Shown: piece by piece, positions 1 to 64,000 of the stretch
Layout: every line of letters begins with the position of its first letter
Position numbering within the stretch: position 1 is the first letter of the stretch
Source of the DNA: an uncultured Clostridia bacterium
GTDB lineage: Bacteria > Bacillota > Clostridia > Christensenellales > Borkfalkiaceae
NCBI GenBank assembly: GCA_947630365.1
Contig: CANRHI010000001.1
Location: forward strand, 3,927 to 67,926
Reading direction: 5' to 3'
DNA: 64,000 bases
Program-made: the position numbers and the translations under genes
The notes under the pieces: generated by a model
Databases searched by the model: none
The model's input: the letters and a program-made list of their open reading frames with translations, nothing else
What the model was told of the DNA's origin: nothing

Positions 1-174
1 GAGGTCCCATATTCCGGGCTGTATATCGTTCCCATTCGCGACGCCGATCTAAAGGAGCTTTCAGACGTCTTGAATTCCCAAAAGTTTAAGCAGTATATCT
101 GTAATGCGGGGGCATGCGTGAATGGAAAATCGAGGCGGGTGTGCCCGGAGGACATAGAAAATTATATCTATTGA
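1..174 (+). CDS. 3' end of an upstream gene that runs off the window (partial). The C-terminus loosely resembles the target-recognition (TaqI_C-like) end of N6-adenine DNA methyltransferases or type IIG enzymes.
   Basis: Frame 1 is open from base 1 to TGA at 172-174 (...GLYIVPIRDADLKELSDVLNSQKFKQYICNAGACVNGKSRRVCPEDIENYIY*). It has an LNSxxFxxY-type pattern. The stop lies 12 nt before the next ATG. It is absent from the ORF track because it has no start codon. Confidence 0.3.
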   Translation, partial: EVPYSGLYIVPIRDADLKELSDVLNSQKFKQYICNAGACVNGKSRRVCPEDIENYIY

Positions 175-186
175 GCGGAGATCGCA

Positions 187-2694
187 ATGGAAAAAGTTCA
201 GTTCGAAGTAAGTGCAAAAACGGCACGGCTGTTGGGACGCGAAAATATCAGCGACGTAGACGGTGCCATCATAGAATTGATCAAAAACTCGTATGATGCC
301 GATGCGGTATGCGTTTTTGTGCTCTTTTACTTGCCCTTTCCCAAAGTACCGAATCGCATCCCATATGAATTGGCTCACGAGGTGTTTCACGAGGGCGGCA
401 TCGAAAAACTTTTGGAATATTACGACGATACCGGGGTGGACTTCGGAAAGCGCGACGGGTTGACGAATACACAGGAAGCCCTGTTGAGCGATTTTTTATT
501 TTCAAAGAACTTCATATATGTGATAGACAACGGTTGCGGGATGGACGAGAACACATTGCGCAATGCGTGGATGAATATCGGGACAAACGATAAAGAGGAA
601 AGACGGGTCAGTCCCAAGAAAAGGGTAAAAACCGGGGCAAAGGGCATCGGACGGTTTGCTTTGGATAAGTTGTCGAAATCGACGACGGTATATACGAAGA
701 GCGAACACGATCGCCTAAAAAAGTGGGCGATCGACTGGGAACAATTTGAAACGGCAAACCTTTTGAACGAAGTAACGGCGACGATCGACGATGTCGATTC
801 GTCCTTTTATGAGTGTGTAAAAGCCGTCGCGAAAGATCGTTTTAAGACGTTCGAAAGGTACGGATGGGATACCGGGACGATCATTTCTCTTTCCCCCATC
901 AGAGAACCGTGGGACGAGGAGTACTTTGCCAAGGTCAACCGCAATTTGAGAAGCCTGTTTCCGCGCACCAACAGTTCGCAATTCGATATCTATGTGACAA
1001 ATGTGTTCTACCCGAGGTTGTCCTTCGAAAACGAGCGCTTTGCTCTCGGCGACACGGAATACGACTATCGGATCCTCGGCTCGTTTGACGGGAAAGACAC
1101 GCTCTCCGTTCAAATCTACAGAAATGAGATAGAAACCAAGAAAAAGAAGATAAGCAGGGTCATCGACGGAAAAAGTACGACGCTGCCCCTTGGCGATTTT
1201 TGGGAAAGGGAGGCGTTTCGGAAGGAGAATTTCCATCGATCGGATTTCTCAAGAGCCGTGGACTTTCGCTACTCCGCTCACGACCTGACAAAACTGGACC
1301 CGTCCGTATTAGAGGGGGTCGGAGCGTTTTCGGCGGAATTTTACTTTCTCAGGAATGCGCCCAGCCCGATAGAGATCACCAAGCCTGTAGTCACCTCCCG
1401 CCGAAAAGAGATCTTAACGAGCTTTTCCGGCATCAAGCTATACCGCGACGGCTTTAAGGTCCGCCCCTATGGGGAAGAGGGCGGCCCCGGTTTCGATTGG
1501 CTCTCCTTGGGGCAACGCGCCCAAAAAAGCCCGGCGGCGGTTTCCCACCCCGGCGGCGGATGGAGGGTAAGGACAAATCAAATTATCGGCGAAGTCCGCA
1601 TTACGAAAGACGGAAACCCCGGCTTAGAGGATATGGCGAACCGCGAGGGACTATCCATCAACGATAGTTTCAAAGTTTTTGTCAGTCTGATCCTAAAAAT
1701 GATAGAGACCTTCGAGGGCGATCGGCAATACGTCTTTCGGGAATATGCCGCATGGCTTCGGGAAGAGGAAGAGAGCCGCTCCGCGACCGATGCCGTTATC
1801 CAAGCCGCGAAAGAAAGCCAAGGAAGGACTCCCGAACGACCCAAAGAAGGGGATGGGGAACAAGCTCCTCCCCATTTCGATCCATCGAAATACGAGGACA
1901 CAATTGTCAAGTTGGACGAAGCTCGCGAGGAGGAAGAGCGCACCAACAGGACATTGATGTTATACAGCTCTGCCGGCGTTATGACCAATACGTTTTCTCA
2001 TGAATTAAGCCATATCATGACGCAGGTGGGAAGCAGAATGCAGCATTTGCGCGCCGTCATCCGAAGCAAGATCGGGGAATATGAGGGAAACGAATTTTTG
2101 AACCCCTACAAGATGATCGACGAAGCCGAGGAGGTGGATAAGCTTCTTGAAAACTGGATCGGGGTGTTGATGCATGGCATGAACGAAAGCGCCTTTGCAC
2201 GCAAATCGAATAATATTTACTCTATCGTAAGAGAGAGCCTGGAAGAATGGAGGCCGTTGCTGCGCCGCAAACTCATCGAGATCTCTCCCTTGAACGAGAT
2301 CGCCGAGATCGGGGCGTTTCAGTACACCATTTCACAAATCGATATCGTGATCATTCTGAACAATTTCTTGCTGAATGCGGCCTATTTTTTAGAGCAGTCC
2401 CACGGGAAGAAACGTCTCGTTACGATAAATTTATACGAGGAGAAGAATTCTATCGTTCTCGAAATGGAAAACAACGGGCCGCCTCTCGACGGGGTCTTTA
2501 TGAATAACCCGAACAGGATCTTCGAGGCAGGCGTCTCCACCAAGGTCACAAAAGAAGGAAAGGGCTCCGGCCTTGGCCTTTGGATCATGCAAATGTTGGT
2601 GCAAAGCAATTCCGGAAGTATTTATCCGATCGTTCCCAAGGAAGATGGTTTTGCATTGAAGATCTGTTTTCCGAAATCGGAGGGTAAATTATGA
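187..2694 (+). CDS. Fusion protein: N-terminal MORC/Hsp90-type GHKL ATPase plus C-terminal histidine-kinase core (H-box helix plus HATPase_c)
   Basis: 835 aa. N-terminal Bergerat motifs: ELIKNSYDAD (aa 30-39), DNGCGM (aa 114-119, nt 526-543) and GAKGIGRF. C-terminal motifs: H-box FSHELSH (His605, nt 1999-2001), N-box-like LNNFLLNAAYF, G1-like ENNGPP and G2 GKGSGLGLWI. Confidence 0.75.
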   Translation: MEKVQFEVSAKTARLLGRENISDVDGAIIELIKNSYDADAVCVFVLFYLPFPKVPNRIPYELAHEVFHEGGIEKLLEYYDDTGVDFGKRDGLTNTQEALLSDFLFSKNFIYVIDNGCGMDENTLRNAWMNIGTNDKEERRVSPKKRVKTGAKGIGRFALDKLSKSTTVYTKSEHDRLKKWAIDWEQFETANLLNEVTATIDDVDSSFYECVKAVAKDRFKTFERYGWDTGTIISLSPIREPWDEEYFAKVNRNLRSLFPRTNSSQFDIYVTNVFYPRLSFENERFALGDTEYDYRILGSFDGKDTLSVQIYRNEIETKKKKISRVIDGKSTTLPLGDFWEREAFRKENFHRSDFSRAVDFRYSAHDLTKLDPSVLEGVGAFSAEFYFLRNAPSPIEITKPVVTSRRKEILTSFSGIKLYRDGFKVRPYGEEGGPGFDWLSLGQRAQKSPAAVSHPGGGWRVRTNQIIGEVRITKDGNPGLEDMANREGLSINDSFKVFVSLILKMIETFEGDRQYVFREYAAWLREEEESRSATDAVIQAAKESQGRTPERPKEGDGEQAPPHFDPSKYEDTIVKLDEAREEEERTNRTLMLYSSAGVMTNTFSHELSHIMTQVGSRMQHLRAVIRSKIGEYEGNEFLNPYKMIDEAEEVDKLLENWIGVLMHGMNESAFARKSNNIYSIVRESLEEWRPLLRRKLIEISPLNEIAEIGAFQYTISQIDIVIILNNFLLNAAYFLEQSHGKKRLVTINLYEEKNSIVLEMENNGPPLDGVFMNNPNRIFEAGVSTKVTKEGKGSGLGLWIMQMLVQSNSGSIYPIVPKEDGFALKICFPKSEGKL

Positions 2695-3377
2695 AAAAAT
2701 ACACCATCGGGATCATAGACGAGGATTTGAAAGATGTGGATGCCATCAAGCGCACCATATGGTTCAACAAACCCGATCAAGTTGACGAGAAAGAGATCGA
2801 ATTCGTTGATTACAATGTTTTCGTCGAGTCGGACGACATCATAGACGAAATGGTCGAAAAGGCCCTTTGCGCGATCGTGGAGGATGCCATACGGCTCCTC
2901 ATCGTAGATTATAAGATCATTGTCAGCTCGTCTCTCATCGAAGGAAGCGAAATATTCCGGCGGCTGGAAGAAGTCGTGCCGAAATTTCCCATTGTTATCT
3001 TGTCCAATGTTCCCGACACCTGCTATGGCATAAAATTCGTGGACGCCGACAAGGTCTATGCAAAGGGACAATTTTTCAAAATAGAGGAGGGCTATTCGAA
3101 AGAAAAAACCTCAAATCTGTTCCGAAACATGGACCACTACAGAGAACGGAAGGCAGAATCGGCCTTAAAATATAAAATGTGTCTATCCGATTTGGAGAAA
3201 AACGGATATTCCGAGAAAACCTTAAAAGAACTTATCGAAGCGGAGAAATCGCTGGGCGATTTTTGTCCCTTGCAAGAATCCGAGATGGAAAAACAGTTGA
3301 ATGTCGGAGAGCTGAAAGTCGCCGTAGACCTGATCGCAAAAGCCAAAAAATTACTCGGAGAGGAAGATGAAACTTGA
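2691..3377 (+). CDS. Receiver (CheY/REC)-like domain protein with a helical C-terminal extension and no recognisable output domain
   Basis: 228 aa. Its ATG overlaps the upstream stop (ATGA at 2691-2694). It has an acidic pair IGIIDED, a candidate phospho-acceptor LLIVDYK (Asp73, nt 2907-2909), and IVILSN as a beta4 Ser/Thr position. The C-terminal ~90 aa are predicted helical. Confidence 0.5.
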   Translation: MKKYTIGIIDEDLKDVDAIKRTIWFNKPDQVDEKEIEFVDYNVFVESDDIIDEMVEKALCAIVEDAIRLLIVDYKIIVSSSLIEGSEIFRRLEEVVPKFPIVILSNVPDTCYGIKFVDADKVYAKGQFFKIEEGYSKEKTSNLFRNMDHYRERKAESALKYKMCLSDLEKNGYSEKTLKELIEAEKSLGDFCPLQESEMEKQLNVGELKVAVDLIAKAKKLLGEEDET

Positions 3378-4002
3378 GAATTTCAAATCGCACACGATAA
3401 AGAGAAGTCACTTGCCCGCAAAGAAGAATTATCGCGCCTATTTTGAGGATCTGAAAAAGGATTTCGGGGGAAGATGCGCCTATTGCAATTTGCACTTTCA
3501 AAGCATTACGACGCCCTTTGAGATCGATCATTTTATTCCGCAAAAAGAAATAAAGGACCGTAGGCCCGAGTTGATGGCCGAATACAGCAATCTGATTTTT
3601 GCCTGCAAAAAATGCAATATTGCCAAAGGAAGTCAATTTTCGGGAGATCTGTCTCTCGAAAAGCCCACGAATGAATTATTTTACGATCCTGCCGCCGTAG
3701 ATTACAATACGATTTTCTATCGGAACGAGTTGGGACTGATCGATTCGGACGACCCGAAGGGGAGGACGATGATCGGCAGTCTTAAATTATATAGGCCGAT
3801 CCACATTCTCGGGTGGCTGTGCGAAAAATTAAACTTTCTTGCGGACCGACTGGAGAAAAAAATCGATGCGGAAACCAATTCGGAGGTCAGGGAAACGTAT
3901 GAAGAGGCGCTGAACAAAATCAATCAACAATATCGTAAATTCATTCGGTTATTTATCTCGTCCTATAACGACGATCGATTCGATCTTCGTAAGGATACAT
4001 AA
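3367..4002 (+). CDS. HNH endonuclease (PtuB/TIGR02646-like stand-alone HNH)
   Basis: 211 aa. It overlaps the upstream gene by 11 nt. Motifs: CAYCN...EIDHFIP (His55, nt 3529-3531)...N...ACKKCNIAKG, i.e. CxxC...H...N...CxxC. Confidence 0.8.
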   Translation: MKLENFKSHTIKRSHLPAKKNYRAYFEDLKKDFGGRCAYCNLHFQSITTPFEIDHFIPQKEIKDRRPELMAEYSNLIFACKKCNIAKGSQFSGDLSLEKPTNELFYDPAAVDYNTIFYRNELGLIDSDDPKGRTMIGSLKLYRPIHILGWLCEKLNFLADRLEKKIDAETNSEVRETYEEALNKINQQYRKFIRLFISSYNDDRFDLRKDT

Positions 4003-4041
4003 TTCCTCAAGCATAATAACAGACAAACAGGGGGAAAAGAC

Positions 4042-5064
4042 ATGAGGAAGTGGCTTGCGTTGGCGTTGGCGGCGGTTGCCGCGGCGGCGATCTTCGTCGG
4101 GTGCGGCGAGACGGGAAGCGGAAATGGGCAGACGGGCTCGAGCGGCACGGAAAACGGTGCGCCTTCGAACGGAACGGACGGCGGTACAGAGGGCGGAGCG
4201 GAGAGCGGGACGGAAAACAAAGACCCGCAGTGCGGCACGGAAAGCGGAACAGAGGGCGAAACGGTGGAGCGGAAATTGCGCAAGATCCCCAAGAACAAAT
4301 ATTTCCCCGTGCAGATGGAGGAGCACATCGTGCGCTACGGGGATATTTCCCTCTACGGGCAGATCTACATCCCGGACACGGGGGACAAAAAGAATCCCGC
4401 CGTCATCCTGAGCCACGGTTTCAACGGGCACTATACCGATTTCCCGACGGAGTGCGTGCGCTTTTCCGAGCGCGGCTATGTGGTGTACGCCTTCGATTTT
4501 TGCGGCGCGCAGCAGGGCGGCAAGAGCACGGGGCGGTCGGCATCCGAGTACACGCCCTTCACGATGAAGGAAGATCTTCTCGCCGTCTTTGCGGACATTT
4601 CCTCCCTCGACTATGTGGATGAAACGCAGGTATTTCTCTTCGGCGGGAGCCAAGGGGGCTTCGTGACGGCGCTCACCGCGGCGGACGAGAGCATATGCGA
4701 GAAGGTCGCGGGGGTCGCTCTGTACTTCCCCGCCTTCAACATTCCCGACGATTGGCGGGGAAAGCCCGAGCAAAACACGCCGCTCATGGGCTACACCATC
4801 GGTGCGGAATTTATCCGTTCGGTGCAGGAGCTCGACCCCTTCGCCGTCATCGGGGCGTACAAAAAGGACGTTTGCATCGTGTGGGGGGATCAAGACGCGC
4901 TCGTGGCGAGAAAGTATATCAACGGCGCGATGGAAGTCTATGGCGACAAGGCGGAGCTGCATGTGCTCGAGGGCGCGGGGCACGGCTTCGGCGGCGCCGA
5001 CCTCAACACGGCGGTCAAGCTCGTCTTGAGCTTTTTGGAGGGGCGCACTTACGTCTGTGAATGA
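4042..5064 (+). CDS. Lipoprotein alpha/beta-hydrolase (S9/dienelactone-hydrolase-like esterase)
   Basis: Signal peptide with lipobox (AAAIFVGCGE), a Gly/Thr/Glu-rich linker, the nucleophile elbow GGSQGG, and a C-terminal GAGHGF catalytic His region. Confidence 0.7.
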   Translation: MRKWLALALAAVAAAAIFVGCGETGSGNGQTGSSGTENGAPSNGTDGGTEGGAESGTENKDPQCGTESGTEGETVERKLRKIPKNKYFPVQMEEHIVRYGDISLYGQIYIPDTGDKKNPAVILSHGFNGHYTDFPTECVRFSERGYVVYAFDFCGAQQGGKSTGRSASEYTPFTMKEDLLAVFADISSLDYVDETQVFLFGGSQGGFVTALTAADESICEKVAGVALYFPAFNIPDDWRGKPEQNTPLMGYTIGAEFIRSVQELDPFAVIGAYKKDVCIVWGDQDALVARKYINGAMEVYGDKAELHVLEGAGHGFGGADLNTAVKLVLSFLEGRTYVCE

Positions 5065-5158
5065 GCTCCTTGGGGCGCAAACGCGGCGATCTTTCAACGC
5101 GGCATAAAACGCCCGTGCGGGGAAGAACAGGGCTCGTGCGGGCGGAATTTGGAGGAAT

Positions 5159-5854
5159 ATGAAGGTCTGGGCGATCAGCGATCTGCACCTTTCCGGGCTC
5201 TCGAACAAGCCGATGGACGTGTTCGGAGAGGGCTGGGAAGGTCACTTCGAAAAAATCAAGCGCGATTGGGCGGAGAAGGTGAAAGAGGACGATCTCGTTC
5301 TTGTCGGCGGCGACACCTCGTGGGGCATGAAGCTCGACGAGGGCATGTACGACGTCGCGTCCCTTGCGCTCCTCCCGGGGAAGAAGATCTTCGTGCGCGG
5401 CAATCACGATTTTTGGTGGAACGGAATCACGCGGGTGCGCGAGCGCCGTCCCGACGACAGCTTTTTCTTTCTCCAAAACGACTGCGTGAAATTCGGGAAC
5501 GTCGTCGTCGCGGGGTCACGGGGGTGGACGGTACCGGGCAGCACAGACTTCACCGAGCACGACGAGCTCCTCTATCGCAGGGAGGCGGAGCGCTTCCGCC
5601 TTGCCCTCACGGAGGCGGAGCGGGTGAAGGAGGAGGGGGATATCCTCATCGCGCTCATCCATTTCCCGCCCATGAGCCTCAAGCAGGGCGACACGCTCTT
5701 TACCGAGCTCTTCGAGAAATACGGCGTGAACAAGGCGGTATTCGGGCATCTGCACGGGGCGGCCTACTTCCCCCTGCGCTCGGAGAGAAACGGCATCGAG
5801 TACATCCTCACCTCGTGCGACAAGACGCGCTTCTCCCTCACGGAAATTGTGTGA
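5159..5854 (+). CDS. Metallophosphoesterase
   Basis: Motifs AISDLHL, GGDTSWG, RGNHDFWW and GHLH, which are typical of calcineurin-like phosphoesterases. Confidence 0.75.
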   Translation: MKVWAISDLHLSGLSNKPMDVFGEGWEGHFEKIKRDWAEKVKEDDLVLVGGDTSWGMKLDEGMYDVASLALLPGKKIFVRGNHDFWWNGITRVRERRPDDSFFFLQNDCVKFGNVVVAGSRGWTVPGSTDFTEHDELLYRREAERFRLALTEAERVKEEGDILIALIHFPPMSLKQGDTLFTELFEKYGVNKAVFGHLHGAAYFPLRSERNGIEYILTSCDKTRFSLTEIV

Positions 5855-5940
5855 TTTGCCGTAAATTTCCAAAAAACCTATTGAAATTCCCCCGCAGATG
5901 TGTATAATATAGAGTAGAAGATGAGATAGGAGGAAGTATC

Positions 5941-6372
5941 ATGTATTCGTCAACACAAAAATTTATCAATCTGATGGATGAGAAGGGGATCAAATACGAG
6001 TATTGCGGCATCCTCAATGAGACAACGCAGAGCGAGACGGTCTCCATCCGCTACACGGGGAAGAACCTCAAGACCATCGAGGTGAATTTCACCTTCAACA
6101 AGAATTGCCGCGATGTGGCGATCGCCGTGTACAACATTGCCGTCGTGCCGGACAACAAGCTCGGCTCGACCATCATCGCGCTCAACGCCCTCAACTGCAA
6201 GTGGCGTTTCGTCCGCTTCTGCCTCGACCGTTCGGACAACACCGTGCAGGTCGAATCGGACGCCGTGTTCCGCGATACCGATGTGGACGAGATCTGCGTG
6301 GAGCTTCTCACCCGCGTCGTGAGCATCACGGACGAAGCGTACACGGACATCATGAAGGCCATCTACGCGTAA
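5941..6372 (+). CDS. YbjN-like (T3SS-chaperone-fold) hypothetical protein
   Basis: 143 aa with a clean ORF and an AGGAGG RBS at about 5928. The size and sequence pattern resemble the YbjN family. The assignment is from memory only. Confidence 0.45.
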   Translation: MYSSTQKFINLMDEKGIKYEYCGILNETTQSETVSIRYTGKNLKTIEVNFTFNKNCRDVAIAVYNIAVVPDNKLGSTIIALNALNCKWRFVRFCLDRSDNTVQVESDAVFRDTDVDEICVELLTRVVSITDEAYTDIMKAIYA

Positions 6373-6422
6373 TTTCCCGCCGCGCATTTCGGCGCGCCTT
6401 GCGGGAGATTTGTTTGAAAAAC

Positions 6423-6451
6423 AACGGCGGGGAAACTTCTCCGCCGTTTTT
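6423..6451 (+). terminator. Rho-independent terminator after the YbjN-like gene
   Basis: AACGGCGGGGA-aac-TTCTCCGCCGTT hairpin followed by TTTTT. Confidence 0.7.
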
Positions 6452-6556
6452 GCGTGTTCGCCGTTTTGGTACGCCTTCTCCGCCCGACTTGTTCGGCCCG
6501 AGAGGGTCGAAAAATTTGCCCGAGCGGGCGCGAAATCCTTTACTTTTCGCCATGCG

Positions 6557-6648
6557 TCTGTTATAATACAGACGCAAGCCCGCAGGGACGGCGCGGCGCC
6601 GTGTGCGCCCGATATGGTCTTGCGGCATTGCCGCAGGGCTTTTTTTCT
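6557..6648 (+). promoter_or_regulatory. pyr operon leader: -10-like TTATAAT (6561-6567) followed by an intrinsic terminator/attenuator (about 6616-6647), 25 nt before the pyrB start
   Basis: GTCTGTTATAATACAGAC, then GGTCTTGCGGC-att-GCCGCAGGGCT followed by T7. The upstream segment GCCCGCAGGG (6578-6587) closely repeats the 3' terminator arm GCCGCAGGG (6630-6638), differing by one extra C. It could therefore compete with that arm for pairing to the 5' arm, which would give alternative structures. Confidence 0.55.
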
Positions 6649-6671
6649 GTGAAAAACATTGCGGAGGCGCT

Positions 6672-7592
6672 ATGAAGCACAAGGACCTACTCGGGCTGTA
6701 CACGCTCGAAGCAGAGGAGATCGGCGAGATCCTCTCCCTCGCCGCCAAGATGAAGGCGCTCGTGCGCGCGGGGCAAAAGTCGCTCGACAGCTTAAAGGGC
6801 CGCTCCGCCGTCACGCTCTTCTACGAGAACAGCACGCGCACGCGGACTTCCTTCGAATTTGCGGCGAAGTTTTTGGGGGCGAGCACGGTGAACATTTCCG
6901 TCGCGACCTCCTCCGTGCAGAAGGGGGAGACCCTCGTCGACACGGGAAAGACGCTCGACGCCATGCACACCGACTTCATCGTCATGCGGCACCCCATGGG
7001 CGGCGCGCCGACGCTCCTTGGTAAGACGGTGAAGGCGCATGTAATAAACGCGGGCGACGGCATGAACGAGCACCCCACGCAGGCGCTCCTCGACATGCTC
7101 TCCATGCTCGAAGCATGGGGGACGCTCGAGGGGAAAACGGTTGCCATTCTCGGGGATATCCGCCATTCGCGCGTCGCCAAGAGCAATTTGTACGGGCTCA
7201 CCAAGATGGGAGCGACGGTGCGGATGTTCGCCCCGCGGACGCTCATGCCCGCGGGACTCGACTGCATGGGGGCGAAAATTTGCCGCTCGCGCGAGGAAGC
7301 GGTCGAGGGGGCGGACGCCGTGATGGGGCTTCGCATCCAGCTCGAGCGCCAGAAGGCGGGGAATTTTCCCTCCCTCGGCGAATATGCCAAATATTACGGC
7401 GTGAATGAGGACATTTTGCGCCTTGCGAAGGAGGGCGCGCTCGTCTTGCATCCCGGGCCCGTGAACAGGGGCGTGGAGCTCACGAGCGGCGTCATCGACG
7501 GGGAAACTTCCGTGATCACCGACCAAGTGCTCTCGGGCGTCGCCGTGCGCATGGCGGTCTTACAGCTCCTCGGGGAGGAAGAGATATGTTGA
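6672..7592 (+). CDS. pyrB: Aspartate carbamoyltransferase catalytic subunit
   Basis: MKHKDLLGL...STRTR...HPTQ...motifs and HPGP near the C-terminus. GGAGG RBS at 6664-6668. The track ORF start at 6603 is an upstream extension. Confidence 0.9.
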   Translation: MKHKDLLGLYTLEAEEIGEILSLAAKMKALVRAGQKSLDSLKGRSAVTLFYENSTRTRTSFEFAAKFLGASTVNISVATSSVQKGETLVDTGKTLDAMHTDFIVMRHPMGGAPTLLGKTVKAHVINAGDGMNEHPTQALLDMLSMLEAWGTLEGKTVAILGDIRHSRVAKSNLYGLTKMGATVRMFAPRTLMPAGLDCMGAKICRSREEAVEGADAVMGLRIQLERQKAGNFPSLGEYAKYYGVNEDILRLAKEGALVLHPGPVNRGVELTSGVIDGETSVITDQVLSGVAVRMAVLQLLGEEEIC

Positions 7593-8851
7593 TTTCAAAC
7601 GCCACATTGGTTTGCGGGAACAGGGAGAAGAGGGCGGACCTTCGCATCGAGAACGGAAAGATCGCGAGCATCGCGCCTCGGCTCGTCCCGCGGAAGAACG
7701 AGCCCGTTTTGGATTGCGCGGGGTACACCGTGCTCCCGGGGCTCATCGACATGCATGTGCATTTGCGCGAGCCGGGCTTCGAAAAGAAGGAGACCATCGA
7801 GAGCGGTGCGCGGGCTGCCGTCGCGGGGGGCTTCACCGCCGTCTGCTGCATGCCCAACACCAAGCCCGTTGCCGACAACAAGGTGGTCGTCTCCTATATC
7901 AAGCACCGCGGCGAAGAGGTCGGGCTGTGCAAAGTGTACCCCATCGGCGCCATTACCGAGGGGCAGAAGGGGGAAACGCTCGCCTCCATCGGCGGAATGA
8001 AGGCGGCGGGCGCGGTCGCCCTCTCCGAGGACGGCAAGAGCGTGGAAAACAGCAAGCTCATGGCGAACGCCATGCTCTACGCCTCCGACTTCGGGCTCAA
8101 GTGCCTGTGCCATTGCGAGGACAGGGCGCTTGTCGACGGCGGCGTGGTGAACGAGGGGTACTACTCCACCTTAACGGGGCTCAAGGGGAGCATCCGCGCG
8201 GCGGAAGATATCCTCATCGCCCGCGAGATCTGCCTCTCGGAGAGCCTGAACATCCCCGTGCACATCTGCCATGTTTCGACGTTCAGCGGCGTGCAGCTCA
8301 TTCGCGAGGCGAAAAAACGGGGCGTAAATGTCACCGCCGAGACCTGCCCGCACTACTTCACTTTGACGGACGCCGCCATTTCCTCTTTCGATACGAACGC
8401 CAAGGTCAACCCGCCGCTGCGGGAAGAGAAGGACCGCCTCGCCGTGATCGAGGGGCTCAGAGACGGCACGCTCGATTGTATCGCGAGCGATCACGCGCCC
8501 CATCACGAGGACGACAAGAACGTGGAATTCGACCTCGCGGCCTTCGGCATCAGCGGGCTGGAGACGAGCTTCGCCCTCTCCTACACCGCGCTCGTGAGGA
8601 GCGGCGCGCTCACCCTCCCCGCGCTTGTAGGCAAGATGAGCGCCCGCCCCGCCGAAATTTTGGGGCTCGCTGGCGGCAAGCTCGAAGTGGGCGCCCCCGC
8701 CGATATTACCGTCGTCGACCTGGCCGAGAAGTGGACGGTCGACCCCTCGAAATTCCTTTCCAAGGGAAAGAACACGCCGTTTCGCGGCATGGAGGTGTAC
8801 GGCAGCGTGAAGTACACCCTCGTGGACGGCGAGATCAAATTCTGCGGCTGA
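7586..8851 (+). CDS. pyrC: Dihydroorotase
   Basis: DMHVHLREPG metal-binding motif, and the ASDHAPH motif. It overlaps pyrB by 7 nt. Confidence 0.9.
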   Translation: MLISNATLVCGNREKRADLRIENGKIASIAPRLVPRKNEPVLDCAGYTVLPGLIDMHVHLREPGFEKKETIESGARAAVAGGFTAVCCMPNTKPVADNKVVVSYIKHRGEEVGLCKVYPIGAITEGQKGETLASIGGMKAAGAVALSEDGKSVENSKLMANAMLYASDFGLKCLCHCEDRALVDGGVVNEGYYSTLTGLKGSIRAAEDILIAREICLSESLNIPVHICHVSTFSGVQLIREAKKRGVNVTAETCPHYFTLTDAAISSFDTNAKVNPPLREEKDRLAVIEGLRDGTLDCIASDHAPHHEDDKNVEFDLAAFGISGLETSFALSYTALVRSGALTLPALVGKMSARPAEILGLAGGKLEVGAPADITVVDLAEKWTVDPSKFLSKGKNTPFRGMEVYGSVKYTLVDGEIKFCG

Positions 8852-8867
8852 CGCAAAAGGAGAGCAT

Positions 8868-9758
8868 ATGATCTTCGATACCCTCATCGAACGCATAACT
8901 ATGACGCAGGCGCCCATCTGCGTCGGGCTGGACACCTCCTTTTCCTACCTCCCCGAGAGCCTGAAAAAGGGCGCGGAGGACGAAAAGGACAGGGCGAAGG
9001 CCATCGTGAAATTCAACCGCGCCATCGTGGACGCCGTTTGCGACATCGTCCCCGCGGTAAAGGTGCAGATCGCCTACTACGAGGCGCTCGGCACGGCGGG
9101 CATGAAGGCGTTCAAAAAGACGTGCGAATACGCCAAGGAGAAGGGGCTCATCGTCATCGCGGACGCCAAGCGGAACGACATCGGCGCGACGGCGGCGCAG
9201 TACGCGCAGGCGTTTCTTTCCGAAGAGGCGCTCTTCCCCTGCGACCTTCTCACCGTGAACGGGTACTTGGGCACGGACGGCGTCGCCCCCTTCCTCGAGG
9301 AGGCGAAAAAGAGCGACAAGGGCGTCTTTGTTTTGGTCAAGACGAGCAACCCCTCCTCGGGAGAGCTGCAAAACTTGAAGCTCGAGGACGGGCGCACCGT
9401 ATATGAGTGCATGGGCGACATGGTGAAAATGTGGGGCGAGGGCACGGAGGGCAAGTACGGCTACTCCCGCGCGGGGGCGGTCGTGGGGGCGACGTACCCC
9501 GCCGAGGCTGCCGCTCTTCGCAGCCGCCTTCCCCATACCTTCTTCCTCATTCCCGGCTACGGCGCGCAGGGCGGGAACGCCGAAATGCTCAAGACCTGCT
9601 TCCATGCGGGCGGCATGGGAGGCATCGTGAACAACTCCCGCGGCATCCTCTGCGCCCATCAAAAGAGGGGCGGGGACCCTGCGGAAGCGGCGCGGGCGGC
9701 GACGCTCGACATGAAGAAGGATATCCTTTCCGTCTTGGGGGAAATATGCGCGAAGTAA
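8868..9758 (+). CDS. pyrF: Orotidine 5'-phosphate decarboxylase (long type 2 form)
   Basis: 296 aa. Motifs: VGLD, DAKRNDIG and PGYGAQGG. Sits in pyr operon context. Confidence 0.85.
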   Translation: MIFDTLIERITMTQAPICVGLDTSFSYLPESLKKGAEDEKDRAKAIVKFNRAIVDAVCDIVPAVKVQIAYYEALGTAGMKAFKKTCEYAKEKGLIVIADAKRNDIGATAAQYAQAFLSEEALFPCDLLTVNGYLGTDGVAPFLEEAKKSDKGVFVLVKTSNPSSGELQNLKLEDGRTVYECMGDMVKMWGEGTEGKYGYSRAGAVVGATYPAEAAALRSRLPHTFFLIPGYGAQGGNAEMLKTCFHAGGMGGIVNNSRGILCAHQKRGGDPAEAARAATLDMKKDILSVLGEICAK

Positions 9759-10495
9759 CGGCGACCGTTCTCGAAAATGTCCGCATTGCGGAGGGCGTCT
9801 ATTCGCTCACCTTTGCGGCGGAAGAGCTGCCCGTGAACGCGGGGCAATTCTGCATGGTGGGGGTGAACGGCTTCCCGCTGCGCCGTCCCATCGCCATCTG
9901 CAAGTCGGAGGGGGAGCGCTACACCGTGTGCTATCGCGTGCAGGGCGCGGGGACCAAGCGGCTCTCCCAAACCTATAAACCGGGGGAGGCGCTCTCCGTG
10001 CTCCTTCCGCTCGGCAACGGCTTTTCGCTCGAAGAGGGGCAAAGGCGCGTCGCCGTCGTGGGCGGCGGCGTGGGGGTGTTCCCGCTCGTCGCGGCGATAC
10101 GGCAATTCGCCGAAGAAAAACAGATTTACGCCTACATGGGCTTTCGAAGCCGCTCCTCCGTGTGCATGGAATACGATCTGCGGCGGGGGGAGAAGCTCGT
10201 CCTCGCCACGGACGACGGCTCGGTCGGCTACCACGGCACGGCAGTGCAGGCGTTCATGGAGGACATCGAAAAGGTGCAGCCGGACGCGGTGCTCGCCTGC
10301 GGTCCCACCCCCATGCTCCGCGCCTTAAAGAGCGCCACCGAGGGGCGGGGCATTCCCGTGTATGCCTCCTTGGAGGAGCGGATGGGCTGCGGCGTGGGGG
10401 CATGCCTCGTGTGCGTGTGCGAGAAAAAAGACGGCACCCATGCCCGCGTTTGCAAGGACGGACCCGTGTTCGAGCTCGGGGAGGTCAAGCTGTAA
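9746..10495 (+). CDS. pyrK: Dihydroorotate dehydrogenase B electron-transfer subunit
   Basis: The internal ATG at 9746 (MREVTATVLENV...) overlaps the pyrF end by 13 nt. It has an FAD/NAD-binding fold pattern and a C-terminal 2Fe-2S Cys cluster, CGVGACLVCVC. The track ORF from 9407 is an extension that overlaps pyrF. Confidence 0.85.
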   Translation: MREVTATVLENVRIAEGVYSLTFAAEELPVNAGQFCMVGVNGFPLRRPIAICKSEGERYTVCYRVQGAGTKRLSQTYKPGEALSVLLPLGNGFSLEEGQRRVAVVGGGVGVFPLVAAIRQFAEEKQIYAYMGFRSRSSVCMEYDLRRGEKLVLATDDGSVGYHGTAVQAFMEDIEKVQPDAVLACGPTPMLRALKSATEGRGIPVYASLEERMGCGVGACLVCVCEKKDGTHARVCKDGPVFELGEVKL

Positions 10496-10555
10496 TGCCG
10501 TTTTTTTCCAAAATCCCCCACCCATGTCCGAATTCTCTCGGCATGGTATGCCCCG

Positions 10556-10716
10556 CGCGAGCACAGGGCGCGACATGCCCCGCCCATTCAAAGCGGCGCG
10601 CGGCTTTCCCCGCGCGTTCACAGCGGCGCGAAGCTGCCCCCGCGTGTCATTTTGAGCGGCGCGAAGCCGCCCCCGCGTGTCATTTTGAGCGGAGCGTAGC
10701 GGAGTCGAAAAATCTC
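10556..10716. repeat. Tandem ~33-bp GC-rich repeats inserted between pyrK and pyrD
   Basis: AGCGGCGCGAAGC(T/C)GCCCCCGCGTGTCATTTTG occurs at 10622-10654 and 10655-10687. Degenerate copies lie upstream. The GTCATTTTGAGCGGAGCGTAGCGGAGTCGAAAAATCTC tail is related to GTCATGTTGAG...CGACCGAAACATCC at 12326 and 20436. Confidence 0.85.
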
Positions 10717-10729
10717 AATGGAGGCACCC

Positions 10730-11638
10730 ATGTCTGACCTTCGAGTAAACTTATGCGGCGTGGAGCTGAAAAACCCCGTCATTCCCGCCTCGGGCACGTT
10801 CGGCTTCGGGCGGGAATTCAACGAACTGTTCGATATCTCCCTCCTCGGCGCGGTGGCGACCAAGGGGCTCACCCTCCTTCCCCGCGCGGGCAACCCCGTG
10901 CCCCGCATTGCGGAGAGCCACGGCGTCATCCTGAACGCCGTCGGGCTGCAAAATCCCGGCGTCGAGAGCTTTCTCGAGAACGACCTCGCGTGGCTGAGGG
11001 GAAAGACGCGCGTCATCGCCAACGTGGCGGGGAGCACCGTTTCGGACTACGAAAAGATTTGTGCGCGGCTCGATGGCAAGGTGGACTTTTTGGAGCTGAA
11101 CATCTCCTGCCCCAACGTGAAGTGCGGCGGCATGGCGTTCGGCGTCCGCCCCGAGAGCATCGCGGAGGTGACGGCGGCGGCAAAGAAGAATTGCCCGCAC
11201 ACCCCCCTCATCGTAAAACTTTCGCCCAACGTGGAGAGCATCGCTTCCAACGCGCGGGCGGCGGAGGAGGCGGGCGCAGACGGCATTTCGCTCGTGAACA
11301 CCTTCACGGGGCTCGCCATAGATATCGAACGCCGCCGTCCCGTCCTTGCCAACAACACGGGCGGGGTCTCGGGCGCGGGAATAAAGCCCATCGCCGTGCG
11401 CATGGTGTACGAGGCGGCGAAGGCGGTGAAGATCCCCGTCGTCGGCATGGGCGGGATCACCTGCGCGGAGGACGCCATCGAATTCCTCATGGCGGGCGCC
11501 ACGGCGGTGCAGGTCGGCACGCAGAGCTTTTCGGATACGCACGCCTGCCTTCGCATTCTCGAGGGGATCGACGCGTGGTGCGACGCGCACGGCGTCGAAA
11601 AGGTCTCTTCCCTCACGGGCACTTTGAAATGCAATTAA
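10730..11638 (+). CDS. pyrD: Dihydroorotate dehydrogenase B catalytic subunit (class 1B)
   Basis: MSDLRVNLCGVELKNPV...NISCPN...GGI motifs. GGAGG at 10720-24 favours the ATG at 10730 over 10718. Confidence 0.9.
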   Translation: MSDLRVNLCGVELKNPVIPASGTFGFGREFNELFDISLLGAVATKGLTLLPRAGNPVPRIAESHGVILNAVGLQNPGVESFLENDLAWLRGKTRVIANVAGSTVSDYEKICARLDGKVDFLELNISCPNVKCGGMAFGVRPESIAEVTAAAKKNCPHTPLIVKLSPNVESIASNARAAEEAGADGISLVNTFTGLAIDIERRRPVLANNTGGVSGAGIKPIAVRMVYEAAKAVKIPVVGMGGITCAEDAIEFLMAGATAVQVGTQSFSDTHACLRILEGIDAWCDAHGVEKVSSLTGTLKCN

Positions 11639-11650
11639 GGAGGATAGAAC

Positions 11651-12301
11651 GTGCAAGAGCATAAGCACGAATTTATTCGCTTCATGGTGGAAAGCGGCGT
11701 GCTCCTCTTTGGGGACTTCACCTTAAAGAGCGGCAGGAAGGCGCCCTACTTTATGAACGCGGGAAAGTACAAGACGGGCGGGCAGATCGGCCGCCTCGGC
11801 GAATTTTACGCCGCGTGCTACCTCGAAAACAAGGTGCAGGCGGAAATTTTGGCGGGCCCCGCCTATAAGGGCATCCCGCTCGCCGTTTCCACGAGCATCG
11901 CCCTTTCGAAAAAGGGCGTGGAGCTCGGGTACCTCTTCGACCGCAAGGAGGTGAAGGACCACGGCGAGGGCGGCATGTTCGTCGGCGCGCCCCTTCGCGA
12001 CGGGGACAGGGTGTGCATCGTCGAGGACGTGATGACTTCGGGCAAGGCGCTGCGCGAATTTCTCCCCAAGCTCAAGGCGGAGGCAAACGCCACGGTCGAG
12101 GATATGCTCATCTCGGTCGATCGGCAGGAGAAGGGCCTCGGCGAGCGCTCGGCGGTAGAGGAGGCGTTCGAGGAATTCGGCATTCGCGTGCACGCCATCG
12201 TCACGGTGGAGGACATCATGCAGGCGATGGAAGAGGGCGTCATCGAGGGGAAGGAGCACCTTCCCGCCATGCGCGCCTACCGAGAGAAATACGGCGCGTA
12301 A
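11651..12301 (+). CDS. pyrE: Orotate phosphoribosyltransferase
   Basis: GTG start preceded by AAGGAGG (11636-42). PRPP-binding loop VCIVEDVMTSG. Confidence 0.88.
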   Translation: MQEHKHEFIRFMVESGVLLFGDFTLKSGRKAPYFMNAGKYKTGGQIGRLGEFYAACYLENKVQAEILAGPAYKGIPLAVSTSIALSKKGVELGYLFDRKEVKDHGEGGMFVGAPLRDGDRVCIVEDVMTSGKALREFLPKLKAEANATVEDMLISVDRQEKGLGERSAVEEAFEEFGIRVHAIVTVEDIMQAMEEGVIEGKEHLPAMRAYREKYGA

Positions 12302-12760
12302 GGGGGACCCGCAGGAACTACCGCGTCATGTTGAGGGAGCGTAAGCGACCGAAACATCCCGAAGAACGAAGTCCGAAATTTCATCCTCGGGATTCTTCGC
12401 TACGCTACGCTACTTCGCGCTACGCGCTCGTGCCGCCCTTGGAATACAAAAGAAGCTCAGGCGGGGCAGAATGACGCGGTAACACGGGGGCAACCCCCAC
12501 CACCCGCTACGCGGGAGCCGCCCCCTTCAAAGGGGGCAGCTTTACAGCGAATCCCTCCCCCTGTATCCCCCTCCTTAGAAAGGAGGGGGATTTTTGTTGT
12601 AATCCCCTTCCCCTTTGGGGAGGACGCCGCTATCCAATCCCCCTCCCCTTGGGGGAGGGGGACGCAGGGGGGGGACCAAGCGAGCCCTTCCTCGACATGA
12701 CGCGGTAACGCAGGGCCCCCCTCGGCGGGCATAAATTGGGGTGGTGGGACATACCTTACC
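12302..12760. repeat. Intergenic block of mosaic GC-rich hairpin repeats (copy A)
   Basis: 12321-12400 is nearly identical to 20431-20510. Modules GGGGCAGAATGACGCGGTAAC (12463-83), CCCCCTGTATCCCCCTCCTT...AAGGAGGGGGATT (12557-) and CCCCTCCCCTTGGGGGAGGGGGACGCAGGGG recur at the other repeat loci. Confidence 0.9.
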
Positions 12761-12763
12761 TGT

Positions 12764-15319
12764 ATGGAACAGTACAGGGAGACGGTGCAAGAGGTTTTGC
12801 AAAAAGTCGGGGGAACGGAGGCGGGGCTGACCGAAGAGGAGGCGTCCCGCCGCCTTGCGCGTTTCGGGCGCAACGAGCTGCAAGACGAAAAACGCGCAAG
12901 CAAGCTCGGGCTCTTCTTTTCGCAATTCAAGGACCTTATGACGCTCATCCTCATCTCGGCGGCATTCCTTTCGGGCGTGCTGGCGTTCGTCACGGGGGAG
13001 AAGAGCGAGCTCGCCGATACCGCCATCCTGCTCTTCGTCATCCTCTTGAACGCCGTCGTCGGGTTTTTGCAGGAGTACCGCGCGGACGCCGCCATCGCGA
13101 ACCTCAAAAAGCTCTCGGCGGACGAGGCAAACGTGGTGCGGGGCGGAAGGGTGCTCCGCCTTCCCGCCGCCGAACTCGTGGTGGGGGACGTCGTGGAGCT
13201 CGAAGAGGGCGACCGCGTGCCTGCCGATTGCCGCATCCTCTCCTCGAGCGAATTCCGCTGCGACGAATCCGCCCTCACGGGGGAGTCCGCGCCCGTCAAA
13301 AAGCGCGACTGCGTCGTCGCGTCCTCCGCCCTTGCCGAGCGCGCCAACACGGCGCACATGGGCACCTTCTGCGTGAAGGGGAGCGCCCGCCTCGTTGTCG
13401 TTTCCACCGGCATGGACACCGAAATGGGCAAGATCGCCTCCCTCTTGAAGGAAGAAAAGCCCGCGCCCTCCCCGCTCGATAAGACCATTGCAAAGCTCGG
13501 AAAGATCGTTACCGTCTCCGTGCTTCTCGTCGCCGCCGTGCTCTTTTTGGGCGGGCTGTTTTCGCGGCGGGTGGGCTTCTTGCAAAATGTGATGAACGCC
13601 GTCGCGGTCGCCGTCGCCGCCATCCCCGAGGGAATGGGCGCGGTCGTCACCGTCATTTTGGCGATGGGCGTACAGCGCATGGCGAAGGCGAGGGCGGTCG
13701 TAAGAAAGCTCTCCGCCGTCGAAGCGCTCGGGAGCTGCTCGGTCATCTGTTCGGACAAGACGGGCACGCTCACCAAGAACAAGATGACGGTGGAAGCCCT
13801 CCTTTGCGACCTCGCGGGGGAGAGCCCGCGGGCGCGGGAGGAAGCCTTAAAGTGCATGCGCGTCTGCAACACCGTGAAGGGGGAGCGGGGCGGGTATCTC
13901 GGCGACCCCACCGAGATCGCCCTCGTCGAATATGCGGATCTTTGCAATGTGCCGCCCGCGCCCCGCGTTTTGCAGCTTGTGCCCTTCTCCTCGGAGAGAA
14001 GGCGCATGAGCGTGCGCACCGCGGAGGGGAGCTACGAAAAGGGCGGCGCGGAGGTGCTCTTGCCGCTCTGCCGCCGCGTGTATTCGGAAAACAGAGAAAT
14101 TCCCCTCACCGAGGGGATACGAAAGGATGTGCTCGCCCGTGCGCGGGAGTGCGCGGGAAGGGGGATGCGCGTGCTCGCCCTCGCCAAGGGGGAGGAGGGG
14201 GAGCTGACCCTTCTCGCCCTCGTCGCCTTGCACGACCCGCCGAGGGAGGGCGCGGAAGAGGCCGTCGCCTCCTGCCGCCGCGCGGGGGTCAAGACGGTGA
14301 TGATCACGGGGGACAGCCGCGAGACCGCCTTCTCCGTCGCCGCCCGCCTCGGCATCGCGAGGAACCCCTCCGAGGTGCTCACGGGCGAGGAGATGGACGC
14401 GCTCGGGGAGGAGTACTTTCCCCGCGCCAAGCGGTACAGCGTGTATGCCCGCGTCTCCCCCCGCCACAAGAGCGAAATCGTGAAGGCGTTGAAGCGGAGC
14501 GGCGAGGTCGTCGCCATGACGGGGGACGGGGTGAACGACGCGCCCGCCCTCCGCGCCGCGGACATCGGCGTGGCGATGGGCTCGGGGACGGACGTCACCA
14601 AGAACGCCGCGGACATGGTGCTCACGGACGACGACTTTTCCACCATGGTGCACGCCGTGGAGGAGGGGAGAAACGTCTTTTTCAACATCAAAAAGACCAT
14701 CTCCTTCTTCCTCTCCACCAACCTTGCCGAAGTGCTCTGCGTGCTCTTTGCCTCCCTCCTCTTGTGGCGGTACCACTTTCTCACCTCCACGCAGCTGCTT
14801 TGGATCAACCTCATCACGGACTCCTTGCCCGTGCTCGCGTTGGGGGTGGAGAAGTCGGGCCGCGCCATGGAACGCCCACCCGTTTCGGATAGGGAAATTT
14901 TCTCCCCGCCCGCGCTCTGCCGCATGGCGCTCTACGGGCTGGTGCAGACGGGCATCGTCTTGGGGCTGTTTTTATTCGGGCTCAAGTTTTGGGGGAATGC
15001 GGAAGCGAGCACGGCGGCGTTCCTTGCCATGTCCTTCACCGAGCTGCTGCACGCCTTCAACGTGCGCGCGGAGGAGGGGAAGCCCTTCTCCAACCCCGTC
15101 CTCCTCGCAACGGCGGCGGTGGGGGCGCTCCTCAACGTGCTCATCGCGGTGGTGCCTATCTTTTGCCGCGCCTTCTCCCTCGCCCCGCTCCTTCCCGCGC
15201 AGTGGGCGGCGGTGGGGATCGCCTCCTTCGGAATCCTGCTCTTCGGCGCGGCCGAGCGGGCGGCAAGGGGGCTCAAAAGGCGGAAAAGACGTACCCTTTC
15301 TCCCGAAAGTACCCGATGA
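12764..15319 (+). CDS. P-type cation-transporting ATPase (P2, Ca2+-ATPase-like)
   Basis: 851 aa. Motifs: TGES, CSDKTGTLT, MITGD, GDGVNDAPAL and the PEGM TM4 motif. Confidence 0.9.
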   Translation: MEQYRETVQEVLQKVGGTEAGLTEEEASRRLARFGRNELQDEKRASKLGLFFSQFKDLMTLILISAAFLSGVLAFVTGEKSELADTAILLFVILLNAVVGFLQEYRADAAIANLKKLSADEANVVRGGRVLRLPAAELVVGDVVELEEGDRVPADCRILSSSEFRCDESALTGESAPVKKRDCVVASSALAERANTAHMGTFCVKGSARLVVVSTGMDTEMGKIASLLKEEKPAPSPLDKTIAKLGKIVTVSVLLVAAVLFLGGLFSRRVGFLQNVMNAVAVAVAAIPEGMGAVVTVILAMGVQRMAKARAVVRKLSAVEALGSCSVICSDKTGTLTKNKMTVEALLCDLAGESPRAREEALKCMRVCNTVKGERGGYLGDPTEIALVEYADLCNVPPAPRVLQLVPFSSERRRMSVRTAEGSYEKGGAEVLLPLCRRVYSENREIPLTEGIRKDVLARARECAGRGMRVLALAKGEEGELTLLALVALHDPPREGAEEAVASCRRAGVKTVMITGDSRETAFSVAARLGIARNPSEVLTGEEMDALGEEYFPRAKRYSVYARVSPRHKSEIVKALKRSGEVVAMTGDGVNDAPALRAADIGVAMGSGTDVTKNAADMVLTDDDFSTMVHAVEEGRNVFFNIKKTISFFLSTNLAEVLCVLFASLLLWRYHFLTSTQLLWINLITDSLPVLALGVEKSGRAMERPPVSDREIFSPPALCRMALYGLVQTGIVLGLFLFGLKFWGNAEASTAAFLAMSFTELLHAFNVRAEEGKPFSNPVLLATAAVGALLNVLIAVVPIFCRAFSLAPLLPAQWAAVGIASFGILLFGAAERAARGLKRRKRRTLSPESTR

Positions 15320-15953
15320 TGCGGGGGAGCGCCTCGGCGGTCGCCCTGTGCGGCGCGGAGTCGTGGAGAAGCAGCACCACTTCATTCTTGTTTTGGGAAG
15401 TTTTCACCGCCATCGAGAAGAGCTCGCTTGCCGTCGCGCCCCGCAGTTCCTCGTCCCCGCAGACGGCGTTCCATCCCACGATGCGGTACCCCCGCTTTCG
15501 GAGGAGGGTAGAAAAATGCGCCTTGTTCTCCCCTCCGCCGCCCGGGAAGCGGTATACCCGCGGGGAGACGCCCGTCACGCGGGAGATGGTCTCGGCGCAG
15601 GAGCCAACGTCCGCAAGGAATTTCTCGTCCGAGGAATAGATCTCCGAATACACATGGCTCTTGGAATGCACGCCGAGGGTGTGCCCCTCCCTTGCGATGC
15701 GCCGCAGCGTCTCTTCCCTTCCCTCCACGCGGTCGGAGACGATGAAGAAGGTCGCCTTCACGTTTTCTTTCTGTAATGTATCGAGGATGCGCCCCGTCAC
15801 GACGGTGCTGGGGCCGTCGTCGAAGGTAAGGTAGCACGTTTTCTCCGCTGCGATGGAAAAGACGGGCGCCGCCGTAATGCGCGCTCCGAGCGAGGCAAAG
15901 AGAAGCAGCAGCGACAAGAGCAGCACGAGTAGGGGAATGTATTTTCTCTGCAT
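15273..15953 (-). CDS. Polysaccharide deacetylase (CE4) with N-terminal signal/anchor
   Basis: This is the C-terminal 226 codons of the 595-aa track ORF, starting at the ATG at 15953 (MQRKYIPLLVLLLSLLLLFA...). Motifs: TFDDGP, HSKSH and RFPGG. Confidence 0.85.
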   Translation of the reverse strand: MQRKYIPLLVLLLSLLLLFASLGARITAAPVFSIAAEKTCYLTFDDGPSTVVTGRILDTLQKENVKATFFIVSDRVEGREETLRRIAREGHTLGVHSKSHVYSEIYSSDEKFLADVGSCAETISRVTGVSPRVYRFPGGGGENKAHFSTLLRKRGYRIVGWNAVCGDEELRGATASELFSMAVKTSQNKNEVVLLLHDSAPHRATAEALPRIIGYFREKGYVFSAF

Positions 15954-16052
15954 ACTTGAAGTTTGCCGAAGTTTGCGGAAAATATTTACTTTTCCTTGCG
16001 GCTGTGGTATAATGAGGAAAAAGAACAAAGCCCGACGGGCAGGAGGAACAAC

Positions 16053-17087
16053 ATGATCACGCAAGAGAGCTTCGGCAAAACAGCGGATGGGAAGGAGGTG
16101 CTCGCCTTCACCCTTTCGGACGGCGCGTCGCACGTCAAAATTTTGAATTTGGGCGGCATCGTGCAGAGCATCGTCGTGCCCGACCGCAAGGGGACGCCTA
16201 CGGACGTCGCCCTCGGCTACAACACCGTGAAAGAATACGAGCAAAACGACGGATATTTGGGCGCGCTCATCGGCAGATTCGGCAACCGCATCGGCAAGGG
16301 CGAGCTCACCGTCGAGGGTAAAAAATACGCCCTCTACTGCAACGACAGGGGCAACCACCTGCACGGCGGAAAGGTGGGCTTCAACGCCAAAATTTGGGAG
16401 CATGCCATCGAGGGCGATACCCTTGTCCTCACTCTCTTCTCCCCCGACGGCGAGGAAAACTACCCCGGGAACCTCAAAGTGACGGTAAAATACAGCTTTC
16501 AGGGCGGCGCGCTCAAGATCTGCTACCATGCCGTGAGCGACAAGGCGACGGCGGTCAACCTCACCAACCACACCTATTTCAACCTGAGCGGCGAGGGCGA
16601 CGGCAGCATCCTCGACCACGAGCTCACCATCGACAGCGACTTGATCGTCCCCACGAACGAGACGCAGATCCCCGAGGGAGGGCTTCGCGCCGTGAAGGGC
16701 ACGCCGTTCGACTTCAACGAGGCAAAGCCCATCGGGCGGGACATCGGGGCGAAGGATATCGACCTTCTCCGCGGCAACGGCTACGACCACAGCTTCGTCC
16801 TGAAGGCGCCCAAGGGGGAGATGAAAGAATACGGGAGCATCCAAAGCCCCAAGACGGGGATCCGCATGCGGTGCTTCACCGATATGCCCGCCGTGCAGCT
16901 CTATACGGGCAACGGGCTTTCCCAGCAGGGAAAGACGGCGTACTACGGCAAGCGCGCGGCGTTCTGCCTCGAGACGGGGGATATTCCCAACAATGTGAAC
17001 GTGCCTGAGTACGCGGCGCTCGGCAGCTCTGTTTTGAAGGCGGGCGAGGAGTATACGCACACCTGCATCTATAAATTCGAGGCGTAA
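16053..17087 (+). CDS. galM: Aldose 1-epimerase (galactose mutarotase)
   Basis: ATG at 16053 after AGGAGG (16041-46). Motifs: GNRIG, HLHGG, NLTNHTYFNL and a CLE-type C-terminal motif. Confidence 0.85.
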   Translation: MITQESFGKTADGKEVLAFTLSDGASHVKILNLGGIVQSIVVPDRKGTPTDVALGYNTVKEYEQNDGYLGALIGRFGNRIGKGELTVEGKKYALYCNDRGNHLHGGKVGFNAKIWEHAIEGDTLVLTLFSPDGEENYPGNLKVTVKYSFQGGALKICYHAVSDKATAVNLTNHTYFNLSGEGDGSILDHELTIDSDLIVPTNETQIPEGGLRAVKGTPFDFNEAKPIGRDIGAKDIDLLRGNGYDHSFVLKAPKGEMKEYGSIQSPKTGIRMRCFTDMPAVQLYTGNGLSQQGKTAYYGKRAAFCLETGDIPNNVNVPEYAALGSSVLKAGEEYTHTCIYKFEA

Positions 17088-17147
17088 GGCGAAAAAACGC
17101 TCCCCCCGATGTTTGAAATGAACCCCAAAAGTTGGACAAAAATTTAA

Positions 17148-17998
17148 TTAGATAATTTGTGAATGAGTTCGGTATTGCACCGGGCTCATTCCATTTAGTT
17201 TGAGGGAGATCCTTGCGTTGTTGTGGTAATCGATGTATTCTTCGAGACAGCGGATGAATTCATCCGCTGTCTCGAACTTCTCACCGTAGAACATCTCTAC
17301 TTTGAGCCGTCCGAAAAAGTTCTCCATCGCACCGTTATCCATGCAGTTTCCCTTGCGGGACATGCTTTGGATGATATTGTGTTCTTTCAGCTGTCTTTGG
17401 CAGCTCTCATGTTGGTATTGCCACCCTTGGTCTGAATGGAAGATAGGGCGTGCTCCCTTCGGCAGCTTCTCAAATAATCCTTTGAGCATTTCTCTTATTT
17501 GTTCCATGTTCGGACTCTTTGAAATAGAATAGGCAATGATCTCTCTGTTGTATAAATCCATGACCGGAGAGAAATACACTTTCTCGTCACCGATATTGAA
17601 TTGGGTTATGTCGGTAGCCATCTTTTCGAACGGCTTCTCCGCGTGGAAGTCTCTCGCAAGAAGATCGTCCGCGATCTTTCCCACTTCTCCCTTGTAAGAA
17701 TGGTATTTCTCGTTCTTGCGCCGTTTCCCTTTCAAACAGAGGCTCTTCATGAGCTTATATACCGTCTTATGGTTCAGAACATAGCCTTTTGCTCTAAGCG
17801 AAAGCTCTATCCTGCGATATCCGTATCTGCCCTTGTTCTCTTGAAAGATCTTCGTGATTGCCGATTTCTCTTCGGCATACTTATCTTTTTCGCTTCGTTT
17901 GAGATGATAATAATATGTGCTGCGAGCGAGACCTGAAATCTTCAATAATATTTTCAGCGGAAATCTCTGCCTTAGTTCCAGAACTACTTGCGCTTTTT
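17148..17998 (-). CDS. IS3 transposase OrfB (rve/DDE integrase core), read in the -1 frame from the slippery site
   Basis: The -1 frame is open from AAAAAG (17993-17998) and reads KAQVVLELRQRFPLKILLKISGLARSTYYY... DDE motifs: ATDITQF, HSDQGWQY and NGAMENFFGRLK. The track starts it only at 17945, which is a TTG. Confidence 0.85.
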
Positions 17999-18400
17999 GC
18001 CACTCTTTTGCTCTTCCGCTCGTACTAAGGCATCTAATTTTTTTAGGTATTCATTCTCCGCCTCAACGTATTCCAACCGCTCCCTCAGCCGCCTATTCTC
18101 CGCTATGAGGTCATTCTCGATTTCCTTGTCCAACGGTTCCTTCCGCGGTCTACCCTTGCCCTTTCTCCCTCGACGTTCTTCCATAAACCCCGCCACTCCT
18201 TCTTCCAAGTATATGCGCTTCCAACGTTTGAGACTGCACCGGTACAGATCTTCTTCCGTGCGACCATTGGTGCCCCAATACTTCCGCACCGTCTCTCTTT
18301 GGCTCAAACCGTTTTCTCGCATATCCATTATAACAGCTATTTTGAATTCCGGCGAGTATTTTGTGTTTTTTTTCCTTCTCTTTTCCATAAAAATATGCAC
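17984..18400 (-). CDS. IS3 transposase OrfA (HTH DNA-binding part)
   Basis: 138 aa. It has an HTH and a leucine-zipper-like region, and ends in ...GKKRK* across an AAAAAG slippery run. Confidence 0.88.
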   Translation of the reverse strand: MHIFMEKRRKKNTKYSPEFKIAVIMDMRENGLSQRETVRKYWGTNGRTEEDLYRCSLKRWKRIYLEEGVAGFMEERRGRKGKGRPRKEPLDKEIENDLIAENRRLRERLEYVEAENEYLKKLDALVRAEEQKSGKKRK

Positions 18401-18471
18401 CTCCTATAGTGTCTAACTTTTGGGGTGCATATCAGTTCGCATCGGGGGGAGCTTTCCATACTGTTTTCTAT

Positions 18472-20172
18472 TTAATGCCTGCCGCCTCCGCCGGGGCCGA
18501 AGCCGCCCGGGGGCATGCTTCCCGGCCTTCCCATGCCGCCCGCCGAGCCGACCGTCGTGATGGCGCCCGAAACGGTGAAGGTGCAGAGGACGGTATCTCC
18601 CCCGAGAATGGAGAAGCTGCCGTTTTTCACGAGCTCGGGACAGGAGACAATGACCGAGCGGCAGCTCTTTTTCACCTCATGGGAGAAGATGGCGTTCCCG
18701 TCCGCCCCCGCCAAAGAGAGCACGGTGCCCGCCGCAATGTTGCCGCTGTACGCAAATGAGACGGTGTTTTGCGCCGAGTTGTTCGCGGGCGTCTGCACCA
18801 TGCCGATGGGCCCGCAGGCGAAGAGATACCCGCCGTTTACGAGGATGTTCCCGTCTGCGTCGAGCGCGGCGTTCATCGCATTCGTGGGGCCGTCCACCCG
18901 CACCGTTCCGCCGCTTATGAGCATGCTCCCGTTGGAGTCGATGCCGTCTCCCTCGGCGTTCACATAGATGTCCCCGCCCGAGATGACGATATGGCAGTTG
19001 TTGTTGGCGTTCCCCGGGATGGCGGTCGTGCCGTCCGCCGCGTTGATGCCGTCGTCCGCCGAAGTCACCGAGATCTGCCCGCCCGAAATTTCCACCTTGG
19101 CGGCCTCCAGCCCTTCGTAGCAGCGGGAAACGGCGATGCTTCCGCCCGTCACCGTGAGGAGGGCCTCCGCGTGCAAACCGTCGTCGCCCGCCGCGACCGC
19201 GAGCGTGCCGCCCGCAATTTCCATTTTTCCGTCCGAATGCAGGGCGTCGTCGTTGGAATTTACGGTGACTTCCCCGCTTTGAATGCCGATGAAGTACTCG
19301 TCGGAGAGAATTTCCGCGCCGTCTGCGCCCCAGTCGATGGCGCCCGCCTTCACCCCCTTGCCGTCTCCGCTGTCCGAAGAGGCCTCGGTGATGGTCTGCG
19401 GCGCGCCGCCGTTCGTCGTCACGTCGAGCTTCCCCCCGCGCATGAGCACGAAGGTATCCGCCTGCACGCCGTCGTCTCCCGAGCGGATGGTGACGTTCGC
19501 GCCGTCGAGGAGCACCCAACCGCCGTCCGCATAGGAGAAGGCGGGGGCGGAGGTCAAATCGTCGTAGGCGTCGATCTCGGCATGCAGCCCGTCGCCCGTC
19601 GCCTCGATATCCAAGGTCGCCTCCGCGATGCAAATGGAATTCGCCTTGACGGCGTTCTTGGTCGAGCGCACGAGGAGCGTTCCCCCGCCGTTTACGGTGA
19701 GCGCGCCGTCGCACGAGACCGCGTTGGTGGAAGCCGCCGTCGTCTCTACGGCATTTTCACCCGAGAGGGTGAGGACGAGGGGATAGTCCGAGGTGATGGC
19801 CTTGCCTTCCTCCGCAAGAACGGAGGCGCCGTCGAGGAAGAGGTGGACGTTTTCCGCCTTCACGCTGACGGTCCCCGCAAGCGAGCCGCGGACGACATAG
19901 TTTCCGCTCTCGTCGATCTTGCCCGCTTCGGAAAGAATGGTGGCGTTTTCGGGAACGGAAGCGCCCTTTTCGGGCGTGGGAGCGGCGCTTTCCGCCTTCT
20001 CCATGCTCTCGGAGACGGTCGCAGAGGGCGTATAGTCCGCATAGCCCCCGCCGCCGAGGCTATCGCCCGGGTTTTGGAACTCCTCCTTCCCCGCGGGCTG
20101 TTCGCCGGTTTGACCGCAGCCGACGAGCGCAAAGAGAAGCGCGAGCGCGGCAGCCGCAAAAGATTTTTTCAT
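18472..20172 (-). CDS. Cthe_2159-like carbohydrate-binding beta-helix lipoprotein
   Basis: ATG at 20172 (MKKSFAAAALALLFALVGCGQ lipobox). It has repeated DDG(L/I/V)(H/Q/N)(A/S) and GDGIDSNGS turns and a Gly-rich C-terminus. Confidence 0.7.
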   Translation of the reverse strand: MKKSFAAAALALLFALVGCGQTGEQPAGKEEFQNPGDSLGGGGYADYTPSATVSESMEKAESAAPTPEKGASVPENATILSEAGKIDESGNYVVRGSLAGTVSVKAENVHLFLDGASVLAEEGKAITSDYPLVLTLSGENAVETTAASTNAVSCDGALTVNGGGTLLVRSTKNAVKANSICIAEATLDIEATGDGLHAEIDAYDDLTSAPAFSYADGGWVLLDGANVTIRSGDDGVQADTFVLMRGGKLDVTTNGGAPQTITEASSDSGDGKGVKAGAIDWGADGAEILSDEYFIGIQSGEVTVNSNDDALHSDGKMEIAGGTLAVAAGDDGLHAEALLTVTGGSIAVSRCYEGLEAAKVEISGGQISVTSADDGINAADGTTAIPGNANNNCHIVISGGDIYVNAEGDGIDSNGSMLISGGTVRVDGPTNAMNAALDADGNILVNGGYLFACGPIGMVQTPANNSAQNTVSFAYSGNIAAGTVLSLAGADGNAIFSHEVKKSCRSVIVSCPELVKNGSFSILGGDTVLCTFTVSGAITTVGSAGGMGRPGSMPPGGFGPGGGGRH

Positions 20173-20329
20173 GGAAAACCTCACAAAAACTTTTTTCCAT
20201 TTTACTGAAAAAATCAAAAAAATGCAATGGATTTTACCTGATTTTTGCAAATTTCACTTTTTTCACCGAATTTTCTTGCAAGTCGGACCAAGGAGTAGAA
20301 GATACACTCGGCTTCGCCTCGGTATGAGG

Positions 20330-20860
20330 GGGAGATCTTGGCGCCCCTCATATAGGGGAGCCAAGTAAGCCCTCCCACTTATACTTGAGGGGGAGGGGTA
20401 GGGGAGGGGGTGCTCTCTTGAAGAGGCCTACCGCGTCATGTTGAGCGAAGCAAAGCGACCGAAACATCCCGAAGAACGAAGTCCGAATTTTCATCCTCGG
20501 GATTCTTCGCCCCACAAGGGGGCTCAGAATGACGCGTTGGCGCGGGGGGCGGGGCAGAATGACGCGGTAACCTCCCCCTGTATCCCCCTCCTTCGCAAGG
20601 AGGGGGATTCTGTTGTGGCACAACTTGGCGCCCCCTTGAGGGGGAGCCGGCGCGCTGCCCTTGCGCGCCTGAGGGGGTGTCGCTCCGAATATACAACACC
20701 CCTTCCGTCACTCGCCGTGGCTCGTGCCACCCACCCCTCGGAGGGGGTGGGCAAGTCACGCCATCGGACCCCCCTTTCCCGTATTACGGGGAGGCACCCG
20801 TAGGGCGTGCCTTGGCTGGGACACAGGGGGAGGGGCGCCTCATTTTTATCCCTCGAAACA
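20330..20860. repeat. Intergenic block of mosaic GC-rich hairpin repeats (copy B)
   Basis: It shares the 80-bp module with 12321-12400. It also has GGGGCAGAATGACGCGGTAAC (20551-71), CCCCCTGTATCCCCCTCCTT (20574-93), and CGGGGAGGCACCCGTAGGGCGTGCCTTGGCTGGG (20787-20820), which is identical to 23751-23784. Confidence 0.9.
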
Positions 20861-20865
20861 AAAAA

Positions 20866-20887
20866 GCCCGCCTCGAAAGAGGCGGGC
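20866..20887 (-). terminator. Rho-independent terminator of the membrane-protein gene
   Basis: GCCCGCCTC-gaaa-GAGGCGGGC, with a T-run on the minus strand (A6 at 20860-65). Confidence 0.8.
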
Positions 20888-20900
20888 AAACATTCCTATC

Positions 20901-21377
20901 TCAGAGTACCATCCCAAGGACCGTCCACAGCAACATCATGCAGAGCACAAAACCGAGCGCGGAGGCCTTTCCGCATTCCTTGGCGAGCTCGGGTTGATCC
21001 TTGTAATTCCCGAAGTACAGCCCGATGCCGACGGGGAAGAGCACCGCCGAGAGCACCTGCCAGCCGATGAGCTTCATGTTCGTGAAGGTCCTTTGGAACC
21101 AAGGGCCGATGGAATTGTAGAAGTTGAGCGTTTCGCCGAGGTCGACGAGGAAGCCGACGCCGATGAAAACCGCATCGACGACGAGGTAGAGTACGGAGAG
21201 CCCGAATACGCCGCCGTCGTTCGTGCACAAATTCATGAAGAGCGAGATGATGCAAACGCTCAAAAAGAAGGAGACGTCCTTCTCGCCGTGGTTGGACAGG
21301 TAGGAGTAGTAAACGAACACAAAACCCGTCACAAACAGTGCAATAATGCCCAGTGCTGCCATGATCTTTTCCCCCAT
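20901..21377 (-). CDS. Small integral membrane protein (4-5 TM), unknown function
   Basis: 158 aa from the ATG at 21377 (alternative start at 21362). Strongly hydrophobic segments. The track ORF extends to 21530 without support. Confidence 0.6.
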   Translation of the reverse strand: MGEKIMAALGIIALFVTGFVFVYYSYLSNHGEKDVSFFLSVCIISLFMNLCTNDGGVFGLSVLYLVVDAVFIGVGFLVDLGETLNFYNSIGPWFQRTFTNMKLIGWQVLSAVLFPVGIGLYFGNYKDQPELAKECGKASALGFVLCMMLLWTVLGMVL

Positions 21378-21529
21378 AGAAAAAACTTTGTTTACATTAT
21401 ACACCCCGCGCGGCGGGTTGTCAATACGAGATGAGAAATTTTTTCCGAAAAAAACGCGGGGGGGGGCAGGAAAAACGAATGGCGCATAGAATGAAGTGAC
21501 TGCCAAAGGCGCGGTCGGGGGTTTTACCA

Positions 21530-22297
21530 ATGCAGTGGTTTTTAAGGCTTTCCTTTTTGCAGCAGGCGCTCCTTTCCTCCCTTCTCATGTATCTCATGAC
21601 GACGCTCGGCGCCTCCTTCGTGCTCTTTTCGCGCGGGGCGAAGAAGAACGTGCTCACTGTTTTCAACGGAGGCGCGGCGGGCATCATGATCGCGGCGAGC
21701 TTTTTCTCCCTCCTCCTTCCCGCCCTCTCCTACGAGAGCGCGCTGCCTTCGGGAGTGGTGGTGACGATGGGCTTCCTCTTCGGCGGGGCGTTCATCGTGT
21801 TTTCCGATCTCTTCCTCTCCCGCCGCACGAGGAAGATGGGGGAGGGCAAACGCAAGTGCGCCCTGTTGTACCTTGCCGTCACTTTGCACAACATTCCCGA
21901 GGGAATGGCGGTGGGGGTGGCGTTTTCGGCGGCGGTGGGGGCGGAAGCGATGGTCGCGGCGGCGCTGCTCGCCGTGGGCATCGCCGTGCAAAATCTGCCC
22001 GAGGGCATGTGCGTCGCCTTCCCCCTTCGGGCGGAGGGCATGTCGAGGACGAAGAGCTTTCTCTTTTCGCAGGGCTCGGGGCTCATCGAGATCCCTTCCT
22101 GCCTCTTGGGTGCGGTCGCGGCGAGCTTCATCGAGGGGCTCATGCCGTGGGCGCTCTCCTTTTCGGCGGGGGCGATGATCGCCGTCGTCTGCTCCGAGCT
22201 CATTCCCGAGTGCTACGAGGGAAACAAGACGCTCGCCACCTTTTCCACCGTGCTCGGCTTCTGCCTCATGATGCTTTTGGACGTGCTCCTCGGATAG
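21530..22297 (+). CDS. ZIP-family divalent metal (zinc) transporter
   Basis: Signature motifs LHNIPEGMAVG and QNLPEGM, with multiple TM segments. Confidence 0.85.
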   Translation: MQWFLRLSFLQQALLSSLLMYLMTTLGASFVLFSRGAKKNVLTVFNGGAAGIMIAASFFSLLLPALSYESALPSGVVVTMGFLFGGAFIVFSDLFLSRRTRKMGEGKRKCALLYLAVTLHNIPEGMAVGVAFSAAVGAEAMVAAALLAVGIAVQNLPEGMCVAFPLRAEGMSRTKSFLFSQGSGLIEIPSCLLGAVAASFIEGLMPWALSFSAGAMIAVVCSELIPECYEGNKTLATFSTVLGFCLMMLLDVLLG

Positions 22298-22316
22298 ACG
22301 AATATTCTTTGCCTTT

Positions 22317-23204
22317 GTGCCCATACTTTGGGGTATGGGAGAGAGCCTCAAACAGCAAGAAAAGGAGCAAGAGATCAAGGAAGCGGAGCGCGAAGAACGC
22401 CGCCCGCTTCCGCATAAGACGGCGATCGTCGTGGGCGGCTCGTCGGGCATTGGACGGGAGACCGCCATCCGCCTGCTCGCGCGGGGGTACCGCGTGTTCA
22501 ATATCTCGCGGACGCCCTTCAAGGGGGAACGGGTCGTGACCGTCACCGCCGACGCGGCACAGGAAGGGGAGCTCACGCGGGCCATCGGGCAGATCCTCAA
22601 GGAGAGCGAAACGCTCGACCTTCTCGTCTACTCCGCGGGATTTTCCATGGCGGCGCCCCTCGAGTGCGCAAAGAGCGGGGACTATCGGTACCTCTTCGAG
22701 GTGAATTATTTCGGCGCCATCGAGGCGCTCAAGGCCGCCGCGCCCCACCTCAAAAAGAGGGGAGGAAGGGCGATCCTCGTCGGCTCGCTCGCGGGGGACG
22801 TCCCCATTCCCTTCGACGGATTTTATTCCGCCTCCAAGGCCGCGCTCTCCATGCTCGCGAGGGAGACCGATTTGGAGCTCAAGGGCAGCGGGGTCCGCGT
22901 GACGGCGATGCTCCCCGGGGGTACGGCGACCGACTTCACCTACAGCCGAAGGGTGTATAAGGAGGAGGAAAACGCGGGGTATGCTTCCTCCGTGAAGAAG
23001 GCCTCCGCCGCCCTCGCCAACATGGAACAGGGCGGCATGAACGCCTCCCTCGTCGCCGAGGCGATCGTCAAACTTGCCGAGAAGAAAAACCCTCCGCCCG
23101 TCGCAGTCGCGGGCGGGAAGAACGCTTTTGCCCGTACCATGTCGCGGCTTCTCCCCGAGCGCGTCACCGATTGGATGGTCAGAAGGAAGTTTAATCAGAG
23201 ATAA
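22317..23204 (+). CDS. Short-chain dehydrogenase/reductase (SDR)
   Basis: Rossmann motif VVGGSSGIG and catalytic YSASKAAL. The exact start is uncertain (22317 or 22335). Confidence 0.8.
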   Translation: MPILWGMGESLKQQEKEQEIKEAEREERRPLPHKTAIVVGGSSGIGRETAIRLLARGYRVFNISRTPFKGERVVTVTADAAQEGELTRAIGQILKESETLDLLVYSAGFSMAAPLECAKSGDYRYLFEVNYFGAIEALKAAAPHLKKRGGRAILVGSLAGDVPIPFDGFYSASKAALSMLARETDLELKGSGVRVTAMLPGGTATDFTYSRRVYKEEENAGYASSVKKASAALANMEQGGMNASLVAEAIVKLAEKKNPPPVAVAGGKNAFARTMSRLLPERVTDWMVRRKFNQR

Positions 23205-23289
23205 ATTTTTCTTTCGTTGAATTTCTTTGCTCCATCTGCGCCCTGCGGTCGCGTCCTTCGCAAACAAATTCAACGAGGAAAGGAGCGTT

Positions 23290-23860
23290 TCCGTTCTCTT
23301 GGGATCTCCTCTCATTCGCTCAATCCGACATTGAGCGCAAAGGGCCAAAGCAAATTGGGTGCGCTGCCGCAGGGAGACCCTGCTCCGCGCCGTGATTTGG
23401 AAGCAACCTCCCCCTGTATCCCCCTCCTTAAAAAGGAAGGGGATTCCATCTGCTCTCTCCTTGCGAAGGCGGGGATTTCGTCTGCGCTCTCCTTGCAAAG
23501 GAGGGGGATTTTGCTTATTTCATCCCCATCACCTTTGGGGGGCACCGCTATCGAATCCCCCTCCCCGCCAAATCGGGGAGGGGGACGCAGGGGGAGGGGC
23601 ACCGCAGCGTGAAGCCCTACCCTTCGGGGAAGGGGAGGGTGGCTGCCCTCGGGCAGACGGGTGGGGATGGGCGTGGGGGAAGCGCGAAAGGCAACCCCCA
23701 CCGCCCGCTTGCCCTAAAGCAGCTTTAGGGCAAATCCCCTTCCCCGTTTGCGGGGAGGCACCCGTAGGGCGTGCCTTGGCTGGGATAAAGGGGGAGGGGC
23801 TTCCGATCATGTCATACCGCCATGCCGAGCTTCTTTTGTATTCCAAGGGCGGCATGAACA
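23290..23860. repeat. Intergenic block of mosaic GC-rich hairpin repeats (copy C)
   Basis: It contains CCCCCTGTATCCCCCTCCTT (23410-29), AATCCCCCTCCCCGCCAAATCGGGGAGGGGGACGCAGGGGG, the 34-bp module at 23751-84, and an inverted copy (23828-53) of 12432-57. Confidence 0.9.
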
Positions 23861-23907
23861 GAGTGCTCCGCACCTCTCGATCGTTGGAGGGAAAACGATT
23901 TACGTTC

Positions 23908-25404
23908 TCAAACGGATCTTGTGAGCGTTTCGTACACCTTCACCATGGCGAAGGTGTCGAGCGCGCAGTATTTCAAAAGGTCGTGCTCTGCCTTTGCCCG
24001 CTGTTCGGCGGGCATATTTTTGAGCTTCGGGAAGAGCTCCTTTGCCTCGCTTCCGTTGTGGACGCCCTCCAATTTGTGATAGTCGAGCTCGGGGTCGTCG
24101 GGGAAGAGGGCAGGAAGAACGCTTTTGATGGAAAACGACCCGCCCATGGCACGGATATAATAGTATCCCTTTTGGAAGGGGACGAGCAGATCTTTGATGT
24201 TCTCCTCGATCTTGAGAAGATGCTCGGAGAGATCGGGGAAGATCGCCGCGAGCTCCTTGATGCGCCCGCATTCGAACCCCTTATTATAGACGAGCACGCA
24301 GACGTCGTCGGGAATGTCGGAAACAAGCCGCTCGGCAAGGGCACGCCTCGGGTCCTCCTCACTTCGCCCCAAAAATTCACGGTGTTCAAGCGTCCCGTTC
24401 GGCTCCCGCAAAATGTGCAGGGAATACTGCACGGGGATCTGTTGATAGGGCTTGGTGCCGACATATTGCGGAATGACGGGTTGCACCGACTCGAAATCGA
24501 GAAAATAGAGGGGATAGGTGAGCGTTTGCAAAAATTCCTCAATGCCCTTTTTGTCGATATGGGCGCCCTTGTCCTCGAGGGCATACTCCACCTGACGGCG
24601 GCGGAGCTCGTTGAGCTCGCTCCCATCCTTCAAGACGTCCTCAAAACCGCAGATGCCCCTTTGATACAGCGCAAGCTTTTTCTTGAAGGCAAGGTCGTAC
24701 AGTCCAAAGACGGACGGCGAAGGCAGATCCCGCGTACAATATCCGAAGAAGGCGCAGGGATAGGGCTTGTTGCACGCCATAGATAAATCGATCGTCGGCT
24801 CTTTCGCCGACGCCATGACCTTTTCCGCCTCCTTCAGGCTCTTTTCTACGTCGGCAAGCTCTTCCTCGACGAGGGGCGTGACCTCGGTGATCTTGAAATA
24901 TTTTTGAAGGTCGAGGACGCCGTCAAAGACATAGCTCGTATCGATCGTGACGAGGTAGACGTTTTTCACCCTCACGCCGCATTTTTCGAGGACATATTTT
25001 TGGAAAGAGGTATCGACGATATAGACGTGTTTGTCGGGCGAGGCGCTGCTCTTGACTTCATAGATATCGTAGCCGTCGCCGTTCTTTTTGAGAATATCGA
25101 CGGCGCAATACAGCCCTTGATGGCCGAAGGACGCTTCGCAGATGATTTCCCTTCCCTCGGCGAGACATTGCTTGGTGAGCTCTTTCATCCTCTCGAGGTC
25201 GAGGCTGCCGTCGGGCTTATACGAAGTCACTTCGACGTATTCGCCGAACAGCCCCATCGCAAGATCGCCCACTTCGTTGCCCGCCGCAAAGCGCGCCTGC
25301 GTCTCTTCGTCGACGACGCATTCCTCGGGCTTATACTTTTTGAGCCACGGAATTTTGGGACACTGCTTGAAATCGCAATACTTGGATTTGCTGAAATAGA
25401 ACAT
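23908..25404 (-). CDS. DUF2779-family protein (Cas4-like PD-(D/E)XK N-terminus plus RNase H/DnaQ-like C-terminus)
   Basis: ATG at 25404 after GGGAGA. N-terminus MFYFSKSKYCDFKQCPKIPWLKKY; also YEVKS, YPLYFLDFES, YNKGFECGRIKELA and YCALDTFAMV. Confidence 0.7.
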   Translation of the reverse strand: MFYFSKSKYCDFKQCPKIPWLKKYKPEECVVDEETQARFAAGNEVGDLAMGLFGEYVEVTSYKPDGSLDLERMKELTKQCLAEGREIICEASFGHQGLYCAVDILKKNGDGYDIYEVKSSASPDKHVYIVDTSFQKYVLEKCGVRVKNVYLVTIDTSYVFDGVLDLQKYFKITEVTPLVEEELADVEKSLKEAEKVMASAKEPTIDLSMACNKPYPCAFFGYCTRDLPSPSVFGLYDLAFKKKLALYQRGICGFEDVLKDGSELNELRRRQVEYALEDKGAHIDKKGIEEFLQTLTYPLYFLDFESVQPVIPQYVGTKPYQQIPVQYSLHILREPNGTLEHREFLGRSEEDPRRALAERLVSDIPDDVCVLVYNKGFECGRIKELAAIFPDLSEHLLKIEENIKDLLVPFQKGYYYIRAMGGSFSIKSVLPALFPDDPELDYHKLEGVHNGSEAKELFPKLKNMPAEQRAKAEHDLLKYCALDTFAMVKVYETLTRSV

Positions 25405-25421
25405 GATTTTTTCTCCCGTGT

Positions 25422-26555
25422 TTACTCTTCTTCGTCGTCCTCGGGCTCCTCGGGCATTGCGTCGAGGGAGTAGATATACTCTTCGGCCTCGGGATGGGCC
25501 TTGATCCAGTCGATCAATTTTTGCTTGTGTGCCACTTTCCAATCGTTGCTGAGATAGTATTCTTTCCCCTTGATCTTCAGCGGTGCGGCGTAATACCGCC
25601 TTCCGCCCTTTTCGGCGAGAACGGGCTCGGTGATCCCGAAAATCACCTTACTCTCCTCAATGGTCGTTAATTTCTCGATCTCCTCATCGGGGACAAGCCC
25701 GCTCTCCAACATATTCCTCAGCGCCGATTTGGCGATTTGTCCGACGAGGAGTGCGCCGTAGGCTGCCGCGTCGGGGACCGCAGCGGTGGGATTGGGAAGA
25801 GCGGAGATCGCGGCGCCCTTGCCCTTCTTCCCCGTTGTTCCCTTCCTACCCGTCCCTTTCGCGCTTACGGGCGGGAGAAAGTAACCGAGCAAGTTGAGCA
25901 ACTGATAGGCTCTCATGAAGAGTTCGGCGGTATCGTGTACCTTGCCGCTCACGATGCGGATGGGGTCGATGACTTCGGTGGAAAAGGCGTTGTTGCCGAT
26001 GATCCTAAAGGTGTAATTCAGTCCCGCCCTATGGAAAAAGTCGTTGAGGAAGTCGATGCGGGACGGCAACAGATTGTACACACCGGGGGAAATTGAGGGG
26101 GATGCGAAAACGATCTCCGCCTCTTCCGCTTCGAAGTATCCATACAGACTCAATGCCGTGCGGACACATTTTTCAACCACTTTGCGGTCAGAGACGTTGC
26201 CGCCGACGCCGTGATAGTTCAGTCCGTTTTCATGAAATGCGACGTCGACGGCATAGTACACGGGTTTACCTTCGCGCAGAGCGAAGCCGATGGCGTCGCA
26301 TTCTCCCTGCTTGATAACTTGATGGAATTTTTTCTCGAGAGCCGCTTTTGGGTCTTTCTCGGCATCGATGTCGAAAATGATTTGATGAAACTTGAATTCA
26401 AATTCCGTTCGGACGTCTTTGAACAGATCTTGCAGCTCCGCCACTCTCTTCAGCGTCCAAGCGGGAGAGGCTTTCCAATTATTTTGGACGATCAAGCACT
26501 CCTTCACATGCCGAAGCCACGAGTAAAACAGGGATTCCGCTATTTCAATTTTCAT
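25422..26555 (-). CDS. Hypothetical protein (possible restriction-endonuclease-like N-terminal domain) co-operonic with the DUF2779 gene
   Basis: 377 aa, ending 17 nt upstream of the DUF2779 start. It has E...GECDAIGF...YYAVDVAFHE acidic beta-strand motifs, a K/G-rich linker, a C-terminal RYYAAPLKIKGKEYYLSNDW module and an acidic tail. Confidence 0.6.
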   Translation of the reverse strand: MKIEIAESLFYSWLRHVKECLIVQNNWKASPAWTLKRVAELQDLFKDVRTEFEFKFHQIIFDIDAEKDPKAALEKKFHQVIKQGECDAIGFALREGKPVYYAVDVAFHENGLNYHGVGGNVSDRKVVEKCVRTALSLYGYFEAEEAEIVFASPSISPGVYNLLPSRIDFLNDFFHRAGLNYTFRIIGNNAFSTEVIDPIRIVSGKVHDTAELFMRAYQLLNLLGYFLPPVSAKGTGRKGTTGKKGKGAAISALPNPTAAVPDAAAYGALLVGQIAKSALRNMLESGLVPDEEIEKLTTIEESKVIFGITEPVLAEKGGRRYYAAPLKIKGKEYYLSNDWKVAHKQKLIDWIKAHPEAEEYIYSLDAMPEEPEDDEEE

Positions 26556-26582
26556 AAAATACCCTCCGTAAAATTCATTTTT

Positions 26583-26611
26583 ATTGTACTACGCAAATGT
26601 TTTTTCGTCAA
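26583..26611 (-). promoter_or_regulatory. Sigma-70-type promoter of the hypothetical/DUF2779 operon
   Basis: The minus strand reads TTGACG-17 nt-TACAAT, about 30 nt upstream of the ATG at 26555. Confidence 0.65.
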
Positions 26612-26654
26612 TATCTCTCTTGAAAATAGTACCGAAGGAACACACCCTCAAAGG

Positions 26655-27434
26655 CTATGTCTCTTGGATGTGAAGGTCGAAGAACCGCTTGAGGGCCGCG
26701 GCCTCGGGGTAGGTGATCTTCAGATTTTTCTGCAAAAATGCCGTCGTGATCTTCTCTTCGGGGTGACTGCGCACGAGCGAAAGGGCTGCGCTCCGAAGAT
26801 GGGCGGGGATGCGTCTTTTCGGGGCTTCGGTCGGCACTCGGTCGAGCGCATACATGAGCTCTTCTTCGCTCGCGCAGGCGGCGGCGACTTCCGAAAAAGG
26901 CGTGTCCCCCTTGAGAAGAACGACGTAGCGCTCGATATTTCGGGTGTACCGCGGATGGCGCAGGCGGCGGATCCCCCAGGTGATGTGCTCCTCGAGCTCG
27001 GTCGGGTAAATTTGAAGCTCTTCGCAGATCTCGTCGCAGTTTTTTCTCTCGCAGAAGAGCTTCAAAATGCACTCGCGCTCCATGCGTGGAAAGGCATTCA
27101 GGTTGTTTTTCACCCGTTCCTCCGCGCCCGCTTTGACGAGCAGCGGCCCGCCCAAGATCTCTTCGTAAAGATTTTGCGGCCATGCCTTTTCGCACATTCT
27201 CTTGCAATAGTTTTGGAAGGCGGGGATCTCCTCTTCGAACTTGCAAAGGCGCTCTTTCGCAATGTCGTAGAGCGCTTTCTTCTCCCTTTCGTCGCAGGGA
27301 AGCTCGTCGTAAGAGAGCGCGTAGAGGCGGGAGAGCTCTTCGCCCATTGCCTGCTCCCGCCGTCTGCAATAGTACTGCGCGCTCATGCACTCAAGCTCGC
27401 GTTCTCTCAGTTTCAAAGTAATTTCTTCGTTCAT
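26655..27434 (-). CDS. DNA-binding protein: sigma-70 region-4-like HTH plus C-terminal FtsK-gamma-like winged helix
   Basis: ATG at 27434 after AGGAGGA, overlapping the LRR gene stop (ATGA). ERECILKLFCERKNCDEICEELQIYPTELEEHITWGIRRL resembles sigma region 4. ITTAFLQKNLKITYPEAAALKRFFD resembles the FtsK gamma motif. Confidence 0.5.
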   Translation of the reverse strand: MNEEITLKLRERELECMSAQYYCRRREQAMGEELSRLYALSYDELPCDEREKKALYDIAKERLCKFEEEIPAFQNYCKRMCEKAWPQNLYEEILGGPLLVKAGAEERVKNNLNAFPRMERECILKLFCERKNCDEICEELQIYPTELEEHITWGIRRLRHPRYTRNIERYVVLLKGDTPFSEVAAACASEEELMYALDRVPTEAPKRRIPAHLRSAALSLVRSHPEEKITTAFLQKNLKITYPEAAALKRFFDLHIQET

Positions 27435-28297
27435 ACATTTCCTCCTCGATCTCTTCTCTTGCAGTTGAATTTGATCTTGTAGCCGTCGAGCCGGCCGCCC
27501 GCTTTGTCGATCTCGATTGCGTTCCATTCCTCTTCGGTGCCCCCGAAGAGAATGCAACCGTGGTCATCTTCATATTCGGTAAGCGGCGGAAACGCATTGC
27601 GGCCGATATATTTCACGGACTTCGGGACATAGAAGTCGCGCGGGAAGCAGTATTTGTATGTTTCTTCTTTGATGATGAGGACGCTCTCGGGCAGATCGCA
27701 CACGGATGCGACTTGGGAAAAGACGTTGCTCTCGATGACTTTAAGGTCTTTGGGAAGTTTGGTGATGGAAAGCTCGGTGCAGCCCGCGAACGCCGCTTCG
27801 CCGATGGAGACGACGGAGTCGGGGATCTCCAATTCACGGAGAGAGGAACAGCCCGTGAACGCCGCCTCGCCGATGGTCTTTAACGTTTCGGGCAGGCGGA
27901 CGAGCTCGAGAGACGTACAGCCCGAAAAGGCGCCGCTGCCGATGGAGAGGAGCCCTTGCCCGAAGGCGCTGTAGACCAAAACAGCTTTGAGATTCGGGCA
28001 GCCCGCGAATGCCCCGTCGAGAATTTGGGCTGCGCCGAAGATCAAGATGCCTTCGAGAGCCTCATTTCCCGCAAAGGCGAAACTGCCGATGGTATCGCAA
28101 TCGGTGATGCGGAGATGTTTGCATTTGCCCCGATAGCGCATGAGGACATTTTTCCACTCCTCAAGATCGGGCCAAAGACCCGCATGGCCGACTTGGACGT
28201 AATCGCGGACGGCGCACTCGGCGAGATCGTCCGTCGAAAGGTCCCACGACGCGGTGCACTTTTTGGCGCGTTCTTCGATGTTTCTTTTTTCGATCAT
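27431..28297 (-). CDS. Cytoplasmic BspA-type leucine-rich-repeat (LRR_5) protein
   Basis: ATG at 28297 after AAGGAGAAT. No signal peptide. Repeated ...IG..AF.GC..L..(I/V/L).(I/L)P... units (FAGNEAL, FAGCPNL, FSGCTSL, FTGCSSL, FAGCTEL). Confidence 0.75.
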   Translation of the reverse strand: MIEKRNIEERAKKCTASWDLSTDDLAECAVRDYVQVGHAGLWPDLEEWKNVLMRYRGKCKHLRITDCDTIGSFAFAGNEALEGILIFGAAQILDGAFAGCPNLKAVLVYSAFGQGLLSIGSGAFSGCTSLELVRLPETLKTIGEAAFTGCSSLRELEIPDSVVSIGEAAFAGCTELSITKLPKDLKVIESNVFSQVASVCDLPESVLIIKEETYKYCFPRDFYVPKSVKYIGRNAFPPLTEYEDDHGCILFGGTEEEWNAIEIDKAGGRLDGYKIKFNCKRRDRGGNV

Positions 28298-28426
28298 ATC
28301 ATTCTCCTTTTTGATTTTTTCTCGATTTTGCACTTCGGTTTTTTGTGTGTTCTCTCTTTGGATACCCCTTTTTTCGCGGTAGCTTTCACGATTTTTGCAA
28401 TGCGCCCGCCCGCGAACGTCGCACGC

Positions 28427-28435
28427 AGTATAGCA
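28427..28435 (-). promoter_or_regulatory. Extended -10 element TGCTATACT upstream of the LRR operon
   Basis: The minus strand reads TATATGCTATACTGCG, the same 9-mer class as in the 50-bp array and at 29198-29206. Confidence 0.45.
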
Positions 28436-28534
28436 TATAGGCGTAAAAAAATGGGACGTCAAGTCCCATATGTCTGAAATACAAAATTGCAGATGTGAAA
28501 AATTTATCTCCGCGCCGCCCTTTCCCCAAACGTT

Positions 28535-29131
28535 CTACTGCTCAAATTCTTCGGGATAGACGCCGATATACCTTCCATCTCCGAGGAGCGCGATTACTTT
28601 TGCTCCCCCTCGGAGATAAAAGTAGAAATCTTCCACGATCGCAAGATAGCGGTAGAAGGTCGTGCGGGCGATGTGAAATTCGGCACAAAACTTGTTTCTT
28701 TCGACGCCGTCCTCCAATCTGTCGTGCAGGGCGAGAAGCGCGAGATATTTGCGGTTTGAGGGAGTGTCGTGATAGGTGTTGCCGTCCTCGCTGTAGATCC
28801 CGTAGTATTCCCGCATGATCGCAAGCAGCCTGCGGAAATTGGAGTGACTTATCTGCCGCATTTTGCAAAAGGACTCGGGATCCACATGGTCGGGGTCTCC
28901 GTCCGCTTCGAGAGCGAAAAAGAAGAGATTGCGTATTTTTTCGATCGTCGGGGTCTCTTTGATGTGCGCGCGCTCCCCTGCGCGCGTATAGTAAATGTTT
29001 GTTTCGGTGCGATAGGAGAAATCCTCGCCATCGGATATGTCCCAACGGTTGTCCCGATCGTCGCAAACCACATCATGATCTTTGGAGCATTTTTGCTTGG
29101 GATCCGCTTTCAAATACCTTCTCTTTCCCAT
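28535..29131 (-). CDS. Hypothetical protein with two HTH-like segments (putative regulator)
   Basis: 198 aa. QISHSNFRRLLAIMREYY and FHIARTTFYRYLAIVEDFY resemble HTH recognition helices. It is divergent from the repeat array. Confidence 0.5.
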   Translation of the reverse strand: MGKRRYLKADPKQKCSKDHDVVCDDRDNRWDISDGEDFSYRTETNIYYTRAGERAHIKETPTIEKIRNLFFFALEADGDPDHVDPESFCKMRQISHSNFRRLLAIMREYYGIYSEDGNTYHDTPSNRKYLALLALHDRLEDGVERNKFCAEFHIARTTFYRYLAIVEDFYFYLRGGAKVIALLGDGRYIGVYPEEFEQ

Positions 29132-29197
29132 ATCCCTTCTACCGTTTCACCGTTTGACCGTTTTACCGCTATCCTTTCCGACGCGGTTTTCGCAAGT

Positions 29198-29206
29198 AGT
29201 ATAGCA
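29198..29206 (-). promoter_or_regulatory. Extended -10 element TGCTATACT upstream of the HTH gene
   Basis: The minus strand reads TTTTATGCTATACTACTTG, about 65 nt upstream of the ATG at 29131. Confidence 0.45.
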
Positions 29207-29276
29207 TAAAACAAATCGGAATACAAGTGCAGAAATCGACGAAGCCATTCGGGGGGGGGTAGACAGCACGAAACGC

Positions 29277-29650
29277 GTGTGCTATAATGGAGGCGGAAAT
29301 TCGTCCCGGCGCAAAACGGGGGGTGCATGTGCTATAATGGGGGCGCAAATTCGTCCCGGCGCGAAATGGGGAGGGCGTGTGCTATACTGGGAGCGCAAAT
29401 TCGTCACGGCGCAAAACGGGGAGCGTGTGTGCTATAATGGAGGCGCAAATTCGTCCCGGCGCGAAATGGGGGGTGCGTGTGCTATAATGGGGGCGGAAAC
29501 TCGTCCTGACGCAAAACGGGGAGCGCATGTGCTATAATGGGGGCGGAAATTCGTCCTGCCGCGAAATGGGGAGTGCGTGTGCTATAATAGGGGCGGAAAT
29601 TCGTCCTGCCGCGAAATGGGGATGATGTGTGCTATAATGGGGGCGCAACA
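29277..29650 (+). repeat. Exact 50-bp-period tandem array (7 full units plus a partial eighth), each unit carrying GTGTGCTATAATGG (extended -10 consensus)
   Basis: GCTATAATGG (GCTATACTGG at 29381, GCTATAATAG at 29581) starts at 29281, 29331, 29381, 29431, 29481, 29531, 29581 and 29631. Unit consensus: GCTATAATGGGGGCG(G/C)AAATTCGTCC(C/T)G(G/C)CGC(A/G)AAA(C/T)GGGGAG(T/C)GCGTGT. The period is not a multiple of 3. The array ends 49 nt before the nuclease ATG. Confidence 0.95.
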
Positions 29651-29698
29651 AAAGGAAACGTTCGGCGCAAGCCGTTCAAAAAATACAAGGAGGAACAT

Positions 29699-31051
29699 AT
29701 GAAACACAAAACGGCAACTTTAAGTCAACTGCAAAGTTTTGCTCCCGATTTCTCCGAGCTCAAAGCGCAACTGGGGAAATTCAATTTCTTTCGGAGCGTT
29801 CGGATGCAGACGATGGAGACGCGGCACAGCAATGTTCTTGCTTTCCTGTTGGACAGCAAAGAAACACACCGGCTCGGCAATGCTTTCGCACAGGCATTTT
29901 TCTCCGCAGTTTTTGCAAATGCGGGAAAAGAAATCGCCGAACGAATGCAACTGGGTGGAGAGAGGGAAGTAGGCGACTTCTTTCAAAAAGGAGGCTTCCG
30001 CTTCCTCATTGAAAGAGAACACCCGTTTATCGACGAAAACGGAAAAAGACGGTTTATCGACCTTTTATTGATTGCGGAGGACCCGACCTATCCCGTGCTC
30101 ATCTGCATTGAGAATAAGGTTATGTCGTTTCAGCACGACGGTCAATTAGAGGCGTATGAAAAGCATGTTCTGAGTTTGAAAAAATATGAGAATTACAAGA
30201 AGCTGTTTTTGTATCTAACGCCGACGAAGGAAATTGTCGGGGGAGATCAATGGATCAAGATTTCCTATGAGCCTGTCCTTCAAGCGTTGGATGAAACGTT
30301 AATGAAGTACCCGCAAGTCGACAACGAAGTAAAAATCTATCTTACACATTATCAAGAAATTATCAGGAGGGATATTATGAACAACGACCCTATTATCAGA
30401 CAACTTTGCGCGAAATTGTATAATCCGGAGAGAGAAGTTTATCAAACAATTTTCAAGTACATGCTCGGGAGCGAGAAAGAGGCGCTGACCGGTGCAATCG
30501 TCGAAAAACTTGATGCTTTGCGGAATATCGGTGAGATTGAGCTTATCTCCTCTTCAACAAAATCGAATCATACCGAGTTCAAATTTGTGACGAAAAGTTT
30601 GTTGGAGATACTTCCCTACGAGGAATCGCAAAAGAAAACGCGAGTATGGCAGTCCCAAAGCAGAATCGTGTATGAGATTGTCGTTACGAACAGTGACGGA
30701 TTCCCGGACAAGATCACGTTCTGTGCCGTTCTTGTCACAGGGGACAATGCGATCGATAATCAATTCACGCCTCAAATTATAAATATATGCAATGCTCATC
30801 GCAAAGAATTCCGTTTGGGGGATAAACCCATAGAGCGTACCGAGAAACAGAAACACAATAAGCTTCTCACCAAAATATACAACGAAGGCAACGGTTTATC
30901 CGTGCCCGACTCGATTACCGACGGTGAATTCCTTCGGGATTTGGAAAAAGGCATAGATGCCTTTATCAATGATCTAAAGGAGCATCTGGAAACCGTGCTT
31001 AAAAACGAGATAACGAGCACCTCTATGCCGAGCACCCCCGCGCAGCCCTAA
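29699..31051 (+). CDS. PD-(D/E)XK nuclease family protein (PDDEXK_4-like)
   Basis: ATG at 29699 after AAGGAGGA. The N-terminal motif FNFFRSVRMQTMETRHSNVLAFLLDSKETHRLGNAF is typical of this family. Catalytic-core-like RFIDLLLIAED...ICIENKV (D...ExK). Confidence 0.7.
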   Translation: MKHKTATLSQLQSFAPDFSELKAQLGKFNFFRSVRMQTMETRHSNVLAFLLDSKETHRLGNAFAQAFFSAVFANAGKEIAERMQLGGEREVGDFFQKGGFRFLIEREHPFIDENGKRRFIDLLLIAEDPTYPVLICIENKVMSFQHDGQLEAYEKHVLSLKKYENYKKLFLYLTPTKEIVGGDQWIKISYEPVLQALDETLMKYPQVDNEVKIYLTHYQEIIRRDIMNNDPIIRQLCAKLYNPEREVYQTIFKYMLGSEKEALTGAIVEKLDALRNIGEIELISSSTKSNHTEFKFVTKSLLEILPYEESQKKTRVWQSQSRIVYEIVVTNSDGFPDKITFCAVLVTGDNAIDNQFTPQIINICNAHRKEFRLGDKPIERTEKQKHNKLLTKIYNEGNGLSVPDSITDGEFLRDLEKGIDAFINDLKEHLETVLKNEITSTSMPSTPAQP

Positions 31052-31072
31052 CTCCAACCAAGGGAGAACACT

Positions 31073-32023
31073 ATGCCGAAAACATTTTCAGAAGAAATCT
31101 GCTCTGTGGTCGCGGAGGAGAAGGGGTCGCTTACGTCGAAGATCCTCTACGAGATGTGCGACGAGCGGCGCTACCCGTGGGGCGGGGAAGGGCAACTGAA
31201 AGACAAGCTCCGCATCGTCTGCGGGGTGTACGGGCTCATCCTCCGCGAAAACTATCTTTGCTATGCCGCGAAGAACGGGTGGTCGCGCCACAGACGCGTC
31301 GACGTCGAGACGGCGATCGCGGACATGGTTATGGGAAATTCCGCCTACGGTCCTTTCGTGGAAAGACTTGCGGCGTGCAAAGAGAAGTATGCCTTCGACG
31401 GCGGCGCGGGCGATATGGCGCTTCTTCAAAAAAGCGTCGGCCTTGTCTTTGAGCTGAACGATCTCCTCTGCAATGCGGTCAGCGCGTATGACGGGCTCTA
31501 CCGTCAGCCCAAGCGGAACAGGGGCAACTTCTATGCGCTCTCCGCGCGCATGTTGCACCTTCATCGGCCCGAAGCGGTGTTCCCTTACGGAAAGGGCATC
31601 CGCGACGGCATGATGCACTTCCGCAACCCCGTCGGATGTCGGCTCGGAGAAGCCGTCTTGGAGGGCGCGGACAAAGACGAGATACGGGCGGCGTTTTACG
31701 AGGCGTTTACGGGGCTCGGCGCGCTTGCCGAAGGGAAGCCCGATCTCTCGCCCGAATGGATGTATCTTTCGGCGACGGCGTTTTCGTATGCGCTCTGCCG
31801 CTACGTTTCCTCGCACGGCGGTTCGCCCGAGGGGCTCTTCCCGACTGCCCTCTCCGCCGCGGTCGTCGAAAAACTTCAACGGGTACTGACAGAAGAAGAG
31901 ATCGAAAAGATCGCACAGCAGATCCAACGCGATATGCCCATCGAAGAGGCGCGGCTGTACTGCCGCGACGCGGTGGAATTCGAGCAGGTCTTTATGGCGC
32001 GCTGTGCCCAAGACCCAAAATAA
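31073..32023 (+). CDS. Hypothetical protein
   Basis: 316 aa with coding-like composition, 21 nt after the nuclease stop. No motif recognised. Confidence 0.6.
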   Translation: MPKTFSEEICSVVAEEKGSLTSKILYEMCDERRYPWGGEGQLKDKLRIVCGVYGLILRENYLCYAAKNGWSRHRRVDVETAIADMVMGNSAYGPFVERLAACKEKYAFDGGAGDMALLQKSVGLVFELNDLLCNAVSAYDGLYRQPKRNRGNFYALSARMLHLHRPEAVFPYGKGIRDGMMHFRNPVGCRLGEAVLEGADKDEIRAAFYEAFTGLGALAEGKPDLSPEWMYLSATAFSYALCRYVSSHGGSPEGLFPTALSAAVVEKLQRVLTEEEIEKIAQQIQRDMPIEEARLYCRDAVEFEQVFMARCAQDPK

Positions 32024-32024
32024 T

Positions 32025-33134
32025 ATGGACTTCACAAAATTTCTCAACTCAAAGGATATTGCAACCCATCTCCGCCGTATCCGCTATGAATTCACGCCCG
32101 AACAGGCAATGTATGTCATCCATGCGGCGGCGGAGGCCCCTCTCCCCGAGCGGCACGCCGCCTATGAGGAGCTCATCGAGGCGTACCCCGACCACGCCCT
32201 GCGCGAGCGGCGGCAGGGGGTGTTCAAAAATCAGACGGTCGCTTCCTTCCTCCGCACCTATATGGAGCGGGAGAACGCGCTTCTTGCGGAATTCAAGCGC
32301 GACGGAGACGACGCCGTCTGCGTTTACGATTACTTTTCCAAGGAAGACGACGCTTGGTTTCAGGACGGGTACGGCCACCACTCTGTGTATCGCAATTTTT
32401 CCGAGGCCATGGACGACGTGCAATCGGAAAATGCGGACGGGAATATCGCAAAGATTACCGTCACGAAGCAATATTTTTCGGGCAGAATCATCGAGGCGAC
32501 CCTGCTTCCCGACGGCACGTGTCTGAAATTGGACGGGATAAACGGCGAACGGGATGAGGCGTTCCTGCATGCCTTCGATTGGATGTGGGTCAGCATTCCC
32601 ACGCCCTTCAAGTACGGCGACATCCTCGCACCCGTCCGGCAAAACAGGTGGGACCCCGGCACAACAGACGGCTCCGTCAAGGGGATGATCGTCCTCACGG
32701 ATATGGCAACTTGGGGCAGCAAAGAGCTCAAAAAGAACGGCTTCCGCAACGCCAAGACGTCAAATTTTGCTCGCAAGGAGCAAAATTTTGCGGTCCGCGA
32801 CAGGCTCATCGAAAAACACGGGGAATACGGCGACGAGACGGATATGCTCCTCTGCGGCTACTCTCTCGACGGAAGCGATATCTGCTACGACCATACAGAC
32901 CAAAGCTATCTGAACTACGAGCGCTTTCGCGGCGAACTCAAAGGGCATAACAAGATGCTCCGCTCCCTCTCCAATTTCCTCAAGGGGGAAATCGACTTGG
33001 GGCTCATGCTCAGAGCGCACCGCATCATCTGCGCCGAGGAGGAGTGCCGTGAGAAGAGGTCCTTCCTTGACCTCTATACCGACGAGGGCCTAACTCTCGC
33101 GGGACTTCAAAAACGCAATCAACAAAATCAATAA
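32025..33134 (+). CDS. Hypothetical protein
   Basis: The ATG at 32025 lies 1 nt after the upstream stop (an alternative GTG at 32004 would overlap). 369 aa. No motif recognised. Confidence 0.6.
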   Translation: MDFTKFLNSKDIATHLRRIRYEFTPEQAMYVIHAAAEAPLPERHAAYEELIEAYPDHALRERRQGVFKNQTVASFLRTYMERENALLAEFKRDGDDAVCVYDYFSKEDDAWFQDGYGHHSVYRNFSEAMDDVQSENADGNIAKITVTKQYFSGRIIEATLLPDGTCLKLDGINGERDEAFLHAFDWMWVSIPTPFKYGDILAPVRQNRWDPGTTDGSVKGMIVLTDMATWGSKELKKNGFRNAKTSNFARKEQNFAVRDRLIEKHGEYGDETDMLLCGYSLDGSDICYDHTDQSYLNYERFRGELKGHNKMLRSLSNFLKGEIDLGLMLRAHRIICAEEECREKRSFLDLYTDEGLTLAGLQKRNQQNQ

Positions 33135-33149
33135 GAAGGAGAAAAAGCA

Positions 33150-33689
33150 ATGTACGATCCGAGAAGCGAAGAAGTTTTGAAACTCAAAGCGCGCGCCCTC
33201 TGCGGGGAATATCTCCCGAAAGAAGCCGATTCTCGGGGCAACGATCGGGACTTTACGCGGCTCCCCAAGTCTGCCCTCGAAAAAGCGCACAGCGTCAATG
33301 CGGGGAATCGTGTGGACATGACCGAAGAGGAAGATGCCCTGTGGGGCGACCTTCAAGATGCGATCGATGCGCAATTTTTCGATCTGCTCACGGCGTTCCC
33401 GGAGTATTTTACGGGCGATCCCGATGATGAATTTTTGACCTTGGGCAAGGGACTTACCACGCGGACGGGGGTCGCGGAAAAGGTCGAGCGGCAGCGCGCG
33501 CTCGCAACGCCCTCCGAGGCATGGCCGAAGGAGCGGCAAGACGCATACCGCGCACGCATGGCATATCTTTTTGCAAAGCGGCGCATCGACGGGTTAAAGC
33601 GCGAGATCGAGTGGTCGGAGAAATATTTGCGCGCCATGAAAGCCTACATTCTCGAAATGTATCCCGACTGCCTCGGTGAGGATTTTTAA
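33150..33689 (+). CDS. Hypothetical protein
   Basis: 179 aa, with an AAGGAGAAAAAG RBS. Helical and acidic. No motif recognised. Confidence 0.6.
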   Translation: MYDPRSEEVLKLKARALCGEYLPKEADSRGNDRDFTRLPKSALEKAHSVNAGNRVDMTEEEDALWGDLQDAIDAQFFDLLTAFPEYFTGDPDDEFLTLGKGLTTRTGVAEKVERQRALATPSEAWPKERQDAYRARMAYLFAKRRIDGLKREIEWSEKYLRAMKAYILEMYPDCLGEDF

Positions 33690-33693
33690 CACC

Positions 33694-34584
33694 ATGAAAC
33701 GCCGTGTGTTCGCCTACGTTGAGGACAATTTCCAAAAGAACAAGCCCGATAGGGTGCTCGCCATAGACGAGACGGGCGAGCGTTTGTTCTGCTATGAAGT
33801 GGACAACCGCGGGAAGGGAGAAAGCTACGAGGAGCAATTCGTAAACGACAAAGCGCATTCGCCCGCAGCCGTTGCCTTTGCGGCGTTCGAGCGCTTCTGT
33901 AAGGAGGAGTGCGGCATAAAGGATTGCAACGACGAGGTGATCTTTTCGGGGGGAAAGAATATTCCGCCGAAAACCCTCGCTGATTATTTCGAATTTCGGT
34001 TGGGCGGCGCGGACTGGGTGTATGTGTGGGAGATCGGGTTCGAGTACCGCTTCGAGACGGCGCATCTCGAACATCCCATCGGCTTCAAAGAATTCCGCAA
34101 GGTCCATACAGAGGGGCTCACAGAGCCCTACGCCACCCGCGCGCTCTATGCAAAGTACAGAGAACACATTCATAAAGATGCCTACACGGAAGAGGAGCTC
34201 GACCGCATGGAGCAAGCCGTGTTCTCCCGCCTCGATATGGCTTACCGCCGTCGGCGCAGCAGGTCGGATCCGAGTATCTATATCGCCGAAACCTGCGCCG
34301 CGATCTACCGAGGCGACCAAGCACGTTTTCGTCGCGTTGTGGAAAGGATCGTCGCCGATCACGCAAGAAGGCGTTCCAAAAGGAAACGTTGGGTGCTGCA
34401 ATACATCCTCGAGACGATCGCCGACAGCATCTATTGCGACGGAGAGATCGACCTCGCTTCGCTCGATGAGGAAGAAAAAAAGCCGCCCCTCGAGCGGAAG
34501 GAGTATGCGATCTTCGCGGGGCTTTCCCCCGATGCGCTTCCCCTCGTAAAAGAATCGATCGAGGAATATGTAAATTGGAAATAA
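33694..34584 (+). CDS. Hypothetical protein
   Basis: The ATG at 33694 lies 4 nt after the upstream stop (alternative GTG at 33676). 296 aa, with an Arg-rich segment RRRRSRSD / RRRSKRKR. Confidence 0.6.
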   Translation: MKRRVFAYVEDNFQKNKPDRVLAIDETGERLFCYEVDNRGKGESYEEQFVNDKAHSPAAVAFAAFERFCKEECGIKDCNDEVIFSGGKNIPPKTLADYFEFRLGGADWVYVWEIGFEYRFETAHLEHPIGFKEFRKVHTEGLTEPYATRALYAKYREHIHKDAYTEEELDRMEQAVFSRLDMAYRRRRSRSDPSIYIAETCAAIYRGDQARFRRVVERIVADHARRRSKRKRWVLQYILETIADSIYCDGEIDLASLDEEEKKPPLERKEYAIFAGLSPDALPLVKESIEEYVNWK

Positions 34585-34587
34585 ACT

Positions 34588-35067
34588 ATGGACTCGCGCA
34601 TTTTGTTTTTGGATTACGACGGCGTCGTCAACACGCCGATGTGGAACGAGAGGGGCACAAAGGTCTCCTACGGCTTTCCCGAGGACGGGAAAGTCAACAA
34701 CTTTCAGGCGGTGCAGTGGGTCTCGCAGTTTTGCCAGAAGTGCAAATTCGATATCGTCGTCACGAGCTCCTGGCGGGAAGAGAGGAATTATCGGGAATGT
34801 TTGACGGAGGGCGGCTTGCGCGGGAATATCGCCATCGCGGGCGCGCTTCCCCTCGACGAAACCAAATCGCGCGGGGACCTCATCCGCGCCTATCTTCTTT
34901 CGCACCCCGAGATCAAGTATTACATCATCGCGGACGATGAGGAGGACCTTCTTCCCGAACAGCTTCCGCACCTCATCAAAACGAACGCCTGCTACGGCTT
35001 TTTGGAGCCCGAATACAAACGCTGCGTCGCACTGTATATGAAGTTTCAGAGCGGGGTGAAAGAGTAA
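34588..35067 (+). CDS. HAD-superfamily phosphatase-like protein (HAD_SAK 'Swiss-army-knife RNA repair' type)
   Basis: Motif I FLDYDGVVN, motif II VVTSSWR, SRGDLIRAYL, and motif IV-like YIIADDEEDL. 159 aa, starting 3 nt after the upstream stop. Confidence 0.6.
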   Translation: MDSRILFLDYDGVVNTPMWNERGTKVSYGFPEDGKVNNFQAVQWVSQFCQKCKFDIVVTSSWREERNYRECLTEGGLRGNIAIAGALPLDETKSRGDLIRAYLLSHPEIKYYIIADDEEDLLPEQLPHLIKTNACYGFLEPEYKRCVALYMKFQSGVKE

Positions 35068-35174
35068 GAAGAAGGCATGCGGCTCTTTGCCCCTGCGCGG
35101 CTTTCACAAATTCCATTTCGAACATGGAAAAATTTCATAAGTTTGTTTCCGAGGGACATTTTTTGAAAGAATTC

Positions 35175-35203
35175 TTGATTTTCGGGGGCGTATCGGGTAT
35201 AAT
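35175..35203 (+). promoter_or_regulatory. Sigma-70-type promoter of the DUF5054-like gene
   Basis: TTGATT (35175-80), a 17-nt spacer, then TATAAT (35198-203). Confidence 0.6.
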
Positions 35204-35240
35204 CATATCAAGAATGGCATCGGGTATGATCGAATCGCGC

Positions 35241-35273
35241 GCAACCATGTCAACGTGAGCAACCATGTCAACG
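35241..35273 (+). promoter_or_regulatory. Two perfect 15-bp direct repeats, GCAACCATGTCAACG (candidate operator), between the promoter and the start codon
   Basis: Copies at 35241-55 and 35259-73 (18-bp phasing). A partial third copy, GATCGTGTCAAA, follows. Confidence 0.6.
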
Positions 35274-35319
35274 CGTGCGATCGTGTCAAATAGAGTGCAG
35301 AAAATTTTCGGAGGGGCAA

Positions 35320-37482
35320 ATGAAGATCATAACGGTATTCAAGACGCATTTCGATATCGGGTTTACCGAGCTTTCGTCGGAGGTCGTGGCGCGGTACAGC
35401 GGGAAGATGATAAAGGACGTCATCAAGACGTGCAACGATACCTATCCGCTGGGCGAAAAGCTGTGCTACAAGTGGACGATGTCCGCATGGCCGCTCGTCC
35501 AAATGCTCGAGCACGCGGAGGAAGGGGACAGGAAGGCGGCGGAAGAGCTCATCGCGCGCGGTCAGCTCCTTTGGCACGCACTGCCCTTCACGACGCACAC
35601 CGAGTGCTGCGGGGTGGAGGACTTTGTGCGCGGCTTCGACTTTGCGAGGGAGCTTTGCAAGCGGTACCATAAGCCCTTCCCCATTGCGGCGAAGATGACG
35701 GACGTCCCCGGTCACACGGGGTTTCTCGTGGAGGCCTTGGCGAAGGCGGGCGTAAAGTTTTTGCACCTCGGATGCAATCCCGCGTGCACGCCGCCCGAGG
35801 TCCCCATGCTCTTTTGGCTGGAAAGCAAAGACGGCGGCCGCGTCCTCACCTTCTACAACAAAACCTACGGCTCGAGCGTGCTTCCGCCCAAAAACTGGCC
35901 GTATCCCGTCTGGTTCAACATGAATCAGACCAACGACAACATCGGCCCGCAGGATGCGCGCGTCATCGAGGAGCTGGTCGCGGCGGCGGGGGAGAACGAG
36001 CTCGTCATCGGAAGTTTGGACGACGTGTACCGCGAGCTTCTTCCCCATTTGGGGGAGGAAGTGCCCGTAGTTAAGAGCGAGCTGGCGGATGCGTGGATCC
36101 ACGGCGTGGGGACGTACCCCAAGGAGGTGGGCGAGCTCCGCCGTGTGCGCGAGCGGCTTGCGGCGGCCTCCAAGGTGCAGGCGAGGGAGAAAGTCTTTGA
36201 CGCGCGCCTTGAGAAGCTCTTCCAAAGCGCGTATGCCGATCTGCTCCTCTTCTCCGAGCACACATGGGGGTTGGACGTAAAGACGCACCTCGGCGCGCCC
36301 AAATACAAGAAGGCGGATTTTACCGCCGAGCGGGGCGACCCGCGCTACAAAAAGTTGGAGCTCTCGTGGGACGAGCAGAGGGACAGAGTCCGCCGCGCCG
36401 AGAAGGCTGCGGAGGAGATCGAGTCCATCCTCGGCATCGCGGGCGAAAAGGCGAGGCCTTCCGCGGGGGAAGGCGCAAACGCCGCGCTCTCCCTTCGGGC
36501 GGACAAGAAGGGGAACGTGGAAATTCTCTCGAATGGGGAAAGGCTCCTCAAGATCTGCGGCGCGGAGTACCGCATTGCGGGCTCGGAGGAAATGTGCCGT
36601 TTCTTGCGGGCGTATGTGCGCAGGTTCCCCGTTTGGGCGATCTTCGACTACGGCAGGGTGGAGTATCCCGAGTGCGAGGGCGAGCTCTTCCTCCCCGTCT
36701 CGGCGGAGGTGGAAAAGCGGGCGGACGGGCTCACCGTGACCCATTTCTACGACGAGCGCGCGGCGAAGGAATTCGGCTGGGCGGAGAAAACGGTCACGAC
36801 CTATAAAGTGGAAAACGGCCGCGTTCGCGTGCGCTTCGAGGTGGAGGCGTGCGCCACGCCCTATGCGGAGAGCGCGAGCCTCAAATTCCTCCCCGCGGAG
36901 AAGGGCATTTCCATCAACAAGCTCGGCGGCATGGTGGACCCCGCAAAGGATGTTGCGGTAGACGCCAACCATGTGGCGTTTTGCACCGAGCGCTTCGTCG
37001 ACCTCAACGGGGATACCCTCGCGGTCCTTTCCAAGGACGCCGCCCTCGTCTCGATGGGCGAGGACCTGCTCTTCAAATTCCACAGAAGGAACGAGGCGCG
37101 CGGGAAGGCGTTCTACTTCAACCTCTTCAACACCATGTGGGGGACGAATTTCCCGCAGTGGATCGAGGGCAAGCTCGCGTATGAATTCGAGATCGTCCCG
37201 CACCCCGCGGGGGACCGCAGCCTTCTCTACGAGGCAGACGACGCCGCGCTCGAATTGTGCGGTGCGGCGCTCGAGAGCGTGCGCGTGGAAGGCGGAGAGG
37301 CGCTGTACCGCATCCGCGAGATAAACGGCAAGGCGGCGACCGCCACCTTTGCCGCGAAAGAGAGCGCGTGGAAGGCGACCGATTGGTTTGGCGAACACGG
37401 CACACGGTTGCCCGTTTCGGAGGGAAGAGTGCAGCTCGCCCTGCGCCCCTACGAGATCGTCACCGTCCGCCCGATGAAGTAA
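35320..37482 (+). CDS. DUF5054 / GH38-N-terminal-like glycoside hydrolase
   Basis: ATG at 35320 after GGAGGGG. The N-terminus KIITVFKTHFDIGFT is typical of DUF5054 (GH38-like metal-site strand). 720 aa. Confidence 0.6.
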   Translation: MKIITVFKTHFDIGFTELSSEVVARYSGKMIKDVIKTCNDTYPLGEKLCYKWTMSAWPLVQMLEHAEEGDRKAAEELIARGQLLWHALPFTTHTECCGVEDFVRGFDFARELCKRYHKPFPIAAKMTDVPGHTGFLVEALAKAGVKFLHLGCNPACTPPEVPMLFWLESKDGGRVLTFYNKTYGSSVLPPKNWPYPVWFNMNQTNDNIGPQDARVIEELVAAAGENELVIGSLDDVYRELLPHLGEEVPVVKSELADAWIHGVGTYPKEVGELRRVRERLAAASKVQAREKVFDARLEKLFQSAYADLLLFSEHTWGLDVKTHLGAPKYKKADFTAERGDPRYKKLELSWDEQRDRVRRAEKAAEEIESILGIAGEKARPSAGEGANAALSLRADKKGNVEILSNGERLLKICGAEYRIAGSEEMCRFLRAYVRRFPVWAIFDYGRVEYPECEGELFLPVSAEVEKRADGLTVTHFYDERAAKEFGWAEKTVTTYKVENGRVRVRFEVEACATPYAESASLKFLPAEKGISINKLGGMVDPAKDVAVDANHVAFCTERFVDLNGDTLAVLSKDAALVSMGEDLLFKFHRRNEARGKAFYFNLFNTMWGTNFPQWIEGKLAYEFEIVPHPAGDRSLLYEADDAALELCGAALESVRVEGGEALYRIREINGKAATATFAAKESAWKATDWFGEHGTRLPVSEGRVQLALRPYEIVTVRPMK

Positions 37483-37879
37483 GGGAGGGGGCTCCCCGCG
37501 AAGGGTAGGGCTCTTGTCGCGGGGCGATCTTCCGACAATTGCATGAGTGCGCATGTGCGCCCGAGAGGCTTTCTGCCGACGGGCGCATTTTTGTTGTCCA
37601 AAATGCAAAAAATGGGCAAAAAGAATGGATAAAACGCAAAATGTGCGATTTCGTGTTCGAAAGTAACATGGAAAAAACATGGAAAAATGAGCCTGAATTC
37701 CCTCCAAAAGTCCTGAAAAGTTTTATCATTTTTCCGTGTTCCCTCGAGGACGATTTCCCGAAAAATAGGGGACTTTATCATAAAAAATCGGCAAAATGTG
37801 AAAAATATCGCGAAATTGGGATTGTAGTTTTCATTTTTTCGAATATGGAAAAACGAATTATTCCGCCGAAAAGGGGAGG

Positions 37880-37907
37880 TTGACAAAAGGAAAATATCTG
37901 TTACAAT
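37880..37907 (+). promoter_or_regulatory. Sigma-70-type promoter of the AraC-family gene
   Basis: TTGACA (37880-85), a 16-nt spacer, then TACAAT (37902-07). Confidence 0.6.
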
Positions 37908-37925
37908 AGGAAACGGGTGGGGGAA

Positions 37926-38834
37926 ATGTTGAACAAAAAGAACAATAAGACCAGCGAAAAGAACGAAGTGCTCACCGAGCAGCGTCTCTACGGCAGGGTA
38001 CACAGGTTCATCGACCTGAATGTGATCACCTGCGGGCACGAGCAGTGCGCGCCCACAAAGTTTGTGGACGTAGCGAAAAAGGACGTGTACACCATTCACG
38101 TCATCGAGAGCGGAAAGGGCTACATCGAATACAACGGCAACAAGGTCGCCCTCTCCACCAACGACGTGTTTTTCATCTATCCCGGGGAAATGGTCTCCTA
38201 CTACCCCGATCCCAAGTCGCCGTGGTCGTACTTTTGGATGACGTTCGAAGGCGTTCAGGCAGACGAGCTGGTGGGAAGGATCGACGCAACGCGCGAGCGG
38301 CCGTACCTAAAGAACGACTTCAACCGCAAGCTCCTCGGGTATTTCGCCGCCGCGATGGAGGCGTTCGAGCGGCACGGGAAGATCGTCGTCGAATGCGTCG
38401 GGTATCTCTACATTATCCTCGGCGCGCTTGCGGGAAGGGACCGCGAGGCGCTCCCCATTCAACAGCGCTATGTGAAGGAAGCGCTCACGTTCATTTATTA
38501 CAACTTCAATTTCGATATCACCGTAAAGGATATCGCCAAGAATTTACACATTTCACCCAATTATTTGAGCTCGCTGTTCCAAAGCGAGGTCGGCATGACG
38601 ACAAAGCAATACCTCGTAAAGACGAGAATGGAGCGCGCCCTTCGCCACATGCAGCAAAACCATGAGGTGAAGATAAAGGACGTCGCCGCCATGGTCGGCT
38701 ATTCGGACCCGCTGTATTTTTCCAAGGTCTTCCGAAGCTACTATGGCAAGACGCCCAAGGAGGCGCTCGAGGCCATGGAACAGCTCGAAACGGTGCGGGG
38801 AAACGAGCCTCCCAAGCCCGAGGGGAGCGATTGA
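37926..38834 (+). CDS. AraC-family transcriptional regulator (cupin sensor plus HTH_18)
   Basis: N-terminal cupin-like region (FFIYPGEMVSYYPD) and a C-terminal dual HTH (ISPNYLSSLFQSEVGMT..., VGYSDPLYFSKVFR). The ATG at 37926 is preferred over the GTG at 37917. Confidence 0.85.
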   Translation: MLNKKNNKTSEKNEVLTEQRLYGRVHRFIDLNVITCGHEQCAPTKFVDVAKKDVYTIHVIESGKGYIEYNGNKVALSTNDVFFIYPGEMVSYYPDPKSPWSYFWMTFEGVQADELVGRIDATRERPYLKNDFNRKLLGYFAAAMEAFERHGKIVVECVGYLYIILGALAGRDREALPIQQRYVKEALTFIYYNFNFDITVKDIAKNLHISPNYLSSLFQSEVGMTTKQYLVKTRMERALRHMQQNHEVKIKDVAAMVGYSDPLYFSKVFRSYYGKTPKEALEAMEQLETVRGNEPPKPEGSD

Positions 38835-38900
38835 TTTCGATTTTGAAACGGAAACGTTTTGAAAAATAAAATTTTTAAGGGAAATGATGAGGGAAAAACT

Positions 38901-41900
38901 ATGAAAGCATTGCGGAAAGTAAGTATCCTGCTCCTTACGCTATGTATGGGGCTCGGCGTGTTCGGCGGGTTTGCCCTGACGCAGAGAGCTACGGCAGAGG
39001 AGGCCCCCCAAAAGGCATTGAAGTTCTCGATAAGCAAGAGCCATTCGGACTTTTCGGACGAGAGATATACAAGCGCGAGCGACGACACCGTATTCATCGT
39101 CGAAACGACGCCGTTCCCCGCGACCGCAGATGTCGACGGTGCCTTCAAGGGAGATACTTTCTTTGGGGAAACTTGGTGGAAGAGCGGTATCGGCAGCGAA
39201 TTGATCGTTGACTATGAATATGCGCTCAACATGCCCATCTCGGGCGGCGGCTCCGTCAACGCGCTTGTCGACCAAGACCCGTGGTTTTTAGGCCGCGGCG
39301 GCAAGGATGCCGACGGGATCGATGCCGTCGACTTGCACGAGGACGCGGCGCTCCTTACCAACGGCTGGCGCCATCGGACCGTTTCCTTCAAGCGCGACCA
39401 AATGGTAAATGAGAAATTGCACGGCGAAGGCATGCTCACGCTGAAGGACGTTTGCTTCTTTATGCCCATGTTGAAGAGCGACCTCGAAAACCTCGAGCCG
39501 GACGGCACTGTCGAGCTGTATTTGAAGAGCATGAAGGTCACGTTCGGTAATGCCGATTTCAGAATTTATGATTCTACCGATGAGACCTGCCTTTGGAATC
39601 GGTTCCCGGAGAAAACAAACGATTTCCACGGAAAGTTCATCGACAACCCTGGCAATAGCTTTAAGGATTGCGCCGGTTTGACCGACCTTCCCTTCGTCGA
39701 CCAGCTCACCTTCGGCGGCCAGTGGAACGAAGTCGACCTTCCCAACTTTGTTACCATCACTCAAAAGGCAGATGCGCCCAAGTCTTTGACGGTGGGCGAG
39801 GAATACGACCTCAAGTCCTTTGTGACGACCTCCGATGCTTCCGAGGTGACCGTTGCGGTGCAAAAGGACGGCGAGGACGTCGAAGTTTCCGATGCAACGA
39901 AGTTTACGCCCAACGAGGCGGGCGAGTACACCATCACCTATACGGCGCAGGGGACGTATCCCTCGACCGTAACCATAAAACTTACCTGCGCACCCTCGAC
40001 CGTGCCCGTCATTCTCGAAGAAGATGTCGACGCAGCTGTCCCCAAGACGGGGCATGCCCACGAGGTCATTTCCATCGGGAAAGTCATGGCGAGCCTCGCG
40101 GGAGCAGACCCCATTGCAACGACCGTCACCGTGAAGCGGGATAGCGAAACGGGGGGGGACGTAGATGTCACCGATAAGGACGACCATTGGGAATTCCGGC
40201 CGACCGAAAAGCTGGATGCGACCTACTTCGTCCAATTCACCGCGGAGAACGAAGGAAATACCGTCACTTCTGCGTGGAAGCAAATCGTTGTGACCGATAT
40301 CGACAAACCCGTCATCGACTTCTCGAAAATGTATCAAGGAGAGGCCATCGGTCAGCGCTATACGTTGGCGCAGATCACCGACGGGCTCACCGTCACTGAT
40401 ATTTCCGACGGAGATATCACGGACTATACCGTGGTGGTCACCGACCCGATCGGCGCAGAGCTCAAGGCGGAGGCGGACGGCAAGTACTTCGTCATCAATT
40501 CCGGTAAGCATATTGTCACCGTCACCGCGACGGATACGGACGACAATACGGTGACGGCGAGCGGCATGTTCACCGCGGTGCCCGTAAACGGGAGCATCGT
40601 TCAGGTGACCTTCAACATCAAACCCGAAGGAAAGGCGGAAGGGCAGCAGAAGAAGTCGAGGATACAAATCTTCGAGCTCGACCACAAGGATGACCTTCTC
40701 CTCAACGCGGGAGCCACCCTTCGCTGGGAAGTGATGGGCTACACCGTCATCGACGGCGAAAAGGTCTTTATCCCCGGTATCGGTACCCTCACTTCGCAAG
40801 TCTCCGATAACGTGGATTGGCCCTTCATTCACGAAGCCATCCGCGAGGACGCGCTCGACAACAACGGCGTGAGCATCAAGGCGAATGCGGACCTCTCCGC
40901 GAAGATGCACGATGACCAAGGCAGACCCGTTTGGGTGCAGAGAGAGTATAAATTCACGGCAGAGGACGCCGATTCCGGTCTCTTCGGAAAGAAACTCTAT
41001 CACCTCGCAACCGCAATCGACACGACGGCAGAAGTCGGGGATCAAATCTTTGTATTCCTTCGCAACTTCCAGCTCGTGAAGCCCGATGGGACCGTATTTA
41101 CCCTCGAGGGCAACAACGGCAGCGAGCTCACCGATAATTGGACGGATGAAGAAGCCGAACAAGGCGGTTGGGGAAAGAACATCGCTTCCCATAACGTTTC
41201 GGCGACCCTCGACCGCTTCCCCATCTATATTGACGGCGAGATCGAAACGAGCGTCGGCATCGGGCAAACGGTGCGCCTTCCCAAGACCGTCATGAAGGAC
41301 GCCTTCGCAGACGACTTCGTAGAAGTCACCTACACCGTCAAGGGGCCCGATGGGCAGAACGTGGAGCTCACGGACGCCGACGACGAATTCACCTTCAAGG
41401 CAGCCAAGAACGGAAAGTACACCGTCACCGTGACGGGCGCGAACGAGCACGGCAGCACCACCGTCACTGTGGAGATCACGGCGGAAGATAGCGAGGAGCC
41501 CACCATCACGCAGGGGACCTTCCCCGAGGCGAAGAAGGGTCAAGCCTTCTCGGGCACCATCCTCGTGACCGACGACAACACCGCTCCCGAAGATCTCGAG
41601 ATCGAGGTCGATGTGTTCCGCGGAACGACAACGACCAAGGTCGAGAGCAGCTTCACGTTTGAGAACGGGACGCTCACCGTCACCTTCACGCCCGATCAGG
41701 CGGGGGCGTACCGCATCGTCGTGACTGCCATAGACGAAGCCGAAAACGAAGGCGTGCGATCCTTCAATGTCGCCGTGAGCGAAGAGCAGACGACCCCCGG
41801 CACGGGCGGCGATACCCCGACGACCCCCGGCACGGGCGACGACAACCCCACGACCCCCGGTACGGGCGGCGATACCCCGACCACCCCCGGTACGGGTGAC

Positions 41901-42125
41901 GACAACCCGACCACCCCCGGTACGGGCGACAAGGAACCCACCACCCCCGGCACGGGCGACGATACCCCCACGACCCCCGGCACGGGCGACAAGGAGCCTG
42001 CAGACACCGCCGAGAAGAAGGGCTGCGGCTCGGTCATCGGCTCGGTTTCCGTCGGAATGGCGATCGCGCTTCTCTCGGCGCTCGTAGTTGCCCTCGTCCT
42101 CGTCCGCAAGAAGGCTTCGAAATAA
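38901..42125 (+). CDS. Large cell-surface protein: signal peptide, multiple Ig-like/beta-sandwich modules, Pro/Thr/Gly repeat stalk, C-terminal TM anchor
   Basis: ATG at 38901 (MKALRKVSILLLTLCMGLGVFGG). Repeated '...EYTITYTA...' and '...KYTVTVTG...' Ig-like strands. TTPGTG(G/D)D(T/N)P occurs 7 times. C-terminal MAIALLSALVVALVLVRKKASK. Confidence 0.75.
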   Translation: MKALRKVSILLLTLCMGLGVFGGFALTQRATAEEAPQKALKFSISKSHSDFSDERYTSASDDTVFIVETTPFPATADVDGAFKGDTFFGETWWKSGIGSELIVDYEYALNMPISGGGSVNALVDQDPWFLGRGGKDADGIDAVDLHEDAALLTNGWRHRTVSFKRDQMVNEKLHGEGMLTLKDVCFFMPMLKSDLENLEPDGTVELYLKSMKVTFGNADFRIYDSTDETCLWNRFPEKTNDFHGKFIDNPGNSFKDCAGLTDLPFVDQLTFGGQWNEVDLPNFVTITQKADAPKSLTVGEEYDLKSFVTTSDASEVTVAVQKDGEDVEVSDATKFTPNEAGEYTITYTAQGTYPSTVTIKLTCAPSTVPVILEEDVDAAVPKTGHAHEVISIGKVMASLAGADPIATTVTVKRDSETGGDVDVTDKDDHWEFRPTEKLDATYFVQFTAENEGNTVTSAWKQIVVTDIDKPVIDFSKMYQGEAIGQRYTLAQITDGLTVTDISDGDITDYTVVVTDPIGAELKAEADGKYFVINSGKHIVTVTATDTDDNTVTASGMFTAVPVNGSIVQVTFNIKPEGKAEGQQKKSRIQIFELDHKDDLLLNAGATLRWEVMGYTVIDGEKVFIPGIGTLTSQVSDNVDWPFIHEAIREDALDNNGVSIKANADLSAKMHDDQGRPVWVQREYKFTAEDADSGLFGKKLYHLATAIDTTAEVGDQIFVFLRNFQLVKPDGTVFTLEGNNGSELTDNWTDEEAEQGGWGKNIASHNVSATLDRFPIYIDGEIETSVGIGQTVRLPKTVMKDAFADDFVEVTYTVKGPDGQNVELTDADDEFTFKAAKNGKYTVTVTGANEHGSTTVTVEITAEDSEEPTITQGTFPEAKKGQAFSGTILVTDDNTAPEDLEIEVDVFRGTTTTKVESSFTFENGTLTVTFTPDQAGAYRIVVTAIDEAENEGVRSFNVAVSEEQTTPGTGGDTPTTPGTGDDNPTTPGTGGDTPTTPGTGDDNPTTPGTGDKEPTTPGTGDDTPTTPGTGDKEPADTAEKKGCGSVIGSVSVGMAIALLSALVVALVLVRKKASK
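41790..41999 (+). repeat. In-frame 30-bp tandem repeat, 7 copies (TTPGTGxDxP stalk)
   Basis: ACGACCCCCGGCACGGGCGGCGATACCCCG-type units, with alternating GGDTP / GDDNP / GDKEP variants. Confidence 0.9.
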
Positions 42126-42149
42126 GCCCTTTCGCGGCGTCGGAGCGCA

Positions 42150-43118
42150 ATGTCTATGGAAAATACGACCAAGAGACAACGTAAAAAATTCAAGCAGCTG
42201 GAGCTGGTAAGGAACAGGAAGTACTACCTCATGGTAGTCCCCGTCATCGTCATCTTCTTCCTGTTCTCTTACCTCCCGCTGCCCGGGATCATACTCGCCT
42301 TCAAGAATTACACCATCACGGGCGGCATCTACGGCAGCCCGTGGGTGGGACTTGAAAACTTCAAGGTGTTCTTCAGCGGCGCGGACATCTGGCGCGTCAC
42401 GCGGAACATTCTCCTCATGAACATTGCGAGCATCGCGCTCAGCACGTTCATGAACGTCGGCGGGGCGATCCTCCTCAACGAGCTGTTTTCCCAAAGGGCG
42501 AAGAAGTTGTTCCAAAATATACTTTTCCTCCCCACATTCTTCTCCGCCCTGCTCGTTGCGAAAATCGTGTACATGCTCTTTGCGAACGACACGGGCCTCA
42601 TCAATTCCCTTCTGCTGCGCTTCGGGCTCGATCCCGTGATGTGGTACGACCATTCGGAATTCTGGATCCCCATCGTTGTGCTCGCAAAGTGCTGGAAAGG
42701 GCTCGGGTACGGCATCGTCTTGTACCTTGCGACCATCTCGGGCTTCGACGACGATCTGTACGAAGCCGCCTATCTCGACGGCGCGGGCAAGGCGCAGCAG
42801 GTGTTCCACATCACGCTTCCGCTCATGAAGCCCGTCATCATCCTGCAGATCCTCCTCGCCATCGGCGGCGTATTCAACGGGGATTTCCTGTTCGTGTATG
42901 CCTTCGTCGGGGACCACTTCGCCCTGAAGGAGTCGCTCGATATCATCGAGACCTATATCTTCCGCACCCTTCTCGGCTCGCAGCAGGGGCTCGGCGGCTC
43001 GATGGACTACGGCTTCACCGCCGCCGTCGGCATCTATCAATCGGTGCTCGGCTTTGCGGTGCTGCTGCTCTCCAACTTTATCGTCCGCCGCGTCGATAAG
43101 AATTACGCCCTGTTCTGA
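42150..43118 (+). CDS. Carbohydrate ABC transporter permease (LplB/YtcP-type)
   Basis: 322 aa and about 6 TM segments, with the EAA-like loop YEAAYLDGAGKAQQVFHITLP. Confidence 0.85.
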   Translation: MSMENTTKRQRKKFKQLELVRNRKYYLMVVPVIVIFFLFSYLPLPGIILAFKNYTITGGIYGSPWVGLENFKVFFSGADIWRVTRNILLMNIASIALSTFMNVGGAILLNELFSQRAKKLFQNILFLPTFFSALLVAKIVYMLFANDTGLINSLLLRFGLDPVMWYDHSEFWIPIVVLAKCWKGLGYGIVLYLATISGFDDDLYEAAYLDGAGKAQQVFHITLPLMKPVIILQILLAIGGVFNGDFLFVYAFVGDHFALKESLDIIETYIFRTLLGSQQGLGGSMDYGFTAAVGIYQSVLGFAVLLLSNFIVRRVDKNYALF

Positions 43119-43127
43119 GGAGGAGCC

Positions 43128-44009
43128 ATGAACGTAACACAGCAAATGCGGTCTCGGCCCGTTCGGCTCGGTCAGATCCTCATCTATATCCTGTTCACCC
43201 TGCTCTCGGCGAGCGTGATCGTCCCGCTCATCCTCACGGTGATCGTCTCGTTCTCCTCCGAGCGCAGCGTGCTGCAGTACGGCTTCTCGTTCACCCCCGC
43301 GGAATGGAGCCTCGAGGCGTATAAATTCGTCTTCTCGGACAACTCCATCTTCATAAGCTACGGCCTGACGCTGCTCGTCACCTTGCTCGGGACCCTGTTT
43401 TCGGTATTCCTTTGCTCCATTTCGGGCTTCGTGCTCTCGCGGCAAAGCGTGAAGTACCGCAACGTCATCGCCATGTTCCTCTATATCCCCACGGTGTTCG
43501 GCGCCGGGCTCATCCCTTGGTACTACAACATAAAGGAAGTGCTCGGGCTCGCCAATACCATTTGGGTGCTTATCCTTCCCAACGTGGTGAGCACCTACAA
43601 CATCTTCCTCACGAGGAATTACTACAAGGGGCTGCCCGACGCCATCACGGAGGCGGCGGAAATGGACGGTGCGGGGCCCTTCCGCATCTTCCTCGAGATC
43701 ATGTTCCCGCTCGCTCTGCCCATCACGGCGACGGTCACGCTCTTCGTCTCCCTCGGCTATTGGAACGATTGGTACCTCGCAACGTGGTTCATCGACGCCG
43801 AGCACAAAGATCTGTATCCCTTGCAGTACTACCTCTTCCAAACGTACCAAAGGCTGCAATCCTCGCACACGCAGGGCAGCGGCATAAGCCCCACCGAAAC
43901 GGTGTATCTTGCCACCATGTTCGTCACGATGGGCCCCATCATCCTCGTGTACCCGTTCGTGCAGAAGTACTTCATCAAGGGTCTCACCCTCGGCGGCGTG
44001 AAGGGCTAA
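43128..44009 (+). CDS. Carbohydrate ABC transporter permease (LplC/YteP-type)
   Basis: 293 aa, with the EAA loop TEAAEMDGAGPFRIFLEIMFP. Confidence 0.85.
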   Translation: MNVTQQMRSRPVRLGQILIYILFTLLSASVIVPLILTVIVSFSSERSVLQYGFSFTPAEWSLEAYKFVFSDNSIFISYGLTLLVTLLGTLFSVFLCSISGFVLSRQSVKYRNVIAMFLYIPTVFGAGLIPWYYNIKEVLGLANTIWVLILPNVVSTYNIFLTRNYYKGLPDAITEAAEMDGAGPFRIFLEIMFPLALPITATVTLFVSLGYWNDWYLATWFIDAEHKDLYPLQYYLFQTYQRLQSSHTQGSGISPTETVYLATMFVTMGPIILVYPFVQKYFIKGLTLGGVKG

Positions 44010-44031
44010 ATCTGAATTTAGGAGAAAAATC

Positions 44032-45687
44032 ATGAAAAAATTTCTTTCACTTATCCTCGCATCGGTCATGATCGCGGCGGTCGGCGCATCGTTTGTCGGG
44101 TGCGGCGAAGAGGCGGGCGGCCAGCAGGGCGGCGGCAACACCCCTTCGGGCGGCAACACGCCTTCGGACGGCGGGAGCACGGATACGCCCACCCTCGAGC
44201 AGGTCGCCGTGCGCGACGAGCTCAAGGCGACGACGGTGCGCATCCTCCTTCCTTCCTCGACGACCGTTCCCGATTCCGCCAACGTCGTGAAGGCCATCAA
44301 CAAAAAACTCATGCGGGACGGCAAGCCCTACACCGTCCAATTCGATTACGCGGCAGACGGCAACTACGCCGTCAACCTCGAGGACAAAGCCAAGCAGGGG
44401 TACGACGCGGCTTGGTCGCATGCCGACCTCTTCGAGGACCTCATCAGCAAGGAGGTCATCAAGACCAACCTCATGCCCTATATGGAGAAGTGGGGGCAGC
44501 CCATTTTGAACGACGTGCCCTCCTACTCCTTCGACCAATTTATCGACTACAGAACGGGCGGGCTGTGCGCCATTCCCCGCCACATGCCCACCGCCGACGA
44601 CCGCATGCGCCTGCTCGTCCGCAAGGACTGGATGGAGGAAGCGGGCATCGACGAGATCAAGGATATCGACACGCTCGACGAGTACTTCCACGCCGTGCAG
44701 CAGACCCACGGCTCGATGCAGGGCTTCGTGACCCTTTGGCCCGACTACGGCAACGTGCACCTTCTCCGCGAGTACGCGCCCACCTACTACTTCCCGTGCG
44801 GCTCGGATACCTACCCCGTCTACATCGACCTCACCGACCCCGACCTTCAAGTGAAGAACTTCTTCCAGACGTCGGTATTCCGCAGATGGGTGGAAACGAG
44901 CGAGGGCTATGTCCAACAAGGGCTCGCGCCGAGAGAGGCGCGCTCGGGCACGGCGGAAGCGCTCTTCTATACGGGGCTGTGCGGCGCCATTTCCGACTAT
45001 TCCGTCGTCAAGCTCTCCGAGCGGTACCTCAACTTTAAGCGGGAACAAGTCTCCGGGCAGCTGTACGACGTGTTCTTCGAGGACGAGGACAACAAGAAGT
45101 GGGTCATGCGCGGCGGCGACAACTGCATGGTCGTGCTCGCCAATTCCCAGAACGTGGAGGAGACCATCGACTTCTTCGCTTGGACCAAAAACCAAGAGAA
45201 CCACGACCTCGTCACCCTCGGCGTGAAGGGCGAAAACTACTACCTCACGGAAAACGGCAGGATCACCTTCACCGACCCCGCCACGGGCGACAAGATCCCT
45301 ACCGAAAAGCAATTTTCCGCCGCCGCTCCCTACTGGGCGTACAACGACATCACCTACCAGCGCTGGGCGGACGGCATCGACGAGGCTTGGATCGAGGAGA
45401 CCGTCAACTGGGAAAAGAACGACGAAAACGGCAACCCCGTCAACTACCAGGTCTCCCCGCTCAACGGATTTAATATCGTCTACACGAGCGCGTACAAGAT
45501 CGCCATCCAAAAGGTGAGCGACAAGACCGCCTCCATGGGGCAGCTCCTCGAAGGCCGCGTCGCCAATTCGGAGGAGGTCATCGCCAAGATGGTCGCAGAC
45601 GTCAACGCCAACGGCATGAGCGAGCTCATCGCCGAAGTGCAGCGGCAGGTCGACGCGTTCCTCGCGTACAAGAATTCCAAGAAATAA
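44032..45687 (+). CDS. Extracellular solute-binding lipoprotein (LplA-type, large family-1 SBP)
   Basis: Lipobox ASFVGCGEE. 551 aa. It follows the two permeases. Confidence 0.8.
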   Translation: MKKFLSLILASVMIAAVGASFVGCGEEAGGQQGGGNTPSGGNTPSDGGSTDTPTLEQVAVRDELKATTVRILLPSSTTVPDSANVVKAINKKLMRDGKPYTVQFDYAADGNYAVNLEDKAKQGYDAAWSHADLFEDLISKEVIKTNLMPYMEKWGQPILNDVPSYSFDQFIDYRTGGLCAIPRHMPTADDRMRLLVRKDWMEEAGIDEIKDIDTLDEYFHAVQQTHGSMQGFVTLWPDYGNVHLLREYAPTYYFPCGSDTYPVYIDLTDPDLQVKNFFQTSVFRRWVETSEGYVQQGLAPREARSGTAEALFYTGLCGAISDYSVVKLSERYLNFKREQVSGQLYDVFFEDEDNKKWVMRGGDNCMVVLANSQNVEETIDFFAWTKNQENHDLVTLGVKGENYYLTENGRITFTDPATGDKIPTEKQFSAAAPYWAYNDITYQRWADGIDEAWIEETVNWEKNDENGNPVNYQVSPLNGFNIVYTSAYKIAIQKVSDKTASMGQLLEGRVANSEEVIAKMVADVNANGMSELIAEVQRQVDAFLAYKNSKK

Positions 45688-45699
45688 GGGAGGAGAAGC

Positions 45700-48009
45700 A
45701 TGAAGAGGGCAGCGGCGATCATGATGACGGCATTTATGGCATTCTCCCTTGCGGCATGCGGCGGCACCCCCGAGGACCCCGCGGGGCAGCTCCCCGAAGA
45801 GGAGCCCCCCAAGGTGCAGGACGAGGAACAACCCAAGGAAAAGGTAACACTGCTCTTCGAGGTCGATGAGGGCTTGAACGGCGTGGAATTCGTCTCGGGC
45901 TGCAAGAATGCGGACGGCAGCTATAACTGGGAGCGCATGGACCTCGTTTTGAACAACGTCTACGAGGGCATCAAAGACCTCGCCCCCAAATTCCAACCCG
46001 CCGTGCATATCTACTTCAATTGGTATTACGATGCGGACGGCTGGGCGGGGAGGGACCCGAGCGAGCCTTTGAACCGTTGGGATCCTTGCCTCTTCTACGA
46101 ATTGGATTTCTTCAAGGAGAAGGGCATTCCCGTATACTTCGAGTGGATCTCCTCGGGCAACTGGACCAACCAAAACGGCGAACAGGGGACGCTCCCCGTC
46201 GTCGATATCAACCTTGGCACGGAGGGGAAGGAGCCCAACTTCGTGAAGGGCTTCTCGGCGGACATCGCCGCCGTCAAGGCGCTCCATGCCGCCTATCCCG
46301 AAACGTTCGTCGGCGTCCGCTTCCACGAGCTCGTCGGCACCAACCGCGGCGGGCACGAGGGCAATCCCCATTGCTTTATCATCGAAGAGGAAAACGTCTT
46401 TGCCCTCATCGACGCCTGCGCGGACATGGGCATCCGGCTCATTTGGTCGGACCATTCGTGGGCGGAAATGTACGGCGAGGAGAGCGCGTGGTTCGACCGC
46501 GTGAAATACGCCGAGAATACGCTCGGGGAGAATTTCACCCTCATGTGGGCGAACAACGCGGGAACGTACTTCGTCGATTACCTCAACTTCAAGCTCTACC
46601 CGCAGTTCAAGCAAGACTTCCCGACGGCGAAGCTCGGGCTCTCCGCACAGGACTGGGTGATGAGCGTGTACTATCTTCTCGGCGGCACGCCCGAGCCCGT
46701 CACGGGTCCCGGGGAATGCGATACGCCCATCGAGCTCACGGCGGGCTTCACGCTTGCCGCCATCAACGAGGGGGCGACCTTCATTCAGTACGAGCCGAGC
46801 TACCAATTCTTCAACTGGCCGCGCTCCATCTACGTCTGCAACGTCGTGGGGCAGGGCGGCGACCAACCGGGCAAGGGCAAGCTCATGGCGACTTATACCC
46901 CGCCCACAAGCCAGCTCGAAGGGGACGACTTCGACTATTCTCCCCGCCTCGAGCTCAAGCGGCTCGTCGATATTCTGAATTCGGGAAGCCAACAGTTTGC
47001 CAACATCCCCGACTTCTACGACGACAACATGCCGCGCATCTCGGCGAAGAGCCTGCAAGACCCCGCCAAGACATATTCGCAGGTGACCGTCGCCGCAACG
47101 ACGACGGACGGCGAAAATTACTACTTCGACCACTACAACAACGATGCGTCCAAGTGGCTCGAGCAGAACGAAAACCGCTACACCTCCCGCGTGTTCCATG
47201 AAAACGTCCTCGCCTCGGCGCGCGTCCTCTGCAACGACCACGCCTACGACGAGGTGGTGACGGCGGTCAACGAAAACGGCAAGAAGGTCGGCTACTTCTT
47301 CAATGCGAGAAGCTGCCTTCTCTCCTGCAACGAGACCATCTTCGCCGACAACGACAAGGGCGAATTCGTCGCCTTCACGACCGCCAATCTCATCAAGGCG
47401 AAGGTCTCCTCCGTCAACATGGATTGCGACGAGATCGTCGTCGCGCGGAAGAAGGGGAACACCATCAACCTCACCCTCTACCAAGCCATCGCCAAGACGG
47501 TGAACACCGCCGACAAATCGGGCAACTTCGACTATCAGGAGGTCACGGGGAACGTGGATTCTTACATCGTCGTGAAGATGCTCGGCGGCAGGGAGCTCGA
47601 TGCGGAGGGCTTTTTGGGGCTCGTGGGCGTCCGCGACGCCATCTCCATCGGGCGGAATTCCCGCCTCCGCAACGTGGACGGCCTGTTTGCGGCCTACAAG
47701 ACGGCAGACGGCGTGAAGCTCGTCGGGCGGCGCGACAAGGGCGCCGAAAAGGCGGAGATCGCCATCAAGACGGATGGAACGGTCACGGCGGTCGCCGCGG
47801 GAGACTGGGACCTCGACCTTCTCATGAAGGACGAATTGCTCGTCGCCGTCGAGAAGGACGGAAACACCGTGATCCAAGGCTACAAGCTCCTCTCGGACAC
47901 CGCCGTCGGGAGGCTCACAGGGACGCTGGAAATCAAGGGCAAGAGCCTCAAACATCTTGCCACCTATCGCAAGGCGTTCTTCGTATTCGATACCGAGCTC
48001 GAGCGATGA
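45700..48009 (+). CDS. Lipoprotein of unknown function embedded in the glycan-utilisation operon
   Basis: Lipobox FSLAACGG. 769 aa. No recognised catalytic motif. The stop overlaps the next start (ATGA at 48006-09). Confidence 0.6.
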   Translation: MKRAAAIMMTAFMAFSLAACGGTPEDPAGQLPEEEPPKVQDEEQPKEKVTLLFEVDEGLNGVEFVSGCKNADGSYNWERMDLVLNNVYEGIKDLAPKFQPAVHIYFNWYYDADGWAGRDPSEPLNRWDPCLFYELDFFKEKGIPVYFEWISSGNWTNQNGEQGTLPVVDINLGTEGKEPNFVKGFSADIAAVKALHAAYPETFVGVRFHELVGTNRGGHEGNPHCFIIEEENVFALIDACADMGIRLIWSDHSWAEMYGEESAWFDRVKYAENTLGENFTLMWANNAGTYFVDYLNFKLYPQFKQDFPTAKLGLSAQDWVMSVYYLLGGTPEPVTGPGECDTPIELTAGFTLAAINEGATFIQYEPSYQFFNWPRSIYVCNVVGQGGDQPGKGKLMATYTPPTSQLEGDDFDYSPRLELKRLVDILNSGSQQFANIPDFYDDNMPRISAKSLQDPAKTYSQVTVAATTTDGENYYFDHYNNDASKWLEQNENRYTSRVFHENVLASARVLCNDHAYDEVVTAVNENGKKVGYFFNARSCLLSCNETIFADNDKGEFVAFTTANLIKAKVSSVNMDCDEIVVARKKGNTINLTLYQAIAKTVNTADKSGNFDYQEVTGNVDSYIVVKMLGGRELDAEGFLGLVGVRDAISIGRNSRLRNVDGLFAAYKTADGVKLVGRRDKGAEKAEIAIKTDGTVTAVAAGDWDLDLLMKDELLVAVEKDGNTVIQGYKLLSDTAVGRLTGTLEIKGKSLKHLATYRKAFFVFDTELER

Positions 48010-49204
48010 TGAAAGGGAAATTCAAAGCGTTTACAATTTTATTCGCGCTGCTCTTGCTCCCGCTCTCCCTCACGGGCGTGACCGCCTCGGCGGAGGAGAG
48101 CTCCCCGGTCGAGCCCATCCGCACCATCAACGACTACGACGCCTCGGAGTGGACCCTTCCCTCGGGCGCGGTCGCCGAGCAGGTGCAAAAGGACGGCAAG
48201 TACCAAGGCGTGGAGATGCGCGGAGCGGACGGCTTCACCGTAAAGCGGGAGGGGCTCGACCTCATGGAATTCATGGTCGACTTCTCCGTGTTTCCCGCGG
48301 AGGGCGAGAGCCCGACCGTCACGCTGGCGCTCGAAGGGGAAAGCGGCACGGTCGCTTCCTTCGGAGTCCTCGTCGGGGAGAAAAACTACTCCGCCGAGCT
48401 CTCCGTCGGCGGCAAAACGGTCAAGCTCACCCGCGTTTCGTATGGCAAGGGGGGAGAGGGGAAGCAGATCGAGCTCCGCCTCGCCTACGATACCCTCTTA
48501 AACCTCGAAACGCAGGTAAAGAGCGACGGGTGGAATTTCGTCGCGGGGTGCGACCGCATGTCCAACAAGCAGTGCAACGTCTTTACGGGGAACGCCGAAG
48601 AGAAAGCGGCTGTGAGGGGGAGATCGGCAGTTTGCTCTCCCCCCACCTCGGGGAGCGGGTGGATCTCTCGCTCACGCTCCAAGGGACGTCCGAGCCCCGC
48701 GTCTTTCTCACCCAGCTTTGCGACGACTACTACTACGACTACGCCCTCTTCCCCGCGCCCACGGTGAAGAGCGAGGAGGACGTGTACTACAACCGCATCG
48801 CGTTCAGCTGGGACTTGCCCGACGTCGGGCAATATCCGAGGAGCGGATTCAAGGTGGAGCGGCTCAACGAGGGTAGGCTGGAAAAGATCCTCTCCTTCGA
48901 TACCGTGTACGCCTCCTCCGTCTCCGAGACCCGCCTCAGCCAGGGCACTTCTTACGAGTATCGGGTGAGCGCGTTCGAGGAGGTCGATACCCTTCTCAAC
49001 GCCATCGCCTGCTATCGGGTGACGTTTAAGTACGAACCCATCACGGTCGGCACGCTCGAGGGCAACGTTTGGCTGCTCGTCATCACCATCCTCGCAGTCG
49101 TTTTCGTGCTCGCCGCCATCATCGTCGGTTACGTCTACTTCAACGACGTAAGACGGCATATCCGGAATAAGCGCAAAGAGAAGAAGCAGATCCATGCAGT
49201 TTGA
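48006..49204 (+). pseudogene. Frameshifted gene for a secreted, membrane-anchored beta-sandwich/FN3-like protein
   Basis: Frame A (MMKGKFKAFTILFALLLLPLSLTGVTASAEE...) looks coding up to about 48615. The -1 frame (B) looks coding from about 48620 (GEIGSLLSPHLGERVDLSLTLQG...FN3-like...TM LLVITILAVVFVLAAIIVGYV) to 49204. G5 (48616-20) and C6 (48639-44) runs lie at the junction. Confidence 0.55.
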
Positions 49205-52178
49205 CGAAATTCATTTACCCGATTGGAACAATGTAGCGATCCTCGGGAGGAACAAGCTCCCCGCGCGGTCGTACTTTATCCACTACCCCAATGCCCGCAC
49301 CGCCCGCGGGAACCGTTTGCCCTCCGCCTCGCCCATGGTGACGACGCTCGGCGGCAAATGGAGTTTTAAGTACCTCGACTCGGCGCAAAAGCTCGAAGCG
49401 GACGACATCACGGGCCCCATGGAGGGCTGGCGGGAGATTCCCGTGCCCTCCGTTTGGCAGTTGCAGGGCGTGGAGCGCCCCTTCTATGTGAACGTGGCGT
49501 TCCCCTTCCCCGCGACGCCGCCCCTCGTGCCCTTCTTAAATCCCGTCGGCGTCTACCGCCGCACCTTCGAGGCGAAGAAGGCAAAGACGCGCATCCTCAC
49601 CTTCCTCGGCGTGAGCTCGGCGTTTCACGTCTACCTCAACGGCGTGCTCGCGGGATACAGCGAGGGGAGCCACAACAGCGCGGAATTCGACGTTTCGCAC
49701 CTCGTGAAGGCGGGGAGCAACGAAATTGCGGTCGTCGTCTACAAGTGGTGCAACGGGAGCTATCTCGAATGCCAGGACATGTTCCGCCACAACGGCATCT
49801 TCCGCGACGTGTTCCTCACCGAACTTCCCGCGGCGAGCGTTTTCGATATCGCCTCAAACAGCCGCGAGCGGGACGGGGGCTTCGAGTGGGAGGCGAGCGT
49901 TACTATCCGCGGCTCCCTTCGCGGCACCGCCTGCATCACTCTCACGGGGGAAGAGGGCGTCGTCGCCTGTTCGGGCACGATCCCCTTAAAGCGGACGCTG
50001 CTTTTTAAGCAATTCTTGCCGCATATCCGCCGCTGGACCGCCGAAACGCCGCACATTTACCACCTCTCCGTCTCCATTTTTTCGGAGGGGAAGGAGTGCG
50101 ACTTTGCCGAGGTCGTCACGGGATTTCGCACCGTCTCCACCGAGGGCGGCGTGTTCCGCGTGAACGGCGTTCCCATCAAGTGCAAGGGCGTCAACCATCA
50201 CGATACCCATCCGCGCAAGGGCTTCGCCTTGAGCGTGGACGACTACGAGCGGGACGTGCGCCTCATGAAGGCGTTCAACGTGGATACCGTGCGTTTTTCG
50301 CACTATCCGCCCCATCCGTACATGCTCGAGCTGTGCGATACATACGGCATTTATGTGGTCGACGAGGCGGATATCGAGAGCCACGGCGAGCTCTTCATGA
50401 AGGAGGGCCCCGCGGCGTTCTCCAACCGAAAGGACTTCCGTCCCGCCTTCCTCGACCGCACCCTGCGCCTGTATCGGCGGGATAAAAACCACCCCTGCGT
50501 CATCATGTGGTCGCTCGGAAACGAGAGCGGCTTCGGCAGAAACCACATGGCGTCTTACCGCATGCTCAAAAAGCTCACGGATACCCCCATCCACTACGAG
50601 GGCTCGCGCGAGCGGAAGGGCTGCCCGGGGCTCGACGTCATCTCCAACATGTACCCGCCGATCCCCGAGATGAAGCGCGTTCTCGCCGCCTACAAGGGCA
50701 CGTTGCCCTATTTCCTGTGCGAATACGCCCATTGCATGGGTGTGGGTCCGGGAAATTTGAAGGGCTATTGGGAGCTCATGGAGAGCGAGCCGCAGTGCAT
50801 GGGCGGGTGCATCTGGGAATTTGCCGACCACTGCTACCTCGAGAAGGGGGACTTCCGCTACGGCGGCGACGGCGGGGAATACATTACCGACGGCGACTTC
50901 TGCGCGGACGGCATGTTCCTTGCGGACCGCACGCCGCGCTCCTCCGCCTTTGAGGTGAAGAACGCCTATCGGCCGGTCGTCTCCCGCCGCGAACACAACA
51001 AGCTCATCTTCTTCAACCGTAGAAGTTTTACGGATACATCGGATATCACCATCGTCCTCGAATGGACAGAGGGCGATGAGGCAGTCAAACGCGAAAACCT
51101 CGTCGAAGCCATCCCCCCTCGCTCGACGTGGGAATACACTCTTCCCGATGGTGCGCCCGCACGGTTTTTGAATATTTCCTACCGCATCGGCGAGCGCACT
51201 GTCGGGGAAGAACAGCACGAGCTGAAAGAATTTTCGGGGAACGTTCTCCCCGCAGGCTATAGCGTGAGCGCCCACAACGGCGGGAGGTACCTCACCGTGG
51301 AGGGCGAGAAGCAAAAGGTCGTCTTCGATCTTGCGGACGGCTCTCTCATCTGCTGGCAGCAAGGCGGCTTCGAGGCCATCAACCAAGCCCCGCGCAACAG
51401 CGGGCTCAACCCCTTCGGCGGGGCGGCGCGCGGCTTCCTCCCCAACCTCATGCGGCGGGGCATCTCCAACGACATGGTCATCCGCAAGCGCTGGGACGAG
51501 GAGCTCCTCTTCGAGCTTTGGCACAACGTCCGCTCGGTCTCGTGGACGAAGGAGGAAGGGCACGTTGCCGTCCGCGTCTTGGAGGACCTCACCCCGCACA
51601 AGAAGGACCGCTTCGCCGAAACCGAGCTTTTGTACCGCATTTACGGCGACAGGATCGAGCTCACCGCCTCCATCCGTTCGGACTTCGAGGAGAAGGTGTA
51701 TCTGCCCCGCTTCGGCGTGCGGGCGGAGCTTTCCCCCGGGCTGGACGCGGTGGAGTACTTCGGCTACGGCCCCCGCGAAAACGAGACGGATTTCCTCCTC
51801 GCCGCGCGGCGCGGAAGGTACGAATGCAAGCTCGAAGAGCTCAACGGCGTCGAGGCGAAGCCGCAAGAGGGCGGCGTGCGCACGGGCGTGGAGCAGTTTG
51901 CGCTCCGCTCCCCGAAGAGCGGCAACGGCGTGGAGATCCTCGCGACGAACGCCCCGCTTTGCGTCGCGGCATATCCCTTCCCCGCGGAGGCATTCGACGC
52001 CTTCCGCCATCGCCGCGAGGTGCGCCCCATGGGCACGACGCAGGTGATGATCGACGGCTTCCGTTCGGGCGTGGGCTCGCAGAGTTGCGGCCACCCGCCC
52101 CTCGAGGAACAGCGCTTCTATCTGAGCCGCGATTGGCAGTCCTTCTCCTTTGCCGCCCGTCTCGTCGGCGAGGACTAA
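49194..52178 (+). CDS. GH2 beta-galactosidase
   Basis: 994 aa. Motifs: NHHDTHP, the acid/base WSLGNESG, the nucleophile region CEYAHCMG, and a C-terminal small-chain domain. Confidence 0.85.
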   Translation: MQFDEIHLPDWNNVAILGRNKLPARSYFIHYPNARTARGNRLPSASPMVTTLGGKWSFKYLDSAQKLEADDITGPMEGWREIPVPSVWQLQGVERPFYVNVAFPFPATPPLVPFLNPVGVYRRTFEAKKAKTRILTFLGVSSAFHVYLNGVLAGYSEGSHNSAEFDVSHLVKAGSNEIAVVVYKWCNGSYLECQDMFRHNGIFRDVFLTELPAASVFDIASNSRERDGGFEWEASVTIRGSLRGTACITLTGEEGVVACSGTIPLKRTLLFKQFLPHIRRWTAETPHIYHLSVSIFSEGKECDFAEVVTGFRTVSTEGGVFRVNGVPIKCKGVNHHDTHPRKGFALSVDDYERDVRLMKAFNVDTVRFSHYPPHPYMLELCDTYGIYVVDEADIESHGELFMKEGPAAFSNRKDFRPAFLDRTLRLYRRDKNHPCVIMWSLGNESGFGRNHMASYRMLKKLTDTPIHYEGSRERKGCPGLDVISNMYPPIPEMKRVLAAYKGTLPYFLCEYAHCMGVGPGNLKGYWELMESEPQCMGGCIWEFADHCYLEKGDFRYGGDGGEYITDGDFCADGMFLADRTPRSSAFEVKNAYRPVVSRREHNKLIFFNRRSFTDTSDITIVLEWTEGDEAVKRENLVEAIPPRSTWEYTLPDGAPARFLNISYRIGERTVGEEQHELKEFSGNVLPAGYSVSAHNGGRYLTVEGEKQKVVFDLADGSLICWQQGGFEAINQAPRNSGLNPFGGAARGFLPNLMRRGISNDMVIRKRWDEELLFELWHNVRSVSWTKEEGHVAVRVLEDLTPHKKDRFAETELLYRIYGDRIELTASIRSDFEEKVYLPRFGVRAELSPGLDAVEYFGYGPRENETDFLLAARRGRYECKLEELNGVEAKPQEGGVRTGVEQFALRSPKSGNGVEILATNAPLCVAAYPFPAEAFDAFRHRREVRPMGTTQVMIDGFRSGVGSQSCGHPPLEEQRFYLSRDWQSFSFAARLVGED

Positions 52179-52188
52179 AGGAGGGAGT

Positions 52189-53184
52189 ATGCGGATCGCC
52201 GTTGCGGGAAACCTCATCGTAGACATTATCAAGCGCATCGAGCGCTATCCCGAAAAAAACATGCTCACCACCGTTTCGGAGATCCGCCGCGGCATCGGCG
52301 GATGCGTTCCGAACGTGGCGATCGATCTGAAAAAGTTGCGGCCCGATTGGAGCGTGGAGGCATACGGTCGGGTCGGAGACGACGGGGAGGGGCGCTTCCT
52401 CGTCGAGGAATTGGGGCGGTACGGCGTCGGAACGGAGCATATCGCCGTCGACCCCGTGCGCAGCACCTCCTTTTGCGACGTCATGATGGAAAAGAGCGGC
52501 GCGCGGACGTTTTTCCACCACCGCGGCGCGAATGCCGCCTTTTCCGAGGAGGACGTCGGCGCCTTGCAGGCGGACCTTCTCCACGTCGGCTACGCGATGC
52601 TGCTCGACGCGCTCGACGAGGCGGACGGGGAGTACGGCACGCGCATGGCGCGCCTTCTTGCGCACGCGCAGCAAAGGGGCATCCTCACCTCGCTCGACGT
52701 CGTTTCCGAGACGAGCGGCAAATTCGAAGCGGTCGTCGTTCCCTCCGTTAAATATTGCGACTATGTCATCCTGAACGAGGCGGAGGCGGGGCTGGTCGCC
52801 GGCATCGAGCCGCGCCGCGCGGACGGCTCCATCGACATGGAGCGTCTCGAGGCGATACTCAAAAAATTTATTTCCTTCGGCGTGGGGCGGAAGGTCGTCG
52901 TCCACTGTCCCGAGCTCGGCGCAAGCATGCGCAAGAGCGGGGAGATGGCGGTCGTTCCCTCTCTGCGGCTGCCGAAGGGGTTCATCAAGGGCACGGTCGG
53001 CGCGGGGGACGCTTTCTGCGCGGGCATGCTCTACGCCGAGCTTTGCGGCATGGGCGACGAGGAAGGTCTGCTCTTTGCGGCGTGTTCGGCGGCGGCAAAT
53101 CTCTCCGCGGAGGACGCCGTGAGCGGCGCGCGCTCGGCGGAGGAGACCTATCTTTTCAAGGAAAAATTCGGAGGTAAACTATGA
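52189..53184 (+). CDS. PfkB-family carbohydrate kinase
   Basis: ATG at 52189 after AAGGAGGGA. C-terminal motif GTVGAGDAFCAG. Confidence 0.8.
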   Translation: MRIAVAGNLIVDIIKRIERYPEKNMLTTVSEIRRGIGGCVPNVAIDLKKLRPDWSVEAYGRVGDDGEGRFLVEELGRYGVGTEHIAVDPVRSTSFCDVMMEKSGARTFFHHRGANAAFSEEDVGALQADLLHVGYAMLLDALDEADGEYGTRMARLLAHAQQRGILTSLDVVSETSGKFEAVVVPSVKYCDYVILNEAEAGLVAGIEPRRADGSIDMERLEAILKKFISFGVGRKVVVHCPELGASMRKSGEMAVVPSLRLPKGFIKGTVGAGDAFCAGMLYAELCGMGDEEGLLFAACSAAANLSAEDAVSGARSAEETYLFKEKFGGKL

Positions 53185-53735
53185 TTTCCAAAAAGCAGTA
53201 CGAAGAGTACGCGCAAAAGACGCTCGAGTACTTCCAAAAGGCGGGCATCGCCGTCACGGAGGAGGAGAAAAAGCGCATCGAGGTCGCCGATCTCGGGCTC
53301 GGCAACTTGCGGGAGGTCGGCTTGCAGCTCCTCGTGTACGTCAACACCGAGAAGGTGTGCGCCAAGGAGATGGTGCTCCTTCCCTTCCAGACCTGCCCCG
53401 AGCATATCCACGTCGCGGGGACGGACGAAAACGGCAAGCCGTTCGAGGGCAAGGAGGAGACCTTCCGCGTCCGCAAGGGCACCTGCTACCTCTATGTGAG
53501 CGGCGAGGGCAAAAAAGAGGATATAAAAGCCAAGCTCCCGCCCACGCCCGTCACCGTGTTTCATGAAATCATCCTGCACGAGGGCGAGCAGTACACCCTG
53601 TTCCCCGGGACATGGCATTGGTTCCAGTCGGGCGAAGAGGGGGCGATCATCTCGGAATTTTCGACCAAGAGCCGTGACGAGTACGACGTATTCACGGATA
53701 AGCGCATCAAGCGCATTCCCGAGGTCGAGGCGTAA
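53181..53735 (+). CDS. D-lyxose/D-mannose ketol-isomerase (cupin, YdaE-like)
   Basis: 184 aa, with an ATGA overlap to the kinase gene. CAKEMVLLPFQTCPEHIH resembles the metal site of the lyxose isomerase family. Confidence 0.65.
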   Translation: MISKKQYEEYAQKTLEYFQKAGIAVTEEEKKRIEVADLGLGNLREVGLQLLVYVNTEKVCAKEMVLLPFQTCPEHIHVAGTDENGKPFEGKEETFRVRKGTCYLYVSGEGKKEDIKAKLPPTPVTVFHEIILHEGEQYTLFPGTWHWFQSGEEGAIISEFSTKSRDEYDVFTDKRIKRIPEVEA

Positions 53736-53745
53736 GGGGAGAGAT

Positions 53746-54600
53746 ATGTTAGTCAATTTGAAGGAAATTTTGGACTACGCGGAAAAGAGAGGCTGCGCCG
53801 TCGGCATGTTCAACGGGACGGGGCTGGACTCCATCCAAGCCGTCATCGGCGCGGCGGAGATGATGGACGAGCCCGTCATCATCGCCCATGCGGAAGTACA
53901 TAACGTCTACAACGATATTTCGCTCGTCGGCCCCGCCATGCTCGCGGCGGCGAAGAACGCCAAGGTGCCCGTCTGCGTGCACCTCGACCACGGCGTGACC
54001 ATGGAGATGATCGATCGGGCGCTTGCGCTCGGCTTCACCTCGGTGATGGTGGACGCCTCCGCCCTTCCCTATGAGGAAAATATCAAAATGACCCAAGAGG
54101 TCGTGAAAAAGGCGCATGCGCAGGGCTGTTCGGTGGAAGCCGAGCTCGGGCGCATCGCCACCACGGAGGCGGGCGGCGAGACCAAGGTGCTTCTCCATGC
54201 GGAGGATTACTACACCGACGCGGACGAGGCGAAGGATTTCGTCGGGCGGACGGGCGTCGACGCGCTCGCCATCGCCTTCGGCACGAGCCACGGCTTCTAC
54301 ACCGCGCCGCCCAAGCTCGATTTCAGCGTCATCGAACGGGTCGCCGCGAGCACGAATGTGCCGCTCGTCATGCATGGCGGCTCGGGGGTGTCCGAAGAGG
54401 GCTTCCGCACCGCCATCAAAGCGGGCATCCGCAAGATCAATTACTATTCGTACATGTCCAAGGCGGGGTACGAGGCGGCGAAGGCGTGCATCGAGAGCGG
54501 GAAAACCAAGTACTTGCACGACGTGGAAGAGGCCGCCCGCGACGCGATGAAAGAGGACGTCATGCGCGCCATCCGCGTATTCTCCCTCCGCGGGGAATAG
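53746..54600 (+). CDS. Class II ketose-bisphosphate aldolase (FBA/tagatose-bisphosphate aldolase family)
   Basis: ATG at 53746 (MLVNLKEILDYAEKRGCAVGMFN). Motifs: HLDHG, GTSHG and MHGGSG. Confidence 0.85.
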   Translation: MLVNLKEILDYAEKRGCAVGMFNGTGLDSIQAVIGAAEMMDEPVIIAHAEVHNVYNDISLVGPAMLAAAKNAKVPVCVHLDHGVTMEMIDRALALGFTSVMVDASALPYEENIKMTQEVVKKAHAQGCSVEAELGRIATTEAGGETKVLLHAEDYYTDADEAKDFVGRTGVDALAIAFGTSHGFYTAPPKLDFSVIERVAASTNVPLVMHGGSGVSEEGFRTAIKAGIRKINYYSYMSKAGYEAAKACIESGKTKYLHDVEEAARDAMKEDVMRAIRVFSLRGE

Positions 54601-54900
54601 GGGGAGAGGCCGCATTCTTGCCTCCCCTAATGAGGGGAGCGTCCGACTTCTAAATGTCCCCTTGCTTCCCCTGAGAGGGGAAGTACCCCGCAAGGGGGGA
54701 TAGGGTTAAAAGAACCCCTCAGTCGCGCAAGCGGGTGGTGGGGGTTGCCCCCTGTATTACCGCGTCATTCTGCCCCTCCCCCTGCGTCCCCCTCCCCGCT
54801 TTGGCGGGGAAGGGGATAAAAGCAAACAAAATCCCCTTCCTTTTTAAGAAGGGGGAGACAGGGGGAGGTTTCCGCGTCATTCAGCCCCCGCAATGCGTTT
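54601..54900. repeat. Intergenic block of mosaic GC-rich hairpin repeats (copy D, partly inverted relative to copy A)
   Basis: 54729-54775 is the reverse complement of about 12463-12510 (GGGGCAGAATGACGCGGTAA.ACgGGGGCAACCCCCACCACCCGC). It also carries the CCCCTCCCCGCTTTGGCGGGGAAGGGG and GGGGGAGACAGGGGGAGG modules. Confidence 0.85.
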
Positions 54901-54912
54901 CGAAAATACGGC

Positions 54913-54942
54913 GGCGCGCCGCAGCATTCGCTGCGGCGCGCC
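54913..54942. terminator. Bidirectional intrinsic terminator between the aldolase operon and the convergent ROK gene
   Basis: A perfect 13-bp stem, GGCGCGCCGCAGC-attc-GCTGCGGCGCGCC, flanked by T-rich sequence on both strands. Confidence 0.75.
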
Positions 54943-54969
54943 CTTTTCCATACAATAATAATATCCCTC

Positions 54970-55923
54970 TCAAAACAGCGCGGCCGCGATGGCGCCGTAG
55001 TCGCCGATCTGTTCCTTTAAGGCGCACCCCGTCACGCGGACGCGGGAGAGCGCCATGGGCAGACATTCGCGCTCCATCGCCCTTCGCATGGCGGGCTCGA
55101 GGAATTTTCGGCAGCGGGTGAACACGCTCCCCGCGACGATGAGCTCGGGGTTGAGCACGTCTACGAGGATGGAGAGCCCGCGGCCGAAGTATTCGCCCAC
55201 CGTCTCGAAGATGGCGAGCGCGTCTTTATCGCCCTTTTCCGCCATCTCGCCGAGCTCCTTTGCGGTGATGCATCCGCTCGGGCAGGGTTCGCCGCGCTGG
55301 CGCTTCTCGAGGAAGTACGCCTCCGCCAGCTGCGCGATGCCTCCGCCGCTGCAAAATCCCTCGAAGGAGCCGACCTTCCCGAATCCCACGGGCCCGAAGC
55401 GCTCCATGCGCACATGCCCGATCTCTCCCGCCTGATCGCAGGCGCCCGAGTACAGTGCGCCGTTTAAGATGAGCCCCGCGCCGATGCCCGTGCCGAAGGT
55501 GAGGAAGATCATGTTCTTGGTCCCGACGCCCGCGCCGTACTTCCATTCGGCGAGCGCACAGGCGTCCGCGTCGTTCTTGAGCTTGACCTTGGCGATGGGA
55601 AGCCCCGTTGCCTCCGCGATATATTCGGTGAGGTGCGCGCCGTGCCAGCCGACGAGGTTGGGCGGGTCGAGGAGGATGCCCTCCTTCGAAGAGAGGGGCC
55701 CGCCGCAGGAGATGCCCGCGCACTCCGCCTTCGCTCCCGTCCTTTTCTCCGCCTCCCGAACGGCCTCGGCGAGGCGGTCCAAAACGGCATTCCGATCGGG
55801 GGTCGTCGGAATTTGTTCCCTTGCGAGAAATTCTATCGCCCCTTCCCGCACATCGGCAAGGAGGGCGGCGGATTTGGTCCCGCCGATATCGAAACCTGCT
55901 ACGATCACGGCCGTTTCCCCCAT
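54970..55923 (-). CDS. ROK-family sugar kinase
   Basis: ATG at 55923 after GGAGGA. Motifs: GFDIGGTK, the ROK signature region CGNAGC-like ...CGGPLS..., and GAGLILNG. Confidence 0.8.
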   Translation of the reverse strand: MGETAVIVAGFDIGGTKSAALLADVREGAIEFLAREQIPTTPDRNAVLDRLAEAVREAEKRTGAKAECAGISCGGPLSSKEGILLDPPNLVGWHGAHLTEYIAEATGLPIAKVKLKNDADACALAEWKYGAGVGTKNMIFLTFGTGIGAGLILNGALYSGACDQAGEIGHVRMERFGPVGFGKVGSFEGFCSGGGIAQLAEAYFLEKRQRGEPCPSGCITAKELGEMAEKGDKDALAIFETVGEYFGRGLSILVDVLNPELIVAGSVFTRCRKFLEPAMRRAMERECLPMALSRVRVTGCALKEQIGDYGAIAAALF

Positions 55924-56525
55924 AAAATTTCCTCCGCCCGCGCACAAATTTCGTGGTAGAGCGGCAAATGCAGTTCCTGCACGCGGAAGGTCTCGGCGGC
56001 GGGAACGGCGAGGCAGATGTCCGAGAGGGGTTGGAGCTTCCCCCCGCGCATGCCCGTGAAGGAAATCACGCGCATCCCCTTCGCCTTCGCGGCGATGGCG
56101 GCGTTCACGACCGAGGCGCTGCTCCCCGAGGTGGAGAAGGCGAAGAGCACGTCGTCCGCCCTTCCCATGGCGTACACCTCTTGGGCGAAGGCGTACTCAT
56201 AGCCCACGTCGTTGCACAGCGCGGAAAAGACGGAGGTGAGCGAAGGGAGCGGGATGGCGCAAATGCCCCCCGCGAGCCGCTCTGCCATTTCCCCCGCGCC
56301 CGCGGCGAAAAGCCGCTCTTTCGCTTCGGGGTCGATGGGGCGGCGGAGTTTGAATTCCTTGATGAGCTCCCCGCTCATGTGCTCGCAGTCGGCGGCGCTC
56401 CCGCCGTTCCCGCAAAGGAGCAGTTTGTTCCCGCCGCGGTATGCCTCCACAACGGCGTCTACGGCGCGGGAGAGCTCTTTCTCGAGCGAGAGAAGGAGGG
56501 GATATTCTCGGAAAATCGTGTTCAT
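55905..56525 (-). CDS. SIS-domain sugar-phosphate isomerase (GmhA-like)
   Basis: MNTIFREY...LLCGNGGSAADCEHMSGEL...FSTSGSS. The ATG at 56525 overlaps the GH38 stop (ATGA). Confidence 0.8.
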   Translation of the reverse strand: MNTIFREYPLLLSLEKELSRAVDAVVEAYRGGNKLLLCGNGGSAADCEHMSGELIKEFKLRRPIDPEAKERLFAAGAGEMAERLAGGICAIPLPSLTSVFSALCNDVGYEYAFAQEVYAMGRADDVLFAFSTSGSSASVVNAAIAAKAKGMRVISFTGMRGGKLQPLSDICLAVPAAETFRVQELHLPLYHEICARAEEILWGKRP

Positions 56526-59224
56526 ATGCGGCAAATGAGGAAGTTGCGCAGCTCAAAGGCGCAAAGTTTGGGCGTCTTGATTTTTTTTCCGCGCTCGGTG
56601 CCGAAAGCGTCCGTTTCGAACACGGCATAGCCCTCGGGGAGGGCGATCTTGAGATGGGTCTCCTTGCCCTCCGCTTCGAAGGCGCGCAGGAGGATGCCCG
56701 CGGGCACGCTCTTCAGGGCGGTGACGACGGCGGTGCCCGTTTGGACGGAAAGGGGAGCGCCGTGGGAGACGGGGCCCGCGCAGGTCACATAGGAAGCGGG
56801 ATACAGGGCCTCGAGCGCAAGGCGCTTGCGCTCCGCGTTTCCCTCCCCTGCAAAGGGGATGAGGGCGAGAACGAAGTCGACGACGCCGTACTCGTGATAG
56901 CGGTCGGGGTCGATGGTGCTGCGGACCATGAGGTGGTGCATCCTCCCTCCCTCGTGGCGGAAGCCGTAGGAATCGCGGGAGACGAGAAGGCACGAGGAGC
57001 CGTCGACATTCGCGGCGGCATAGCTCAGAGCGGGCACGGAGAGGAGCTGCGCTTCGCGGCGCACCGCGCCCCCGGGCACATCGAAATCCGCCCCCGATCC
57101 GCTCGAGCGCATGCTGAAGTCGAGCGCGGGGAGAAGATCTCCCTCGCATTCCTCCCGCCACACGGTATGCACCTCGTACTTCACGGCGCGGCCGTCGAGC
57201 ACGATGCGCACTTCGAGCTCGGAGCCCGTCCCGAAGCGGGTGCGCAGGCGAAGGCTGCTCTGCAGCGCGCCCTGTTCGTAGCTCCCCGGGACGAAGATGA
57301 TGTTCTCGGTAATGGGCTCGGCGGAGACCTGCCGCCCGACGACCCACGCCGTCGCGCCCTGCGTGCGGTCCTCCTGCACGAGGGAGAAGTACGCGTCGGG
57401 GCAAAGTTTCTTCCCCGTCGCCTTCTCGGTGATGCAGCTCACATTCAATGTGATGGGGTCGAGCTCGACGAAGAGGTGCTCGTTTTCGAGCGTAAAGCGC
57501 ATGGGCTCCTGCTTTCTCGGGTTTTCGACGGGGCGGTAGGGGAGGAAGAGCTCCTTGTTCTCGCGCATGCCGACGCCGATATAGCCGAAGGGCTCGAGCG
57601 GCACCTTCACCAACACGCGGAAGTACTTGTGCAGCCAGTAGTCGACGGGATAGCGGTCGAGCAGCTGGTGCGCAATGTTTCCCTCTTTGGTGAACACTTC
57701 CAAACGGTCGAGGTCGATGGGGAAGTCGAACACGGGGATCTCCGCCACGACCTCCCGCGCATAGGGCAGGGAGTTGAAGATGGTGAAGTAGCGGACGTCT
57801 CCCCCCGAGAAGGAGGCGGCAAACGCCGCGCCCTCGGTGACTTTGTACCCCGCGCCCGCCCCCTGCGCATGGTCGAGGACGGCGGGAGCCGAAGCGCGCG
57901 TTTTGTCGGAGAGCGCCTTAGAGAGCGCAAGGAGGGAACGGGTCGTCTCGGCGCAGGTGTCCGCGGCCGCCGTCTGCAAGATGCCGAGGGCATGTTCCCG
58001 CGTTTCGGTCACGCACGAGCCCGTGAGAATGTCGTGGAATTGCGTAAAGAGGAGGTGCCGCCACGCCTCGTCGAGGGGGCGGGGCTCCAAGCCGCAGGCG
58101 AGCTTTGCAAGGGAGCCGAATACCTGCGCTTCATACAGCTTGCGCTCGGTCGCCCGCACCGCGCGCTTAATGCGCGATTGCGAGGTGTAGCAGCCGTCGT
58201 CGAAGAAATTCAGCTCGCCGCACTTGACGGGGAAGGTCTCGCGGATGCCGTCGAGATAGGAGAAGAAGTCCCGATAGGTCCCGTAGCGGATGGCGGGAAG
58301 CAGGGGATAGGTTTTCATCTCCTCGATGATGTTGAGCTCGGCGCGGGTCACGCCGCCGCCGTGGTCGCCGATGCCGTAGACGCGAAGGAGAGTCTCCAAG
58401 CCGTACTTTTTGGAGAACGCGGGCGCATTGCAAACGTCCGAGCGGAAGTCTGCCCATTGCAGGCTGGTGTTGTACCAGAGCGGCTCGCGGTAGACGAGCA
58501 CTTCCTTCCCCGAGGGCGCCCGCCAGCGGTAGATATGTTCCTCCACGTCCCCGCGGCAATGGTAATAGTAGCGTATGCCGACGTTCGTCAATATTTCGGG
58601 AAGGAAGGCGCTGTGCCCGAAGGTATCGGGCTCGAAGCCCACGTCGAGAGAGGAGAGCGGCACGCCGAACAGCTTGGAAATGTACGTTTTCGCCGCCACC
58701 GATTGCATGACGAGGCTCTCGGTCTCGGGCATGTTCTTGTCGCACTCCACCCACGCGGAGGCGGTGAGCGCCCAGCGCCCTTCGCGGACGCGCTCGCGGA
58801 TCTCTTCGAGCATCTCGGGCGCATGTTGTTCGACGATGCGGTAGCACGACGCCTGCGATTGCCCGAAGGTGAAATCGGGGTATTCCTTCATGAGGTCGAG
58901 GGTGGTGCGGAAGGTCGCAAGGGTGATGGCGACCGTCTCGTCGTACCCCCACATCCAGTTCATGTCGATATGCGCATGGGCGATGTTGAGGATCTGCTTC
59001 GCGCGGCACTTCTTGCAGAGGGGAGCGATGAGCGCCTCGATCTCGTCCCGCAAGCCGTCCGAAGGAGCCTCCGTGAGGAGCGCGACCGCCTTTTTGACCG
59101 CCTCGTCCGAGAGGCCCTCCGCCCGCGCGGTCTCTGCGGCAAAGTTGAGCTCCGTCCAAAGCCGCCGCCCGTTGTAGGTTTTGTACAGTGTTTGTTTCAG
59201 GTCGTCTAACCTTCCGTAAGACAT
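56522..59224 (-). CDS. GH38 alpha-mannosidase
   Basis: 900 aa. N-terminal metal site: AHAHIDMNWMW. It has the size and domain order of cytosolic bacterial GH38 enzymes. Confidence 0.85.
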   Translation of the reverse strand: MSYGRLDDLKQTLYKTYNGRRLWTELNFAAETARAEGLSDEAVKKAVALLTEAPSDGLRDEIEALIAPLCKKCRAKQILNIAHAHIDMNWMWGYDETVAITLATFRTTLDLMKEYPDFTFGQSQASCYRIVEQHAPEMLEEIRERVREGRWALTASAWVECDKNMPETESLVMQSVAAKTYISKLFGVPLSSLDVGFEPDTFGHSAFLPEILTNVGIRYYYHCRGDVEEHIYRWRAPSGKEVLVYREPLWYNTSLQWADFRSDVCNAPAFSKKYGLETLLRVYGIGDHGGGVTRAELNIIEEMKTYPLLPAIRYGTYRDFFSYLDGIRETFPVKCGELNFFDDGCYTSQSRIKRAVRATERKLYEAQVFGSLAKLACGLEPRPLDEAWRHLLFTQFHDILTGSCVTETREHALGILQTAAADTCAETTRSLLALSKALSDKTRASAPAVLDHAQGAGAGYKVTEGAAFAASFSGGDVRYFTIFNSLPYAREVVAEIPVFDFPIDLDRLEVFTKEGNIAHQLLDRYPVDYWLHKYFRVLVKVPLEPFGYIGVGMRENKELFLPYRPVENPRKQEPMRFTLENEHLFVELDPITLNVSCITEKATGKKLCPDAYFSLVQEDRTQGATAWVVGRQVSAEPITENIIFVPGSYEQGALQSSLRLRTRFGTGSELEVRIVLDGRAVKYEVHTVWREECEGDLLPALDFSMRSSGSGADFDVPGGAVRREAQLLSVPALSYAAANVDGSSCLLVSRDSYGFRHEGGRMHHLMVRSTIDPDRYHEYGVVDFVLALIPFAGEGNAERKRLALEALYPASYVTCAGPVSHGAPLSVQTGTAVVTALKSVPAGILLRAFEAEGKETHLKIALPEGYAVFETDAFGTERGKKIKTPKLCAFELRNFLICRI

Positions 59225-59274
59225 GTGTCCCTCCGTGTCCCGAATGAAAAATCTCGTCCTCGGGTTGTGAATTC

Positions 59275-59303
59275 ATTGTACCAAAAACCCGACTTTTTGT
59301 CAA
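59275..59303 (-). promoter_or_regulatory. Sigma-70-type promoter of the GH38-SIS-ROK operon
   Basis: The minus strand reads TTGACA-17 nt-TACAAT, followed by the palindromic TGAATTCA. Confidence 0.65.
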
Positions 59304-59415
59304 TAGATTACAAAAAGACGGGACGGGGCGAAAAGAGATTTCTCCCATGCGGAAGAGGGAAAAAATGGGGTAAAAGGGCGGAAAAAGGGGGAATATCGGG
59401 CAAGAAGGCATGGAA

Positions 59416-59441
59416 AACGCGCCCCGAAGAGAGGGCGCGTT
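59416..59441 (-). terminator. Rho-independent terminator after the LacI-family gene
   Basis: AACGCGCCC-loop-GGGCGCGTT, with TTTT following on the minus strand. Confidence 0.65.
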
Positions 59442-59535
59442 CGCGAAACATATGTGAAAATTCCATACATTTGCGAGACATGTTTTCACATGCGGCGAAA
59501 GGGGGAAAATCCGGGTGAAGGTCCGTTTCTTTTTC

Positions 59536-60510
59536 TCATTCGCCCCTTGCGACGCGGCGGGTCGAGCCGCGGGGAACGAGCTCGTAGTCGACCATGGCGC
59601 GCTGCGAGGGCAGCCCGCCCATGATGCAAGAGAGCGTCTTAAATCCGAGCTCGCCCGTGCGTTCGAAGTTTTGGCGGATGGTAGTGAGCTCGAGCTCGGG
59701 GGCGCCCATGTCGTCGTACCCGATGACGGAGAAATCCTGCGGGATGGTCTTTCCCACCTCCTGCATGCGGGCGATGAAGCCCTTCGCCATCACGTCCGAA
59801 GCGCAGATGATGGCGGTGAATTCCTTGCCGTAGCGGAGGTAATATTCGGCGGCGTCTTTGCCCGCGCGCGAGGAGTAGTCCCCGAAGTATGTGAGGTCGT
59901 AGCGGTACTCGATGCTGTTCTTGGCGAGCCCGAGGATGTACCCCGCGAGGCGCTCCGCCCCGACGAGGGATTCCCTCTCCCCGCCGAGGAAGGCGATGCG
60001 CTCGTGCCCGAGGGAGACGAGGTAGTCCACCGCCTCTTCGACGGCATGGATATTGTCGCTGCCGATGCCGGAGATGAGCGGGTTTCCGCCGAGGTAGTTA
60101 TCGACGAGCACGAGGGGATATTTCGTGCGCTTGAGCTGGGCATAGACGGGGGAGCGGAAGTTGATATCGAGCAGAAGCGCCCCGTCGAAGCGGTTGCAGG
60201 CGAGGTACTCGTTGAGGTCGAAGTCCTCTTCGGCGACGGCGGAAACGACGATATAGCGCGCCTCCCTTGCGGCGCGGGAAAACGCCTCCGCGATGACGGC
60301 AAGCGGGCCGCTCTCCTGCGGGGGCCTTCCCCAAAGAACGGCGAGCCTGCCCACGATGGCGGAGGATTTGCGGGTGCGGTACCCGTGCGATTGCGCGTAT
60401 TCGGAGACGATCTGTTTGGTCTTTTCCGAAATATCCGTCGAACCGTTGAGCGCCTTCGAGACCGTGGAAATGGAGAGGTTGAGCTCCTTTGCGATGTCGG
60501 TTATGGTCAT
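59536..60510 (-). CDS. LacI-family transcriptional regulator (MalR-like by context)
   Basis: MTITDIAKELNLSISTVSKALNG HTH plus a periplasmic-binding-fold sensor. It is divergent from malQ. The ATG at 60510 is preferred over the GTG at 60519. Confidence 0.85.
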   Translation of the reverse strand: MTITDIAKELNLSISTVSKALNGSTDISEKTKQIVSEYAQSHGYRTRKSSAIVGRLAVLWGRPPQESGPLAVIAEAFSRAAREARYIVVSAVAEEDFDLNEYLACNRFDGALLLDINFRSPVYAQLKRTKYPLVLVDNYLGGNPLISGIGSDNIHAVEEAVDYLVSLGHERIAFLGGERESLVGAERLAGYILGLAKNSIEYRYDLTYFGDYSSRAGKDAAEYYLRYGKEFTAIICASDVMAKGFIARMQEVGKTIPQDFSVIGYDDMGAPELELTTIRQNFERTGELGFKTLSCIMGGLPSQRAMVDYELVPRGSTRRVARGE

Positions 60511-60566
60511 AGCACCCACATTATACCAAGTGTTTTGAGATCTGTCAACGGGTTTTCGGCAAATAC

Positions 60567-60623
60567 TTTTCGAAAAAAGTAAAATTATTGCAATTCTTAT
60601 AATTATTTTTCAATTTTCGAAAA
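60567..60623. promoter_or_regulatory. Two copies of the perfect palindrome TTTTCGAAAA in the lacI-malQ divergent region (candidate operators)
   Basis: Copies at 60567-76 and 60614-23. A TTGCCT-17 nt-(TGt)TATCAT promoter-like element for malQ follows at 60631-59. Confidence 0.4.
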
Positions 60624-60686
60624 AAACCGCTTGCCTTTTCACAGCGCATGTGTTATCATAAAACAAAAAAAGGAGGGGAGAAACGC

Positions 60687-62180
60687 ATGAAACGGCTTGC
60701 AGGTATTCTCATGCCCATTTCCTCGCTTCCGTCGCCGCACGGCATCGGGAGCTTGGGGCGGGAAGCCTACCGCTTTGTCGACTTTCTGCACGGGGCGGGC
60801 TGCGGGCTTTGGCAGGTGCTGCCCCTCCAGCCCACGGGCTTCGGGGATAGTCCCTACCAGTCCTGTGCGGCGTCGGCGCTCAATCCCTATTTCATCGATT
60901 TAGACATGTTGGTGCGCGGCGGGCTTCTCACCAAGCAGGAAGCCTCGGCGGGCGATGTCCCCGGCGAGCGGGTGGACTACGGCAATCTGTACCGCACGCG
61001 CATGCCCATCTTGCGCAAGGCGTTTGCCCGTTTCGACCAAACTTTGCCCGAGTGGCAGGCGTTCACGGAGAAGGGCGAATACCGCGACTACGCCCTCTTT
61101 GCGGCGCTCAAGGAACAATTCGGCGGCGCCTCCTTCGAGGAGTGGGGGGAATTCGCCGGGTACGACGAAACGCGCGTGCGGCAGTTCGAGCGCGAGCACT
61201 TGGAGGAAGTGCGCTTTTACGAGTTTACCCAATTCGTCTTTTTGGCGCAGTGGCGGCGGCTGAAGGCCTATGCCAACGCCCGTGCGGTGCGCATCGTGGG
61301 GGATATCCCCTTCTATGTCGCGCGGGACAGCGTGGAGATGTGGAAGTACAAAAGGGAGCTCTTCGTGCTCGATGAGGAGGGGAAGCCCTCCGAGCAGGCG
61401 GGGGTGCCGCCGGACGCCTTCTCCGAGACGGGGCAGCTGTGGGGCAATCCCGTGTACGACTGGGGCAGGATGCGCGAAAACGGCTATGCGTGGTGGAAGG
61501 AACGCATCCGCCGCGCGCTCGCTCTGTACGATATTCTCCGCATCGACCACTTCATCGGGTTTATCCGCTACTACTCGGTGCCCGAGGGGGAAAAGGACGC
61601 CCGCTTCGGGCAATGGAACAAGGGACCGGGCAAGGAGCTCTTCGAGGGCTTTTTGCATTCTCCCATCGTGGCGGAGGACCTCGGGCTGGTCACCGAGGAA
61701 GTGCGGCGGGGCATCGACGAGATCGGTTTCCCCGGCATGAAAATTTTGCAGCACGCCTTCGACGGCGATCCCGCGAACGAGCACAAGCCCTCCAACACGA
61801 CCGACCGCTTTTACGCCTACACGGGCACGCACGACAACGTGACGCTCTTCACCCGCATTCACGAGACGAGGGGAAAAGAGCGCGAGCGAATGTTTCTCGA
61901 CATGCGTGCGGAATGCAAGAAGGCGGGCGTGCCCTTCCGCGTCAGCTCCGACCGCGCCGTGTGCCGCACCGTGATGCGGCTGCTCTTTGCGAGCCCCGCG
62001 CGCGCCGTGCTCCTTCCCATGCAGGATGTGCTCTATCTCCCGGACGAAGCGCGCATCAACCGCCCCTCGGTGGTGAGTGAGCTCAACTGGTCGTACCGCT
62101 TCAAGAAGTCGGACTTCGAGTCCAACGTGCGGGACCGCCTCCACGCCCTTGCGGCGGAGAGCGGCAGGCTCCCGCGGTGA
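60687..62180 (+). CDS. malQ: 4-alpha-glucanotransferase (amylomaltase, GH77)
   Basis: ATG at 60687 after AGGAGGGGAG. Motifs: GILMPISSLPS, RIDHFIGF, VAEDLG and YTGTHDN. Confidence 0.9.
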   Translation: MKRLAGILMPISSLPSPHGIGSLGREAYRFVDFLHGAGCGLWQVLPLQPTGFGDSPYQSCAASALNPYFIDLDMLVRGGLLTKQEASAGDVPGERVDYGNLYRTRMPILRKAFARFDQTLPEWQAFTEKGEYRDYALFAALKEQFGGASFEEWGEFAGYDETRVRQFEREHLEEVRFYEFTQFVFLAQWRRLKAYANARAVRIVGDIPFYVARDSVEMWKYKRELFVLDEEGKPSEQAGVPPDAFSETGQLWGNPVYDWGRMRENGYAWWKERIRRALALYDILRIDHFIGFIRYYSVPEGEKDARFGQWNKGPGKELFEGFLHSPIVAEDLGLVTEEVRRGIDEIGFPGMKILQHAFDGDPANEHKPSNTTDRFYAYTGTHDNVTLFTRIHETRGKERERMFLDMRAECKKAGVPFRVSSDRAVCRTVMRLLFASPARAVLLPMQDVLYLPDEARINRPSVVSELNWSYRFKKSDFESNVRDRLHALAAESGRLPR

Positions 62181-62214
62181 AATTCGCAAAAAAAATCCCG
62201 AAAAGGAGAAGAAA

Positions 62215-64000
62215 TATGAAGAAAAGGCTGTTACCCATTTTGGCTGTGCTGCTTGCGCTGCTGTTTGCCTTCTGCGCATGCGGCGAAACCCCTCCCGACG
62301 CGAGCGGAGGGGAAGAGCAAGGCGACCCGCCGCCGCAAGGGGAGGAATATACGCTTCCCCTCGAGGACGGGAAGAAGCAGCTCACCATCTACTACGCGCG
62401 CAGCGCGGGCTACGAGGGCTGCGACATCTGGATGTGGTACGGCGACGTTGCGGGGCAGGGCTACCTCATGCACGAATGCGCATACGGGGCGAAAGTCGTC
62501 ATCAACGTGCCCGAGAGCATCACGCAGGTCGGCTTTATCATCCGCACGGGCTGTTCGGAGCCGGGCGGCACGGCGTGGGGGACCGCCTCCAAGGACGGAA
62601 CGGACAGCGACCGCTTCGTCTCCTTAAAGGAGCGGGAAACGGTCATCTACACCAAATCGGGGGATCCCAAGGCGTATCTGAGCGACGACGGAGGCATTAC
62701 CTTGAAAGAAATGAAGAACATAGACATCGCCGATCTGCAAGATCTCACGCACATCAAGTATGTGCTCAGCACGGCGACCAAGGTTTCGGCGGCGGACGTG
62801 ACGCTCAAAGACGGCGAGGGCAACCGCGTCGAGATCAAGAGCGTGACCTCCAACAACGCGAACGGCATCCTCGAGACCGAGACGCTCGACCTCTCCAAGG
62901 CGTACACGCTCTCCATTGCGGGCTTTGAGGATCCCGCGACGGTCGTCCCGCTCACCTATTTCTCGAGCGCGGAATTCGGCGAAGCGTACAATTACGACGG
63001 CGAGCTCGGCGTGCATATCCAAAACGGCAGCACGGCGTTCTACCTTTGGGCGCCCACGGCGGCGTATGTGAAGCTCAACCTCTTTGCGGCGGGCAAGGGC
63101 GGCGATCCCGAGCGCACGATCGACATGACGAAGGGCGAGAAGGGCGTTTGGACGTACACCGACCCCACCGATTTGAGCGGAAAGTACTACACCTACACCG
63201 TTTCCACCTCGGCGGGCGTGCAGGAGGCGGTCGACCCGTATGCCGTCTCGGCGGGCGTGAACGGCGATCGGGGCATGATCCTCGACCTTCCCACGACCGA
63301 CCCCGCGGGCTGGACGGAGGAGCCGTTCGTCCCCGAGAACTTCGAAAACTACACCGACGCGGAAATTTGGGAGGTCCATGTCCGCGACTTCTCCAATAAG
63401 ATAAGCGCGTCGCAGTACAAGGGCAAATTCCTCGCCTTCACCGAGACGGGACTCAAAGAAAACGGCGTTCCCGTCGGCGTGGACTATTTGAAGGAGCTCG
63501 GCATCACGCATGTGCACCTTCTCCCTTCCTTCGACTTCGCCACGGTAGACGAAGCGTCGGGCAGCGGCTTCAACTGGGGGTACGACCCGAAGAATTACAA
63601 CGTGCCCGAGGGGAGCTATTCCACCGACCCGACGGACGGCGCCGTCCGCGTGCGCGAATTCAAGCAGATGGTCCAAGCCCTGCACAAAGAGGGCATCGGC
63701 GTCATCATGGACGTCGTATACAACCACACGAGCGGGCTGGATTCCAACTTCAACCGCATCGTGCCCTACTACTATTACCGCTTCAACGGAGACGGCTCCG
63801 CCTCCAACGGCTCGGGCTGCGGCAACGAGACGGCTTCCGACCGCTACATGTTCGGCCGCTTCATGGTGGACTCGGTCACCTACTGGCAGAACGAGTACAA
63901 TGTCGACGGCTTCCGCTTCGACCTCATGGGCTTGCACGACGTGGACACCATGAAGAAGATCGAAACGGCGGTGCACGAGAAAAACCCGCACGCACTTCTC
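62215..64000 (+). CDS. pulA: Type I pullulanase (GH13), lipoprotein, 3'-truncated by the window end
   Basis: Translated by hand; it is not in the track because there is no stop in the window. MKKRLLPILAVLLALLFAFCACGE lipobox. Motifs: FNWGYDPKNY, DVVYNHT and GFRFDLMG. AAAGGAGAAG RBS. Confidence 0.85.

What the first reader, a model, noticed from the sequence alone, without database searches (positions are those of the whole stretch)
1..4002. Coupled GHKL-ATPase/histidine-kinase, receiver-like and HNH nuclease genes: a candidate two-component-wired DNA-targeting defence system
**Seen in sequence.**
- Three genes are packed with overlapping stop and start codons: ATGA at 2691-2694, and an 11-nt overlap at 3367-3377.
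- The first start is only 12 nt after the stop of the upstream gene, so they appear to be one transcription unit.
- Gene 1 has an apparently complete histidine-kinase core (H-box His605, N, G1 and G2 boxes).
- Gene 2 has CheY-like strand signatures with a candidate acceptor Asp73 but no output domain.
- Gene 3 is a stand-alone CxxC...H...N...CxxC HNH nuclease.

**Established knowledge.**
- Detocs is a defensive kinase / buffer-receiver / receiver-effector trio.
- Septu pairs an ATPase with a PtuB-type HNH.
- Prokaryotic MORC-type GHKL ATPases are linked to restriction-modification loci.

**Inference.**
- This operon mixes those three ideas in an arrangement I do not recognise as a named system: the kinase carries a MORC-like ATPase in place of a sensor, and the nuclease has no receiver domain.
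- The block is visibly AT-richer than the flanking core genes.
Basis: partly seen in the sequence, partly recalled or inferred. Interest (0 to 1): 0.85.

Follow-up and report, generated by a model that had tools for sequence, protein, structure and literature searches.

The report
Ambrosia-type restriction-like phage defence cassette
The three genes are real and belong with a DNA methyltransferase gene cut off by the window edge, forming a distant gut-Firmicute relative of the recently named 'Ambrosia' anti-phage system, so the arrangement already has a name.

Summary
Three translationally coupled genes lie at 187-2694, 2691-3377 and 3367-4002. They encode a MORC-like GHKL ATPase fused to a histidine-kinase core, a divergent receiver protein, and a PtuB-like HNH nuclease.

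The unit therefore has four genes.

This four-gene unit is conserved in about 70 of 80 related loci. These span Bacillota, Bacteroidota, Treponema, Streptococcus mitis, Alphaproteobacteria plasmids and methanogenic archaea.

The architecture and gene order match 'Ambrosia' (AbrA-AbrB-AbrC-AbrD). Ambrosia was validated against phages in Pseudomonas aeruginosa in a 2025 bioRxiv preprint.
- g1 resembles AbrB (E 2e-41).
- g3 resembles AbrD (E 6e-13).
- A profile of g2 orthologues hits AbrC and aligns Asp73 with the mutated Asp60.

The kinase His605, the receiver Asp73/Thr-Ser105/Lys125 and the HNH residues are conserved in 74-77 of 75-77 family members.

The general theme (paraMORC-kinase plus receiver next to restriction-modification genes) was also predicted computationally in 2021.

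Verdict: a new, distant member of a known kind. The mechanism is still open, namely whether the phosphorelay gates the nuclease directly or through transcription.

The parts
1..174 (+). C-terminal 57 codons of an N6-adenine DNA methyltransferase (AbrA-equivalent); the rest lies outside the window
   Evidence: Translation. A near-identical contig, L001, extends the ORF to 411 aa with an NPPY motif and a Pfam Eco57I hit, E 7e-16. The C-terminus matches the family consensus. A homologous gene is present in 74 of 81 loci.
175..186 (+). 12-nt spacer with a GGAG ribosome-binding site between the methyltransferase stop and the g1 start
   Evidence: Sequence.
187..2694 (+). g1: paraMORC-type GHKL ATPase fused to a histidine-kinase core (AbrB homologue), 835 aa
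   Evidence: Pfam hits. BLASTP against the N-terminal 399 aa of AbrB gives E 2e-41. AlphaFold model has pLDDT 84. Foldseek matches MORC2 and HK853. There are 426 family clusters at E<=1e-30.
187..1656 (+). g1 N-terminal module: Bergerat ATP-binding fold (E30/N34/D37, D114-N-G-x-G-M, K148-TGAKGIGRFAL) plus a beta-rich transducer/clamp domain (aa 1-490)
   Evidence: The motifs are invariant in 76-77 of 77 sequences. Foldseek aligns about 560 columns to MORC2-DNA structures 9cdh/9cdj, TM 0.46-0.47. N34 equals AbrB N40, whose N40A mutant loses defence.
1663..2172 (+). g1 long helices and DHp-like helical hairpin carrying the H-box (TNTFSHELSH; His605 at 1999-2001)
   Evidence: Secondary structure. 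H605-E606 is invariant in 77 of 77 sequences. A profile match to HK853 begins in DHp helix 2.
2203..2673 (+). g1 C-terminal catalytic (CA) GHKL domain: N-box N726/N730; G1 box with Asn762 in place of Asp; G2 box G795-x-G797-L
   Evidence: Pfam HATPase_c. Alignment to HK853, E 4.6e-9, places 'EnnG' on 'EDNG'. Position 762 is N in 67 and D in 10 of 77 sequences.
2691..3377 (+). g2: stand-alone divergent receiver protein (AbrC-equivalent), 228 aa; receiver domain aa 1-130 (Asp73 at 2907-2909) plus an all-helical C-terminal region aa 134-221
   Evidence: AlphaFold model. Foldseek top hits are RcsB, FrzS and other receivers. D73 is conserved in 75/75, T/S105 in 74/75 and K125 in 74/75. A family HMM hits AbrC at 19.8 bits and aligns D73 to D60.
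3367..4002 (+). g3: PtuB-like HNH nuclease (AbrD homologue), 211 aa; HNH core aa 37-89 (His55 at 3529-3531) plus a helical C-terminal half
   Evidence: Pfam HNH. PADLOC PtuB, E 1.5e-19. BLASTP against AbrD gives E 6e-13 and aligns H55 with H60. C37, C40, H55, N75, C80, C83, N84 and K87 are invariant in 76/76.

Best explanation
This is a Bacillota member of the Ambrosia family of restriction-modification-like anti-phage systems.

**Composition.** It is a self-contained, horizontally acquired operon of four genes:
- an N6-adenine DNA methyltransferase (mostly outside the window);
- a soluble paraMORC-type GHKL ATPase fused to a histidine-kinase core (g1);
- a stand-alone receiver protein (g2);
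- a PtuB-like HNH nuclease (g3).

**Proposed mechanism.**
1. The N-terminal MORC-like ATPase/clamp of g1 takes the place of a sensor domain. It engages DNA or a phage cue through ATP-driven dimerisation.
2. This signal travels through the long helices to the DHp/CA core.
3. The core autophosphorylates His605 and passes the phosphate to Asp73 of g2.
4. Phosphorylated g2 licenses the HNH nuclease to cut invading DNA.
5. I favour direct, protein-level control through the conserved helical C-terminal parts of g2 and g3, rather than transcriptional control.
6. The methyltransferase marks DNA. Whether that mark protects self DNA or is itself what the nuclease reads is open.

**Shown here:** gene structure, domain folds, homology to AbrB/AbrC/AbrD, four-gene synteny, and conservation of every phosphorelay and nuclease catalytic residue.

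**Taken from the preprint for the Pseudomonas homologue:** defence phenotype, and requirement for all genes, for the N-terminal ATPase Asn, for the receiver Asp and for the HNH His.

**Inferred:** what is sensed, the level at which the receiver acts, and the role of methylation.

**My sub-probabilities:**

| Claim | Probability |
|---|---|
| Ambrosia-family homologue | 0.9 |
| Genuine His-to-Asp relay | 0.75 |
| Post-translational gating | 0.45 |
| Transcriptional gating | 0.3 |
For: **Operon structure**
- The genes are translationally coupled.
- The upstream gene is an Eco57I-type NPPY methyltransferase.

**Synteny**
- Among 81 loci, the methyltransferase is present in 74, g2 in 71 and g3 in 74. 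Most misses lie at contig ends.
- The same four genes occur in permuted order (kinase, receiver, HNH, methylase) in Bacteroidota and on Salipiger and Bacteroides finegoldii plasmids.

**Homology to Ambrosia**
- Sequences came from the preprint's Table S1.
- g1 against AbrB gives E 2e-41.
- g3 against AbrD gives E 6e-13.
- The g2-family HMM hits AbrC (19.8 bits, E 9e-8) and aligns D73 to D60.
- The gene order A-B-C-D is identical.
- A Cro/C1-type HTH gene sits directly upstream of the methylase in the closest genomic relatives, L004 and L077, as AbrR does.

**Folds**
- g1 combines a MORC2-like N-terminal half with an HK853-like DHp-CA.
- g2 is a receiver plus a helical tail.

**Purifying selection on relay and nuclease residues**
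- Conserved across 75-77 sequences.
- g1 and g2 identities co-vary (Spearman 0.72), as expected for a cognate kinase-receiver pair.

**Against a DNA-binding output on the receiver**
- Neither g2 nor AbrC has any HTH Pfam hit.
- The g2 model has no beta wing.

**Experimental evidence for the homologue**
- Preprint section read.
Against: - No experiment exists on this locus or on any Bacillota member.
- Identity to the Pseudomonas proteins is low (27-28%). g2 against AbrC is not significant pairwise.
- The methyltransferase is only weakly similar to AbrA (11 bits, SAM/NPPY core only). It belongs to another Pfam family: Eco57I here, against the N6_Mtase/MmeI_Mtase listing for AbrA.
- The preprint's authors favour transcriptional control. 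They report infection-induced reporter expression and a wHTH in AbrC.
- The CA-domain G1-box Asp, which normally contacts adenine, is Asn in this clade. Kinase activity is therefore not guaranteed.
- The XRE regulator is not conserved across the family. I found an XRE-type HTH gene directly upstream of the methylase in 3 loci and a winged-helix gene in 3 more, out of about 60 examined. It cannot be checked for this locus because the window starts inside the methylase.
- The authors' own HMM score cut-offs could not be applied.
Confidence: 0.6

Rival explanations
1. Same family, but the relay works as the preprint proposes. The kinase senses infection and phosphorylates the receiver. The receiver then acts as a transcription factor, together with an upstream XRE repressor, and switches on expression of the methylase and nuclease. 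These are otherwise kept off because the nuclease cuts the methylated DNA.
For: - Preprint data for Pseudomonas Ambrosia: reporters replacing abrA or abrD are induced on infection; D60A abolishes defence; AbrA pre-methylation does not protect phage.
- XRE-type genes sit directly upstream of the methylase in the nearest relatives L004 and L077.
Against: - Neither g2 nor AbrC shows a DNA-binding domain in Pfam.
- The g2 model's C-terminal part is purely helical with low confidence at the end, and has no wing.
- The receiver gene lies inside the operon it would have to switch on and overlaps both neighbours.
- Most family loci lack an adjacent HTH gene.
- Reporter induction could come from the XRE protein alone.
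Confidence: 0.28
2. A conventional, constitutively armed ATP-dependent restriction-modification system. The methyltransferase protects host sites. A complex of the GHKL protein, the receiver-like protein and HNH cuts unmethylated sites. The kinase-like and receiver-like parts are structural relics without phosphotransfer.
For: - A methyltransferase is always linked.
- The g1 N-terminus weakly resembles BbrUII/HgiDII-type restriction enzymes (NCBIfam 44 bits; PADLOC REase_II).
- DefenseFinder labels AbrB a type II REase (preprint Table S1).
- paraMORC proteins were predicted to be R-M components (PMC2292703).
- The G1-box Asp is replaced by Asn.
Against: - His605-Glu606, Asp73, Thr/Ser105 and Lys125 are conserved in 74-77 of 75-77 sequences. 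That is hard to explain without phosphotransfer.
- AbrC D60A abolishes defence, and AbrA methylation does not protect phage in the homologue.
- The NCBIfam score is far below the family cut-off (44 against 550).
Confidence: 0.1
3. One reading: a new, unnamed defence system that independently combines Detocs-like signalling, a Septu nuclease and a MORC ATPase.
For: - No PADLOC or NCBIfam model recognises the system as a whole.
- g2 is unannotated everywhere.
Against: - Homologous components in the same order as Ambrosia.
- An earlier computational description of the theme exists.
- No Detocs components were found.
Confidence: 0.03

Closest known systems
Ambrosia (AbrR-AbrA-AbrB-AbrC-AbrD), van den Berg et al., bioRxiv 10.1101/2025.09.30.679545
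   Same: - Same gene order: N6-adenine methylase, HATPase_c_3 + HATPase_c kinase-like protein, ~210-230 aa receiver with helical tail, ~210 aa PtuB-like HNH.
- g1/AbrB, g3/AbrD and (by profile) g2/AbrC are homologous.
- The residues mutated in the preprint are conserved here: AbrB N40 = N34, AbrC D60 = D73, AbrD H60 = H55.
   Different: - Only 27-28% identity.
- Reported only in Gammaproteobacteria, whereas this clade is in Bacillota, Bacteroidota, Spirochaetes and archaea.
- The methylase is of the Eco57I type and barely similar to AbrA.
- g1 has a roughly 45-residue insertion between the N-box and G1 box of the first ATPase domain.
- The XRE gene is not conserved in the family and cannot be seen for this locus.
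HEF_HK / Response_reg_2 'two-component-like' elements next to R-M systems (Bellieny-Rabelo et al. 2021, PMC8011034)
   Same: - Soluble HATPase_c_3 + DHp + HATPase_c protein, adjacent to a stand-alone divergent receiver.
- Linked to DNA methylases and HNH or Vsr nucleases.
- Proposed descent from paraMORCs.
   Different: - Neither Pfam model (PF19191, PF19192) hits g1, g2 or their families. PF19191 is present in the library, because it weakly hits an Acinetobacter relative.
- That family is mostly proteobacterial and linked to C5-cytosine methylases and Vsr.
- It has no experimental data.
paraMORC1-5 GHKL ATPases of restriction-modification operons (Iyer, Abhiman and Aravind 2008, PMC2292703)
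   Same: - N-terminal GHKL plus transducer module in R-M-like operons.
- paraMORC1 was noted with a C-terminal extension and HNH neighbours.
- The MORC2-like fold was confirmed here.
   Different: The kinase core and receiver partner were not described there. I could not assign g1 to a numbered paraMORC family.
Septu (PtuA ATPase + PtuB HNH) and retron I-A PtuAB
   Same: g3 is PtuB-like over HNH plus the helical C-terminal half (PADLOC E 1.5e-19). The nuclease is paired with an ATPase.
   Different: - No PtuA or ABC-type ATPase.
- g3 scores below the NCBIfam PtuB cut-off (30 against 150).
- A methylase, kinase core and receiver are present, which Septu lacks.
Detocs (DtcA kinase, DtcB buffer receiver, DtcC receiver-effector)
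   Same: A His-Asp relay is used for phage defence (from my knowledge of Millman et al. 2022 and Rousset et al. 2023).
   Different: - No PADLOC Dtc hit.
- One receiver rather than two.
- The effector has no receiver domain.
- The sensor is a MORC-type ATPase.
- A methylase is linked.
VcSduA / paraMORC3-Shedu (PMC12137116)
   Same: A GHKL ATPase with a clamp-like middle domain controls a nuclease in a validated defence system.
   Different: It is a single polypeptide with a PD-(D/E)xK nuclease. It has no kinase core, receiver or methylase.

Membership tests
Ambrosia | AbrB-like protein: N-terminal HATPase_c_3 ATPase plus C-terminal kinase-type HATPase_c, homologous to AbrB | tested here: met
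   Pfam hits. BLASTP against AbrB residues 1-399 gives E 2e-41, 27% identity over g1 residues 6-490. The AbrB C-terminus was not available.
Ambrosia | AbrC-like stand-alone receiver with the phospho-acceptor Asp (D60) | tested here: met
   Pairwise comparison was not significant. An HMM of 73 positional orthologues hits AbrC at 19.8 bits (E 9e-8 among 4 sequences) and aligns D73 to D60. The Asp is conserved in 75/75, including AbrC. The receiver fold is supported.
Ambrosia | AbrD-like HNH nuclease | tested here: met
   BLASTP E 6e-13, 28% identity over 173 aa, H55 aligned with H60. Catalytic and zinc residues are invariant in 76/76, including AbrD.
Ambrosia | AbrA: N6-adenine DNA methyltransferase immediately upstream, gene order A-B-C-D | tested here: met
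   NPPY motif and Pfam Eco57I. The gene ends 12 nt before g1. Similarity to AbrA is only weak and covers the core, so it is the same enzyme class but orthology is not shown.
Ambrosia | AbrR: HipB-like XRE regulator at the head of the cluster | not testable with these tools
   The window starts inside the methylase, and no longer contig was found. In relatives, an HTH_26/HTH_3 gene is present in L004, L077 and (partial) L002 but absent in most loci.
Ambrosia | Authors' HMM bit-score thresholds (AbrA 100, AbrB 500, AbrC 150, AbrD 200) | not testable with these tools
   The HMMs are not available. Given 27-28% identity, these thresholds would probably not be reached.
Ambrosia | Anti-phage activity needing all genes | not testable with these tools
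   Experimental; known only for the Pseudomonas system.
HEF_HK / Response_reg_2 two-component-like system (Pfam PF19191, PF19192) | Match to the HEF_HK model in the kinase-like protein | tested here: not met
   No hit at E<=10 in g1 or in 13 relatives. The model is present in the library.
HEF_HK / Response_reg_2 two-component-like system (Pfam PF19191, PF19192) | Match to the Response_reg_2 model in the partner protein | tested here: not met
   No hit at E<=10 in 28 family members; 18 weakly hit Response_reg instead.
Classical two-component histidine kinase core | H-box His on a DHp helix, followed by a CA domain with N, G1 and G2 boxes | tested here: inconclusive
   The H-box SHE is invariant, and the N and G2 boxes are invariant. 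The fold matches HK853 DHp-CA. However, the G1 Asp is Asn in 67 of 77 sequences, including this one.
CheY-like receiver | (beta/alpha)5 fold with an acidic pair after beta1, Asp after beta3, Thr/Ser after beta4 and Lys after beta5 | tested here: met
   The model and Foldseek hits are receiver domains. D10/E11, D73, S105 (T in most) and K125 are conserved. Pfam Response_reg is below threshold for the window protein.
MORC / paraMORC ATPases | N-terminal GHKL ATPase with intact motifs, followed by a transducer (S5-like) domain, in an R-M context | tested here: met
   HATPase_c_3 hit. Motifs invariant. Foldseek to MORC2 over about 560 columns, TM 0.46-0.47. Linked methylase. An S5 fold as such was not verified separately.
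Septu | PtuA ABC-type ATPase adjacent to PtuB | tested here: not met
   There is no such gene in the operon. The PtuA model hit on g3 covers only the nuclease-like part of a fusion model.
Detocs | DtcA/DtcB/DtcC trio with a receiver-effector fusion | tested here: not met
   No Dtc models among the PADLOC hits for any of the three proteins. The nuclease lacks a receiver domain.
BbrUII/HgiDII restriction enzymes (NCBIfam NF050001) | Full-length match above the curated cut-off | tested here: not met
   44 bits against a cut-off of 550; only aa 108-270 align.

The most novel reading that the evidence does not exclude
The His-to-Asp phosphorelay does not regulate transcription. Instead it directly licenses a PtuB-like HNH nuclease. 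A MORC-type DNA clamp serves as the input, and the receiver's conserved helical tail serves as the protein-protein output. That would be the first restriction-like nuclease gated by two-component phosphotransfer. The family, so far reported only from Gammaproteobacteria, would in fact be a pan-prokaryotic mobile module reaching gut Firmicutes, Bacteroidota, spirochaetes and methanogens.
Probability: 0.4. Interest if true: 0.7.

Novelty: new member of a known kind. Interest (0 to 1): 0.4.

Why it matters
**Extended host range.** The recently named Ambrosia system was reported only from Gammaproteobacteria. This work shows its four-gene core in many phyla and in archaea:
- 189 relatives among GTDB species genomes;
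- 426 clusters at 50% identity with E<=1e-30.

**What the comparison adds.**
- Conservation evidence that the kinase His, which the preprint does not report mutating, and the whole receiver pocket are under selection.
- The XRE regulator and the gene order are variable accessories.
- No DNA-binding output is detectable on the receiver. This argues for testing direct nuclease gating against the preprint's transcriptional model.

**For annotation.** Genomes currently label these genes 'sensor histidine kinase / hypothetical protein / HNH endonuclease / N-6 DNA methylase'. Such loci could be recognised as one defence unit.

Tried and rejected
- **Library scans of g2.** Pfam, PADLOC and NCBIfam gave nothing. 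The receiver call rests on structure and family-level weak hits.
- **PF19191 and PF19192 membership.** Tested and rejected.
- **g2 against AbrC.** Pairwise BLAST and hhalign against the single AbrC sequence were not significant. Only the broader 73-sequence HMM worked.
- **Upstream sequence of this locus.** Exact-protein look-ups for g1, g3 and the downstream hydrolase returned only contigs of 1.6-4 kb. The XRE question stays open.
- **Conserved upstream regulator.** Clustering upstream ORFs across loci found no conserved gene.
- **Conserved flanking genes or defence-island context.** A Pfam scan of 134 flanking ORFs showed no recurrent neighbour. It found only scattered recombinases, integrases, a relaxase and a few other R-M genes. 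I cannot claim a defence-island setting.
- **PDB sequence search.** Nothing for g1 as a single sequence. Only a marginal Cas9 HNH hit for g3.
- **Viral contigs.** Only 5 relatives, so the system is not typically phage-borne.
- **P0382.** This 747-aa protein was checked as a possible full-length AbrB and is not AbrB.
- **Terminator and promoter scans.** Nothing informative. There is no terminator between g3 and the next gene.

Full report
**1. Observation**

The + strand of window 1-4002 carries three ORFs:
- g1, 187-2694 (835 aa);
- g2, 2691-3377 (228 aa);
- g3, 3367-4002 (211 aa).

- ATGA at 2691-2694 lies behind a GGAGGG ribosome-binding site.
- An 11-nt overlap at 3367-3377 lies behind GGAGAGGAAG.
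- An upstream ORF stops at 172-174, 12 nt before the g1 ATG.

His605, Asp73 and His55 are at the stated positions. The block has 43-50% G+C against 58-65% for the following genes, and it is the lowest stretch in the 64-kb window. The next gene, a lipoprotein-type alpha/beta hydrolase, starts 40 nt after g3 with no terminator between them.

**2. Domain content**

*g1*
- The first ATPase domain matches Pfam HATPase_c_3 (aa 109-199, E 2e-14).
- The C-terminal domain matches kinase-type HATPase_c/HATPase_c_5 (aa 715-829).
- NCBIfam gives only sub-threshold hits: EnvZ/CpxA-type kinases over the C-terminal third, and BbrUII/HgiDII restriction enzymes over aa 108-270.
- An AlphaFold model built on 51 homologues has pLDDT 84 and pTM 0.80. 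It shows an N-terminal Bergerat fold, a beta-rich middle domain (to about aa 490), two very long helices, a helical hairpin carrying the H-box, and a CA domain.
- Foldseek matches the last ~260 residues to DHp-CA cores (HK853, CpxA, YycG; target TM about 0.6). It matches the first ~560 residues to human MORC2 ATPase-DNA structures (TM 0.46-0.47) and to Hsp90.
- A profile of the family hits HK853 at E 4.6e-9. In that alignment the G1-box 'EDNG' of HK853 corresponds to 'ENNG' here.

*g2*
- It has no hit in Pfam, PADLOC or NCBIfam.
- 18 of 28 relatives weakly hit Response_reg (best E 5e-5), and none hits Response_reg_2.
- Its model (pLDDT 82) is a (beta/alpha)5 domain followed by an all-helical tail, aa 134-221.
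- The best PDB matches are receiver domains: RcsB, FrzS, 3grc and 2rdm, with target TM 0.60-0.70.

*g3*
- It is an HNH nuclease (Pfam E 1.7e-9).
- It is most similar to PADLOC PtuB models over almost its whole length (E 1.5e-19).
- It scores below the NCBIfam PtuB and TIGR02646 cut-offs.

**3. The missing fourth gene**

A metagenomic contig, L001, is identical to the window apart from one indel. It extends the upstream ORF to 411 aa with an IIGNPPY motif and a Pfam Eco57I methylase hit, E 7e-16.

Full-length relatives are about 475 aa. One of them, from L004, matches Eco57I at E 3e-20. The window's C-terminus follows the family consensus, whereas L001 carries a 1-nt deletion. The unit is therefore methylase-g1-g2-g3.

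**4. Conservation elsewhere**

- g1 has thousands of full-length relatives.
- In a library of 50%-identity representatives, 426 clusters score E<=1e-30.
- A scan of one genome per GTDB species found 189 relatives, and 80 loci were fetched.
- phmmer with the four window proteins found the methylase in 74, g2 in 71 and g3 in 74 of 81 loci. Most misses are at contig ends or in the most divergent loci.

The order methylase-kinase-receiver-HNH holds in these groups:
- Oscillospiraceae, Lachnospiraceae and other Clostridia;
- Bacilli, including Streptococcus mitis;
- Selenomonadaceae, Treponema, Bacteroides and a CAG 'Mycoplasma';
- Methanimicrococcus hongohii.

Distant Bacteroidota (29-30% identity), and plasmids of Salipiger profundus and Bacteroides finegoldii, have the order kinase-receiver-HNH-methylase. 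RefSeq annotates these genes generically.

Flanking genes are not conserved, and only 5 relatives occur in viral contigs. I take this to indicate a self-contained mobile cassette rather than a fixed island component.

**5. Catalytic residues**

Counts come from 75-77 family members, including the distant ones and AbrC/AbrD.

| Protein | Residues | Conservation |
|---|---|---|
| g1, first ATPase domain | E30, N34, D37 | 76 of 77 |
| g1, first ATPase domain | D114, G116, G118 | 77 of 77 |
| g1, kinase core | H605-E606, N726/N730, G795/G797 | invariant |
| g1, G1 box | position 762 | Asn in 67, Asp in 10 |
| g2 | D73 | 75/75 |
| g2 | Thr/Ser105 | 74/75 |
| g2 | K125 | 74/75 |
| g2 | beta1 pair | acidic |
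| g3 | C37, C40, H55, N75, C80, C83, N84, K87 | 76/76 |

Identities of g1 and g2 to the window proteins co-vary across loci (Spearman 0.72). This is the pattern expected of a working kinase-receiver pair and an active nuclease.

**6. Prior knowledge**

- Iyer, Abhiman and Aravind (2008) placed paraMORC GHKL ATPases in restriction-modification operons. They noted paraMORC1 with a C-terminal extension and HNH neighbours (PMC2292703).
- Bellieny-Rabelo et al. (2021) described soluble HATPase_c_3 + HEF_HK + HATPase_c proteins next to stand-alone Response_reg_2 receivers. These lay in R-M neighbourhoods, mostly with C5 methylases, Vsr or HNH_2, and there were no experiments (PMC8011034).
- van den Berg et al. 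(bioRxiv, Sept 2025) validated 'Ambrosia' in P. aeruginosa. Its genes are AbrR (XRE), AbrA (N6-adenine methylase), AbrB (kinase/HSP90-like ATPase), AbrC (receiver) and AbrD (HNH).
  - All genes are required.
  - Point mutations in the predicted functional domains abolish defence. AbrC D60A is stated explicitly in the text. AbrB N40A and AbrD H60A appear among the mutant constructs.
  - Reporters are induced on infection.
  - AbrA pre-methylation does not protect phage.
  - The system was found only in Gammaproteobacteria.

**7. Homology test against Ambrosia**

The preprint's Table S1 prints AbrC and AbrD in full and the first ~400 residues of AbrA and AbrB.

- g1 against AbrB: E 2e-41, 27% identity over g1 residues 6-490. 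N34 aligns with the mutated N40. There is a roughly 45-residue insertion in g1 between the N-box and the G1 box.
- g3 against AbrD: E 6e-13 over 173 residues, with H55 on H60.
- g2 against AbrC: not significant pairwise or by hhalign. An HMM of 73 positional orthologues, including the Bacteroidota ones, scores AbrC at 19.8 bits (E 9e-8 for four targets). It aligns D73 with D60 and extends through the helical tail.
- The methylase-family HMM matches AbrA only weakly, over the SAM-binding/NPPY core.
- Cro/C1-type HTH genes sit 1-20 nt upstream of the methylase in the nearest genomic relatives (L004: HTH_26, E 2e-19; L077: HTH_3, E 7e-11). Three other loci have a winged-helix gene there, and most have none.
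- For this locus the region lies outside the window and could not be recovered.

**8. Relation to HEF_HK**

Neither PF19191 nor PF19192 hits the window family. PF19191 is present in the library, because it weakly hits an Acinetobacter relative.

Other branches of the same superfamily pair the kinase-like protein with different partners:
- a 340-aa response regulator and dcm on Campylobacter conjugative plasmids;
- a 637-aa hypothetical protein in A. baumannii.

The window family and Ambrosia form the branch with a short receiver, a PtuB-like HNH and an N6-adenine methylase.

**9. Mechanism**

*Shown here:* architecture, folds, synteny and residue conservation.

*From the preprint, for the homologue:* defence, and the need for the first ATPase site, the receiver Asp and the HNH His.

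*Inferred:* the MORC-like clamp is the input, and His605 to Asp73 transfer is the signal.

I favour direct gating of the nuclease, for four reasons:
- Neither g2 nor AbrC shows any HTH in Pfam.
- The g2 tail is helical, without a wing.
- The receiver is translationally coupled to both neighbours.
- From my own knowledge of Septu PtuAB, PtuB-type nucleases are normally held in check by a partner ATPase.

The authors' transcriptional model remains a serious rival. The Asn at the G1 box is a caveat for kinase activity in this clade. The role of methylation is unresolved.

**10. Verdict**

The system is not unnamed. It is a distant Bacillota member of the Ambrosia kind, and the theme was predicted earlier.

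Interest is moderate, for three reasons. The knowledge is at preprint level. The host range shown here is far wider than reported. The comparative data point to a testable alternative mechanism.

Noticed in passing
window 136-137 versus L001 about 1216: The near-identical metagenomic contig L001 (ERZ27249196, about 3x coverage) has a 1-nt deletion in a G-run. The deletion frameshifts the last ~15 codons of the methyltransferase. The window copy matches the family consensus C-terminus.
   Followed up: partly
L082 312-998 (ERZ27249685), equivalent to window 2691-3377: In another sample the receiver gene is called as two ORFs (144 + 82 aa), while the g3 protein it encodes is identical to the window's. 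The 144-aa form is a cluster with 3 member sequences (P0122). This may be an inactivated receiver or an assembly error.
   Followed up: no
window 313-510 (g1 aa 43-108): g1 and its close relatives carry an insertion of roughly 45 residues, relative to Pseudomonas AbrB, between the N-box and the G1 box of the first ATPase domain. The insertion is modelled as three short helices. More distant relatives (773-779 aa) appear to lack it as well.
   Followed up: partly
window 2470-2472 (g1 Asn762): The G1-box Asp of the kinase-type ATP-binding domain is Asn in 67 of 77 family members and Asp in the other 10. This could mean altered nucleotide binding in this clade.
   Followed up: partly
L073-L081, L085, L086: In Bacteroidota, and on Salipiger and Bacteroides finegoldii plasmids, the same four genes occur in the permuted order kinase-receiver-HNH-methylase.
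   Followed up: yes
L093 (Campylobacter jejuni pCJ14980A) and 42 other Campylobacter plasmid records; L092 (A. baumannii): Other branches of the same kinase-like superfamily have different partners. On Campylobacter conjugative plasmids the partners are a 340-aa response regulator and a convergent dcm cytosine methylase. In A. baumannii the partner is a 637-aa hypothetical protein.
   Followed up: partly
window 4003-4041: Only 39 nt, with no terminator-like hairpin, separate the low-GC cassette from the next gene. That gene is a lipoprotein-type alpha/beta hydrolase of 61% G+C, so read-through transcription is likely.
   Followed up: partly
window 16001-18000 and 24001-32000: Two further stretches have lower G+C (51-55%) than the 58-65% background. 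They could be other acquired segments.
   Followed up: no

Follow-up and report, generated by a model that had tools for sequence, protein, structure and literature searches.

A gene near the start of a 64,000-nt stretch of DNA (hereafter the window) appeared to encode two ATPases in one protein, which raises the question of what such a protein would sense and what it would control. The earlier note had read the gene as a MORC/Hsp90-like ATPase joined to a histidine-kinase core. We found one open reading frame with an ATG start at 187..2694, encoding 835 aa; all features described here lie on the plus strand. In Pfam, the N-terminus matched HATPase_c_3 (E 2.1e-14), and the C-terminus gave separate matches to HATPase_c (E 7.5e-11, residues 718-814) and HATPase_c_5. 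The AF2 model of the kinase (mean pLDDT 83.4, pTM 0.81) gave two classes of Foldseek matches. One comprised the ATPase modules of MORC2, Hsp90/GRP94 and SMCHD1 (~560 columns, TM 0.4-0.49 relative to target), and the other the DHp-CA cores of HK853, YycG, CpxA and CckA (~260 columns, TM ~0.6 relative to target). A PDB sequence search with the kinase returned marginal CA-domain matches only. Two GHKL folds, not one, are thus present, and both were found in 30 of 30 homologues scanned with Pfam. The combination is real and not novel: a computational study described it in 2021 beside restriction-modification (R-M) genes (Bellieny-Rabelo et al. 2021, PMC8011034), and its role in defence was validated in 2025 (bioRxiv 10.1101/2025.09.30.679545). 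The gene encodes the sensor in a phage-defence cassette of four genes, a type of system named Ambrosia in 2025; BLASTP also ties it to the Ambrosia sensor AbrB, as detailed below.

Conservation of the kinase was scored on 75 full-length relatives from many phyla. The N-terminal MORC/Hsp90-type Bergerat ATPase (residues 1-205, 187..801), delimited by Pfam, alignment and conservation, contains every motif quoted in the earlier note: ELIKNSYDAD (E30 to D39) carries motif I (E30/N34/D37/D39), DNGCGM (D114 to M119) carries motif II (D114-G118), and GAKGIGRF (G150 to F157) carries the lid (G150-R156). All three Bergerat motifs are there, with both the catalytic Glu and the Mg-binding Asn, and are MORC/paraMORC-like; E30, N34, D37, D39, D114, G116, G118, G150, K152, G153, G155 and R156 are invariant (75/75). 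Residues 108-270 also resemble the N-terminal part of the BbrUII/HgiDII restriction enzymes (NCBIfam, E 9e-12). A clade-specific insertion lies at about residues 44-108 and is missing from AbrB.

The earlier note recognised nothing in the ~350 aa between the two modules, apart from a charged segment. This region now resolves into a middle domain, a helix and a linker that contains the charged segment. A beta-rich, putatively transducer/S5-like middle domain (residues 206-492, 802..1662) was delimited by AF2 secondary structure, Foldseek and conservation. Its invariant residues are R420-D421, Y428-G429, D437-W438, D482 and R486, and the domain is conserved in AbrB too. Invariant R420 and R/K426, picked from the alignment, are candidate basic residues that the middle domain may contribute to the ATP site. 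A long helix (493-544) and an acidic disordered linker (~545-565) follow (together 1663..1881; AF2, alignment). AF2 splits the former into helices 493-531 and 534-544, and pLDDT drops below 50 at 554-563. The linker (EEEESR...EGDGEQ) is hypervariable, its length and composition differing among the aligned relatives.

The kinase core comprises a DHp-like helical hairpin (residues 566-662, 1882..2172; conservation, AF2, Foldseek) and a C-terminal CA (HATPase_c) domain (residues 673-829, 2203..2673; Pfam, HK853 alignment, conservation). The predicted phospho-acceptor is His605 (codon 1999-2001), followed by Glu606; H605 and E/D606 are each found in 75/75 relatives. AF2 places the DHp helices at 566-613 and 640-662, with a pLDDT of only 61-66 around His605, and the NCBIfam CpxA alignment begins at residue 603. 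No Pfam DHp family (HisKA, HisKA_2/3, HEF_HK) matched the H-box region in the window kinase or in 30 homologues. Taken with the Foldseek DHp-CA matches, the helices and the invariant His support an H-box on a DHp helix, the point on which the earlier reading of a kinase depended.

In the CA domain, N726, N730, G795 and G797 are invariant (75/75), and the N box (N726/N730), the F box and the G2 box (G793/G795/G797) are conserved. Of the kinase set claimed from the sequence, the H-box, N and G2 elements hold, whereas the G1 box does not conform: the window clade has NNGPx (N762-N763-G764-P) where 61/75 relatives have DxGxG. In other GHKL proteins, changing the adenine-contacting Asp of G1 to Asn abolishes ATP binding. 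With Asn at this position, kinase activity could be weak or altered in the window clade, and the substitution may reflect altered nucleotide use. We considered whether the second GHKL module is a dead pseudo-kinase and rejected this as the main reading, because of the invariant H605 and the N and G2 boxes. The odd G1 box and the insertion in the sensor ATPase together mark a gut-associated variant clade.

The earlier note left out the operon, which contains a methyltransferase, a receiver and an HNH nuclease. Seen in this context, the curious sensor kinase becomes part of a restriction-like phage-defence cassette. Position 1 of the window falls within an N6-adenine DNA methyltransferase gene, AbrA-like, of which the 3' end (57 codons plus stop, 1..174) is retained. 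The kinase gene is followed, with overlaps, by an AbrC-like receiver gene (2691..3377, 228 aa; Foldseek, AF2, family HMM) and by a gene for an AbrD-like PtuB-type HNH endonuclease (3367..4002, 211 aa; Pfam, PADLOC, BLASTP, HMM). The receiver start overlaps the kinase stop (ATGA) and has a GGAGG ribosome-binding site, and the HNH and receiver genes overlap by 11 nt. The host is a high-GC Firmicute-like genome, in which the cassette forms a low-GC island (45-50% versus ~60% in the flanks). A tRNA scan of the window found none, so no tRNA-linked integration site was seen. In positions 1-4300, promoter-like sites were at chance level. Terminator-like matches in the same region numbered 13, versus 5.7 ± 2.2 in shuffles; most fall within genes or on the other strand, and the end of the cassette is not marked by any of them.

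The receiver protein has a (beta-alpha)5 domain with D10, E11, D73 (codon 2907-2909), S105 and K125, followed by an all-helical C-terminal half. Across 78 receivers, position 10 is Asp in 71 and Glu in 7, D73 is present in 78/78, and D/E11, T/S105 and K/R125 occur in 77/78, 76/78 and 72/78, respectively. The best Foldseek matches were RcsB and other receiver domains, and Pfam Response_reg was found in 23/42 family members. The AF2 model (pLDDT 82.8, of low confidence past residue 190) shows helices alone and no wing in the C-terminal half, for which a PDB sequence search found no relative. No HTH, wHTH, Trans_reg_C or other DNA-binding Pfam family was found in 47 receiver relatives (42 close and 5 diverse, the latter including the two loci closest to AbrC). 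A DNA-binding output domain is thus unsupported by computation. In sister loci, the receiver is fused to an effector-sized domain of ~250 aa.

The HNH protein matched Pfam HNH (E 1.7e-9) and PADLOC PtuB (E 1.5e-19), and scored below the cut-offs of the NCBIfam retron/PtuB HNH models (PtuB model, 30 versus 150 bits). It has a CxxC...CxxC zinc site and predicted catalytic residues H55 (codon 3529-3531), N75 and N84, which are invariant or nearly so among 75-78 relatives. A PDB sequence search with this protein gave nothing interpretable beyond the HNH core. The methyltransferase tail in frame 1, ...GKSRRVCPEDIENYIY*, agrees with the consensus C-terminus of the methyltransferases that precede homologous kinases. 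The metagenome contig L001 encodes an identical kinase protein and carries most of the upstream methyltransferase gene, inside which the contig ends; this 5'-truncated gene (411 aa) matches Pfam Eco57I (E 7e-16). This enzyme probably serves either to mark self DNA or to tune sensing.

Ambrosia (AbrR-AbrA-AbrB-AbrC-AbrD) is an experimentally validated phage-defence system of Pseudomonas aeruginosa (bioRxiv 10.1101/2025.09.30.679545). Its gene order is the same as here: N6 methyltransferase, HATPase_c_3+HATPase_c kinase, stand-alone receiver and PtuB/retron-type HNH. We compared AbrB over its first 400 residues. BLASTP aligned the window kinase with AbrB residues 1-399 at 27% identity over 491 columns (E 2e-41), and the window-clade kinase HMM matched residues 1-400 with E 4e-68. 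The HNH protein is 28% identical to AbrD (BLASTP E 6e-13; family HMM E 5e-43). For the receiver, the close-clade profile matched AbrC weakly (hhalign E 0.14), and homology became clear with the family-wide iterated HMM alone (E 1e-33). The AbrA counterpart lies directly upstream of the kinase and was identified from the 57 codons in the window and the L001 gene.

In Ambrosia, N40A in the N-terminal GHKL module of AbrB or D60A in the AbrC receiver abolishes defence, which also requires the HNH His and the methyltransferase (bioRxiv 10.1101/2025.09.30.679545). The residues mutated there correspond to invariant residues here: AbrB N40 to N34, AbrC D60 to D73 and AbrD H60 to H55. The two systems also differ. 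The window kinase has 835 aa versus 747 aa in AbrB, and identity is ~27-28%. The window clade is further set apart by an additional 45-60 aa inserted in its N-terminal GHKL module and by the NNGP G1 box. The HipB-like XRE regulator AbrR would lie upstream of the window, and an XRE gene is not conserved across related loci. From these sequence comparisons, the cassette is a distant, divergent new member of the Ambrosia-type systems and not a new kind of system.

Other known systems share parts of this layout. The HEF_HK/Response_reg_2 family has an identical architecture (HATPase_c_3, DHp and HATPase_c in a soluble kinase), an adjoining divergent receiver without an output domain, and R-M genes and HNH nucleases nearby; its main associations are with C5-cytosine methylases and Vsr, and most of its members are proteobacterial (PMC8011034). 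Membership was expected from the 2021 paper, and we rejected it since the Pfam models gave no match: HEF_HK (PF19191) and Response_reg_2 (PF19192) were absent from the window proteins at E<=1, and from 30 kinase and 42 receiver relatives at E<=0.1, as well as from diverse members. The distant relative L082 gave a sub-threshold HEF_HK match (E 5.6e-4), indicating that the model was present in the library. We treat this family as a sister branch.

MORC/paraMORC GHKL+S5 ATPases are known as R-M components, sometimes beside HNH nucleases (Iyer, Abhiman & Aravind 2008, PMC2292703). As in the window protein, their Bergerat ATPase stands at the N-terminus, retains its catalytic motifs and precedes a middle domain, in a methylase and HNH R-M context. 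Unlike them, the window protein has a C-terminal histidine-kinase core and its partner is a receiver, not a helicase; a kinase fusion is not mentioned in the 2008 paper (PMC2292703). The BbrUII/HgiDII type II restriction enzymes (NCBIfam NF050001) have a similar N-terminal HATPase_c_3, with a score of 44 against a 550-bit cut-off, but carry their own nuclease and no kinase core. With PADLOC, the kinase gave weak matches only (REase_II E 7e-5; PDC-M43B) and the receiver none, so neither has a named system in that 2023 library.

Septu and the retron Ec78 PtuAB pair likewise have a PtuB-type HNH and an ATPase in the same operon. Their ATPase is the ABC/AAA_15-type PtuA, whereas the GHKL kinase is the sole ATPase in our cassette, which has no PtuA ABC-type gene and a receiver gene interposed. 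Detocs (DtcA-DtcB-DtcC), reported by Rousset et al. 2023 in Cell, reportedly relies on a cytoplasmic kinase that senses infection and phosphorylates a receiver controlling an immune effector. Its sensor domain is another one, a second receiver protein reportedly acts as a buffer, and ATP is depleted by an effector in which a receiver is fused to PNP. Our cassette follows the same logic, but has a single receiver without an enzymatic domain, a separate HNH nuclease and a methyltransferase. As the defining partners are missing, both Septu and Detocs were rejected as the family of the cassette.

We collected more than 120 full-length kinase homologues, and no fewer than 565 species-level genomes contain a relative. 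Of 83 loci from many bacterial phyla and one archaeon, 74 have the kinase, receiver and HNH genes in collinear order. In 71/83, the locus also contains the N6 methyltransferase, which sits immediately upstream or, in many relatives, just past the HNH gene. Hosts include Firmicutes, Bacteroidota, Actinomycetota, Planctomycetota, Chloroflexota, CPR bacteria and a methanogenic archaeon, with Eggerthella and the archaeon Methanimicrococcus among those named, and the cassette is also carried by conjugative plasmids. An XRE gene was found anywhere in the flanks in only 16/83 loci and not consistently adjacent to the cassette; in Eggerthella, it is divergent from the methyltransferase. Four genes, in either of two orders, therefore make up the conserved core, and the XRE regulator is not part of it. 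The preprint reported Ambrosia in Gammaproteobacteria, 76% of them Pseudomonadales, with HMM thresholds of 100, 500, 150 and 200 bits for AbrA, AbrB, AbrC and AbrD (bioRxiv 10.1101/2025.09.30.679545). The Ambrosia-type cassette is far more widespread than its cblaster/RefSeq survey suggests.

What, then, does the double-Bergerat protein do? The best explanation, and in our view a probable one, is that positions 1-4002 are a horizontally acquired Ambrosia-type anti-phage cassette, in which a signal would run from the clamp through His605 and Asp73 to the HNH nuclease. We infer what is sensed, the phosphotransfer and the nuclease switch as follows. The N-terminal GHKL module and the middle domain would form an ATP-driven dimerising clamp that detects infection, most plausibly through contact with DNA; nucleic acid as the signal is an inference here and in the literature alike. 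The conformational cycle of the clamp would pass through the long helix and linker to the DHp-CA core, where His605 would be autophosphorylated. The phosphoryl group would move to receiver Asp73, and the phosphorylated receiver may license the HNH nuclease against invading DNA. A MORC-like clamp serving as the sensor for phosphotransfer, as the earlier note suggested, fits the adjacent receiver with its five signature residues and the loss of defence in Ambrosia N40A and D60A.

For the output, we favour direct protein-level activation within a kinase-receiver-nuclease complex. In its full form, with the helical half of the phosphorylated receiver directly activating the HNH protein in a complex and the clamp reading DNA (e.g. 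methylation state or free ends), this proposal is tentative, and we give it less than an even chance. On its side are the 47 receivers without a DNA-binding Pfam family, the all-helical C-terminal half and the receiver-effector fusions of sister loci; contrary to it, infection-induced reporters and a predicted AbrC wHTH favour a transcriptional output (bioRxiv 10.1101/2025.09.30.679545). The same cassette could indeed work purely by transcription, the phosphorylated receiver binding DNA and inducing the methyltransferase and a constitutively active HNH nuclease. This is the preprint's model: when a reporter takes the place of abrA or abrD, its expression is minimal at rest and rises strongly upon infection, a wHTH is predicted in AbrC, and D60A abolishes defence (bioRxiv 10.1101/2025.09.30.679545). 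We regard it as rather unlikely for the window system, because no HTH, wHTH or Trans_reg_C match was found in the 42 close relatives and 5 diverse members, the modelled C-terminal helices lack a wing (at low confidence past 190) and have no PDB sequence relative, the receiver gene sits with overlapping reading frames inside the operon to be regulated, and sister systems fuse the receiver to effector-sized domains. Induction could also be caused by the XRE protein instead.

Two further readings dispense with this signalling route or with defence itself. A conventional R-M system might use a paraMORC motor to loop or translocate DNA for the HNH nuclease, with the kinase and receiver parts as relics without phosphotransfer. 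The known occurrence of MORC/paraMORC ATPases in R-M systems, sometimes with HNH (PMC2292703), the BbrUII/HgiDII-like N-terminal module and the degenerate G1 box of the window clade all point this way. Yet His605, E/D606, the N and G2 boxes and the receiver quintet are invariant or nearly so across phyla, which is not expected for relics. Moreover, AbrC D60A abolishes defence, and phage from AbrA-expressing cells are still sensitive, so that AbrA methylation alone leaves phage unprotected, unlike a classical protective methylase (bioRxiv 10.1101/2025.09.30.679545). We consider this reading highly unlikely. RefSeq labels relatives plainly as 'sensor histidine kinase', in keeping with a routine cytoplasmic two-component system that serves environmental signalling and just happens to lie beside an R-M pair. 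That view is barely credible given the strict collinearity of the four genes in distant phyla and on plasmids, their overlapping frames, the low-GC island, a receiver without a recognisable output domain and the phage defence provided by the homologous system (bioRxiv 10.1101/2025.09.30.679545).

Our main result is thus a negative one, in that the double-Bergerat protein is not a discovery and is tied to a validated defence system. Since no DNA-binding output domain was computed in the receiver, the way in which the nuclease becomes active is again in question. If direct activation and a DNA trigger proved true, the cassette would be a phosphorylation-gated restriction enzyme. The coupling of clamp to kinase, if solved, would show how a MORC-type ATPase cycle is converted into a phosphorylation signal, which bears on bacterial immunity as well as on MORC biology.

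The ORF at 187..2694 on the forward strand encodes a protein of 835 aa, which the earlier note had read as a single polypeptide carrying two Bergerat-fold ATPase (GHKL) modules. In Pfam searches, the N-terminus matched HATPase_c_3 (E 2.1e-14), and the C-terminus independently matched HATPase_c (E 7.5e-11, residues 718-814) as well as HATPase_c_5. The same pairing of HATPase_c_3 with a C-terminal module was found in all 30 kinase homologues scanned with Pfam. An alignment of 75 full-length kinase relatives from many phyla revealed that E30, N34, D37, D39, D114, G116, G118, G150, K152, G153, G155, and R156 are invariant in the first module, while H605, N726, N730, G795, and G797 are invariant in the second part, and residue 606 is E or D throughout. 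The N-terminal motifs quoted in the note were located at E30-D39, D114-M119, and G150-F157.

We modeled the kinase with AlphaFold2 from an input of 67 sequences (mean pLDDT 83.4, pTM 0.81) and compared the model with the PDB using Foldseek, which returned two classes of neighbors. One class consists of the ATPase modules of MORC2 (9cdh, 9cdj, and 5of9), GRP94/Hsp90, and SMCHD1, aligned over about 560 columns, and the other of the histidine-kinase (DHp-CA) cores of HK853, YycG, CpxA, CckA, and ZraS, aligned over about 260 columns with a target-relative TM of about 0.6. Based on the model and these two classes, the kinase is laid out as a GHKL domain (residues 1-205, of which about 44-108 form a clade-specific insertion), a beta-rich middle domain (about 206-492) with the invariant block YRDxF(K/R)V(R/K)PYG...DW...D482..R486, a long helix (493-544), an acidic linker, a helical hairpin bearing His605 (566-662), and a CA domain (673-829). 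The linker, noticed before as a charged segment, is hypervariable and disordered, with pLDDT below 50 at residues 554-563. Thus, Pfam, AlphaFold2, and Foldseek agree on two GHKL folds rather than one, and AlphaFold2 and Foldseek place the H-box histidine on a DHp-type hairpin, so the double-Bergerat reading of the architecture stands and is correct.

The operon context had been left unconsidered. The kinase stop codon shares the sequence ATGA with the start of a 228-aa ORF (2691..3377), which in turn shares 11 nt with a 211-aa ORF (3367..4002). Upstream, an N6-adenine methyltransferase gene extends into the window with its intact 3' end (bases 1-174). A metagenome contig encoding an identical kinase protein (L001) carries most of this gene, 5'-truncated and with a Pfam Eco57I match. 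The two differ by a 1-nt indel at the methyltransferase 3' end (L001 ~1200-1237, window ~135-174), and it is L001 that appears to be frameshifted, since the window reading agrees with the family consensus. The GC content of the cassette is 45-50%, against about 60% across the remaining window. To its right, positions 4042-9758 hold host housekeeping genes of about 59-63% GC, encoding a lipoprotein-like alpha/beta hydrolase, a metallophosphoesterase, and a YbjN-like protein, followed by pyrB, pyrC, and pyrF. A tRNA scan found no tRNA gene in the whole 64-kb window.

The 228-aa protein had no Pfam match of its own, and Response_reg was matched in 23 of 42 close relatives. In its AlphaFold2 model (pLDDT 82.8), a (beta-alpha)5 fold leads into a purely helical remainder, and the top structural neighbors are RcsB and other receiver domains. 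The receiver quintet is kept in 78 relatives as D10, D/E11, D73 (78/78), T/S105, and K/R125. Profile searches identify the 211-aa protein as a PtuB/retron-type HNH nuclease (Pfam E 1.7e-9; PADLOC PtuB E 1.5e-19), in which H55, N75, and N84 are invariant and a CxxC...CxxC site is present.

As the note had proposed, we searched for the same fusion in other genomes and found it widely. More than 120 full-length kinase homologues with 41-63% identity occur in metagenomes and genomes, and when each species was represented by one genome, relatives turned up in at least 565 species. With the N-terminal 545 residues as query, we obtained 346 clusters (50% identity) at E<=1e-30. Of these clusters, the top 150 are almost all 750-885 aa long, so by this measure the kinase fusion is the rule in the family and no oddity. 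The hosts include Clostridia, Streptococcus, Eggerthella, Bacteroidota, Proteobacteria, Planctomycetota, Chloroflexota, Nitrospinota, one CPR bacterium, and the archaeon Methanimicrococcus. The cassette is also present on conjugative plasmids, annotated as [quoted passage not shown]. The kinase-receiver-HNH order is kept in 74 of 83 loci, most exceptions being contig ends, and a related N6 methyltransferase gene lies in 71 of the 83, either directly upstream (in the window clade, the close relatives of the window kinase) or directly behind the HNH gene. No consistent association of an XRE gene with the cassette was seen among the 83 loci.

Conjugative plasmids of Campylobacter jejuni/coli of about 50-60 kb (matches H7-H20) carry a shorter relative, annotated as histidine kinase, which aligns to kinase residues 10-519 only (26.5% identity). 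Two unannotated human-gut "Bacteriophage sp." contigs, MT837790 and MT838277, encode distant (23% identity), near-full-length relatives. The kinase gene is seemingly truncated or split in L013, L015, L021, L064, L067, L068, and L081, which points to a decaying or disrupted cassette in some hosts, or else to assembly errors. In L067, a Mu-type transposase gene and an AbiEii gene adjoin the kinase gene.

The closest described system is Ambrosia, which was validated as a phage-defence system in Pseudomonas aeruginosa in a 2025 preprint and comprises AbrR (XRE), AbrA (N6 methyltransferase), AbrB (a HATPase_c_3/HATPase_c kinase of 747 aa), AbrC (receiver), and AbrD (HNH) (10.1101/2025.09.30.679545). 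Using the sequences in its Table S1, we found that residues 1-400 of AbrB matched an HMM of the window clade alone (E 4e-68) and the window kinase in BLASTP (27% identity, E 2e-41). AbrC and AbrD matched the family HMMs (E 1e-33 and 5e-43, respectively), and AbrD also matched the window HNH protein (BLASTP E 6e-13). Defence is lost with point mutants in each Ambrosia gene, including AbrB N40A, AbrC D60A, and AbrD H60A (10.1101/2025.09.30.679545), and these three residues align with N34, D73, and H55 of the window proteins. The window cassette is therefore a divergent member of the Ambrosia kind, sharing some 27% identity with the type system and residing in a host of a different phylum.

Earlier work had assigned MORC/paraMORC GHKL+S5 ATPases to restriction-modification systems (Iyer et al. 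2008, PMC2292703), and Bellieny-Rabelo et al. (2021, PMC8011034) described soluble HATPase_c_3 + DHp ("HEF_HK") + HATPase_c proteins that adjoin a divergent receiver ("Response_reg_2") within restriction-modification neighborhoods. The Pfam models HEF_HK and Response_reg_2 returned no match in the window proteins or in about 45 relatives; HEF_HK gave a sub-threshold match in the distant relative L082 only. Because these models miss the window family, we place the 2021 family, by sequence, as its sister branch. Among sister loci, two from Planctomycetota (L078 4983-9207 and L080 2554-6795) encode, in this order, a C5-cytosine methylase, a double-GHKL kinase, and a protein of 375-378 aa whose receiver-like N-terminus is fused to an uncharacterised domain of about 250 aa with a TPHCHL motif. 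The Hydrotalea locus (L082 4366-9313) encodes a HerA-type ATPase, the kinase with the weak HEF_HK match, and a receiver fusion of 392 aa, in that order.

The window clade has two peculiarities. Its kinase G1 box reads E-N-N-G-P-x, not DxGxG (window 2470-2484, codons N762-P766). The position is D in 61 of the 75 relatives and N in the other 14, which are the window clade, and NNGPx also occurs in at least 90% of 67 close homologues. In the alignment to HK853, N762 falls opposite D411, so that Asn takes the place of the Asp that contacts adenine, a change that abolishes ATP binding in other GHKL proteins. Despite this Asn, the remainder of the second ATP site, including the N and G2 boxes, is invariant, as is His605. 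The other peculiarity lies in the N-terminal GHKL domain, where a partly helical insertion of some 45-60 aa separates motifs I and II (window 316-510, residues ~44-108); P. aeruginosa AbrB lacks it.

We propose that the MORC-like module acts as the sensor, whose ATP-driven cycle would control autophosphorylation of His605. The phosphate would pass to Asp73 of the receiver, and the activated receiver would license the HNH nuclease. PtuB-type HNH nucleases depend on an ATPase partner. This dependence, the overlapping reading frames, and the receiver fusions in L078, L080, and L082, which add a domain of about 250 aa, speak for direct protein-level control of the nuclease, which we rate as somewhat more probable than a transcriptional output.

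The transcriptional output is favored in the Ambrosia preprint, where reporter induction was observed and a wHTH was predicted in AbrC (10.1101/2025.09.30.679545). However, no HTH-type Pfam match was found among 47 receiver relatives, including the two loci nearest AbrC; the C-terminal half of the receiver is all-helical in the AlphaFold2 model, where confidence is low past residue 190; and a sequence search returned no PDB relative of this half. From these sequences and models, a DNA-binding domain in the putative receiver finds no support in the window clade. Regarding the methyltransferase, phage passaged through AbrA-only cells gained no protection against Ambrosia (10.1101/2025.09.30.679545), an outcome that would likewise be expected if the kinase complex were required for methylation.

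The double-GHKL kinase architecture and its role in a defence system are already published and not new here. The worth of the finding lies in the wider distribution of the cassette, the doubt over the transcription-factor model, and the G1-box variant.

What the first reader, a model, noticed from the sequence alone, without database searches (positions are those of the whole stretch)
23908..26611. Two-gene operon: unknown 377-aa protein plus DUF2779 nuclease/exonuclease-like protein, with its own strong promoter
- A TTGACG-17-TACAAT promoter precedes the two genes, which are separated by 17 nt.
- The first protein has N-terminal acidic strand motifs (GECDAIGF...YYAVDVAFHE) compatible with a restriction-endonuclease-like fold. 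It also has a Lys/Gly-rich linker, a conserved-looking C-terminal module (RYYAAPLKIKGKEYYLSNDW) and an acidic tail.
- The second protein is a DUF2779 member. That family combines a Cas4-like PD-(D/E)XK part and an RNase-H/DnaQ-like part, and its biological role is not established.
- The pair sits in an AT-richer island next to other nuclease and DNA-binding genes.
- This makes it a plausible uncharacterised nucleic-acid-targeting (defence or anti-defence) module.
Basis: partly seen in the sequence, partly recalled or inferred. Interest (0 to 1): 0.6.

Follow-up and report, generated by a model that had tools for sequence, protein, structure and literature searches.

The report
Unnamed nuclease-like gene beside DUF2779 nuclease
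Two neighbouring genes in a variable, AT-richer island of a gut Clostridia genome are real and probably co-transcribed, but they are not a fixed two-gene system: the 377-aa protein belongs to a large, unnamed, usually stand-alone family that looks like a defence-type nuclease with a swappable C-terminal module, and the DUF2779 double nuclease travels on its own.

Summary
On the minus strand there is a TTGACG-17-TACAAT site, a 377-aa ORF (25422-26555), a 17-nt gap with an RBS, and a 498-aa DUF2779 ORF (23908-25404). They lie in a 53% GC island with 62% GC flanks.

The "two-gene module" reading is mostly not supported.
- The 377-aa protein has at least 2177 relatives (50%-identity clusters) across many phyla. 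It matches no Pfam, NCBIfam, PHROG or PADLOC model.
- DUF2779 is adjacent in 3 of 80 genome loci and 0 of 20 viral loci.
- In the window's genus, 11 of 37 genomes carry DUF2779 and 3 of 37 carry the 377 family. Only 2 have them adjacent, and one has the 377 gene without DUF2779.
- No other partner is conserved.

What the proteins look like:
- Confident AlphaFold models (pLDDT 83 and 91) have no significant structural neighbour. The weak top hits are mostly PD-(D/E)XK nucleases (MspJI, Avs4, Can2, BamHI).
- The C-terminal ~100-aa module is mobile. It is duplicated, followed by an MGMT-like DNA-binding domain, or attached to TIR or unknown N-termini.
- Neighbours are often restriction or defence genes.

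Best reading: two independent pieces of conflict-island cargo. The first is a candidate single-gene effector-plus-sensor nuclease. The second is a solo Cas4-like/DEDDy exonuclease.

The parts
26583..26611 (-). Sigma-70-like promoter candidate: TTGACG (26611-26606), 17-nt spacer, TACAAT (26588-26583)
   Evidence: sequence; 10 of 12 matches, best site in the region; 4 sites found against 2.3 expected by chance. Function is inferred, not shown.
26562..26567 (-). GGAGGG ribosome-binding site, 6 nt upstream of the ATG of the 377-aa gene
   Evidence: read directly from the sequence.
25422..26555 (-). Gene for the 377-aa protein, a member of a large unnamed family (typical length about 340 aa)
   Evidence: 978+ hits; 2177 cluster representatives at E<=1e-3, 568 at <=1e-30. 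No Pfam, NCBIfam, PHROG or PADLOC match.
25881..26555 (-). N-terminal domain (residues 1-225). It is an alpha/beta domain with invariant E4, E7, R15, H16, Q24, N26, W27, Q79, Q83, E85, D87, H108, K129 and R132, and near-invariant D104. It is the putative effector (nuclease-like) domain.
   Evidence: Alignments. AlphaFold2 pLDDT 90.8, pTM 0.89. Foldseek best hits are Avs4, MspJI, Can2, MunI and BamHI, all non-significant (E>=0.026, TM<=0.31).
25785..25880 (-). Lys/Gly/Thr-rich disordered linker (residues about 226-257)
   Evidence: pLDDT below 50 for residues 225-256. Length and sequence vary in the family alignment.
25458..25784 (-). C-terminal module (residues about 258-366; RYY..P..I.G..Y.L...W motif). 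It is a mobile domain of unknown fold class and the putative sensor or nucleic-acid-binding part.
   Evidence: pLDDT 90-98. Found without the N-domain behind TIR (L077, P0267, P0269) and behind other N-termini. Duplicated in P0016 and P0047, and followed by PF01035 in P0022, P0024 and P0027. No Pfam hit in 69 members even at E<=10.
25425..25457 (-). Acidic tail (DAMPEEPEDDEEE), specific to the window's clade
   Evidence: present only in P0001-P0003.
25405..25421 (-). 17-nt intergenic spacer with a GGGAG RBS (25417-25413). No terminator-like site lies between the genes.
   Evidence: Co-transcription is inferred.
23908..25404 (-). Gene for the 498-aa DUF2779 protein. It has a Cas4-like PD-(D/E)XK half (about 24730-25404; D103, E116-V-K118, Q135xxY, and four Cys: C15, C211, C217, C223) and a DUF2779/DEDDy exonuclease half (about 23911-24507; D303-F-E305, N374...E378, Y479...D483).
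   Evidence: PF11074 4e-46; Cas_Cas4 4e-5; PADLOC Cas4 3.5e-9; these residues are invariant in 5 homologues at 42-80% identity. Literature: PMC13621843 and PMC3985635.

Best explanation
The two genes are separate pieces of accessory cargo. They happen to sit head-to-tail, and are probably co-transcribed, in one lineage of a gut Clostridia genus. They are not an obligate two-gene system.

Gene 1 (377 aa) belongs to a widespread, unnamed, normally stand-alone family with two parts joined by a disordered linker:
- The N-terminal ~215-aa domain is extremely conserved. It has a cluster of invariant acidic, basic and histidine residues and a restriction-endonuclease-like look. I infer it is the effector and most likely cleaves nucleic acid.
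- The C-terminal ~100-aa module can be duplicated, extended by an MGMT-like DNA-binding domain, or attached to TIR or other N-terminal domains. I infer it is the targeting or sensing part and most likely binds DNA or a phage-derived cue.

I therefore read the family as a single-protein defence-type nuclease, analogous in logic to Type IV restriction enzymes or to effector-sensor fusions.

Gene 2 is a solo Cas4-like (4Fe-4S, D...ExK) nuclease fused to a DEDDy 3'-5' exonuclease. All catalytic residues are intact. It moves independently among the same kind of islands.

Shown: the gene structures, family sizes, lack of conserved pairing, domain mobility, island context and intact DUF2779 motifs.
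Inferred: nuclease activity of the 377-aa protein, a defence role, co-transcription, and any co-operation between the two proteins.
For: Pairing is not conserved:
- 3 of 80 genome loci, 0 of 20 IMG/VR loci, and none on a Priestia plasmid.
- In the genus, DUF2779 is in 11 of 37 genomes and the 377 family in 3 of 37. They are adjacent only in G000 and G033.
- G024 (L002) keeps the upstream synteny and the 377 gene but lacks DUF2779.
- Six DUF2779 orthologues at 73-77% identity sit elsewhere without the 377 gene.
- In a class-wide sample, DUF2779 is in 30 of 399 genomes and the full-length 377 family in 2 of 399.

Stand-alone family:
- No neighbour cluster recurs outside the species-level synteny of Campylobacter concisus.

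Defence or mobile context:
- Immediate neighbours match UzuA (5), PDC-S01, PDC-M10B, PDC-S48, PbeA, RmrA, DEDDh and Cas4 models.
- Serine recombinases and MobL relaxases are nearby.
- A Priestia megaterium plasmid copy lies between a Dcm methyltransferase and a MutH/Sau3AI-family endonuclease, in a cluster that also holds a Sau3AI enzyme and an SNF2 protein.
- The L077 copy lies beside three TIR genes.

Domain mobility.

Structure:
- Confident models.
- Top-ranked, non-significant hits are mostly PD-(D/E)XK nucleases.

DUF2779 nature.
Against: - No structural or profile match for either domain of the 377-aa protein is significant. Best Foldseek E is 0.026 with TM<=0.31. There is no canonical (D/E)xK triad: the sequence reads D104-V-A, with K129 on the next helix.
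- No experiment or named defence-system model covers the family.
- In C. concisus the gene sits at one fixed chromosomal position, which is less island-like.
- Co-localisation with DUF2779 is rare but far above random placement. I count three independent events: the window lineage; L077 with the reversed order; and G337, where a C-module protein lies 5 kb from DUF2779. That compares with about 0.03 expected, Poisson P about 3e-6. Some functional synergy cannot be excluded.
Confidence: 0.6

Rival explanations
1. One reading: in this lineage the 377-aa protein and DUF2779 work together as a two-component nucleic-acid-targeting (defence or anti-defence) module. For example, the 377-aa protein recognises or nicks the target, and the Cas4/DEDD double nuclease degrades it.
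For: - The 17-nt spacing has an RBS and no terminator.
- The pair is kept at about 80% nucleotide identity in two related genomes.
- An independent adjacency exists in L077, in the opposite gene order.
- A C-module protein lies 5 kb from DUF2779 in G337.
- That makes three events against about 0.03 expected under random placement.
Against: - 77 of 80 genome loci and all 20 viral loci lack DUF2779.
- L002 has the same upstream block and the 377 gene but no DUF2779.
- 9 genus genomes have DUF2779 without the 377 family.
- The gene order is not fixed.
- Clustering at a few per cent is what unrelated defence genes show in shared islands.
Confidence: 0.15
2. The 377-aa family is not a defence nuclease. 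It would be a DNA-binding or DNA-repair/maintenance factor, or a selfish addiction element, carried by mobile DNA. Its conserved N-domain would have a non-nucleolytic role.
For: - There is no significant match to any nuclease.
- The motif is non-canonical.
- C. concisus has a fixed chromosomal location.
- Some members carry MGMT-like (repair-type) DNA-binding fusions.
- Copies occur on plasmids and (pro)phage contigs.
Against: - The distribution is patchy: 3 of 37 genomes in the genus and 2 of 399 in the class.
- Neighbours are enriched for restriction and defence genes.
- The same C-module is attached to TIR, a typical immune effector.
- The invariant acidic/His/Lys constellation is typical of metal-dependent nucleases.
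Confidence: 0.15
3. The 377-aa family is a phage- or MGE-encoded counter-defence or superinfection-exclusion factor rather than a host defence gene.
For: - 20 IMG/VR viral contigs encode it.
- A C-module protein sits next to a phage portal gene in G079.
- Two plasmid copies exist.
Against: - There is no PHROG match and no significant BFVD match.
- 315 genome loci compare with 20 viral loci.
- Most contexts are chromosomal islands with host-type restriction-modification or defence genes.
Confidence: 0.05

Closest known systems
DUF2779 / PF11074 family (e.g. MMSYN1_0389 of JCVI-syn3.0; NCBIfam UU173 family)
   Same: Gene 2 matches PF11074 over the whole model (E 4e-46). It has the Cas4-like N-terminal half with D...ExK, QxxxY and four cysteines, and a DEDD-type C-terminal half with Y...D. 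This is the fusion described in PMC3985635 and PMC13621843.
   Different: The mycoplasma member is quasi-essential and keeps only two cysteines. Here the gene is accessory (11 of 37 genomes in the genus, 30 of 399 in the class), keeps all four Cys, and lives in variable islands. The UU173 model is matched only weakly (49.5 bits against a cut-off of 225).
Solo Cas4 nucleases (CRISPR-independent Cas4)
   Same: The N-terminal half of gene 2 hits Cas4 models (PADLOC PDLC01447 at 3.5e-9; Pfam Cas_Cas4). No cas gene was seen among the neighbours scanned.
   Different: It is fused to a DEDDy exonuclease domain, is about 500 aa rather than about 200, and is not associated with Cas1/Cas2.
Type IV / modification-dependent restriction enzymes of the MspJI type (PD-(D/E)XK nuclease plus a separate DNA-reading domain)
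   Same: The two-domain logic is shared: a nuclease-like domain plus a separable binding module. It is a single gene in a restriction/defence neighbourhood. MspJI is among the top Foldseek hits. Some family members add an MGMT-like base-flipping DNA-binding domain.
   Different: The hit is non-significant (E 0.03-0.1, TM about 0.3). The domain order is reversed: the nuclease-like part is N-terminal here. There is no SRA, EVE or YTH-type reader. The C-module matches no known domain, and the catalytic motif is non-canonical.
Effector-sensor fusion immunity proteins with swappable effectors (e.g. Avs4 with an Mrr-like nuclease; TIR-domain defence proteins)
   Same: The same C-terminal module is found behind the nuclease-like domain, behind TIR, and behind unknown N-termini. 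Avs4 is the top Foldseek hit of the N-domain.
   Different: There is no STAND NTPase and the proteins are much smaller (about 340 aa). The sensor module is novel. No ligand or trigger is known.
PADLOC candidate PDC-S26 (PDDEXK_4 single-gene candidate) in the same island
   Same: It is also a single-gene PD-(D/E)XK-type candidate in the same AT-richer island (29627-31051).
   Different: It is an unrelated family. The 377-aa protein hits no PADLOC model at all.

Membership tests
DUF2779 (PF11074), gene 2 | Significant full-length match to the PF11074 domain model | tested here: met
   E 4.2e-46, 156.8 bits against a cut-off of 23.3; model positions 1-126 of 126, residues 300-425.
DUF2779 (PF11074), gene 2 | Cas4/RecB-like PD-(D/E)XK N-terminal half with D, ExK and QxxxY motifs and an Fe-S cysteine set | tested here: met
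   Cas_Cas4 at 3.9e-5 and PADLOC Cas4 at 3.5e-9. D103, E116-V-K118, Q135..Y, and C15, C211, C217, C223 are invariant in 5 homologues. Binding of the cluster is not testable here.
DUF2779 (PF11074), gene 2 | DEDD(h/y) 3'-5' exonuclease residues in the C-terminal half | tested here: met
   D303-F-E305, N374..E378 and Y479..D483 are invariant. The L077 homologue also hits RNase_H_2 at 1.7e-5. Assignment of roles follows PMC13621843 and PMC3985635. Activity was not tested.
CRISPR-associated Cas4 (adaptation module), gene 2 | Located in a cas operon with cas1/cas2 and a CRISPR array | tested here: not met
   None of the neighbours scanned in 21.5-48 kb has a Cas domain. The rest of the genome was not searched for cas genes.
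PD-(D/E)XK nuclease superfamily, N-domain of the 377-aa protein | Restriction-endonuclease-like alpha-beta-beta-beta-alpha-beta core shown by a significant structural match | tested here: inconclusive
   The model is confident (pLDDT 90.8). The best PDB hits are Avs4 (E 0.026), MspJI (0.03), Can2, MunI and BamHI, with TM<=0.31. BFVD top hits include DUF5889, DUF2726, UL24, Mrr-like and Cas4, all with E>=0.01.
PD-(D/E)XK nuclease superfamily, N-domain of the 377-aa protein | Catalytic D...(D/E)xK signature on strands beta2 and beta3 | tested here: inconclusive
   Invariant E7, E85 and D87, near-invariant D104, and invariant H108 and K129. However, the third motif reads D-V-A, with the lysine on the following helix. 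Model coordinates could not be inspected.
PD-(D/E)XK nuclease superfamily, N-domain of the 377-aa protein | Sequence-profile match to any PD-(D/E)XK family | tested here: not met
   No Pfam, NCBIfam, PHROG or PADLOC hit at E<=0.01. A PDB profile search found nothing. hhalign against the Cas4-like half of DUF2779 gave probability 0.5%.
Known anti-phage defence systems (PADLOC-DB v2.0.0), 377-aa protein | Match to a model of a known or candidate system | tested here: not met
   0 families at E<=0.01. The L077 homologue also has none. Newer catalogues could not be searched.
Obligate two-gene system (377-aa family plus DUF2779) | Conserved adjacency or co-occurrence across unrelated genomes | tested here: not met
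   3 of 80 genome loci, 0 of 20 viral loci; dissociated within the genus.
HARE-HTH (PF05066), C-terminal module (a lead from memory) | Profile similarity to HARE-HTH | tested here: not met
   No PF05066 hit in 69 C-modules at E<=10. hhalign against an alignment of 21 HARE-HTH segments gave probability 0.3%.
Type IV (modification-dependent) restriction enzymes | Cleavage that depends on modified DNA, with a recognised modification-reader domain | not testable with these tools
   Only indirect hints exist: the MspJI top hit and MGMT-like fusions in P0022, P0024 and P0027.

The most novel reading that the evidence does not exclude
The 377-aa family would be a previously undescribed, widespread single-gene anti-phage or anti-plasmid system. 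A novel ~100-aa sensor or DNA-reading module would direct a very divergent restriction-endonuclease-like effector. Other proteins couple the same module to TIR NADase-type effectors. In a few lineages, including this one, the system would have recruited a Cas4-DEDDy double exonuclease (DUF2779) as an accessory degrader. That would also give DUF2779 its first functional context.
Probability: 0.3. Interest if true: 0.65.

Novelty: new member of a known kind. Interest (0 to 1): 0.45.

Why it matters
The 377-aa protein represents a sizeable family that no domain, annotation or defence database names. It has at least 2177 clusters at 50% identity and occurs in Bacillota, Campylobacterota, Bacteroidota, Actinomycetota, Pseudomonadota, Cloacimonadota and Chloroflexota.

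- Its predicted structures are confident, yet they have no significant neighbour among solved or viral structures.
- Its C-terminal module is shared with TIR proteins. That pattern, one sensing part with interchangeable effectors, has repeatedly marked real immune systems.
- If the family is confirmed, it would add a compact, easily testable defence gene and a new sensor domain.
- Knowing that DUF2779 is an independent, mobile island resident here, rather than a partner, also helps frame this long-uncharacterised double nuclease. In minimal mycoplasma its homologue is quasi-essential.

As it stands the finding is a well-documented candidate, not a surprise. Stand-alone nuclease-like genes in defence islands are common.

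Tried and rejected
1. Conserved partner. An all-against-all clustering of ORFs in 80 loci found no neighbour shared outside Campylobacter concisus synteny. Pfam tallies of 117 immediate neighbours were led by HTH_3 (4) and DUF2779 (3).

2. Known family for the 377-aa protein. Pfam, NCBIfam, PHROGs and PADLOC all gave nothing. A PDB sequence-profile search returned only a chance myoglobin hit at E 1.8.

3. Structure searches. The full model against PDB and BFVD, and the N-domain alone against PDB, gave no hit at E<=0.001.

4. C-module as HARE-HTH (recalled from memory). Rejected by hhalign, probability 0.3%, and by a Pfam scan of 69 modules at E<=10.

5. hhalign of the N-domain against the Cas4-like half of DUF2779 gave probability 0.5%.

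6. Region-restricted homology search with the window's own C-module found only its two closest relatives, because its words are clade-specific. The same search with the TIR fusion found just two more TIR fusions.

7. A PDB profile search with the DUF2779 alignment gave only chance hits at E>0.1. I disregard them.

8. Rfam on 19.5-30 kb gave no RNA family.

Full report
**1. What is in the sequence**

Both genes lie on the minus strand.
- The first ORF runs from ATG 26555 to TAA 25422 and encodes 377 aa.
- A GGAGGG RBS lies 6 nt upstream of its ATG.
- TTGACG-17-TACAAT lies at 26611-26583.
- The promoter scan ranks this site best in 23300-27800 (10 of 12 matches). It found 4 sites where shuffles give 2.3, so the promoter is plausible but not proven.
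- The second gene is listed mechanically as a 544-aa TTG ORF. Homologues align from MFYFSKSKY, so the real start is ATG 25404, giving 498 aa ending at 23908.
- That leaves exactly 17 nt (25405-25421), with GGGAG 8 nt before the ATG and no terminator-like hairpin between the genes. Co-transcription is therefore likely, but it is inferred.
- The island 23860-35200 has 53.3% GC, against about 62% on both sides.

**2. Gene 2 is a typical, apparently intact DUF2779 protein**

- It matches PF11074 over the whole model (E 4e-46) and Cas_Cas4 (4e-5). It also matches PADLOC Cas4 models (3.5e-9).
- I aligned it with four homologues at 42-80% identity. All of the following residues are invariant:
  - the Cas4/RecB signature D103, E116-V-K118 and Q135..Y;
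  - four cysteines (C15, C211, C217, C223);
  - the DEDD-type residues D303-x-E305, N374...E378 and Y479...D483.
- This fits the literature. PF11074 is family F.17 of the RNase-H-like 3'-5' exonuclease clade and co-occurs with a DUF83 PD-(D/E)XK domain (PMC3985635).
- The quasi-essential MMSYN1_0389 of JCVI-syn3.0 was recently described as a Cas4-like plus DEDDh/y fusion of unknown role (PMC13621843).

**3. Gene 1 belongs to a large, unnamed family**

- The 377-aa protein has no hit in Pfam, NCBIfam, PHROGs or PADLOC.
- It nevertheless has 978+ relatives in the word-indexed search. All are "hypothetical" and typically 325-350 aa.
- An exhaustive profile search found 2177 50%-identity cluster representatives at E<=1e-3, of which 568 are at <=1e-30.
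- Members come from Clostridia, Campylobacter concisus and C. showae, Bacteroidales, Actinomycetes, Accumulibacter, Cloacimonadota, Anaerolineae and Bacilli.
- Within lineages the family is patchy: 3 of 37 genomes in the window's genus and 2 of 399 genomes sampled across the class for the full-length form.
- It also occurs on 20 IMG/VR contigs and on two Priestia megaterium plasmids.

**4.

- Among 80 genome loci carrying a family member, tblastn with the window's DUF2779 protein finds a neighbour in only three.
- L001 and L003 are close relatives of the window, with about 75-81% nucleotide identity across both genes.
- L077 is an unrelated Lachnospiraceae MAG. There DUF2779 (46% identity) lies immediately upstream rather than downstream.
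- None of the 20 viral loci has DUF2779.
- L002 is the 61%-identical homologue in genome G024. It shares the upstream HTH_7, LRR and sigma-like block with the window, but it has no DUF2779.
- Within the genus, 11 of 37 genomes carry DUF2779 (13 copies), and only G000 and G033 have it next to the 377 gene.
- Six orthologues at 73-77% identity sit in unrelated contexts.
- In L120, a 47% DUF2779 copy lies beside homologues of the window's LRR, PDC-S26, p316 and p376 genes. DUF2779 is therefore one of a pool of cargo genes shuffled among these islands.
- Class-wide, 30 of 399 genomes have DUF2779, and only the window's genome pairs it with a full-length 377-family gene.
- The pair is thus not an obligate module.

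One caveat remains.
- In G337, a 457-aa protein carrying only the C-terminal module lies 5 kb from a DUF2779 gene.
- This gives three independent co-localisations in about 70 independent loci, against about 0.03 expected for random placement (Poisson P about 3e-6).
- I attribute this mainly to shared residence in conflict islands. The G337 island also holds an LRR_5 protein, a PARG-cytidylyltransferase fusion and a metallophosphatase.
- An occasional functional synergy is not excluded.

**5. No other fixed partner, but a recurrent defence or mobile neighbourhood**

- Clustering all ORFs of the 80 loci shows shared neighbours only within C. concisus. There the gene sits at one chromosomal position, which is species synteny.
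- Elsewhere the flanks differ locus by locus.
- Of 117 immediate neighbours, 5 match UzuA (Uzume). These lie directly downstream on the same strand in L010, L026, L036, L038 and L053; in L032 the UzuA-like gene lies two genes downstream.
- Pairs of neighbours match PDC-S01, PDC-M10B, PDC-S48, PDC-M69A, PbeA, RmrA, DEDDh and Cas4.
- Pfam adds ResIII/helicase, GIY-YIG and MobL among the immediate neighbours. Serine-recombinase-like genes (my reading of the sequence) lie within a few kb in several loci.
- On plasmid pBP01R2b the gene lies between a Dcm methyltransferase and a MutH/Sau3AI-family endonuclease. A Sau3AI restriction enzyme, another restriction endonuclease, a toprim protein and an SNF2 protein are within 7 kb.
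- In L077 it is followed by three TIR-domain genes.

**6. Anatomy of the 377-aa protein**

- AlphaFold2 gives a confident two-domain model: pLDDT 83 and pTM 0.78 for the whole protein, with residues 225-256 disordered. The N-domain alone gives pLDDT 90.8 and pTM 0.89.
- The N-domain runs alpha1(2-17), beta(22-28), two helices, a beta-hairpin (85-94 and 97-105), a long helix (121-141), beta(145-152), helices (157-160 and 163-176), and beta(180-187).
- Its invariant residues across 46 sequences include E4, E7, R15, H16, Q24, N26, W27, Q79, Q83, E85, D87, H108, K129 and R132. D104 is nearly invariant.
- The first 28 residues are almost identical across phyla, even though overall identity is about 40%.
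- Foldseek finds nothing significant in PDB or BFVD. Even so, the top of every list is dominated by PD-(D/E)XK enzymes.
  - From PDB: MspJI, Avs4, Can2, Cap4, the hantavirus cap-snatching endonuclease, MunI, BamHI, SgrAI and FokI.
  - From BFVD: DUF5889, DUF2726, UL24, Mrr-like and Cas4.
  - All have E 0.01-1 and TM<=0.31.
- I take this as weak support for a very divergent restriction-endonuclease-like fold. Membership of the superfamily is unproven, and the canonical (D/E)xK motif is not present as such.

**7. The C-terminal module is a mobile domain**

- An HMM of residues about 258-360 finds the module without the N-domain in several proteins:
  - twice in tandem behind a TIR domain in L077:7659-9065;
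  - in two further TIR proteins, P0267 and P0269;
  - behind unannotated N-termini in G337 (457 aa) and G356 (361 aa);
  - in a 345-aa prophage-borne protein with DUF1413 in G079.
- Inside the family it is duplicated in P0016 and P0047.
- In P0022, P0024 and P0027 it is followed by a PF01035 MGMT-type DNA-binding domain.
- It matches no Pfam model in any of 69 members, even at E<=10.
- My recalled resemblance to HARE-HTH was tested and rejected.
- One targeting or sensing module with exchangeable effectors is the architecture of many immune proteins. That is the main basis for my mechanistic proposal.
- The window's clade differs from the bulk of the family in three ways:
  - an 11-residue insertion near residue 65;
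  - loss of the NNDRPYL motif;
  - an acidic tail, which is also present in L002, the locus that lacks DUF2779.

**8. Mechanism proposed**

Shown: the anatomy, the distribution, the lack of a fixed partner, the domain swapping, and the intact DUF2779 motifs.

Inferred:
- The 377-aa protein acts alone. Its C-module binds DNA or a phage cue, and its N-domain cleaves nucleic acid with metal-ion catalysis by E7, E85, D87 and D104, with H108 and K129 assisting.
- The DUF2779 protein is an independent Cas4-like/DEDDy end-processing nuclease.
- When the two are co-expressed, as here, DUF2779 could degrade ends made by the first enzyme. Nothing requires this.

Confidence:
- about 0.9 that the pair is not an obligate system;
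- about 0.55 that the 377 family is a defence-type effector;
- about 0.5 that it is a nuclease.

**9. Comparison and novelty**

- Gene 2 is an ordinary member of a known, uncharacterised family.
- Gene 1 is a member of an undescribed family. By context and architecture the family fits the known kind "single-gene nuclease-like defence candidates in islands".
- Its domains are not assignable to any curated family.
- Notes from other windows of this scan independently flagged the same family as a stand-alone gene in AT-rich islets. These are leads, not evidence.

Overall this is a solid candidate for experimental testing, of moderate interest. The specific "two-gene operon as a system" claim is largely refuted.

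Noticed in passing
window 20569-20836 and 23405-23800: Two direct-repeat pairs bracket the ZIP transporter and SDR genes, just downstream of the DUF2779 gene. One pair is 65 nt at 89% identity and the other is 42 nt at 90%. The repeats are G/C-rich, and the second block coincides with the island boundary. No Rfam family matches.
   Followed up: partly
L077:7659-12352: Three consecutive TIR-domain genes follow the 377-family gene. The first is TIR plus two tandem copies of the family's C-terminal module. An unannotated 725-aa gene overlaps the start of the upstream DUF2779 gene by 4 nt.
   Followed up: partly
L010:7047-7898, L026:2139-2996, L036:7033-7884, L038:2285-3142, L053:7036-7881 (also L032:7919-8749): A UzuA-like (Uzume) gene of about 283 aa, with a GIY-YIG-type C-terminus, lies directly downstream of the 377-family gene on the same strand in five to six loci from different families of Bacillota. 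Serine recombinases are often nearby. This is the most frequent neighbour outside Campylobacter.
   Followed up: partly
L110 (G337:C106) 1719-14687: A conflict-type island holds several genes: an LRR_5 protein; a 457-aa protein with the C-module only; a metallophosphatase; a DUF6939-like protein; a cytidylyltransferase-like plus microbial PARG fusion; and DUF2779.
   Followed up: partly
L012, L017-L019, L021-L024, L028, L029, L037, L040, L042, L043: In Campylobacter concisus and related MAGs the family member occupies one fixed chromosomal position. It lies between an EamA-like transporter gene and a KdsA-like gene (my reading of the sequences). It is therefore species-level core-like there rather than island cargo.
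   Followed up: no
P0022, P0024, P0027 (homologues of 440-451 aa): Some family members carry an extra C-terminal PF01035 (MGMT-type DNA-binding) domain. It has PCYKV in place of the canonical PCHRV. This hints at recognition of alkylated or modified bases.
   Followed up: no
L142 (Priestia megaterium plasmid pBP01R2b, NZ_CP092389.1 93576-108583): The family member WP_241097397.1 is embedded in a dense restriction cluster. The cluster holds a toprim protein, a restriction endonuclease, a Sau3AI enzyme, two Dcm methyltransferases, a MutH/Sau3AI-family endonuclease and an SNF2-related protein.
   Followed up: no
L120 (G015:C10) 5508-11552: A second, 47%-identical DUF2779 gene in a genome of the same genus lies next to homologues of the window's LRR, PDC-S26-like, p316 and p376 genes. 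The island cargo is evidently reshuffled within the genus.
   Followed up: partly
window 26655-28462: The upstream LRR_5 gene (no obvious signal peptide) and the sigma-region-4-like 300-aa gene overlap. They are conserved together with the 377-aa gene only in the closest relatives (L001, L002). They are not linked to the family elsewhere.
   Followed up: partly
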